This document shows positions 1-15,699 of a stretch of 15,699 bases of DNA, one piece after another (positions within the stretch are counted from its first letter, which is position 1; each line of letters starts with the position of its first letter). Position numbers and translations under genes: made by a program. The DNA lies in the IMG/VR virus record IMGVR_UViG_3300017469_000161, positions 1-15,699 of that record; one strand, written 5' to 3'. The notes under the pieces were generated by a model. The model saw nothing but the letters and a program-made list of their open reading frames with translations, was not told where the DNA came from and ran no database searches.

Positions 1-416
1 ATTACAGTAAAACTAGGATTTACGATCGGATATATCGTACCTGTAGGAGCGAATCCGCTTATAGATAAGACAGCAGTTTGAGTATTATACAAATAGAATG
101 TAACTACATAGGGAGAGTTTTGTGAAATAGCAACAGTAGGGTCTGGTGCTGTAACGTTTACTATAACATATTGGTGCGGTTTCACGATTATTATGTTTGG
201 GTACCAACGGTGGCTATTAATTATAGGCACAAATACATATGTTTTATTGGTAGGGTTTTGTATGCATATCGTTATCACGTTGTACTTATTTATTTCTCCT
301 ATATCGTAAAAATCCAATACTTTTGCATGCAATTGCGGATGATAGAAAAAAATAGAAAACGTGAAAAGAGATGGTATTATAACTGCTAACATTAGTACGA
401 TTTCAAACTTTTCCAT
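1..416 (-). CDS. Partial CDS (runs off the window start): N-terminally membrane-anchored/secreted beta-rich protein, hypothetical
   Basis: Not in the ORF track; translated by hand from ATG at 416: MEKFEIVLMLAVIIPSLFTFSIFFYHPQLHAKVLDFYDIGEINKYNVITICIQNPTNKTYVF...PTGTIYPIVNPSFTV, with no stop to position 1. It has a hydrophobic N-terminal segment, NKT/NVT sequons, GGTG just upstream, and a 14-bp overlap with the end of the upstream gene. Confidence 0.8.
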   Translation of the reverse strand, partial: MEKFEIVLMLAVIIPSLFTFSIFFYHPQLHAKVLDFYDIGEINKYNVITICIQNPTNKTYVFVPIINSHRWYPNIIIVKPHQYVIVNVTAPDPTVAISQNSPYVVTFYLYNTQTAVLSISGFAPTGTIYPIVNPSFTV

Positions 417-1452
417 CTTGCACCATCCATTCCACATATTGTAACGCAAAATAAAATGTAAAATACCCCAAATCTCTAAAAGAGAATATCCATATTAACG
501 CCGGAAGACCCCAAGCCAATTCTTTCTTATTATTATATAATAGGATTAATGCGAAAAGAGACACCTCAAGCACGGTGTACATGAATGGGGGGATAGGTAA
601 ACCGAATGCGGTAAGAAATGAAAACGAAATGCCCTGGTGTGCAACCGGTTGTGTAATAGTTATAACGGACGCAAGGTATTGCTTTGAAATGAAGGGTATT
701 GATGAGAGCAGTAACGGTAACGTGAATTCTGTTATCTTTCTAAGTTTTTGATTTTCAAATTTAATTAGAAGAATAGCTATCAATATTGCAAACTGCTTTA
801 CGTCTGCAGAGATTCCTAGGAGCAGATATCTGAATCTCTCATTGAAGATTGCAAGAAACGCAATAGAATATGCGAAAAGGTTCAGTTCTTGCCCTGTGGC
901 AAAATCGTACGAAAGTGCAGGAAAGAGGAAAAAAGATGCGATGAAAACGTTTTCGCGTCTTTTGAGGAAGGAATACGTAAAAGCTAAAACAGCTGTTATT
1001 ACGTCTACTGTTTCAAGGTTATGAAAAACTGCAACGCTGATGAACGATAATGGGGGGTAAATATAGACGGACGGCAAAAATGAGTTTCCCGTAGTGCCGG
1101 TCACAACGTTAAACGGAACGTGATATACGGAAAACGCTTTAGCCATTGAGTAAAGGTACGGATTTTTTCCGTCGAGGAATAAGTGTGACGCATATAATAT
1201 TAGTGCTTCTTCATCCGTTAGGATAGGTAATCCTGTAATTATATTTGCTACAGCTGTAATAGTCGCAATAGCAAAAGCCGAAACAACGAGTATTCTTTGC
1301 CTTATGAATATAGAGAGCATACCTAAAGCAACAACGAGAAATGCGGTAGGCAATAAATACGGTTTTCCGTCACCTAAAAACGCTAATCCTATAGTGGTCA
1401 AACCCAGCCCTGCCAAAAACCATGATATATTATCTTTCAATTTTTCTTCCAT
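403..1452 (-). CDS. Polytopic membrane protein, probable GT-C fold glycosyltransferase (GT87/DUF2029-like)
   Basis: About 10 hydrophobic segments; the first large loop has TDE...G.NPY...YIYPPLSF, later GQE and KQF, matching lipid-phosphate-sugar dependent GT-C enzymes. ATG at 1452 (MEEKLK) preferred over the TTG at 1467. Confidence 0.7.
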   Translation of the reverse strand: MEEKLKDNISWFLAGLGLTTIGLAFLGDGKPYLLPTAFLVVALGMLSIFIRQRILVVSAFAIATITAVANIITGLPILTDEEALILYASHLFLDGKNPYLYSMAKAFSVYHVPFNVVTGTTGNSFLPSVYIYPPLSFISVAVFHNLETVDVITAVLAFTYSFLKRRENVFIASFFLFPALSYDFATGQELNLFAYSIAFLAIFNERFRYLLLGISADVKQFAILIAILLIKFENQKLRKITEFTLPLLLSSIPFISKQYLASVITITQPVAHQGISFSFLTAFGLPIPPFMYTVLEVSLFALILLYNNKKELAWGLPALIWIFSFRDLGYFTFYFALQYVEWMVQDGKV

Positions 1453-1489
1453 AACCGACGCCTGCAAACCCTAATGAAATCCCTATCTC

Positions 1490-2140
1490 CTATAACCTAT
1501 CTGTGCTTATAGGAGTAATACCTAACGTCTGTGCTATTTCAAGTGGCGATAACATTTCTACTCTCATTTTCGATGTGCTTACTCCTGCAACTTCCATGAT
1601 ACTCCTTTCAAACGCTAATAAAAGTAACACTACTAGTTTATGTGCATCATTAAGCTTAGCTATTATATCGTCATAATTTGCATCGATTGATATCAAACTA
1701 TGAAGCTCTGAAAACTTTTCAGACAATTCGTCAATGGAAAGACTTGAAAACCTGTCCGTCAAAATCGACAATAAAATCTGGAAATTATCATCAATGTTAT
1801 ATGGGGTTCCGTAGAACTGCAGAGACCCGCTCTTAAGATCTTTTGTTAAAATCAATACGTAATTGTTTAGGATTTCTTGCACAGTTGTTATTTTGATGGC
1901 TTCTTTTTGTGTCACCTGCCTTGTCGGTATGATTGCTTTTTCCCTGATTGCTTGCCTGACCAGGTTTGGGTCTACTTTGACAATATTCCTCTTCCCAAGA
2001 GGCGATAATTGAGGTTGTTGTTGGGTTTGTTGTAATTGTGGAAATAGTTGCGGTGGTGCAGGCGTTGTGGTGCTTGGAATTTCATACGTGGGTTCCTGTT
2101 GCTGTTGTTGTTTTTTAGTGTTGGAGTTATTCAGGCTCAT
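1490..2140 (-). CDS. Hypothetical protein, 216 aa, Gln/Pro-rich N-terminus then helical domain
   Basis: Clean ORF with ATG start about 25 bp downstream of a TTTTTAAA TATA-like box on the minus strand (about 2166-2173); no recognisable motif. Confidence 0.8.
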   Translation of the reverse strand: MSLNNSNTKKQQQQQEPTYEIPSTTTPAPPQLFPQLQQTQQQPQLSPLGKRNIVKVDPNLVRQAIREKAIIPTRQVTQKEAIKITTVQEILNNYVLILTKDLKSGSLQFYGTPYNIDDNFQILLSILTDRFSSLSIDELSEKFSELHSLISIDANYDDIIAKLNDAHKLVVLLLLAFERSIMEVAGVSTSKMRVEMLSPLEIAQTLGITPISTDRL

Positions 2141-2238
2141 GATAAATTTCTTGCCCCAGAAGCCTTTTAAAAAGCGGTTTTAACGCTCAAACAGGTGTTT
2201 GAGGAAGATTTTTAAGTTTCTGACACCAGATGTTTTTT
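2141..2238. promoter_or_regulatory. Divergent promoter region with two TATA boxes and a central 18-bp palindrome CTCAAACA-GG-TGTTTGAG (2186-2203)
   Basis: TTTTAAAAA at 2165-2173 serves the minus-strand gene and GAAGATTTTTAAG at 2204-2216 serves the ATPase; the palindrome lies between them. Confidence 0.7.
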
Positions 2239-4002
2239 ATGCAATTACAAGAACAACAAGGAACGAACAGTGAAAATTTGTCGTCTTCTGCCGATGTTTC
2301 TACTGTTGCTAGGCGTTTGAAGGACGAGTTAGATAAATACGTTGTCGGAAATGAAGACGTCAAAACAGCTGTTATAACAGGACTTTTGACAGGGTTTCCT
2401 ACTCTGCTCATCGGAGACCCAGGTACTGCAAAAACGTATACTATCGAAATCCTTTCGAAAATGATCGATGGGGTTAAACCAGAAGAGCTTTTCATAGTAC
2501 TCGCTCACGAGGCAATGACACCAGAAGACATTTTTGGAAATACAAACCTAAAAAAATTGAGAGAAGAAGGAGTACTAGAATATATTACCGAAGGCTTCTT
2601 GCCTTCTGCTAAACTAGTCTTCATAGATGAGATTTTCAAGAGCAACAAAGTCCTTGCCGAATCGTTGTTTAGAGCGATCAACGAAAAGAAGTTCAGAAAT
2701 GGAAGTAAAGAGGTCTCGTTACCGTGGCTAGCGTTCTTTTCTGCGTCAAACGAGGTCAGGGTAAATACTCAAGCGGACAGAGCATTCCTCGATAGGTTCA
2801 AGGTATTTGCTACAGTTCTTTCGCCTAACTTGGAAGACGTGCAAAACCTCAGCTCAACCGCAGAAAGGTATCATAAAGTTCTTACAGCAACTAAGCCGAG
2901 TTCCATCCCAACTGTAACGAGTTATGACGAAGTTAAAAAAATACAGGAGAAAATTCTTTCAGATTACATCAAATACACAACGCAAGATATTGTACTCGAA
3001 GCGGTGAAGCAGGCTAATCTCATCCTAGGTGCAATAGCACAGGCTTTGCAAAACCCAAGAGCGTTTAGCGATTCTGGCATTGTCAGGTCGTACTTCAGAT
3101 CGATGGGCGGATATCTGACAATCAGCGAGAGAAAATTCAAAAGTATAATACAAGTCGCCAACGCGTTACGTGATATGTTCGGCAATTCAACAATTACACC
3201 AGTGCATACTGCATTAGCATTCTATCTTACAATCCCGTTCACACCAGAGCTAAAGAATATAGTATCTTCTCTAGTCCCGACATTGATCAAATCATATTTC
3301 AACACAACTGGATCGAATAATTCTTCTAATAATTCTTCTATTGATATTGCTAGCTCGCTAGATAGCATTTCTAAAATACCAGAGAAAATATTGAGGGACA
3401 AAAACCTAAATGATTTGTTAGTCAAAGCGTCGGCATACGCTGTAGATGTTATTGCTAAAAATTTTCCAGCGACGTCGCCCGAGTTAGCACAATATAAAGC
3501 AGATCTTGTTACGAAATTTTCTGAGGTAGCGAATAATAGTGATGACATACAACAGAAGCTGGCTAATTTTAAGAAAGCTGTAGGTATCCTGGTCGATATT
3601 GAAACCAAGTATGCCAGTAATACTAAAATTAAAACTTTAGCACAGAAACTGGTTCAAAATATTGTATCTACTGTCTCCAAGCAGATAGATGTAAATCGTA
3701 TAACCTCTGATGCGATGGATGAGCTTCAGAAAACTTATGAGAAGATAAAAGCTGAAATTGAAAGTAAATATAACGAACTAATGAAACTAGGAGGGAGCGA
3801 CGAGAACAGCAAACTCATCTCGGGGATACGAAAATTCTTCCCGCAATTTTCGGACGCATTACCAGAAGCAGTGGTAGCCCAAGAGCAAAAAGAAGTGATA
3901 ATGAAGCGTCTTAACATTGCTGTAAGGTGGGCGAAGAGTAAGATACTAGATTTCACAAACACATTAAATGAACTTTCACAACTGGCACAAGTGACGAAGT
4001 GA
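2239..4002 (+). CDS. MoxR/RavA-family AAA+ ATPase with helical/coiled-coil C-terminus (ATV p618-like)
   Basis: Walker A GDPGTAKT, Walker B VFIDEIFK, ASNE sensor-1, AFLDRF Arg-finger, MoxR-type N-terminal VVGNEDV..AV..GLL.G; directly followed by a VWA gene with GTGA overlap. ATG 2239 fits TATA spacing; ATG 2230 is the alternative. Confidence 0.92.
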   Translation: MQLQEQQGTNSENLSSSADVSTVARRLKDELDKYVVGNEDVKTAVITGLLTGFPTLLIGDPGTAKTYTIEILSKMIDGVKPEELFIVLAHEAMTPEDIFGNTNLKKLREEGVLEYITEGFLPSAKLVFIDEIFKSNKVLAESLFRAINEKKFRNGSKEVSLPWLAFFSASNEVRVNTQADRAFLDRFKVFATVLSPNLEDVQNLSSTAERYHKVLTATKPSSIPTVTSYDEVKKIQEKILSDYIKYTTQDIVLEAVKQANLILGAIAQALQNPRAFSDSGIVRSYFRSMGGYLTISERKFKSIIQVANALRDMFGNSTITPVHTALAFYLTIPFTPELKNIVSSLVPTLIKSYFNTTGSNNSSNNSSIDIASSLDSISKIPEKILRDKNLNDLLVKASAYAVDVIAKNFPATSPELAQYKADLVTKFSEVANNSDDIQQKLANFKKAVGILVDIETKYASNTKIKTLAQKLVQNIVSTVSKQIDVNRITSDAMDELQKTYEKIKAEIESKYNELMKLGGSDENSKLISGIRKFFPQFSDALPEAVVAQEQKEVIMKRLNIAVRWAKSKILDFTNTLNELSQLAQVTK

Positions 4003-5723
4003 GTATCATGCAAAGCTTCTTTCATGATAATGAAGATGATGAGAGAGAACTAACTAAACTAACAAACACTATTTTCGAAACACTGATAAATGATTCTGTA
4101 CGTTGGTCTGGATATCTTTCACTTCCACCAGACGTTATGGATAGTTTAAGAGATACTGTATATAAACTTGTCAAGATAGCATCACAACAAAACAAACTTC
4201 TTTTGCAATTCCCAGCAGTCCTCGCTTACTTTGTTTATAATTTTTTAAAAAATATCGATTTAGATAGAATAAAGGACATAAACGAAAAATTAAACAATAT
4301 TCAGCGTCTGATACAACGTAAAAACTTGCAAGGCTTATCATTCAGCACTATCAAACAGATGTTACAACAGGAATTACAGGAGAAAAAGTTCAGACGCAAC
4401 AGACCCAACAAAGGAGAAAAACAACAAGAACAGCAGAAACAAAGCGGAAAAAGACCCAACAAAGGAGAACAACAAGAAGGTGAAGAAGGAAACCAAGGAG
4501 AAGAAACACAACAAGGAGGAGAAGAAGGTGAGGGACAACAAAGTGGAGAAGAAGGTAACCAAGAGGAGGGAGAAGAAGGGGAGACACAAGAAGGTGAAGG
4601 AGAACAGCAAAGTGGAGAAGGGAACGAAGGAGAACAGGGCAATGCCCAAGAAGGACAGGAATCAGAAGGAGAAAGAGGAAATGAAGAGAGTCAAAGCGGA
4701 GAAGAAGGTGGAGAACAAGGAGAGGAATTAGGATTAGGAGAAGAAGGGCAAGAAAGCGGAGAAGAAGGACAAAACATGAATCAAGAGGGTGAGGAGCAAC
4801 AAGGAGAGGAATCAGAAGGTGAAGGTGGAGGGGAACAAGGAGAGGAATTAGGAGAGGGAGGACAGGAAAACGAAGGGCAAAATAGTGAGGAACAGGAAGG
4901 AGAGGAAAGTGAACAAGGAGGAGAACAAGGAAATGAAAACGAAGAGAAACAAAGTGGAGAAGAAAGCGGAGAAGGTCAGAATGGCGAACAAGGGGAAGAA
5001 AGCCAGGAGGGTAACGAGCAGGAAAATGAGAAACAAAGCGGAACTGAAGGGAATGAAGGAGAAGAGGGAGAAGAAGAGAGTCAAAGCGGAGAAGAAGGGG
5101 GAACGCAGGAAGGAGAAAGAGAGGGTGGGGAACAAGAATCAGGAGAAGGACAAGAAGGTGAAATCGAAGGAAATCAAGAGGAGGGAGAGGAAGGAGAACC
5201 GCAAGAAGGTGAAGGAGAGGGAGAAGGACAGAGTGGAGAAGAAGGTAACCAAGGTCAAAGCGGAGAAGAAGAGGGACAGCAAGGTGAAAGCGAAGAAAAT
5301 CAGGGTCAAAATAGTGAACAAGAATCAGAAGGTGGAGAAGGACAGGAAATCGAAGATGTTACAGAAGACCTCGAAAATAGCATAGATGAAGAATCAAGAA
5401 TTTTAGATGAATTGCAAGAAAGCCTTCAAGAGTCCGTATCGGCTTTATCTATTGGGAAAGGCTCAGGAGGAGGAATATTAAAGGATATCAATCCTAGAGT
5501 TTTAGAATTATTAGAGAGAGCTAACAGGGTTTTGGCTTTGGCTAATCAAGTTGATTTACAGTACGCTAACAGAGGCGTTAAAGATCAGGGAGGGGTGATG
5601 AAGGGAATAACGACTGGAAATAATGTCAAACATATGTTTAAGAGCCAACTAGTTTTACCAGATGAAATTTTCCTCGAACGGTATACAAATAGAGCTGATG
5701 AAGGGAATAACAACTGGAAATAA
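3999..5723 (+). CDS. N-terminal part of VWA-domain partner of the MoxR ATPase (ATV p892-like), with about 320-aa Glu/Gly/Gln-rich linker; truncated by a frameshifting duplication
   Basis: GTG start overlaps the ATPase stop; helical N-domain, long acidic low-complexity tract, then GITTGNNVKHMFKSQLVLPDEIF, resembling the pre-VWA segment of ViaA/CoxE-like proteins. Goes out of frame at the 5695/5696 duplication junction. Confidence 0.8.
   Translation: MSIMQSFFHDNEDDERELTKLTNTIFETLINDSVRWSGYLSLPPDVMDSLRDTVYKLVKIASQQNKLLLQFPAVLAYFVYNFLKNIDLDRIKDINEKLNNIQRLIQRKNLQGLSFSTIKQMLQQELQEKKFRRNRPNKGEKQQEQQKQSGKRPNKGEQQEGEEGNQGEETQQGGEEGEGQQSGEEGNQEEGEEGETQEGEGEQQSGEGNEGEQGNAQEGQESEGERGNEESQSGEEGGEQGEELGLGEEGQESGEEGQNMNQEGEEQQGEESEGEGGGEQGEELGEGGQENEGQNSEEQEGEESEQGGEQGNENEEKQSGEESGEGQNGEQGEESQEGNEQENEKQSGTEGNEGEEGEEESQSGEEGGTQEGEREGGEQESGEGQEGEIEGNQEEGEEGEPQEGEGEGEGQSGEEGNQGQSGEEEGQQGESEENQGQNSEQESEGGEGQEIEDVTEDLENSIDEESRILDELQESLQESVSALSIGKGSGGGILKDINPRVLELLERANRVLALANQVDLQYANRGVKDQGGVMKGITTGNNVKHMFKSQLVLPDEIFLERYTNRADEGNNNWK
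4401..5350 (+). repeat. Purine-rich degenerate coding repeats (QSGEEG/QEGE/GEQGEE units; AGACCCAACAAAGGAGAA twice at 4401-4418 and 4452-4469)
   Basis: Directly visible recurring units such as CAAAGCGGAGAAGAAG and CAAGGAGAGGAAT on an A/G-dominated plus strand. Confidence 0.85.
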
Positions 5724-5795
5724 TGTCAAACATATGTTTAAGAGCCAACTAGTTTTACCAGATGAGATTTTCCTCGAACGGTATACAAATAGAGC
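5596..5795 (+). repeat. Tandem duplication of exactly 100 bp (5596-5695 / 5696-5795), 2 mismatches
   Basis: TGATGAAGGGAATAAC...GTATACAAATAGAGC occurs twice; differences are G5612/A5712 and A5666/G5766. Confidence 0.97.
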
Positions 5796-6348
5796 CTTAC
5801 TGCAAAGAGCGGTAGAAAATGAGGGCGTTGGGGACTTATATTTCATGATAGATAAAAGCGGGTCTATGGGAGCTCCTATGCCGAACGGGTACACGGCGTT
5901 TGAAAACGTTTCCGCTGTAGCCTTAGCTTCTGCTATGGAAGTAGAAAAGAATAGTAAGAAGGTGTTTGTGCAATACTTCGATACTTCGTCAACGGAGCCT
6001 CTGGATGTTAACAACGTTTTCGAAGTAGCTCAGACCACACCTGGAGGAGGAACGAACATGATGGTTGCATTACGAGACTTCATGGAATATTATAATAACT
6101 ATCCAGGGTTAAAGGACATAAAACAGATCTTCATACTATCTGATTTTGAGACGGATTATGATACTACGCTTTATTATTTCAAGAACTTTGCCAGAAATAA
6201 TGGCTTAGTAGTTACGTGCATACATGTATATAATGATGAAGTGCCTGCCGGTATGCAATCCATAATAGACGAACTCTGTGATGAATATTATAAATTTAAT
6301 AATTATGACGCCAGCGAATTATTTTCAGTCGTGTATTCGAAGCTTTAG
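5698..6348 (+). CDS. C-terminal VWA (von Willebrand A) domain portion of the split MoxR partner gene
   Basis: MIDAS motif YFMIDKSGSM (DxSxS), PGGGTN (T), FILSDF (D). The frame is open from 5662; it joins the 3999 ORF in frame if one 100-bp copy is removed (2250 nt, 749 aa). Confidence 0.88.
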   Translation: MKGITTGNNVKHMFKSQLVLPDEIFLERYTNRALLQRAVENEGVGDLYFMIDKSGSMGAPMPNGYTAFENVSAVALASAMEVEKNSKKVFVQYFDTSSTEPLDVNNVFEVAQTTPGGGTNMMVALRDFMEYYNNYPGLKDIKQIFILSDFETDYDTTLYYFKNFARNNGLVVTCIHVYNDEVPAGMQSIIDELCDEYYKFNNYDASELFSVVYSKL

Positions 6349-6382
6349 CTCTTTTTAATACCTTACGACCCAAGTTAAAACC

Positions 6383-6742
6383 ATGAAATATTACGAAGTT
6401 AATGTGAGGACGTATTTGCCGGAGCCGGTCGCAGAATATTTCGTAAACTGCTTTTCACTAAAATTGCCGAACAAGTATTATGAGGTCGGTGATGTAATAA
6501 CATTTAGAGATGAGGAGAAAAAGGTAAGCGTCAATGTGCCAACAGAGCAAGTTAGAGGCATTACAGACGCATTACTGGCGTCTGCGTTAGATTTTTATAT
6601 AGCTCTCGCCGTTTGCACCGACAACAATATTTTGCTATACCGTATGATAAAAAAGGCGAGAGCAAAAGTAAAGGAAATGCTAAAAATAGATAATATAAAC
6701 CTCGACCCTGAGTTTCCAATCTGTCTAAAAGGTGGTAAATGA
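6383..6742 (+). CDS. Hypothetical protein, 119 aa
   Basis: ATG about 24 bp after TTTTTAAT (about 6352-6359), consistent with a leaderless transcript; its stop overlaps the next start (ATGA). Confidence 0.8.
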   Translation: MKYYEVNVRTYLPEPVAEYFVNCFSLKLPNKYYEVGDVITFRDEEKKVSVNVPTEQVRGITDALLASALDFYIALAVCTDNNILLYRMIKKARAKVKEMLKIDNINLDPEFPICLKGGK

Positions 6743-7185
6743 TGCAACATGAACTTACACCGTCTGATATGATCGCACTAATCTCTGAAGCTTTAGGGGA
6801 AAAAGATGAGGAGGGCGACCCAGAGACCTTGATAAAACTATTACTACGCGACGATTTGCCTAAACAAACGAGGTTAATTATTCTTAACTGTATCGTGAAA
6901 AACTGCGGGTTGCAGACAAGTTTATCAATATTAGATCCATTTATTCCCATAGAGGAAATACAATCAATAGAGACGTTGAAAATCGAGGGGACGAAAATAC
7001 TTGCGTGCATTAATTATACAAAAGTTAGAGATTGTTATTTGATAATTTTAGCGAATAGACAGTTCCATATAAAAAGAGTAACTAATCCTGCCGAATTATT
7101 ACAGAAGGTGAAGCAACAGCAAGGAGGAGGAAAGAAACAAAGCAAGGATATTATTTTAAGTAAGCTCGGAGGTGAGGATCTCTGA
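6739..7185 (+). CDS. Hypothetical protein, 148 aa
   Basis: ATGA overlap with the upstream gene, GGTGG RBS, co-oriented in a probable operon with the downstream ATPase. Confidence 0.8.
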   Translation: MMQHELTPSDMIALISEALGEKDEEGDPETLIKLLLRDDLPKQTRLIILNCIVKNCGLQTSLSILDPFIPIEEIQSIETLKIEGTKILACINYTKVRDCYLIILANRQFHIKRVTNPAELLQKVKQQQGGGKKQSKDIILSKLGGEDL

Positions 7186-7223
7186 CGGCTCCCCGCCCTA
7201 AAGGGCGAGGGTTCATAAGACGG
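7182..7223 (-). mobile_element. IS200/IS605-family end-like palindromic remnant flanked by 11-bp direct repeat GGTGAGGATCT (7171-7181, 7224-7234)
   Basis: Minus strand reads GAACCCTCGCCC-TTTA-GGGCGGGGAGCCGTCAG, a GC-rich hairpin ending in TCAG that resembles, from memory, right ends of Sulfolobales tnpB elements. No transposase gene nearby. Confidence 0.6.
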
Positions 7224-7234
7224 GGTGAGGATCT

Positions 7235-8746
7235 GTGATATGCGAAGTCGTTGCCAGTTCATTTAAGCCACGTGACGGTGACGTTGTGAACGCTGACATA
7301 ACAAACATACGTTTTGCGTATCCACCGAGCTGTATCTTCTCGTCTCAGTACACGCAATTCATTTATGTTGATCATCCTTTGCCGAAGATAAGCCGTCTAA
7401 GGTTTAAGAGAGAGAATGGGGAAGAAGTGAAGGACGACAATTACGTCGTAATAGATATTGGAGACGATTTCTTAGTTTTACCAATAGAAGTTTGGAATAA
7501 ACTGAAGGAGCTTATATCGACTTACCTTAGTGAAGGAACTTTGCACGGAGGCATCCTATTGTACGGCGTCCCAGGCACCGGTAAATCATACATTGCTACT
7601 AAATTACTTACAAGGATTCTGGGGTTGAAAGCAATTGTTAAGCAACCTACCGATTTCTTAACAAAATATGTCGGTGAACCTTACCAATTGCTAAACGATT
7701 TCATAAATAGACAACTATTTTCCAACAAACCTTCCATCATAGTTTTTGACGAGGGAGAAAGGCTTTTACTAAAAAGAGGTGGAGGGGGCGAAGCTGAAAA
7801 ATTGGTAGAGGACAATATGAAGAATATATTATTAGAAAAATTGCAGGAATTTGCGGATTCGCAATATCCTTCGATTCTCGCATTAACTACTAACGCTTCA
7901 ATAAACGATATGGACGACGCAATGCTGAGGAGGTTTCCCTGGAAAATTTATTTCCCTCCCTATTCGCACACCGTTTACGAGTACATAGCGAGGAAGATAA
8001 CTACACAAAGAACTTTCAAAATTGAGGATAAGGAATATGATGTGCAGAAACTATCGTTTTATGCATCTGCTACCGGGATTTCTGTAGCTGAGTTCAGGAC
8101 TATAGTACAGACTGGGACTATCTCTTTTCTCAGGTCAAAAAGTAACTTCCCGAGGAGACTTGTGCCATTCGAATTACAAGATAAGGAAAGTATTTTAGAT
8201 ATAACGAAATTGCCCCAACTCAGGCGTTTTGATATCAAAAATAAGAACGTAAAAATGTTATGCGAAGGAGCATTATATACTATGACTGCAGTAGTAACAA
8301 GCTATTTTCTTACAAGTGAGAATAGACCCGTTTACCTTATAGATTTACAAGAGTCCACTTCCTTGAGGTATGGAAGCGATGATATTATTACATTACTCAA
8401 GCAGGAAAACAAACCTGTCGGTATAATTCATATGCATGGCAATCTCAACATCAACAAACAGCTGTTAATAGAGCGTCTACTCGAAGAGGATAACGTTAGT
8501 TTTGTGGTAATAACGAGTTTTGATAGTTCATTATTACAAGTACAAACATTGAAGCTTCTACCTAGGATTGATATAACACAATTGCCTGCAACTGACACAG
8601 ACATTTTGAAAAAAATATTGTACACGGTAGACACATTTTACGGGCTGAAGTTGGACATGCAAAAAACTATGAACGAACTGTACAGGGAGATGGACTTTAG
8701 AAAAGCTATGGACGTGTTGGAGAAAATGATCGCCATGACAATCTAA
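7235..8746 (+). CDS. AAA+ ATPase (classical CDC48-like AAA domain), probably ATV p529-like
   Basis: GILLYGVPGTGKS Walker A, TKYVGE pore loop, IIVFDE Walker B, LTTN sensor-1, DDAMLRRF second region of homology; GGTGAGG RBS before the GTG start. Confidence 0.88.
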   Translation: MICEVVASSFKPRDGDVVNADITNIRFAYPPSCIFSSQYTQFIYVDHPLPKISRLRFKRENGEEVKDDNYVVIDIGDDFLVLPIEVWNKLKELISTYLSEGTLHGGILLYGVPGTGKSYIATKLLTRILGLKAIVKQPTDFLTKYVGEPYQLLNDFINRQLFSNKPSIIVFDEGERLLLKRGGGGEAEKLVEDNMKNILLEKLQEFADSQYPSILALTTNASINDMDDAMLRRFPWKIYFPPYSHTVYEYIARKITTQRTFKIEDKEYDVQKLSFYASATGISVAEFRTIVQTGTISFLRSKSNFPRRLVPFELQDKESILDITKLPQLRRFDIKNKNVKMLCEGALYTMTAVVTSYFLTSENRPVYLIDLQESTSLRYGSDDIITLLKQENKPVGIIHMHGNLNINKQLLIERLLEEDNVSFVVITSFDSSLLQVQTLKLLPRIDITQLPATDTDILKKILYTVDTFYGLKLDMQKTMNELYREMDFRKAMDVLEKMIAMTI

Positions 8747-8751
8747 GCGAC

Positions 8752-8776
8752 GAGCCTCGCCCAGGGGAGGAAGTCA
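8752..8776 (+). repeat. Degenerate copy of the IS-end-like hairpin motif (GAGCCTCGCCCAGGGGAGGAAGTCA)
   Basis: Aligns to the reverse complement of 7182-7214 (CCTCGCCC...GGGGAG..GTCA) with the loop and part of one arm deleted. Confidence 0.5.
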
Positions 8777-8783
8777 ACTAAAC

Positions 8784-8800
8784 TTTTTAAACAGCTGTTT
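8784..8800 (+). promoter_or_regulatory. TATA box (TTTTTAAA) overlapped by palindrome AAACA-GC-TGTTT (8789-8800)
   Basis: TATA ends about 24 bp before ATG 8815; the palindrome matches the motif at the other promoters. Confidence 0.6.
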
Positions 8801-8814
8801 TAGAGCTATATATA

Positions 8815-9279
8815 ATGAGTGAAAATAATAGTAATAAGCGTCTTTCTTCATTCGCGACGTATGCAGAAGCTATAGCGAAAATACTAAACTTAATATATAC
8901 AATTGACCAACTTTCGCAATATTACAATCTTAACCAAATCTCTACACAGTACCTTAACGCGTCATTTACCCCTATTTCACCTAAAAAAATTGCAAATTAT
9001 TTTGGAGTTCAATACAACAAAATACCAAACCTAGTTCAGCAAACACAATACAATCCTGTGGCATTGGTAACTAAGGCAAATCAAATTGCACAGCAAATTG
9101 AACCAGATGTGTTAAATTCCCTGGCGTCCATGTATGGCGTCGAACCAGAGATAGTAAAATCGTTACAGGTATACCTACAGCTTGCACAAGTTTTGCCAAA
9201 ATTAGTTAATAATCAATCTGTTCAAGTCACTACTAACACGCAATATACAGCATCACCTAACGTATTAGAAAATTACTGA
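8815..9279 (+). CDS. Hypothetical protein, 154 aa, Gln/Asn-rich helical, possible virion protein
   Basis: Clean ORF with its own promoter; function inferred only from context and the shared promoter palindrome. Confidence 0.75.
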   Translation: MSENNSNKRLSSFATYAEAIAKILNLIYTIDQLSQYYNLNQISTQYLNASFTPISPKKIANYFGVQYNKIPNLVQQTQYNPVALVTKANQIAQQIEPDVLNSLASMYGVEPEIVKSLQVYLQLAQVLPKLVNNQSVQVTTNTQYTASPNVLENY

Positions 9280-9305
9280 CCCCCTCAACCCCCCAGAAAG
9301 TTAAA
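9280..9305 (+). repeat. Direct repeat copy 1 (CCCCCTCAACCCCCCAGAAAGTTAAA) containing a BRE/TATA-like element
   Basis: Near-identical to 9796-9820 (one indel, one substitution). Confidence 0.8.
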
Positions 9306-9332
9306 AATCATTATAATATAGATAATCTATTG

Positions 9333-9764
9333 ATGTCGAGACTACTGAAATTTGCCATAGTAGGAGGGGTAGGCACTTTGGTCAATGAACTAGTATTTTT
9401 ATCTACTACCAAGCTTTTATCCATATCGATATCATTAGCATTAGCAATTGAAATTTCAATAATTTTCAATTTTATGTTAAACGATGTATGGACATTTAAA
9501 GATAAGAGAATAGGAAACACATGGAAAAGGCTACTTAAATTTCATATGTCGTCAGCTAGTGGAGGAATTATTCAATATGCTGTGGTAGTTTCAATTATTG
9601 TAATTATGTTTCATTTTAGTAATGCCTCGGAAATAGTGACAATCTTGTTTTTTACGTCTTATTTAAAACTTCAATCTTTAGTACTTGGCATAATCAATTT
9701 CATAGGAATAATTTCTGGGTTCATCGTAAGATTTATAACAAGTATAAAGTGGGTATGGGTGTGA
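9333..9764 (+). CDS. GtrA-family membrane protein (putative lipid-linked sugar flippase)
   Basis: LLKFAIVGGVGTLVN N-terminus, NFMLNDVWTFKD, RLLKF and C-terminal RF...KWVW; four TM segments. ATG 9333 (TTG 9330 alternative). Confidence 0.88.
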   Translation: MSRLLKFAIVGGVGTLVNELVFLSTTKLLSISISLALAIEISIIFNFMLNDVWTFKDKRIGNTWKRLLKFHMSSASGGIIQYAVVVSIIVIMFHFSNASEIVTILFFTSYLKLQSLVLGIINFIGIISGFIVRFITSIKWVWV

Positions 9765-9820
9765 ACTACCACGCCCTCGCGGAGGGGGACTTTCGCCCCC
9801 TCAACCCCCAGAAATTTAAA
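9765..9820 (+). repeat. GC-rich hairpin element plus direct repeat copy 2 (9796-9820) ending in GAAA-TTTAAA BRE/TATA
   Basis: GAGGGGG (9782-9788) pairs with CCCCCTC (9796-9802); alternative stem CCCTC-GCG-GAGGG (9774-9786). Resembles, from memory, Sulfolobales IS605-type left ends. Confidence 0.6.
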
Positions 9821-9824
9821 CATG

Positions 9825-9840
9825 TAAAACATATGTTTTA
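9825..9840 (+). promoter_or_regulatory. Perfect 16-bp palindrome TAAAACATATGTTTTA between TATA and start codon (putative operator)
   Basis: TATA at 9815-9820, ATG at 9844. Confidence 0.7.
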
Positions 9841-9843
9841 ATT

Positions 9844-12117
9844 ATGGTAGTGATGAGAGTTAAGAGAAAGACCATATTCCTAATCCTGCTATATGCATTT
9901 TTCTTTATCTTACCATTTTTCCTGTTAACAGCAAAAGCTAGTCTTATCCAACAAGAAGTACCTATCTCAGTTAATGTAAACGCAAACATTTCGCAAGGGC
10001 TAATTTACATTGCTCCACTCCCACAACAAACCCAAGTGTTCGGTCAAAATTACTACGTATCAAACTCATTGGGTTATTATGAATACTCATATTTGTTCTC
10101 AGCAACACCACCGTTGCTGGTATGGTACGAGCCAGCTCCTTCATCACAAACTTATTATTTCGTTTACGGGGGAAATACTCAAGCTAGTGCCGTAACCACT
10201 GGTGTGTTTAGTTTTTTCACTCAGTTCTATTATCTCAACACCTCTATCTTCAATGTTTCCGGTGTTTCGTTACTTGGAGGGTCATTGGTGCTAAACGGGC
10301 AAAATAGCCTTGTAACTTTTACAACGACTGCGTTGCGTTATACATCTGCAGTTATGCTTTACACCTTTCAATCTTCAGCTGTTCTAACGCCACCTGAATT
10401 GATATATACTGGCTCAATTCCTTCAGGTAGCATAGTTACGCTAAGCCTTTTCTCATATTCCAACTTACAGACAATACCTTCGTATACCGCGTTTCCTTTC
10501 GGGTCTACGACCTGGGTTATGGCTTCCGACGGTTACGTTAAAAGCACACAATTCACAATTTCAAATACACAATTTACATATAACGCCCAGGTGGCAGGCA
10601 TGCCGAACGAAGAAGTTGCCAAAGTCGCTTTGCCACAATCATCTATGTACGGATTGGTGTTTGGGTCGTCAGTGCTTTTACAGTACCCTTCTACTCAATA
10701 TTTAGCACCGCAAACTGTAGCCCCGCAATCCATTACGTTTAACGATACTTTTGCCGTATCTCAAAGTGCATCCTACGGTTCTAATTCCGTCCTGTTAGAA
10801 GACCCAGTATACTTCTTTAACCCAACGTTACTTAACGGTTCTAATATCCTAGTGTATAACGATAGCAAATGGTACTCCTTACCAGTGCAAGCCAGCAATC
10901 TGAAACTTGACCTAAACCATGTAGACATGTATATTTTACCTTATAACTCGTCTTCCAATTACATATCCTTCGAAGATATACCAGTGGGTAGTACAATTTC
11001 AATCAAGTATACAAACGGCTCCACATATTCTGTTACCGCGAGCGGGAACACGGTAAACACAGTAGGAGGCGTGAGTTTAGTTGATCTTAAAATTTATGGA
11101 CGGAATGTGGTAGGGATATCGATCCAGCCGTCGTTAACAAACACACAAGTCAATTACAACATGCTTGTTGGGTTTACTGACTTTTTGCACAAAGCTGGGC
11201 TGATAGTAAATACGACAGGCGTATATGTATATAACTCTCAAACAGCTGTTACAAAGCTGGTAAAGAATCCGCAATTCCCAGCTGATGTTGGAGTTGGCTA
11301 TGCAGACATAGGCAATATATTCTATCTCATAGGTTTCTATTATTACCCAGGTTCTTTTTACACGTTCATAACGCCTATGCCAAACCCGGTCGCGTCAACT
11401 GGTATAGTTCCTTATATTAATTATAATGGCACAATACCGCTATCTGTATCAAGTATCGGTACAACACTGTCTTCCGGTCTGTATTATGAAACTACAGGTA
11501 TCGTATCAGTTGCAACAGGTTTGCCTACAGCATTACAGTCTTCCGTGCTCAGTTTGACGACAGCTCCGGGAGACGCAATAGTCAATAACAATAATACAGT
11601 CTACCAAACTAAGCTAACAAATTCGTCGTCTCTAACACTAGTAGGCTTCACTGGGTATAACCTTGTTGTACAGTATGGGAACATACAATCCCAACTTCTC
11701 ATATCCAGTAACTATTACCCAACAAACTTGCCAACGAATTTACAAGTAGTTGTTACAGTATCGGAATCCTCTAGGTCGATAACAATTTCCACATCACCGC
11801 TACCAGTGAAACCAGTCCAGGTTGCATCATTGAATGTTACTAATACAACCAATGTAAAGTATAACGGTAGTAGCGGATCTTCATTTACAACTAGTATACA
11901 TTCGACAAATAACCAACTAATAGGAATTATAACATACTATAGTTTTCTAGCAATAGCTGTAGCATCTTATCGTTATTCTTCTCAACTGTGGTCTTCAACA
12001 TTGTTTCTTAGTTTCGCTACACTCTCTATAGGTCTGCTCTTCGCTAACTATATAGTACTACCCTTCAGTATCGGTGCCGTAATATTAGGCTTCATCTTCA
12101 AAAGGCTAAACCTCTGA
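9844..12117 (+). CDS. Large secreted, C-terminally membrane-anchored Ser/Thr/Tyr-rich glycoprotein (putative virion envelope/adhesion protein), 757 aa
   Basis: Signal peptide (KRK, hydrophobic stretch, AKA-S), beta-rich charge-poor body, 15 N-X-S/T sequons by manual count, about 3 C-terminal TM helices ending KRLNL. Confidence 0.85.
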   Translation: MVVMRVKRKTIFLILLYAFFFILPFFLLTAKASLIQQEVPISVNVNANISQGLIYIAPLPQQTQVFGQNYYVSNSLGYYEYSYLFSATPPLLVWYEPAPSSQTYYFVYGGNTQASAVTTGVFSFFTQFYYLNTSIFNVSGVSLLGGSLVLNGQNSLVTFTTTALRYTSAVMLYTFQSSAVLTPPELIYTGSIPSGSIVTLSLFSYSNLQTIPSYTAFPFGSTTWVMASDGYVKSTQFTISNTQFTYNAQVAGMPNEEVAKVALPQSSMYGLVFGSSVLLQYPSTQYLAPQTVAPQSITFNDTFAVSQSASYGSNSVLLEDPVYFFNPTLLNGSNILVYNDSKWYSLPVQASNLKLDLNHVDMYILPYNSSSNYISFEDIPVGSTISIKYTNGSTYSVTASGNTVNTVGGVSLVDLKIYGRNVVGISIQPSLTNTQVNYNMLVGFTDFLHKAGLIVNTTGVYVYNSQTAVTKLVKNPQFPADVGVGYADIGNIFYLIGFYYYPGSFYTFITPMPNPVASTGIVPYINYNGTIPLSVSSIGTTLSSGLYYETTGIVSVATGLPTALQSSVLSLTTAPGDAIVNNNNTVYQTKLTNSSSLTLVGFTGYNLVVQYGNIQSQLLISSNYYPTNLPTNLQVVVTVSESSRSITISTSPLPVKPVQVASLNVTNTTNVKYNGSSGSSFTTSIHSTNNQLIGIITYYSFLAIAVASYRYSSQLWSSTLFLSFATLSIGLLFANYIVLPFSIGAVILGFIFKRLNL

Positions 12118-12143
12118 GGACAAGACGCCTTCCCAAGAGAAGA

Positions 12144-12177
12144 GAAAAAACTTATATTCATCTCAAACATATGTTTT
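12144..12177 (+). promoter_or_regulatory. BRE/TATA (GAAAAAACTTATAT) followed by CTCAAACATATGTTT palindrome (core 12165-12176)
   Basis: Located upstream of ATG 12189; same motif as at 9825 and 14529. Confidence 0.7.
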
Positions 12178-12188
12178 ACTGAGCTAAA

Positions 12189-13631
12189 ATGGAAGTGTAC
12201 TTACTAAACTTGTATCCAGGCACCGTCACTGTTACAGTAACTGATAATACTAATGGGAACTCGCAAACATATACGCTATCACAATATCAATACGTCGACA
12301 TTTCATCTATGATATCATCGCTATCCGATAGTCTCACAGTACAAGTACCTGGTGTAGGTACGGGTAATATACAACTTTTTTCTCCTACCCAAACAATATA
12401 CATTACTCAAAATAATATATATTCAAACTCTTTACCACCAGTTGCCACACTAAAAGAAATTCTCTATGACAACATTCTACAAAACATGAACACTGACATT
12501 ATAAATGTATTTCAAGCGTTGAACTCACTAATTTCTGAGTACGCTTCTGGGAAACCACTATCGCCATCTGCTTTATCTAACGTATCGTCAACTCTTCAGC
12601 AAATTAACAAAATGTTACAAAACGCTATACAATTTGAAAATGAAACTTCAACAACTTTCGAAGGAGTATCTGCGTATCAGCAAGTGTATAATAATTTAAA
12701 TCAAATATACGAGTCGCTAACTAACGATACATTGACAGTTGAGGAATTACAAAGTTTACAATTACCTAGTTATAGCACACCAGAGGCTGGTACTATAGCT
12801 TCTATTTATACACGACTACTTAATAATGCAATTAATACTATGAAAAGTGCTAGCTCACAGAGGAATAGCTCTACTTCATCGTCATCAACTAGCTCACAGA
12901 GCAAATCGTCATCAACTAGAACTCAAACATCTACACCGTCTAGCTCACAGGGAGCTAGCTCACAGGGAGCTGAGACATCAGGGCCTCTCCCACCAGGATC
13001 GTACGGGTGGATAAGCACACACACATCGAATGTAATACCAACACCACCCCCGTCATCAGGATCATCAGGAGGAACAACAACCGTGGCTACGACCCAGACT
13101 TCTACTCCTTCATCGTCATCATCTAGTACTCCAACATCTGTGTCGTCTTCGTCTCCTACTACATCCCCGACTCCGAGTTCTACCACATCTCCAACATCAT
13201 CCACATCTCCCACTACAATATCTCAGGGACAAGTGCTCGCTCAGATACAGGCAGGCGACATAAGTTCGCTTCAATCAGAAATATCAGAAATACCCCCAGA
13301 GATACTTCCAGTAGTTAGTGCTGTTACTCAATTGTACCAAATATATGACATACCAGATGGAACGCCATTATCTACTGTACTTGAACGTTTACTTAGTGAT
13401 ATTAGGGACGCATATTATAAAATAAGTAACCATAAGCAGGAACAAGTAAACACTCAAAAACTATCAATGCTACTGCAAGTATATAATACTCTTGCTAGTA
13501 ATGGATTAGCACCTGCAAGCCAAAGTGCGTCGAAATTAAGTAACCTGGTGCAAACTTCTGGAATTATACCAGCTGTACCATCTGTTTTAGGTCAATCTTA
13601 TCCGGGCAAGATATATAGCAATTTAGTCTAG
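12189..13631 (+). CDS. Hypothetical structural protein, 480 aa: beta N-domain, helical domain, Ser/Thr/Pro linker, helical C-domain
   Basis: Long ORF with its own promoter; low-complexity S/T tract with internal repeats (TAGCTCACAG four times, TQTSTPSS twice). Confidence 0.82.
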   Translation: MEVYLLNLYPGTVTVTVTDNTNGNSQTYTLSQYQYVDISSMISSLSDSLTVQVPGVGTGNIQLFSPTQTIYITQNNIYSNSLPPVATLKEILYDNILQNMNTDIINVFQALNSLISEYASGKPLSPSALSNVSSTLQQINKMLQNAIQFENETSTTFEGVSAYQQVYNNLNQIYESLTNDTLTVEELQSLQLPSYSTPEAGTIASIYTRLLNNAINTMKSASSQRNSSTSSSSTSSQSKSSSTRTQTSTPSSSQGASSQGAETSGPLPPGSYGWISTHTSNVIPTPPPSSGSSGGTTTVATTQTSTPSSSSSSTPTSVSSSSPTTSPTPSSTTSPTSSTSPTTISQGQVLAQIQAGDISSLQSEISEIPPEILPVVSAVTQLYQIYDIPDGTPLSTVLERLLSDIRDAYYKISNHKQEQVNTQKLSMLLQVYNTLASNGLAPASQSASKLSNLVQTSGIIPAVPSVLGQSYPGKIYSNLV

Positions 13632-14129
13632 TCAAGGGCTAAAAATAATTTTTTCCTTTTCGAATAATTCCCTTATCCTTCTAGCTTCTTCATCGTTTCT
13701 TTCTCCACCAGAATAAAGTAACGGTACGGCTATAGGTTCTTTCGTCAATCCGAACACGTTAGCAAATTGCGTTATAATTTCCTTTAATATAGATATCTTT
13801 AACATGTTGATTTCCTGTTCAACACCGTATGCGGTAGGTCGAAGTTCTAATTGTAGAATGTCATCAACGTTTGAATTGATAATATCATTAACCTTTACCA
13901 ACAATTCCCTTGTGTTCTTGACATCCCCAAGGTCAAACCCAAGCTTTATATAATTTTGAAGTACAGTCTCCGCTACTCGTCTCAACTCATTAAAAATTAT
14001 ATTATTCTCAGCCACATCAAGTTCACTAACTTGTTGTTCTAAAAATGTCGTAAGATCAGCAAACGCATATAAAATAGAATTCGCATCGCCGTTCGAAAGA
14101 ATAGAACCTAACTTTTCAGAAAGTTTCAT
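13632..14129 (-). CDS. Hypothetical protein, 165 aa, acidic helical
   Basis: ATG about 24 bp below a TTTTTAAAA box; its stop abuts the stop of the convergent 480-aa gene. Confidence 0.8.
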   Translation of the reverse strand: MKLSEKLGSILSNGDANSILYAFADLTTFLEQQVSELDVAENNIIFNELRRVAETVLQNYIKLGFDLGDVKNTRELLVKVNDIINSNVDDILQLELRPTAYGVEQEINMLKISILKEIITQFANVFGLTKEPIAVPLLYSGGERNDEEARRIRELFEKEKIIFSP

Positions 14130-14170
14130 GTAATCTACTTGGGAAATAAGATTTTAAAAAAAGTTATAGC

Positions 14171-14521
14171 TTAGTATTCGGAAACCATCTGCCGTGCATT
14201 CATGCCCGATAACAAGTTGTATGCTTCTTGCACTACAGGGAGATATTGCTGTTGGACTTCTGGTGGAATTTCAACGTCCTGGAACCCCATACCTCTCTTC
14301 TTCAACCCAGCATTATCTACTGCAGACCTTATTTCTTCTACTACTTTATGAAGAATTTCTTTTACTTGTGGGTATCCATCTCTGGTTGCGTTAGCCTCAA
14401 TTCCTGCTAGCTTTAACGTTATTGTTGGGTATTTTGTTACTTTCCCTTCTAGTATCGCCTTCAACGCACGTCTTGCTCCACCTAGGACGTCTCCTTTTCT
14501 TGGGAAATACTCATCCACCAT
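14171..14521 (-). CDS. Bicaudavirus four-helix-bundle coat/virion protein, ATV p131-like, 116 aa
   Basis: Y.P.KGD..GGA, YP..TLKLAG.EANA.R.G, KE..H..V and G.GFQ...IP.EV motifs match the ATV p131 sequence as I recall it. The true start is ATG 14521 (MVDEYF); the ORF-track extension to 14575 runs through the promoter. Confidence 0.85.
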   Translation of the reverse strand: MVDEYFPRKGDVLGGARRALKAILEGKVTKYPTITLKLAGIEANATRDGYPQVKEILHKVVEEIRSAVDNAGLKKRGMGFQDVEIPPEVQQQYLPVVQEAYNLLSGMNARQMVSEY

Positions 14522-14528
14522 TTTTGGT

Positions 14529-14568
14529 CTCAAACATATGTTTGAGCTAGTGGTTAAAAAACTTTTCG
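14529..14568 (-). promoter_or_regulatory. Coat-gene promoter: BRE GAAAAG, TATA TTTTTTAA, and perfect 18-bp palindrome CTCAAACATATGTTTGAG (14529-14546)
   Basis: The palindrome lies between the TATA box and ATG 14521, over the expected transcription start. Confidence 0.75.
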
Positions 14569-14664
14569 GATGCATTTCTAAGCATTTGGCACGTCAATTG
14601 GGGTTGAATAGGGACAGTTTCAGCCAAACCAGTTAGACAGAACATGGCTAACTCCCGACGTTCA

Positions 14665-15699
14665 TCAACCAACGTTCACCACACGCAATGCCCAGATGGA
14701 ATAAATCAGAGCAACGACTGCAAGCACAACTGTTAGCAACACTATAGACATCGGGAAACCTATGGCAAGGAGGAAAGGTGCTACTGCAGTAATGTAAACA
14801 ACAGCCCCTAGTGCCATACTGTTCGGAATTGTCCTGAACACGAAACCGATGAAGAACGATACAAAGAATAGTATAGCAATTGCAGTAGCTCCTAGGAAAG
14901 GTGAATTCGCAATTGCATTAGTCAGGGAAACGACAGCAAACCGCTGATAAGTGAGGGGTATGGTAACAGTAGAATTCGTAGTCTTCACTGTAACATTTCC
15001 AGTAGTCATTGGTAACGTTACCGTATTTGGAGATGTAACGCTTTCAGATGACAGTACTGTGCCGTTAGATGCAGTAAATGTGACGTTCACATTAACGTTT
15101 GTCGGCGACGAAAGCACCAACTCAGGTTTATTTATAGAATAATTATAAATTAAGTACGCTGTCACACTGCTGTTTGAAGAGGGTATGGAATAATGAACCA
15201 ACCAAGGTGCTGTAAGATAAACACTACCATTGATTATAACACTTGCTTGATTAGGGTTAATGGTGGTTGTGGTGGTAGTTGTGGTTGTAGTGGTGGTGGT
15301 CGTTGGTGGTGATGATGATACGGTAGAAGATGATACCAAGTTAGGTTGATAATTAGCGTAGAAAGTCACTTTTTCAGATTGAGGGAGTATCACTACTCCA
15401 CCAGTGAGGGACTGATAATTCTGTTCTGGTACTCCGAAAGGAGAGATTACGAATGACTGAGATGGGGAAATTACTGTAAAAGTTAGTGTCGTTTCGTTAT
15501 ATGTTACGGATATAGGAGATGGAGACACTGCGAGGACTGGGACGTTATACGTTACATTATAAAATGAGAAAGATGCCCCTATGATACCATTAGTGCCTGG
15601 AATTGTGAGGTAGTTTTCGCCATCAACCAGCTGTGTGTTTTGGACTGTGATCGAAGTGTTTGTGATAGTGTAGGAGAGAGAGAACGGCGAATAGAAGTT
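14665..15699 (-). CDS. Partial CDS (start outside window): C-terminus of a large membrane-anchored glycoprotein with a Thr14 linker and about 3 terminal TM helices
   Basis: The frame stays open from 15699 (NFYSPFSLSYTITNTSITVQ...) into the listed 287-aa ORF, so GTG 15528 is internal. It has many N-X-S/T sequons and poly-Thr at 15262-15303. Confidence 0.85.
   Translation of the reverse strand, partial: NFYSPFSLSYTITNTSITVQNTQLVDGENYLTIPGTNGIIGASFSFYNVTYNVPVLAVSPSPISVTYNETTLTFTVISPSQSFVISPFGVPEQNYQSLTGGVVILPQSEKVTFYANYQPNLVSSSTVSSSPPTTTTTTTTTTTTTTINPNQASVIINGSVYLTAPWLVHYSIPSSNSSVTAYLIYNYSINKPELVLSSPTNVNVNVTFTASNGTVLSSESVTSPNTVTLPMTTGNVTVKTTNSTVTIPLTYQRFAVVSLTNAIANSPFLGATAIAILFFVSFFIGFVFRTIPNSMALGAVVYITAVAPFLLAIGFPMSIVLLTVVLAVVALIYSIWALRVVNVG

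What the first reader, a model, noticed from the sequence alone, without database searches (positions are those of the whole stretch)
988..11250. The same AACA-NN-TGTT core is also sprinkled through coding sequence
Seen: intragenic cores at 988-997, 2364-2373, 4354-4363, 5629-5638 (and its duplicate 5729-5738), 8457-8466 and 11241-11250. Four read AAACAGCTGTTA, and the site at 11237 carries the CTC flank. They fall in two codon phases (TAV versus KQLL/KQML/KHMF), so a peptide motif alone does not explain them. With the promoter sites this gives at least 11 independent cores, against roughly 0.5 expected by base composition (hand estimate). Inference: the binding protein may act genome-wide in DNA organisation, packaging, looping or roadblock repression rather than only at promoters.
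Basis: partly seen in the sequence, partly recalled or inferred. Interest (0 to 1): 0.6.

Follow-up and report, generated by a model that had tools for sequence, protein, structure and literature searches.

The report
Virus-wide palindromic binding sites inside genes
A 10-base palindrome that marks the promoters of this hot-spring archaeal virus is also kept by selection inside its genes, which points to an unidentified virus-specific DNA-binding protein that acts along the whole viral chromosome.

Summary
The window is a 15.7-kb fragment of a Sulfolobus monocaudavirus (SMV)-like bicaudavirus. AACA-NN-TGTT occurs 12 times against about 0.5 expected: five promoter sites and seven intragenic sites, six of them independent.

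The intragenic excess survives shuffles that keep protein, codon usage and codon junctions: 6 against 2.45 in the window, 20 against 6.9 in SMV1. Core positions, including synonymous ones, are more conserved than matched controls. One-mismatch variants are not enriched.

SMV1, SMV3 and SMV4 each carry 37-43 copies, about half inside genes. ATV and ATSV carry lineage variants (ACAGCTGT, CACA-NN-TGTG). SMV2 let promoter and intragenic copies decay together at the neutral rate, sometimes by synonymous changes under an unchanged peptide. Host Sulfolobaceae genomes show no enrichment.

Intragenic copies lack TATA boxes, so they are not internal promoters. Copies rarely lie within 400 bp of each other.

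[quoted passage not shown] The binder, the direction of regulation and the exact intragenic role are unresolved. I found no published description. I rate it a new variant of a known kind (stoperator-like or E2-site-like).

The parts
988..997 (.). Intragenic core AACAGCTGTT in the membrane-protein gene 403-1467 (-), codons I-T-A-V-L
   Evidence: Kept in 11 of 12 relatives and lost only in SMV2.
2190..2199 (.). Promoter copy in the divergent intergenic region between 1490-2140 (-) and the MoxR ATPase gene 2230-4002 (+). It is the centre of the 18-bp palindrome CTCAAACAGGTGTTTGAG (2186-2203).
   Evidence: The central two bases vary among relatives (GG, CC, GA, GC) while the half-sites stay.
2364..2373 (.). 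Intragenic core in the MoxR ATPase gene, codons K-T-A-V. This is the weakest case: the outer T varies.
   Evidence: In one search, SMV2 keeps the peptide but erases the motif with three synonymous changes, and ATV keeps ACAGCTGT at the same codons.
4354..4363 (.). Intragenic core AACAGATGTT in the vWA-protein gene (3999-5723), codons K-Q-M-L
   Evidence: Half-sites are kept in all 12 relatives, SMV2 included. The centre switches between GA and GC, which changes Met to Leu.
5629..5638 (.). Intragenic core AACATATGTT in the vWA-protein gene, codons K-H-M-F
   Evidence: Kept in 10 of 12 relatives. SMV3 and SMV2 break it through the synonymous change AAA to AAG.
5729..5738 (.). Duplicate of the 5629 site inside the second copy of a 100-nt tandem duplication. 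Not an independent site.
   Evidence: Removing one copy restores an intact 2250-nt reading frame.
8457..8466 (.). Intragenic core AACAGCTGTT in the AAA ATPase gene 7235-8746 (homologue of ATV p529 and SMV1 ORF503), codons K-Q-L-L
   Evidence: Kept in 11 of 12 relatives. SMV2 keeps the peptide KQLL but erases the motif by synonymous changes.
8790..8799 (.). Promoter copy directly after a TTTTTA box, 15 nt before the start of 8815-9279
9828..9837 (.). Promoter copy 6 nt before the start of the transmembrane-protein gene 9844-12117
11241..11250 (.). Intragenic core with the CTCA flank in gene 9844-12117, codons Q-T-A-V. It is the only intragenic copy with a TATA-like run (tatgtatataa) just upstream.
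12166..12175 (.). Promoter copy 13 nt before the start of 12189-13631
14533..14542 (.). Promoter copy, centre of the perfect 18-bp palindrome CTCAAACATATGTTTGAG (14529-14546). It lies 11 nt before the likely start (14521) of the RIP/P131-family gene 14171-14521 (-).

Best explanation
The intragenic cores are real copies, kept by selection, of the palindrome that marks nearly every SMV promoter. The full consensus is CTCAAACA-[GC/TA]-TGTTTGAG.

Inferred: a sequence-specific, probably dimeric DNA-binding protein reads it. The protein belongs to the virus lineage rather than the host and has not been identified. No clear candidate lies in this window.

At promoters the site lies between the TATA-like box and the start codon. 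From general knowledge of archaeal promoters, a bound protein there gates initiation. Inside genes the copies are lower-grade, with shorter flanks and no TATA box. They most likely serve as secondary sites that keep the factor on viral DNA and let it act on transcribed DNA, as roadblocks or anchoring and bridging points.

Shown: enrichment, conservation, shared flanks, clade distribution, absence of enrichment in hosts, and coordinated decay in SMV2.

Inferred: that a protein binds, that it is virus-encoded, and what the intragenic copies do.
For: - Enrichment inside genes survives three kinds of codon-aware shuffle in the window and in SMV1. ATV shows the same for its own variant: 28 in coding sequence against 2.2.
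- Core positions, including synonymous ones, are more conserved than matched controls.
- SMV3 keeps 9 of 11 window sites, against about 18% expected neutrally at 81% identity. SMV2 keeps 1 of 10, equal to the neutral 10%.
- In SMV2 the peptides KTAV and KQLL are unchanged while synonymous changes erase the motif. One-mismatch relics are in excess there, 45 against 25.
- Selection is all-or-none: perfect cores are about 20-fold enriched and one-mismatch variants sit at chance.
- Flanks outside the search pattern match the promoter consensus.
- The central two bases vary among orthologues while the half-sites hold, as expected for an uncontacted spacer.
- It is the top over-represented gapped palindrome in SMV1, SMV3, SMV4 and the window.
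- Among 2.9 million viral contigs, the motif-rich ones among those holding the 18-mer are all SMV-like.
- In 47 Sulfolobaceae genomes there are 131 copies of AAACANNTGTTT against 162 for the reversed control. Two of the twelve host copies I fetched and examined are CRISPR spacers taken from such viruses.
- Promoter geometry: 13 of 17 SMV1 intergenic copies have a TATA-like box within 30 nt, and most end 3-33 nt before a start codon.
Against: - No binding protein is identified.
- The only SMV1 gene family whose presence and absence matches the motif (gp01/gp02-like) is acidic, and its model has no DNA-binding fold match.
- The tandem ribbon-helix-helix protein gp50 is also present in SMV2.
- Promoters carrying the motif drive some of the most highly expressed SMV1a genes from 0.5 h after infection (PMC12199143). 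A simple always-on repressor therefore does not fit productive infection.
- Once promoter copies are fixed in place, intragenic copies are not placed more evenly than random (P 0.25).
- A 4.6-kb gene has none.
- No transcription-start or occupancy data could be obtained. The RNA runs are held only as contigs.
Confidence: 0.5

Rival explanations
1. Self-DNA tag for genome organisation or packaging. A virion or nucleoid-type protein recognises the dispersed palindrome, which distinguishes viral DNA from host DNA and organises it. The promoter location would be secondary.
For: - Density is several hundred times that of host genomes.
- The sequence requirement is strict and all-or-none, with about one copy per 1.3 kb in coding and non-coding DNA. 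This resembles DNA uptake sequences.
- SMV1 virions hold a protein-rich fluid nucleoprotein cargo, with accessory protein about four times the mass of the DNA (PMC10589707).
Against: - SMV2 lost nearly all copies and kept the structural gene set.
- A 3.8-4.8-kb stretch has no copy in SMV1, SMV3 and SMV4.
- Copies are strongly concentrated at a fixed promoter position: about 18 copies in roughly 5 kb of intergenic DNA, against 19-20 in 43 kb of coding DNA.
Confidence: 0.2
2. Recognition sites of a sequence-specific enzyme (nuclease, nickase, methyltransferase or recombinase) rather than of a regulator. One example would be the C-terminal DNA-binding and endonuclease domain described for ATV p529, whose homologue is encoded at 7235-8746.
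For: - The pattern is all-or-none with full 10-bp palindromes. The inner CAGCTG and CATATG resemble Type II restriction sites (the resemblance is from my own knowledge).
- The C-terminal domain of p529 binds DNA and cuts it in vitro (PMC4124505).
Against: - The p529-like protein is uniformly 85-93% identical in SMV2 and is present in STSV2, and both lack the motif.
- Restriction-type sites are normally avoided, not enriched.
- No methyltransferase is annotated in SMV1.
Confidence: 0.1
3. Internal promoters or boundaries of unannotated nested genes. On this reading the intragenic copies are ordinary promoter copies that happen to lie inside long annotated reading frames.
For: - Site 11241 has a TATA-like run and the CTCA flank just upstream.
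- SMV3 annotates the orthologous gene as two genes split near that point.
Against: - Only 3 of 20 SMV1 intragenic copies have a TATA-like box within 30 nt on either side. The null expectation is 4.0, and 13 of 17 promoter copies have one.
- The frames stay open and conserved across the sites.
- The SMV3 split lies in a stretch containing Ns.
Confidence: 0.07
4. By-product of coding. Recurrent peptides (K-Q-L-L/F, T-A-V) together with codon preference produce the word with no selection on the DNA.
For: The protein sequences are permissive. Shuffles that keep the protein give 2.2-2.5 copies in the window, against 0.55 for codon-order shuffles.
Against: - Observed counts exceed every protein-preserving null.
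- Synonymous positions are conserved.
- SMV2 keeps the peptides but not the word.
- The flanks agree with the promoter consensus.
Confidence: 0.04

Closest known systems
Stoperators and operators of the mycobacteriophage L5 (Cluster A) repressor gp71 (recalled from my own knowledge: Brown et al. 1997)
   Same: One virus-specific short site is present in dozens of copies over the whole genome, at promoters and within transcribed DNA. The sequence is strongly conserved. Binding both blocks initiation and stops elongation.
   Different: L5 sites are asymmetric 13-mers oriented with transcription and lie mostly in short intergenic gaps. Here the site is a palindrome and half the copies are inside reading frames. 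No repressor is identified, and the host is an archaeon with a eukaryote-like transcription machinery.
Papillomavirus E2 binding sites, ACCG-N4-CGGT (recalled from my own knowledge)
   Same: Strict palindromic half-sites surround an unspecified spacer. Some copies lie next to the TATA box, where position decides the effect. Other copies are scattered through the genome, and one dimeric viral protein serves regulation and genome maintenance.
   Different: There is no E2-like protein here, the spacer is 2 bp rather than 4, there are far more copies per kb, and the domain of life differs.
Archaeal virus regulators and their operators: SSV1 F55, rudivirus SvtR, and the aCcr1 homologues of ATV and SMV3 with the aCcr1-box (PMC9976878)
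   Same: These are small ribbon-helix-helix proteins of Sulfolobales viruses. [quoted passage not shown]
   Different: The aCcr1-box, A(T/G)G(A)TA(G)A(T/G)TACN, is a different word that targets host cdvA promoters. None of these systems is reported with dozens of strict copies inside viral genes.
DNA uptake sequences (Neisseria DUS, Haemophilus USS) (recalled from my own knowledge)
   Same: Strict words of 10-12 bp occur at about one per kb in coding and non-coding DNA. They are hundreds of times more frequent than in foreign DNA and act as a self tag.
   Different: Those are asymmetric words read by an uptake machinery. Here the word is a palindrome with a fixed promoter position, and a close relative can do without it.

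Membership tests
Repressor operator / stoperator set (phage L5 type) | Dozens of copies of one site across the genome, at promoters and inside transcribed DNA | tested here: met
   12 copies in the window and 37-43 in SMV1, SMV3 and SMV4, about half inside genes
Repressor operator / stoperator set (phage L5 type) | Asymmetric site oriented with the direction of transcription | tested here: not met
   The site is a palindrome. The extended flank shows no upstream or downstream bias relative to the gene (16 against 13 of 20, counted).
Repressor operator / stoperator set (phage L5 type) | A cognate virus-encoded repressor that binds the site | not testable with these tools
   No binder is identified. 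Candidates were examined.
E2-type palindromic site set | Strict inverted half-sites around a spacer whose sequence is free | tested here: met
   All eight core positions are required. The central dinucleotide varies between orthologous copies, although GC and TA predominate.
E2-type palindromic site set | An E2-like dimeric beta-barrel DNA-binding protein | not tested
   No such domain appeared in the Pfam scans of the window or of SMV1 proteins. No structural screen of all proteins was made.
Basal archaeal promoter element (BRE/TATA/proximal element/initiator) | Shared with host promoters and needed by all promoters of the virus | tested here: not met
   Host genomes show no enrichment. SMV2 promoters lost it. 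Half the copies lie inside genes without a TATA box.
aCcr1-box regulon | Matches the 9-bp aCcr1-box consensus | tested here: not met
   The consensus quoted in PMC9976878 differs from AACA-NN-TGTT.
Type II restriction-modification target | Strict short palindrome | tested here: met
Type II restriction-modification target | Site is avoided or neutral in genomes exposed to the enzyme, and a cognate enzyme gene is present | tested here: not met
   The site is 20-fold enriched. No methyltransferase or restriction gene is found in the window or annotated in SMV1.
Self-recognition tag (DUS/USS-like) | Strict word, about one per kb, in coding and non-coding DNA, rare in other genomes | tested here: met
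Self-recognition tag (DUS/USS-like) | Indispensable to the process that reads it, and spread over the whole genome | tested here: inconclusive
   SMV2 lacks it. A gap of 3.8-4.8 kb is conserved.

The most novel reading that the evidence does not exclude
Large tailed spindle viruses (SMV, ATV, ATSV) share an ancient ACA-N2-TGT palindrome system whose flanks have diverged by lineage. A so far unrecognised viral DNA-binding protein reads it. That protein could be a new fold, such as the gp01/gp02-like family, whose presence and absence matches the motif exactly in seven genomes. The protein coats the viral chromosome at about one site per 1.3 kb. It may travel in the virion's nucleoprotein cargo, so that the incoming genome is marked as viral and expressed at once.
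Probability: 0.15. Interest if true: 0.8.

Novelty: new variant of a known kind. Interest (0 to 1): 0.6.

Why it matters
Almost nothing is known about how bicaudaviruses and monocaudaviruses control their genes or organise their DNA. A strict, clade-specific palindrome occurs at nearly every promoter and about 16 times more often than chance inside genes. It has lineage variants in ATV and ATSV, and SMV2 is a natural loss-of-function relative. Together these give a concrete handle: a defined probe for pulling out the binding protein, and defined sites to mutate in SMV1, which grows in genetically tractable Saccharolobus islandicus. The case also shows that DNA-level selection shapes codon choice in these viral genes. 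If the factor acts on elongating archaeal RNA polymerase or bridges DNA, it would be, as far as I know, the first stoperator-like or E2-like system in an archaeal virus.

Tried and rejected
- **Host regulon motif.** Rejected. 47 Sulfolobaceae genomes show no excess over a reversed control. The twelve host copies I examined share no flanks or gene context, and two are CRISPR spacers.
- **aCcr1-box.** It is a different word.
- **Internal promoters.** The TATA test was negative.
- **Short-range operator pairs.** Close pairs are depleted.
- **Regular spacing of intragenic copies.** Not significant once promoter copies are fixed.
- **RNA hairpin role.** The core would leave a 2-nt loop, and the sequence rather than the pairing is conserved. 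I judge it unlikely. No Rfam family matches.
- **The binder.** A comparison of SMV1 proteins across seven genomes singled out only the gp01/gp02-like family. Its AlphaFold model (pLDDT 85) is an acidic four-stranded sheet with two helices, and it has no significant PDB match. I do not claim it as the binder.
- **Tandem ribbon-helix-helix protein gp50.** Its second repeat weakly resembles Arc and ORF56, but it is also present in SMV2.
- **p529-like ATPase.** It is equally conserved in SMV2.
- **Transcript ends.** The public RNA runs are held only as contigs and cannot show starts. The SMV1a RNA-seq paper has no supplement held as text.
- **Literature.** Searches for the word and for promoter motifs of these viruses found no description. 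Subscription papers, including the ATV 2006 and SMV1 2014 genome papers, could not be searched.


Full report
**What the window is.** The record is a 15,699-base IMG/VR contig that CheckV estimates at 29% of a genome. Its MoxR-type ATPase (2230-4002) is 81% and 80% identical to those of Sulfolobus monocaudaviruses SMV4 and SMV1. Gene order matches SMV1 gp10 to gp27. It also encodes:
- a von Willebrand A protein at 3999-6348;
- an AAA ATPase homologous to ATV p529 at 7235-8746;
- a GtrA-like protein at 9330-9764;
- a large transmembrane protein at 9844-12117;
- a RIP/P131-family protein at 14171-14521.

It is therefore a fragment of an SMV-like bicaudavirus of Sulfolobales.

**The observation.** AACA-NN-TGTT occurs 12 times against 0.43 expected. 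Five copies are in promoter regions and seven are inside reading frames, at exactly the coordinates given. Site 5729 is a copy of 5629 within a 100-nt tandem duplication, which leaves six independent intragenic copies.

**Is it more than coding chance?** I used three nulls of increasing stringency.

| Null | Window (observed vs expected) | SMV1 (observed vs expected) |
|---|---|---|
| Codon order shuffled | 7 vs 0.55 | 20 vs 1.30 |
| Synonymous codons permuted, protein and codon usage kept | 7 vs 2.17 | 20 vs 4.43 |
| As above, codon-junction dinucleotides also kept, duplicate removed | 6 vs 2.45 (5 of 2000 reach 6) | 20 vs 6.88 (0 of 2000) |

The protein sequences themselves are more permissive to the word than shuffled codon strings. 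The excess lies well beyond that.

**Conservation.** Twelve related loci were fetched, including SMV1 to SMV4.
- The eight core positions of the six sites are conserved at 0.959, against 0.860 for phase-matched random 10-mers of the same genes (P about 0.0008).
- Core third-codon positions score 0.90 against 0.80. Without SMV2 they score 0.94 against 0.83.
- At 4354 the half-sites are kept in all relatives while the centre changes from GA to GC, which changes Met to Leu.
- At the promoter copy 2190 the centre takes four forms with intact half-sites. This is the behaviour of an uncontacted spacer.
- Site 2364 is the weakest. Its outer T varies freely, but the inner ACAGCTGT is kept.

**A clade-wide element.**
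- SMV1 has 37 copies, SMV4 has 40 and SMV3 has 43. It is by far the most over-represented gapped palindrome in each.
- The full promoter consensus is CTCAAACA-[GC/TA]-TGTTTGAG.
- Perfect cores are about 20-fold enriched, while one-mismatch variants sit at chance: 40 against 37 in SMV1 and 11 against 12 in the window.
- In IMG/VR the motif-rich contigs among those holding the 18-mer are all SMV-like.
- ATV carries a variant, ACAGCTGT with different flanks: 44 copies, 28 of them in coding sequence against 2.2 expected.
- ATSV carries CACA-NN-TGTG, 18 copies, mostly at promoters by my reading of the coordinates.
- STSV2 has neither.
- At the MoxR K-T-A-V codons, ATV keeps ACAGCTGT at the same place, although the two proteins are only 36% identical.

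**The natural knock-out.** SMV2 shares almost the whole gene set but has only six perfect copies and an excess of one-mismatch relics, 45 against 25. Of the window's sites it keeps 1 of 10, which equals the neutral expectation at 75% identity. SMV3, at 81% identity, keeps 9 of 11 against about 18% expected. Promoter and intragenic copies decayed together. At 2364 and 8457 the SMV2 peptides (KTAV, KQLL) are unchanged and synonymous changes erase the word. This is the strongest evidence that the intragenic copies are held by selection on DNA in the other lineages. It also shows that the system is an accessory layer and not a basal promoter or packaging requirement.

**Not a host motif.** In 47 Sulfolobaceae genomes (about 106 Mb) AAACANNTGTTT occurs 131 times, against 162 for the reversed control. 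That is roughly 1.2 per Mb, compared with several hundred per Mb in the viruses. I examined twelve host copies. Two lie in CRISPR arrays as spacers taken from SMV promoter regions, and the others share neither flanks nor gene context.

**Anatomy.**
- Promoter copies follow a TATA-like box, found within 30 nt in 13 of 17 SMV1 copies. Most end 3-33 nt before a start codon.
[quoted passage not shown] A bound protein there would interfere with or gate initiation.
- Intragenic copies lack such boxes: 3 of 20, against a null of 4.0. They are therefore not internal promoters. Site 11241 is a possible exception.
- Their flanks share the promoter consensus at -1 to -3 but not at -4. Their centres are mostly GC, where promoters prefer TA. 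They are lower-grade copies, probably limited by coding.
- Copies closer than 400 bp are depleted in SMV1, SMV3, SMV4 and ATV, which argues against short-range cooperative pairs.
- Given the promoter copies, the intragenic copies are not placed more evenly than random.
- The gp10-like gene (4.6 kb in SMV1) has none in SMV1, SMV3 and SMV4.

**Who binds?** This is unresolved.
- Profile searches with the 51 SMV1 proteins across seven genomes found one family, gp01/gp02-like, that is present in all five motif-bearing genomes and absent from SMV2 and STSV2. It is acidic, and its confident model has no DNA-binding match. I treat the correlation as a lead only.
- The tandem ribbon-helix-helix protein gp50 is the one clear conserved DNA binder, but SMV2 also has it.
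- The p529-like ATPase in the window has a C-terminal DNA-binding and nuclease domain in ATV (PMC4124505). It is equally conserved in SMV2.

**Direction of regulation.** Published SMV1a RNA-seq reports that gp03, gp05, gp06, gp09, gp11 and gp24 are highly expressed from 0.5 h after infection (PMC12199143). All of these have the motif in their promoters. A constitutive repressor is therefore unlikely in productive infection. The factor could be a conditional repressor, an activator, or an architectural protein. SMV1 virions contain a protein-rich nucleoprotein cargo (PMC10589707). This keeps the rival of a virion-borne, genome-wide binder alive.

**Verdict.** Of the listed roles, short-range looping and essential packaging are disfavoured. 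Roadblock, anchoring or long-range bridging remain open. I found no published description in the searchable literature. The ATV and SMV1 genome papers could not be searched. The closest known systems are the phage L5 stoperators and the papillomavirus E2 sites. This case differs in being palindromic, half intragenic, archaeal, and without a known binder.

Noticed in passing
window 5591-5790: A 100-nt tandem duplication (96% identical copies) shifts the frame of the von Willebrand A gene and splits it into 3999-5723 and 5662-6348. Dropping one copy gives an intact 2250-nt frame. None of the 12 relatives has the duplication. It may be an assembly artefact of mixed strains or a natural frameshifting repeat, comparable to the 16-bp 'Sader' repeat reported in SMV1a (PMC12199143).
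   Followed up: partly
L080 and L081 (host genomes G027, G029); window 9226-9260, 10000-10041, 10393-10431, 10650-10683: Two of the rare host copies of the motif lie in CRISPR arrays, as spacers that match SMV promoter regions. In hot-spring metatranscriptome contigs, short pieces of the window are joined to CRISPR-repeat-like sequence. Hosts therefore carry and transcribe spacers against this virus.
   Followed up: partly
window 14665-15699 (3' part of the gp10-like gene); L005 12117-16769: The large gp10-like gene has no copy of the motif in SMV1, SMV3 or SMV4. It is 59-61% identical in protein to ATV and ATSV, where most other shared genes are 20-42%; the integrase, at 77-85%, is a second outlier. 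This suggests recent exchange between lineages that use different motif variants.
   Followed up: no
window 14171-14575: The long reading frame starting at 14575 probably starts at the second ATG (14521). The promoter palindrome then lies 11 nt upstream, as in SMV4. The product belongs to the RIP/P131 family (Pfam PF22238), which includes the ATV RNA polymerase inhibitor ORF145.
   Followed up: partly
L005 (SMV1) 25272-27072; window about 8745-8780: In SMV1 an IS200/IS605 element ends exactly beside a motif copy (27063). GC-rich sequence resembling that element's end recurs just upstream of other motif-bearing promoters, including a short similar stretch before the window's 8790 site.
   Followed up: no
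window 4400-5400: The vWA-protein gene holds a long Glu/Gly/Gln-rich low-complexity stretch with a strong purine skew on the coding strand (GC skew 0.36-0.39, AT skew 0.33-0.51).
   Followed up: no
L005 62-614; L077 56-337; L028 5591-5974; L030/L032 (ATSV gp82): A small acidic protein family (SMV1 gp01/gp02, SMV3 gp01 and gp80, SMV4 gp01, ATV ORF127, ATSV gp82) is present in exactly the genomes that carry the palindrome and absent from SMV2 and STSV2. Its predicted fold, a four-stranded sheet plus two helices, matches nothing solved.
   Followed up: partly
L030 (ATSV) 9306-10119: ATSV has an array of eleven TTGCACAYAAGCAA-type palindromes in a non-coding stretch annotated as a repeat region; seven of the ten gaps are 38 or 76 bp. 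It is separate from the promoter palindrome and may be an origin or iteron array.
   Followed up: no

What the first reader, a model, noticed from the sequence alone, without database searches (positions are those of the whole stretch)
2186..14546. Shared palindromic operator defines a candidate virion-morphogenesis regulon
Seen: AAACA-NN-TGTTT occurs in five short intergenic promoter regions: 2186-2203 (CTCAAACAGGTGTTTGAG), 8789-8800, 9825-9840, 12162-12176 and 14529-14546 (CTCAAACATATGTTTGAG). Arms are conserved and the 2-bp spacer varies (GG, GC, TA), which is the signature of a dimeric DNA-binding protein site. In four cases it overlaps or follows the TATA box (repressor-like position); at the divergent MoxR promoter it lies upstream of both TATA boxes (activator-like position). 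A rough random expectation at an assumed 36% GC is about 0.06 sites per window. Inference: one regulator, not identifiable in this window, co-controls the coat protein, envelope glycoprotein, 480-aa and 154-aa proteins and the MoxR-VWA chaperone, acting as a late-gene or carrier-state switch. I am not aware of this motif being described.
Basis: partly seen in the sequence, partly recalled or inferred. Interest (0 to 1): 0.8.

Follow-up and report, generated by a model that had tools for sequence, protein, structure and literature searches.

The report
Genome-wide palindromic protein-binding site in monocaudaviruses

Summary
AAACANNTGTTT occurs 7 times in the window (0.07 expected). Two more lie inside the VWA gene, and one of those comes from a 100-bp tandem duplication.

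The window is a roughly 91%-identical relative of Sulfolobus monocaudavirus SMV1. SMV1, SMV3 and SMV4 carry 28-31 copies each. About two thirds sit in the 12% of the genome that is non-coding, at about 17-20 of roughly 30 promoters. These include early, late/full-time and non-structural genes.

The centre is not a free spacer. The unit is AAACAK|MTGTTT, often extended to CTC...GAG. The promoter copies are conserved while their flanks diverge.

Copies inside genes are selected at the DNA level: all 7 K[QH][LM]F peptides in SMV1 use exactly the motif codons. Sites are also spaced more evenly than random. ATV carries the core ACAGCTGT 44 times. STSV2, YNP2 and Sulfolobales genomes show no such signal.

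The best reading is a set of sites for one dimeric, probably virus-encoded, DNA-binding protein that acts on the whole genome, probably as a silencer. The binding protein is unknown. The motif was not found in the searchable literature.

The parts
2186..2203 (.). 18-bp palindrome CTCAAACAGGTGTTTGAG. It is shared by the divergent promoters of the gp25-like gene (1490-2140, minus strand) and MoxR (ATG 2239), and lies upstream of both TATA boxes (2163-2174 and 2207-2216).
   Evidence: conserved in 12 relatives while flanks vary
5628..5639 (.). Intragenic copy AAACATATGTTT inside the VWA gene (codons K-H-M-F).
   Evidence: the orthologous site is present in SMV1, SMV4 and IMG/VR relatives, and is broken by synonymous changes in SMV3, SMV2 and L030
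5728..5739 (.). Second intragenic copy, created by the 100-bp tandem duplication at 5596-5795.
   Evidence: period 100, 2.0 copies, 98% match; single copy in all relatives
8789..8800 (.). Site AAACAGCTGTTT overlapping the 3' end of the TATA box (8783-8791) of the 154-aa gene (ATG 8815; SMV1 gp16 homologue).
   Evidence: conserved block within an otherwise unalignable upstream region
9825..9840 (.). 16-bp palindrome TAAAACATATGTTTTA between the TATA box (9812-9820) and ATG 9844 of the 757-aa membrane protein gene (SMV1 gp14 homologue).
12162..12176 (.). Site CTCAAACATATGTTT between the TATA box (12151-12158) and ATG 12189 of the 480-aa gene (SMV1 gp13 homologue).
14529..14546 (.). 18-bp palindrome CTCAAACATATGTTTGAG between the TATA box (14554-14561, minus strand) and ATG 14521 of the RIP/P131-family gene (14171-14521, minus strand).
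987..998 (.). One-mismatch intragenic copy AAACAGCTGTTA. The same type of variant occurs at 2363-2374, 4353-4364 (centre GA), 8456-8467 and 11240-11251. Other one-mismatch copies lie at 233-244 and 7303-7314.
   Evidence: 8 one-mismatch sites against 0.4 expected; 10-bp core AACAKMTGTT found 11 times against 0.06 expected
6349..6360 (+). TATA box of the gp20-gp19-AAA ATPase operon (ATG 6383). This is the one promoter in the window with no copy of the palindrome.

Best explanation
The palindrome (half-site AAACAK, full form CTC-AAACAK-MTGTTT-GAG; core ACAGCTGT in ATV) is the recognition site of one dimeric sequence-specific DNA-binding protein. That protein is most likely virus-encoded, and an RHH-type protein such as the tandem-RHH SMV1 gp50 family is the leading but unproven candidate. 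It acts on the whole viral genome, not on one gene class.

Most copies sit in core promoters. [quoted passage not shown] In ATV they abut the TATA/BRE region. In archaeal promoters, occupancy at either position blocks recruitment of RNA polymerase or TFB. Further copies lie inside long genes and between convergent genes at roughly 1-kb spacing, where they would act as roadblocks.

The proposal is therefore a genome-wide silencing or global transcription-control network, functionally like the 'stoperator' networks of temperate mycobacteriophages.

Shown: the enrichment, the symmetry, the promoter position, the conservation, the DNA-level selection inside genes, and the family-wide distribution.
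Inferred: that a protein binds, whether it comes from the virus or the host, and whether it represses or activates.
For: Enrichment:
- 7 sites against 0.07 expected in the window.
- 28, 30 and 31 sites in SMV1, SMV4 and SMV3, against 0.04-0.1 expected in shuffles.
- ACAGCTGT is the most over-represented 8-bp palindrome in SMV1 (22 against 0.6), SMV3 (26), SMV4 (33) and ATV (44 against 0.8).

Symmetry:
- The site is dyad-symmetric out to 18 bp, with a constrained K/M centre.
- Isolated half-sites are not enriched.

Promoter position:
- In SMV1, 18 of 28 sites are fully intergenic although only 12.8% of the genome is non-coding.
- 9 of those 18 lie within 20 nt of a start codon, against 4.6 for random placement within the same intergenic regions (P=0.012).
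- Divergent promoter pairs share one central site.

Conservation:
- The five promoter sites of the window are conserved in SMV1, SMV3, SMV4 and about 10 IMG/VR relatives, while the flanking intergenic sequence diverges or cannot be aligned.

Selection inside genes:
- All 7 K[QH][LM]F peptides of the SMV1 proteome (0.30 expected) are encoded by exactly the motif codons (0.40 expected from codon usage; CTG is only 10% of Leu codons).
- Intragenic sites are retained in relatives in 10 of 24 comparisons, against 3.2 expected.
- Spacing is more even than random in SMV1, SMV4 and ATV, and in SMV1 and ATV this holds even when only the intragenic sites are randomised (SMV1 P=0.006, ATV P=0.028).

Not class-specific:
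- Sites occur at early (gp05, gp06, gp09) and late/full-time (gp03, gp11, gp24) promoters (PMC12199143).

Virus-specific:
- Every motif-rich IMG/VR contig is SMV-like.
- The 18-mer has 88 isolated hits in 185,579 species genomes, none in Sulfolobales.
- STSV2, which shares the laboratory host S. islandicus REY15A, has essentially none.

Candidate binder:
- SMV1 gp50 matches Pfam RHH_1 (1e-8) and phrog_876 'transcriptional repressor' (9e-29), and shows two beta-alpha-alpha units. It is conserved in SMV1-4, and its own promoter carries the site.
Against: - No binding protein has been shown, and no protein family follows the motif's distribution across viruses.
- The only small protein clearly shared with ATV (the gp43 family) also occurs in YNP2, which lacks the motif.
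- SMV2 keeps a gp50 orthologue but has only weak, degenerate sites.
- The promoter geometry differs between SMVs (downstream of TATA) and ATV (upstream of TATA, just after the preceding stop codon). That difference is also what least-cost placement of a non-transcriptional site would produce.
- The most highly expressed gene, gp03 (the major capsid protein), carries a site in the 'repressor' position (PMC12199143).
- About one third of SMV1 promoters, and the gp20-operon promoter in the window, have no exact site.
- Transcription start sites have not been mapped, so positions relative to the start of transcription are inferred from TATA and ATG.
- The spacing statistics rest on a few related genomes.
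Confidence: 0.45

Rival explanations
1. Genome architecture or self-marking. The sites are nucleation or bridging points for a protein of the virion nucleoprotein core. That protein would recognise and condense viral, not host, DNA for encapsidation. The sites sit in non-coding DNA mainly because they cost least there, and any transcriptional effect is secondary.
For: - Spacing is even, about 1.1-1.2 kb.
- Copies inside genes are under strong DNA-level selection, especially in very long genes.
- Sites occur between convergent gene ends where there is no promoter.
- SMVs and ATV place the sites differently within promoters.
- SMV1 virions carry a protein-rich nucleoprotein cargo (PMC10589707).
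Against: - Within intergenic regions the SMV sites are squeezed into the roughly 20-nt gap between TATA and ATG even when much free upstream sequence is available (P=0.012).
- No DNA-binding virion protein with this specificity is known.
- The P131 family is also present in STSV2, which lacks the motif.
Confidence: 0.25
2. A host (Sulfolobales) transcription factor binds the site, and the viruses have adopted its operator to tie their promoters to a host signal.
For:
- No viral protein tracks the motif.
Against: - The 18-mer is absent from every Sulfolobales species genome scanned.
- STSV2 and YNP2, which come from the same kind of hosts, lack it.
- The flanks differ between ATV and the SMVs, as expected if each lineage had its own co-evolving factor.
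- Caveat: only the strict 18-mer could be scanned in the species genomes. The 12-mer frequency in a host chromosome was not measurable here.
Confidence: 0.1
3. One reading: an operator that defines a virion-morphogenesis or late-gene regulon.
For: - All seven abundant virion-protein genes of SMV1 (gp03, 05, 06, 09, 11, 23/24) lie behind site-bearing promoters.
- Five of them have the site between TATA and ATG (PMC12199143).
Against: - Those genes fall into both early and late/full-time classes (PMC12199143).
- The same layout occurs at gp13, gp14, gp16 and gp51, and sites also occur at the gp32 operon, gp38, gp45/46 and gp50.
- About 60% of all promoters carry a site.
- A regulon model has no role for intragenic copies or copies between convergent genes.
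Confidence: 0.04
4. A virus-specific core-promoter element (of the proximal-promoter or initiator type) read directly by TFB or RNA polymerase, with no dedicated factor.
For: - It is AT-rich and lies in the region between TATA and the transcription start in many SMV promoters.
- ATV promoters were reported to lack a recognisable BRE (PMC5123050).
Against: - The distance to TATA varies from 0 to about 16 nt downstream and from 0 to about 30 nt upstream. Elements read by the basal machinery need a fixed position.
- Perfect dyad symmetry has no role in an oriented promoter element.
- Copies inside genes are under selection.
Confidence: 0.05
5. An RNA hairpin (a 5'-UTR or terminator structure), or a DNA modification, restriction or recombination site.
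For: - The two 18-bp versions can fold into a 7-bp stem (-7.9 kcal/mol at 37 C).
- The centre contains CAGCTG or CATATG, which are recognition sequences of known restriction enzymes.
Against: - The 12-bp versions do not fold (0 to -2.4 kcal/mol, no better than shuffles).
- Even the 18-bp stems would be marginal at 75-80 C.
- Most sites lie upstream of the inferred transcription start.
- There is no Rfam match.
- Restriction pressure would deplete a site, not enrich it.
- SMV1 has no annotated methyltransferase.
Confidence: 0.04

Closest known systems
Stoperator networks of Cluster A mycobacteriophages (L5 gp71, Bxb1 gp69)
   Same: - Tens of copies (about 25-35) of one 12-14-bp repressor site are spread over a roughly 50-kb viral genome.
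- Most lie in short intergenic regions and a few lie in genes.
- One protein thereby acts on the whole genome and not on one operon.
(The comparison rests on my own background knowledge of these phages; the densities on the archaeal side come.)
   Different: - Stoperators are asymmetric and oriented with transcription, whereas this site is a perfect palindrome.
- The hosts and transcription machinery differ (bacterial sigma-70 promoters against archaeal TBP/TFB promoters).
- Here the repressor and its effect on elongation are unknown.
Operators of archaeal-virus RHH regulators (SvtR of SIRV1, AvtR of AFV6, F55 of SSV1)
   Same: - These are virus-encoded RHH proteins that bind promoter-proximal sites overlapping the TATA box or transcription start and repress by occlusion (review PMC5569661).
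- AvtR and SIFV gp29 have two RHH motifs in one chain (PMC5569661, PMC9976892), as SMV gp50 appears to.
   Different: - Those regulators act on one or a few promoters, and their reported sites have different sequences.
- None is reported with about 30 conserved copies per genome, with selected copies inside genes, or as shared between virus genera.
- Binding of gp50 to this site is untested.
aCcr1-box (AGTATTA / A(T/G)G(A)TA(G)A(T/G)TACN), bound by cellular aCcr1 and its viral homologues ATV gp29 and SMV3 gp63
   Same: [quoted passage not shown]
   Different: - The sequence is unrelated.
- The targets are host cell-division genes.
- SMV1 lacks an aCcr1 homologue yet has 28 copies of the palindrome.
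Position-dependent dual regulators of archaea (SurR, TrmBL1/Tgr) and distributed architectural palindromes of bacteria (Noc NBS, SlmA SBS, MatP matS)
   Same: - All are short palindromes bound by dimers.
- For the dual regulators, the effect depends on whether the site lies upstream or downstream of TATA.
- For the architectural sites, tens of copies are distributed over a replicon.
(This comparison rests on my own background knowledge.)
   Different: - None of these is viral.
- None combines promoter-core placement with evenly spaced copies inside genes.
- There is no sequence similarity.
Eukaryotic E-box (CANNTG; AACAGCTGTT is the MyoD-type optimum)
   Same: The central CAGCTG, CATATG or CAGATG and the AACA...TGTT flanks match class-A E-boxes letter for letter.
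   Different: This is a resemblance only. No bHLH protein is known in archaea or their viruses, and none was detected here.

Membership tests
Palindromic operator of a dimeric transcription factor in archaeal promoters | Dyad symmetry of the site, with enrichment of the whole palindrome and not of isolated half-sites | tested here: met
   The position matrix from 96 sites is symmetric out to +/-9. Half-sites outside palindromes are at the chance level.
Palindromic operator of a dimeric transcription factor in archaeal promoters | Location in or next to the core promoter (BRE/TATA to transcription start) | tested here: met
   All 5 promoter sites of the window qualify. In SMV1, 9 of 18 intergenic sites lie within 20 nt of a start codon against 4.6 expected (P=0.012). 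ATV sites lie 0-12 nt upstream of TATA. Transcription start sites are not mapped, so positions are inferred.
Palindromic operator of a dimeric transcription factor in archaeal promoters | Conservation at orthologous promoters beyond that of the flanking sequence | tested here: met
   Alignments of 6-13 relatives per promoter show the motif kept while the upstream sequence diverges. The sites are degenerate in SMV2.
Palindromic operator of a dimeric transcription factor in archaeal promoters | A cognate protein binds the site and changes transcription | not testable with these tools
   Only candidates were found: tandem-RHH gp50, a 67-aa RHH ORF, and gp37, gp33, gp43 and gp46.
Temporal or functional regulon (late genes / virion morphogenesis) | Sites confined to, or strongly enriched at, one temporal or functional gene class | tested here: not met
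   Sites occur at early (gp05, 06, 09), late/full-time (gp03, 11, 24) and non-structural promoters, about 17-20 of roughly 30 promoters in all (classes from PMC12199143).
Stoperator-type global repressor network | Tens of copies of one site spread over the whole viral genome, mostly in short intergenic regions | tested here: met
   There are 28-31 exact copies per 49-64 kb, about 64% of them in the 12% that is non-coding.
Stoperator-type global repressor network | Asymmetric sites oriented with the direction of transcription | tested here: not met
   The site is a perfect palindrome.
Stoperator-type global repressor network | Bound repressor blocks initiation and elongation, conferring immunity or silencing | not testable with these tools
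   No binding or expression data are available for the site.
aCcr1-box regulon | Motif AGTATTA / A(T/G)G(A)TA(G)A(T/G)TACN | tested here: not met
   The sequences are unrelated.
Intrinsic RNA hairpin or known RNA family | A stem more stable than shuffled sequence at all copies, or an Rfam match | tested here: not met
   Three of the five promoter copies fold no better than shuffles. There are no Rfam hits.
Distributed architectural or self-marking sites | Copies under DNA-level selection inside genes and spaced more evenly than chance | tested here: met
   All 7 K[QH][LM]F peptides use the motif codons against 0.40 expected. The coefficient of variation of spacing is 0.63-0.73 against about 0.95-1.05 for random placement.
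Distributed architectural or self-marking sites | A structural or virion DNA-binding protein recognises the site | not testable with these tools
   Nothing is known here. The RIP/P131 family does not follow the motif's distribution across viruses.

The most novel reading that the evidence does not exclude
Bicaudaviruses of the ATV/SMV clade carry a genome-wide 'self' code. About 30-50 evenly spaced copies of one palindrome, kept even at the cost of protein sequence, would let a single viral protein tell viral DNA from host DNA. That protein would select and condense the genome into the fluid nucleoprotein core of the virion. Because the sites sit in core promoters, it would also set viral promoters apart from host promoters while the virion-borne RNA polymerase inhibitor RIP shuts transcription down globally.
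Probability: 0.2. Interest if true: 0.85.

Novelty: new variant of a known kind. Interest (0 to 1): 0.62.

Why it matters
Gene regulation in the large spindle-shaped archaeal viruses is essentially uncharted:
- The SMV1a time course ended with 'a complicated gene regulation pattern' (PMC12199143).
- A MEME search of ATV promoters reported no factor sites (PMC5123050).
- How these viruses express their genes alongside their own global RNA polymerase inhibitor RIP is an open question.

This work supplies a single short palindrome that is present at most promoters, conserved between the SMVs and ATV, and under selection even inside genes. That gives a concrete bait for pull-down, EMSA and reporter experiments, and it predicts one master DNA-binding protein.

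If the sites also serve genome recognition or condensation, they bear on how a capsid without a known packaging motor selects its DNA.

On the practical side, the site could serve as a portable operator for Sulfolobus genetic tools.

Tried and rejected
1. Literature. Searches for the motif strings and for SMV1/ATV promoter motifs found no archaeal paper that describes it. The anti-defence-gene promoter study (PMC11065993) and the two aCcr1 papers concern other motifs. The original SMV1 and ATV genome papers are not in the library, so an earlier mention cannot be excluded.

2. Finding the binding protein from its distribution across viruses. tblastn of all SMV1 proteins against SMV2-4, ATV, ATSV, STSV2 and YNP2 gave no small DNA-binding family that follows the motif. 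gp43 looked promising because it is 55% identical to ATV ORF98a and looks like a winged helix by eye. It was set aside because YNP2 has a homologue but no motif. It also has no Pfam or PDB match.

3. Structure of the gp50 orthologue. Folded from a single sequence, the model had mean pLDDT 55.6, too low for a fold search. Only the secondary-structure pattern was used.

4. Link to RIP. ATSV has a RIP homologue but only a weak signal (9 ACAGCTGT in 70.8 kb), so RIP presence does not predict the motif.

5. Host regulon. Only the strict 18-mer could be scanned in the species genomes, and it gave no Sulfolobales hit. The 12-mer is too short for that tool.

6. Supplementary expression tables of PMC12199143 are not held, so temporal classes are known only for the genes named in the text.

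7. RNA hairpins and Rfam families were checked and rejected.

Only SMV-like contigs were rich in the motif.

Full report
**1. Observation**

AAACANNTGTTT has seven exact matches in the 15,699-bp window. Dinucleotide shuffles give 0.07, and none of 200 shuffles reaches seven.

Two further copies, at 5628 and 5728, lie inside the VWA gene. They are the two copies of a 100-bp tandem duplication at 5596-5795. Relatives have a single copy.

- At the 154-aa, 757-aa, 480-aa and RIP/P131-family genes, the site lies between a TATA box and the start codon. At 8789 it overlaps the TATA box.
- At 2189 it lies upstream of both divergent TATA boxes.

**2. Identity of the window**

The window is IMG/VR contig UViG_3300017469_000161. 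It is a roughly 91%-identical relative of Sulfolobus monocaudavirus SMV1, covering the SMV1 region 15.7-33.6 kb in reverse orientation.

Pfam confirms the following:
- MoxR (bpMoxR/AAA_5)
- a weak VWA_2 match, below Pfam's cut-off, in the second VWA fragment
- an AAA ATPase
- a GtrA-like protein
- the RIP/P131 family for the gene at 14171-14521

The RIP/P131 family was long called the coat protein. It is now assigned to the nucleoprotein core, and the true capsid protein is the gp03 homologue, which lies outside the window (PMC10589707, PMC12199143).

**3. What the motif really is**

Ninety-six sites from the window, SMV1, SMV3 and SMV4 were pooled. The two central bases are almost always GC, TA, GA or TC. 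The flanks favour C-T-C/A on the left and the complement on the right.

The unit is therefore a spacer-less palindrome AAACAK|MTGTTT, often extended to 18 bp. Enrichment is nested:
- The 10-bp core AACAKMTGTT occurs 11 times in the window against 0.06 expected.
- The same core occurs 34 times in SMV1 against 0.24 expected.
- Isolated half-sites are at the chance level.

One-mismatch copies are also enriched: 8 against 0.4 in the window and 17 against 1.1 in SMV1. They include a recurrent intragenic variant, AAACAGCTGTTA.

**4. Genome-wide, not a regulon**

The complete relatives carry these numbers of copies:

| Genome | Copies |
|---|---|
| SMV1 | 28 |
| SMV1a | 27 |
| SMV4 | 30 |
| SMV3 | 31 |
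| SMV2 (more GC-rich) | 3, plus 14 one-mismatch copies against 0.5 expected |

In SMV1, 18 of the 28 sites are fully intergenic, although only 12.8% of the genome is non-coding. They precede about 17-20 of roughly 30 transcription units.

The layout TATA, then 0-10 nt, then the site, then 10-20 nt, then ATG is found at gp03, gp05, gp06, gp09, gp11, gp13, gp14, gp16 and gp51. The site lies upstream of TATA at gp04, gp10, gp24/25, gp32, gp38 and gp45/46.

The SMV1a RNA-seq study classes gp05, gp06 and gp09 as early, and gp03, gp11, gp23 and gp24 as late/full-time (PMC12199143). Both classes carry the site, so it is not a late-gene or morphogenesis-specific operator.

Within the window, five of the six promoters carry it. 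The exception is the gp20-operon promoter at 6349-6382, which has a good TATA box 27 nt before its ATG but no site.

**5. Evidence of function at promoters**

Within the intergenic regions that contain a site, the site lies within 20 nt of a start codon in 9 of 18 cases. Random placement gives 4.6 (P=0.012).

Alignments of the window's promoters with SMV1, SMV3, SMV4 and up to ten SMV-like IMG/VR contigs show the palindrome, usually together with the TATA box, as a conserved island in divergent or unalignable upstream sequence. In SMV2 the orthologous sites are degenerate.

**6. Evidence that the role is wider than promoter control**

Intragenic copies are 50-100 times more frequent than chance.
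- In SMV1 the tetrapeptide K[QH][LM]F occurs 7 times (0.30 expected from amino-acid composition).
- All 7 are encoded by exactly AAA-CAK-MTG-TTT (0.40 expected from codon usage; CTG is only 10% of Leu codons).
- Both the protein sequence and the codon choice are therefore shaped by the DNA motif.
- Intragenic sites are retained in SMV4, SMV3 and SMV2 in 10 of 24 comparisons, against 3.2 expected from the local fraction of identical 12-mers.
- Synonymous loss does happen, for example at the VWA site in SMV3, SMV2 and L030.

Exact sites also lie between convergent gene ends, where there is no promoter. Examples are SMV1 gp43/gp44 and gp27/gp28, and ATV ORF211/ORF98a.

Sites containing the 8-bp core are spaced more evenly than random. 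The coefficient of variation is 0.63 in SMV1 and SMV4 and 0.73 in ATV, against about 0.95-1.05. In SMV1 and ATV, the two genomes tested this way, the result holds when non-coding sites are kept fixed and only intragenic ones are randomised (P=0.006 and 0.028).

**7. Distribution among viruses and cells**

An unbiased ranking of palindromic 8-mers puts ACAGCTGT first in four genomes:

| Genome | ACAGCTGT copies | Expected |
|---|---|---|
| SMV1 | 22 | 0.6 |
| SMV3 | 26 | 0.76 |
| SMV4 | 33 | 0.63 |
| ATV | 44 | 0.8 |

ATV has none of the 12-mers. Its consensus is roughly aaRAACAGCTGTTYtt. Seventeen of its 51 ACAKMTGT sites lie in the 8% of the genome that is non-coding. They typically sit 0-12 nt upstream of a TATA box and 1-11 nt after the preceding stop codon, or at the centre of divergent intergenic regions.

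The signal is weaker in ATSV (9 in 70.8 kb) and SMV2 (6). STSV2 and Sulfolobales virus YNP2 show none.

All motif-rich contigs found by a 16-mer scan of IMG/VR are SMV-like.

The 18-mer palindrome has 88 isolated hits in the 185,579 species genomes. None is in Sulfolobales or any relative, and none lies in a motif-rich locus. This argues against a host regulon or common proviruses. The shorter 12-mer could not be scanned.

**8. Who binds it?**

Nothing in the window qualifies.

SMV1 encodes several candidates. The leading one is gp50:
- It matches Pfam RHH_1 (1e-8) and phrog_876 'transcriptional repressor' (9e-29).
- It has weak similarity to Arc and ORF56.
- It has two beta-alpha-alpha units in one chain, seen by eye and in a low-confidence model.
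- It is conserved in SMV1-4.
- Its own promoter carries the site.

The other candidates are:
- a 67-aa RHH ORF on the strand opposite the annotated gp40
- gp37 (CopG/NikA-like, found only in SMV1)
- the basic proteins gp33 and gp46
- gp43

A compact palindrome that is fully conserved at its centre suits a protein that reads the major groove on the dyad axis. RHH dimers do this; for example MetJ reads the 8-bp box AGACGTCT (my own background knowledge).

No family matches the motif's distribution across viruses. gp43 is the only small protein clearly shared with ATV, and it also occurs in the motif-free YNP2. The identity of the binder is therefore open.

**9. Mechanism**

The model that covers the most observations is one dimeric, probably virus-encoded protein with about 30-50 sites per genome.
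- At SMV promoters it would sit between TATA and the transcription start.
- In ATV it would sit against the TATA/BRE region.
- Both are standard archaeal positions for repression by occlusion (PMC5569661 for the viral RHH regulators).
- Copies inside long genes and between convergent genes would act as roadblocks.

Together this amounts to genome-wide silencing or global control. ATV is temperate and SMV1 infects chronically, so such control is plausible. The closest functional analogue is the stoperator network of Cluster A mycobacteriophages, with the difference that those sites are asymmetric.

I put this model at 0.45. The main rival, at 0.25, is an architectural or self-marking role in genome recognition or condensation for the protein-rich virion core. 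It explains the spacing and the intragenic selection equally well, but not the preference for the TATA-ATG gap.

The remaining rivals are less likely:
- a host factor (0.10)
- a basal promoter element (0.05)
- RNA structure or DNA modification (0.04); three of the five promoter copies fold no better than shuffles, and there is no Rfam match

**10. Novelty**

The motif strings appear in no archaeal paper in the searchable library. Sheppard et al. ran MEME on 46 ATV promoters and state that no obvious factor-binding sites emerged (PMC5123050). The SMV1a transcriptome paper describes no cis-element.

As a kind of element it is a transcription-factor-type palindrome, which is a known kind. Three features have, as far as I could find, not been described for an archaeal virus: its near-universal presence on one viral genome, the selected and evenly spaced copies inside genes, and its conservation across SMVs and ATV.

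**11. Limits**

- There are no mapped transcription start sites, no binding data and no full table of temporal gene classes.
- The spacing and retention statistics rest on a few related genomes.
- The host test covered only the strict 18-mer.

Noticed in passing
window 5596-5795: A 100-bp tandem duplication (2.0 copies, 98% match) lies inside the VWA gene. Because 100 is not a multiple of 3, the reading frame splits into ORFs 3999-5723 and 5662-6348. All relatives have a single copy. It could be a real disruption or an assembly artefact.
   Followed up: partly
window 4000-5600: This stretch is strongly purine-rich (GC skew 0.36-0.39, AT skew 0.33-0.51) and has several short imperfect tandem repeats. 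It is a low-complexity middle part of the VWA protein with no Pfam match.
   Followed up: no
window 2230-2241 and 14515-14575: Two start codons probably differ from the longest-ORF calls. MoxR most likely starts at ATG 2239: the sequence from that ATG onward is conserved in all relatives, while the ATG at 2230 is out of frame in most. The RIP/P131-family gene most likely starts at 14521 (116 aa, as annotated for SMV1a gp11), because a start at 14575 would put its own TATA box and the palindrome inside the gene.
   Followed up: partly
L002 (SMV1) 25272-27160; SMV1a (L003) 24090-24360; ATV (L130) 18150-18190 and 19775-19815: The SMV1 copy at 27062 lies within inserted DNA (IS200/605 plus about 90 nt) that SMV1a lacks. 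In ATV, the IS carrying ORF457 is flanked on both sides by a direct repeat of about 25 bp that includes ACAGCTGT. Mobile elements seem to insert at, or carry, the palindrome.
   Followed up: partly
L002 (SMV1) 41734-42003: The annotated gp40 is a low-complexity ORF. It is overlapped on the opposite strand by a 67-aa ribbon-helix-helix ORF (41757-41960, phrog_876 at 6.6e-13), which is the more plausible gene. PMC11065993 also lists it as an unannotated RHH ORF.
   Followed up: partly
L004 (SMV4) 40933-41308 and 42566-42941: SMV4 carries two copies of the highly conserved 101-aa gp38 gene. Each is preceded by an identical upstream region containing the palindrome.
   Followed up: no
window 8746-8815, compared with L001 (SMV1) 12214-12680: The window lacks SMV1 gp17 (a SWIM zinc-finger protein) and the IS200/605 element. 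tblastn also finds no gp17 homologue in SMV4, SMV3 or SMV2, so gp17 is found only in SMV1 among the genomes compared.
   Followed up: no
L002 (SMV1) 4708-5076: SMV1 gp06, an abundant virion protein expressed early, belongs to the RIP/P131 family and is the closest SMV homologue of ATV ORF145 (RIP), the global RNA polymerase inhibitor. [quoted passage not shown]
   Followed up: partly

What the first reader, a model, noticed from the sequence alone, without database searches (positions are those of the whole stretch)
7171..7238. A harmless mini-insertion: IS-end hairpin with an 11-bp duplication that rebuilds both a stop codon and an RBS
Seen: GGTGAGGATCT-[CTGACGGCTCCCCGCCCTAAAGGGCGAGGGTTCATAAGACGG]-GGTGAGGATCT-GTGA. 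Deleting 7182-7234 gives GGT GAG GAT CTG TGA: the same GEDL-stop for the 148-aa gene, now overlapping the ATPase GTG start like other junctions in this window. In the present state the element supplies the stop and the duplicate supplies the RBS. Established: IS200/IS605 elements do not make target duplications. Inference: this is an excision/repair scar or a distinct tiny non-autonomous element, and it uncouples ATPase translation by placing a hairpin before its RBS.
Basis: partly seen in the sequence, partly recalled or inferred. Interest (0 to 1): 0.6.

Follow-up and report, generated by a model that had tools for sequence, protein, structure and literature searches.

The report
Transposon-end remnant at a viral gene junction
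A 42-43 bp leftover of the right end of an IS200/IS605-type transposon sits between two genes of a Sulfolobus spindle-shaped virus, flanked by a 10-11 bp duplication that keeps one gene's stop and the other's ribosome-binding site; it looks like an ordinary, decaying, sometimes-lost passenger, not a new kind of mobile element.

Summary
GGTGAGGATCT occurs at 7171-7181 and 7224-7234 around a 42-bp core. 38 of 39 related SMV-like records have the predicted empty site. One diverged contig (L141) carries the same insertion.

On the minus strand, 33 nt of the core (7182-7214) are identical to the right-end (RE) terminus of an IS200/IS605-type family. That family is abundant in Sulfolobales, mostly as ~235-bp MITE/PATE-like elements, and inserts after TCAC. 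The other 9 nt (7215-7223) have no identified source.

Both junctions lie where TnpA would cut. The left flank ends in TCAC. The RE ends in GTCAG.

The "target duplication" is the 10-nt interval between two TCAC motifs (GTGA on the plus strand: one in the Shine-Dalgarno sequence, one at the stop/start overlap), plus one ambiguous base. It is therefore not a transposase-made duplication. It is unique among 172 hairpin copies examined.

The likeliest origin is a slippage tandem duplication followed by a canonical insertion. Recombination between two neighbouring insertion alleles is the main rival.

The hairpin is decaying in L141. A near-identical genome (L202) has lost the 53 bp and keeps a 1-nt scar that turns the ATPase start GTG into CTG. 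This is a known kind of element with a neat local history, of modest interest.

The parts
6739..7185 (+). 148-aa ORF with no Pfam family. Its last codons (GGT GAG GAT CTC TGA) span repeat copy 1 and the first bases of the insertion.
   Evidence: Orthologues of 145-150 aa are present in all SMV-like relatives.
7171..7181 (+). Repeat copy 1 (GGTGAGGATCT). It holds the first GTGA (7172-7175), which reads TCAC on the minus strand. It keeps the ancestral C-terminus G-E-D-L.
   Evidence: It is identical in L141.
7183..7185 (+). TGA stop of the 148-aa ORF. It is supplied by the terminal CTGAC of the inserted transposon end.
7182..7214 (-). 33 nt identical to the right-end (RE) terminus of a Sulfolobales IS200/IS605-type family. 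On the minus strand the order is GAAC, the hairpin, then AGCCGTCAG. The transposon end is at 7182.
   Evidence: The exact 33-mer lies at the end of omega-RNA-like scaffolds in two Sulfolobales genomes. Metagenome contigs match the window only across 7182-7214 and then continue as that scaffold (table 7).
7191..7211 (.). Imperfect hairpin. On the minus strand it reads CCTCGCCC, loop TTTA, GGGCGGGG. It is the conserved subterminal hairpin of this transposon family.
   Evidence: The same 20-mer is present at the ends of the SMV1 IS200/IS605 element and in 120+ archaeal and bacterial loci.
7215..7223 (-). 9 nt (minus strand CCGTCTTAT) that are not RE-derived. They may be what is left of a left-end arm. 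Their origin is unknown.
   Evidence: Homology of community IS copies stops at 7214. The 9 nt were not found next to a hairpin in 301 Sulfolobales genomes. The window holds no local template.
7224..7234 (+). Repeat copy 2 (GGTGAGGATCT). It serves as the Shine-Dalgarno-like site 5-11 nt before the ATPase start and holds the second GTGA (7225-7228, TCAC on the minus strand). If cleavage is right after TCAC, the element spans 7182-7224 (43 nt) and the true repeat is 10 nt (7172-7181 and 7225-7234).
   Evidence: TCAC lies 9-17 nt upstream of the left-end hairpin in 10 of 13 MITE copies of this family.
7235..7238 (+). GTGA: the ATPase GTG start followed by A. This was the ancestral stop/start overlap. 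On the minus strand it is the other TCAC target motif.
7235..8746 (+). 503-aa AAA+ ATPase gene.
   Evidence: Pfam PF00004 at E 1.4e-18. Annotated as 'conserved archaeal viral AAA-ATPase' in SMV1.

Best explanation
The window is a fragment of a Sulfolobus monocaudavirus (SMV1)-like virus. The 42-43 bp between the repeats are an immobile remnant of an IS200/IS605-family element (TnpA/TnpB type, "peel-and-paste") that lies on the minus strand.

What is shown:
- 33 nt are the exact RE terminus of a family that is common in Sulfolobales, mostly as ~235-bp MITE/PATE-like copies.
- The remaining 9-10 nt occupy the position of a left-end arm.
- The left junction follows TCAC, the family's target motif. 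The right junction is the canonical RE end (GTCAG).
- The flanking repeat is exactly the 10-nt interval between two neighbouring TCAC motifs of the empty site, plus one ambiguous C. On the plus strand these motifs are the GTGA inside the Shine-Dalgarno sequence and the GTGA of the stop/start overlap.

What is inferred:
- The likeliest history has two ordinary steps. First, a slippage tandem duplication of that 10-nt unit, primed by the TCAC/TCAC microhomology. This would be nearly neutral, because the upstream ORF still ends G-E-D-L-stop and the ATPase keeps a ribosome-binding site and start. Second, a canonical insertion without duplication at the middle TCAC. This is the one position where an insertion damages neither gene.
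- The inserted element was either already a mini, or a MITE that later collapsed to one hairpin.
- Today it is a passenger. The upstream ORF stops in the element's CTGAC. The ATPase is presumably initiated from the duplicated ribosome-binding site rather than by termination-reinitiation.
- The hairpin is under no visible selection, and the whole 53 bp can be lost by recombination between the repeats.
For: Identity of the core:
- The hairpin 20-mer lies at both ends of the SMV1 IS200/IS605 element and in 120+ loci across archaea and bacteria, with conserved RE-type flanks.
- The RE arm AGCCGTCAG plus hairpin is multi-copy in 49 of 301 Sulfolobales genomes.
- The exact 33-mer is found in two genomes.
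- Those copies are ~215-255-bp elements with a left-end hairpin, a scaffold and an RE hairpin. Most have no tnpB ORF.
- Rfam sot0042 and HgcC hit the SMV1 RE, and HgcC hits one such MITE copy.

Target motif:
- TCAC precedes 10 of 13 MITE left ends, and the other three differ by one base.
- TCAC precedes 5 of the single-hairpin copies seen in genomes.
- TCAC is a published TnpB transposon-adjacent motif (AmaTnpB, cited in bioRxiv 10.1101/2023.03.06.531077).

Geometry: read directly.

No target duplication as a family trait: among 172 hairpin copies only the window has a flanking repeat of 10 nt or more, and the rest match a random-pair control. PMC10055086 agrees.

Slippage precedent in this virus group: a 16-bp tandem repeat expands and contracts in SMV1a (PMC12199143).

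Age and decay:
- L141 has the same insertion with 4 of 42 substitutions that break the stem, against 12 of 191 in the upstream flank.

Loss:
- L202 differs from L141/L201 at only 8 positions over 6.4 kb. It lacks the 53 bp and has CTGA at the junction.
- L141's flanks are closest to the empty L142.
Against: - Neither predicted intermediate was seen in the 39 relatives: no 10-bp tandem duplication without the element, and no longer MITE or IS at this site.
- The 4 nt next to the hairpin (GAAC) are RE-type rather than left-end-type. The remnant therefore cannot be a simple collapse between left-end and RE hairpins.
- The 9 nt at 7215-7223 have no identified source.
- The two-step order cannot be told apart from rival routes to the same final sequence.
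- The effect on ATPase translation is untested.
- The window is only 29% of a genome, so a full-length parent element elsewhere in this virus cannot be excluded.
Confidence: 0.7

Rival explanations
1. Two transposition events using the two neighbouring TCAC motifs produced the repeat. One version: separate insertions after each TCAC (for example a local hop between sister genomes) and homologous recombination inside the element joined the left flank of one allele to the right flank of the other. Another version: a TnpA side reaction cut at the next TCAC beyond the RE, carried 10 nt of flank along, and re-inserted the 53-nt unit after the other TCAC.
For: It gives exactly the observed junctions: the left flank ends in TCAC number 2, and the right flank is what follows TCAC number 1. 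TCAC differs from the RE cleavage motif TCAG by one base. SMV-like genomes are clearly mosaic and recombining. The recombinant is the only arrangement that keeps both the ORF's C-terminus and the ATPase ribosome-binding site, so selection would favour it.
Against: It needs three events, or an undocumented TnpA side reaction. No single-site insertion allele was found among the 39 relatives. No other copy of the family shows such a repeat.
Confidence: 0.2
2. It is a repair or replication scar. A break or stalled fork at the junction was repaired by template switching that copied about 33 nt from an IS right end elsewhere, with fill-in of staggered ends creating the duplication. The break might have been made by TnpB.
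For: The 9 nt of unknown origin and the RE-only content resemble templated-insertion scars. TnpB enzymes of Sulfolobus leave 5' overhangs.
Against: Both borders coincide with TnpA cleavage positions (RE terminus at 7182, TCAC on the other side), which random template switching would not give. A TnpB cut lies 15-28 nt from the transposon-adjacent motif, but the repeat occupies positions 1-10 after TCAC. The plus strand shown (from 6900) holds no TCAC upstream of the site.
Confidence: 0.07
3. It is a selected regulatory insertion. The hairpin was kept because it uncouples or tunes ATPase translation relative to the upstream gene, or acts as an RNA or DNA signal.
For: It persists in two lineages about 6-7% apart. 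Both repeat copies are intact in both lineages.
Against: The stem is broken by 4 substitutions in L141. The insertion was lost in L202 and is absent from 38 of 39 relatives. There is no T-run terminator. Folding around the second ribosome-binding site is no better than shuffles (z +0.47). The conserved repeats are explained by their coding and ribosome-binding roles.
Confidence: 0.03

Closest known systems
IS200/IS605-family insertion sequences (TnpA Y1 transposase plus TnpB/omega-RNA), for example the element annotated in SMV1 (HG322870.1 25272-27062; called ISC1467 in PMC3839810)
   Same: Same subterminal hairpin. Same RE terminus (GTCAG, with the arm AGCCGTCAG in the Sulfolobales subfamily). 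Insertion 3' of a short motif (TCAC). The family makes no target duplication.
   Different: Only one hairpin, of RE type. There is no left-end hairpin and no tnpA or tnpB in the window. It is 42-43 bp instead of 1.3-1.9 kb. It is flanked by a 10-11-bp repeat.
PATE / MITE derivatives of IS200/IS605 (Haloquadratum PATEs, PMC3119063; Geobacillus PATE-like elements, PMC10055086; SMN1/SMN2 of Sulfolobus and SMV1, PMC3839810)
   Same: Non-coding derivative of the same transposon ends. The ~235-bp Sulfolobales copies found here are of this type and carry the identical RE.
   Different: PATEs and MITEs keep both ends and usually an omega-RNA scaffold, so TnpA can move them in trans. This remnant keeps only the last 33 nt of the RE and has no second copy.
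Single-hairpin 'solo' copies seen here in SMV1 (27132, 48377), SMV3 (22065) and Sulfolobales genomes (L159, L162, L171, L173, L182)
   Same: 41-45 bp: target motif, short arm, one hairpin, RE arm. They are intergenic and unannotated.
   Different: Those have a left-end-type arm next to the hairpin, as expected from deletion between the left-end and RE hairpins, and they have no flanking repeat. The window copy has an RE-type GAAC next to the hairpin and the 10-11-bp repeat.
REP elements and RAYT transposases of bacteria
   Same: Short imperfect palindromes related to IS200/IS605 ends. They are often intergenic.
   Different: REPs are high-copy and tied to a RAYT gene. Here there is a single copy, no RAYT was examined, and identity is to a TnpB-type RE.
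Slippage-driven short tandem repeats in SMV1a ('Sader', PMC12199143)
   Same: Rapid gain and loss of 10-16-bp repeat units in the same virus group. The loss of the 53 bp between repeats in L202 is the same kind of event.
   Different: Sader is a spacer-less tandem repeat with a phenotype. Here the two copies are separated by a transposon remnant.

Membership tests
IS200/IS605 family (as a derivative or remnant) | End sequence with the family's subterminal imperfect hairpin and the canonical terminus | tested here: met
   33/33 nt identity to RE termini in Sulfolobales genomes. The same hairpin is at the SMV1 IS ends. Community contigs break homology exactly at 7182.
IS200/IS605 family (as a derivative or remnant) | Insertion immediately 3' of the family's target / transposon-adjacent motif | tested here: met
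   The left flank on the minus strand ends in TCAC. TCAC precedes 10 of 13 MITE left ends of the same subfamily.
IS200/IS605 family (as a derivative or remnant) | No target-site duplication | tested here: inconclusive
   A 10-11-bp repeat is present. It equals the interval between two target motifs and is unique among 172 copies, so it is most likely not made by the transposase.
IS200/IS605 family (complete, autonomous element) | Both left-end and right-end hairpins, plus tnpA and/or tnpB | tested here: not met
   There is one hairpin only. PF01797 and PF07282 are absent from the window.
PATE / MITE of IS200/IS605 | Non-coding element that keeps both transposon ends and is present in several copies | tested here: not met
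   The left-end hairpin is missing. There is no other copy of the 3' arm or of the full core in viral contigs or in 301 Sulfolobales genomes.
REP / RAYT system | High-copy REP hairpins associated with a RAYT gene | not tested
   There is a single copy in the window. No RAYT search was made. Identity is to a TnpB-type RE.
Omega-RNA / sotRNA / HgcC RNA | Match to the RNA scaffold model | tested here: not met
   Rfam gave no hit in the window at E <= 0.1. The SMV1 RE hits sot0042 (E 7e-10) and HgcC, and the MITE L196 hits HgcC, all below gathering score. The window keeps only the last hairpin, and on the antisense strand of the viral genes.

The most novel reading that the evidence does not exclude
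The pseudo-duplication records an undescribed side reaction of IS200/IS605 transposition. In that reaction TnpA uses a neighbouring copy of its target motif as a surrogate end, transduces a few bases of flank, and so creates an apparent target duplication. Alternatively, single-hairpin 41-45-bp copies are a still-mobile, REP-like class in Sulfolobales and their viruses, rather than dead solo remnants.
Probability: 0.1. Interest if true: 0.6.

Novelty: new member of a known kind. Interest (0 to 1): 0.3.

Why it matters
The case shows at base-pair resolution how a transposon that makes no duplications can end up inside an apparent target duplication. It also shows that the GTGA of an archaeal Shine-Dalgarno site and of a stop/start overlap are themselves target motifs for a TCAC-specific IS200/IS605 family. 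Tightly packed viral gene junctions can therefore be natural landing sites.

It documents the full life of such an insertion in a natural virus population. The window holds an intact copy, L141 a decaying one, and L202 a lost one. L202 keeps a one-base scar that changes an essential-looking gene's start codon.

For annotation, unannotated 40-45-bp single-hairpin remnants of this family are common in Sulfolobales genomes and SMV genomes. They can serve as deletion endpoints, as in the loss of the IS from SMV1a.

None of this requires a new mechanism.

Tried and rejected
- **Other copies in viral contigs.** Exact scans for the window-specific 3' arm and for the RE arm found nothing. Three hits to a 16-mer were chance matches without a hairpin.
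- **Parent left end.** A search for the 9-10 nt next to a hairpin found no match in 301 Sulfolobales genomes. The window holds no local template.
- **TnpB-cut origin of the repeat.** Rejected on geometry. Cuts lie 15-28 nt from the transposon-adjacent motif, but the repeat occupies positions 1-10.
- **A DDE-type transposon that makes 11-bp duplications.** Rejected. There are no terminal inverted repeats, and both borders are TnpA-type.
- **Fold statistics.** The hairpin and the ribosome-binding-site context are not distinguishable from shuffles, so nothing is claimed from energy.
- **Rfam.** No hit in the window.
- **Read-level test of polymorphism.** Not possible. The runs found hold only about a quarter of the sampled words and are stored as contigs. 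They showed the empty allele and many IS right ends, but no read counts.
- **Alternative reading of the repeat as 15 bp.** In this reading the target already had CTGA and the window later reverted. Rejected as less parsimonious, because TCAG is part of the 9-nt RE arm in dozens of copies and CTG is seen only in L141 and L202.
Full report
**What the window is.** The 15,699-nt window is an IMG/VR contig estimated to be 29% complete. It is 72-86% identical at the DNA level to the Sulfolobus monocaudaviruses SMV1-SMV4. Around the finding it is collinear with them. The gene order is a VWA-like gene, a small membrane-protein gene, the 148-aa ORF (6739-7185, no Pfam family), then a 503-aa AAA+ ATPase (7235-8746, PF00004 at E 1.4e-18).

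**The observation.**
- GGTGAGGATCT stands at 7171-7181 and at 7224-7234, around 42 bp.
- The 148-aa ORF ends at TGA 7183-7185, inside the first bases of the insert. The ATPase starts at GTG 7235, 5-11 nt after the second repeat copy.
- In SMV1, SMV1a, SMV2, SMV3 and SMV4 the 53 bp are absent and the two genes overlap by ATGA.
- I examined 39 related records in all: 5 reference genomes, 8 further IMG/VR contigs and 26 further metagenome contigs. 38 have the empty site. Several of these (L142/L203, L229, L231) have exactly the sequence obtained by deleting 7182-7234.
- An 11-mer repeated within 100 bp is not unusual in this window by chance alone. The comparative evidence is what shows a real duplication.

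**What the core is.**
- The hairpin 20-mer lies at both ends of the IS200/IS605 element of SMV1, which carries OrfA and OrfB.
The loci come from Crenarchaeota, Thermococci, Archaeoglobi, Halobacteria and several bacterial phyla. The flanks are conserved in a way typical of a transposon right end.
- In the window the motif lies on the minus strand.
- Its particular RE arm (AGCCGTCAG after the hairpin) is multi-copy in 49 of 301 sampled Sulfolobales genomes.
- The 33 nt at 7182-7214 are identical to RE termini in two of those genomes.
- Most of those copies are not attached to a tnpB ORF. They are ~215-255-bp elements made of a left-end hairpin, a structured scaffold and the RE hairpin. This is the PATE/MITE type known for this family (PMC10055086; SMN2 in SMV1, PMC3839810).
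- Rfam's sot0042 and HgcC models hit the SMV1 RE, and HgcC hits one such MITE, all below gathering score. Nothing hits the window.
- Logan contigs from four hot-spring runs match the window only across 7182-7214 and then continue as that scaffold. This fixes the RE-derived part at 33 nt and the transposon terminus at 7182.
- The remaining 9 nt (7215-7223) were not found next to a hairpin in 301 Sulfolobales genomes or elsewhere in the window.
- The window has no tnpA or tnpB.

**The target motif and the repeat.**
- TCAC lies 9-17 nt upstream of the left-end hairpin in 10 of 13 MITE copies of this subfamily. The other three have one-base variants.
- Five single-hairpin copies in genomes also follow TCAC.
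- TCAC is a published TnpB transposon-adjacent motif (AmaTnpB, cited). TnpA and TnpB share that motif.
- On the minus strand the window reads as follows: TCAC, AGATCC, TCAC, then the element (C, CCGTCTTAT, GAAC, hairpin, AGCCGTCAG), then AGATCC, TCAC, C.
- So the left flank ends in a TCAC, as a canonical insertion should. The right flank is exactly what follows the other TCAC of the empty site.
- The repeat is therefore the 10-nt interval between two target motifs. The eleventh base is ambiguous, because both the element and the flank continue with C.
- On the plus strand the two motifs are GTGA: one inside the Shine-Dalgarno-like GGTGAGG, one at the GTGA stop/start overlap. Only relatives with a GTG start have both motifs.
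The rest are indistinguishable from randomly paired flanks.
- The family therefore makes no target duplications, as the literature states, and this repeat is a one-off.

**How the repeat arose (inference).** Three routes give the identical final sequence.
- Route 1: a slippage tandem duplication of the 10-nt unit between the TCAC microhomologies, then a canonical insertion at the middle TCAC.
- Route 2: two insertion alleles at the two TCACs, joined by recombination inside the element.
- Route 3: an aberrant TnpA reaction that cut at the next TCAC and carried the flank along.
- I favour route 1. It needs two ordinary events. The intermediate is nearly neutral, since the ORF still ends G-E-D-L-stop and the ATPase keeps its ribosome-binding site and start. 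Rapid slippage gain and loss of a 16-bp unit has been shown experimentally in SMV1a (PMC12199143).
- None of the intermediates was seen in the relatives, so this step remains open.
- A TnpB-cut origin is rejected. TnpB cuts 15-28 nt from the motif, and the repeat occupies positions 1-10.

**Why it is a remnant and not a mobile mini-element.**
- It has one hairpin. The 4 nt next to it (GAAC) are of the RE type. Left ends in this family have GAAG, GAGG or GAGA there.
- By analogy with IS608, where the bases 5' of each hairpin guide cleavage of the nearby tetranucleotide, GAAC would pair with the RE site TCAG and not with the left-end site TCAC. This mechanism is recalled from the literature and was not tested here.
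- Excision by TnpA is therefore unlikely.
- Single-hairpin copies of 41-45 bp are common: in SMV1 at 27132 and 48377, in SMV3 at 22065, and in several Sulfolobales genomes. All are intergenic and unannotated.
- Most of those have left-end-type arms, as expected if a MITE collapsed by recombination between its two identical hairpins.
- The window's copy must have collapsed slightly differently, or arrived truncated.

**History in the population.**
- L141 (IMGVR_UViG_3300005859_000281) carries the same insertion at the same place. It has 4 of 42 substitutions, which break the stem (-11.9 against -15.2 kcal/mol, with a different fold). Its upstream flank differs from the window at 12 of 191 positions.
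- The insertion is therefore old and drifts like neutral DNA. Both repeat copies stay intact, as expected from their coding and ribosome-binding roles.
- In L141 the base after the second copy is C rather than G. This extends the repeat to 15 bp and turns the ATPase start into CTG. The next in-frame common start is a GTG 17 codons downstream.
- L202 (OGCG01000146.1) differs from the L141 contig at 8 positions over 6.4 kb. It lacks the 53 bp and has CTGA at the junction.
- CTG occurs at this position only in these two records. All others have ATG, GTG or TTG.
- The simplest reading is a recent deletion between the 15-bp repeats of an L141-type genome, which left a one-base scar.
- L141's flanks are also closer to the empty L142 than to the window (3/191 against 12/191 upstream). 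This fits repeated loss or short-patch recombination.

**Function.**
- The ancestral 4-nt stop/start overlap is replaced by a 49-nt spacer that holds the hairpin and a second ribosome-binding site. Termination-reinitiation coupling is therefore presumably replaced by independent initiation.
- No tool here can measure that.
- Folding gives no sign that the second ribosome-binding site is sequestered. There is no T-run terminator.
- Decay in L141, loss in L202 and absence from 38 of 39 relatives all argue against a selected regulatory role.

**Verdict.**
- Three refinements apply. The core is specifically a right-end remnant of a TCAC-targeting IS200/IS605 subfamily. The "duplication" is the interval between two target motifs and not a transposase product. 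The insertion is not entirely without consequence in sister lineages.
- It is a member of a known kind with an instructive local history. Interest is modest.

Noticed in passing
window 5591-5790: A 100-bp tandem duplication (two copies, 96% identical) lies inside the VWA-like gene and splits it into ORFs 3999-5723 and 5662-6348. Removing one copy restores a single 749-aa ORF like the 759-aa SMV1 protein. The close relatives aligned (L201-L203) have one copy.
   Followed up: partly
window 2187, 5626, 5726, 9825, 12163, 14530: A 16-bp palindrome of the type TCAAACATATGTTTGA recurs, mostly at gene boundaries. The same motif lies next to the SMV1 IS left end and near the solo hairpins of SMV1 and SMV3. 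It is a candidate protein-binding or regulatory site.
   Followed up: no
window 986, 2362, 8455, 8789, 11240: A second recurring palindrome, AAACAGCTGTT, occurs in direct and inverted pairs (families D8/D18, I1/I7).
   Followed up: no
window 4400-5400: A long run of imperfect GAA/GGA-rich repeats (expected to code mainly for Glu, Gly and Gln) lies inside the 574-aa ORF.
   Followed up: no
L009 (SMV1 HG322870.1 24700-27500) and L002 (SMV1a): The IS200/IS605 element of SMV1 is preceded by an inverted single-hairpin copy and followed by a degenerate hairpin. The junction in SMV1a, which lacks the IS, lies within the 9-bp AGGGCGAGG shared by those two copies. The published loss of the IS therefore looks like recombination between hairpin copies (about 1.9 kb) and not seamless TnpA excision.
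   Followed up: partly
L137 (SMV1 48377-48396), L135 (SMV3 22065-22084): Unannotated intergenic single-hairpin elements of 44-45 bp: TGAT or TGAC, a 14-15-nt arm, the hairpin, then AGGAGGTCAG. They have no flanking repeats.
   Followed up: partly
L166 (G214:C2, around 138539): A hairpin copy that carries RE-type arms on both sides (CTGACCTCCT, hairpin, AGCCGTCAG). It is a palindromic double-end arrangement.
   Followed up: no
L201 versus L202, window-equivalent 6460-6953: These two records are otherwise identical, but 7 of their 8 differences cluster in this ~500 bp. This suggests a short recombination patch upstream of the junction.
   Followed up: no
L141 1997 and L202 junction: In these two records the ATPase gene has CTG where all other relatives have ATG, GTG or TTG. 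Either CTG is used as a start, or initiation moves to a GTG 17 codons downstream.
   Followed up: partly
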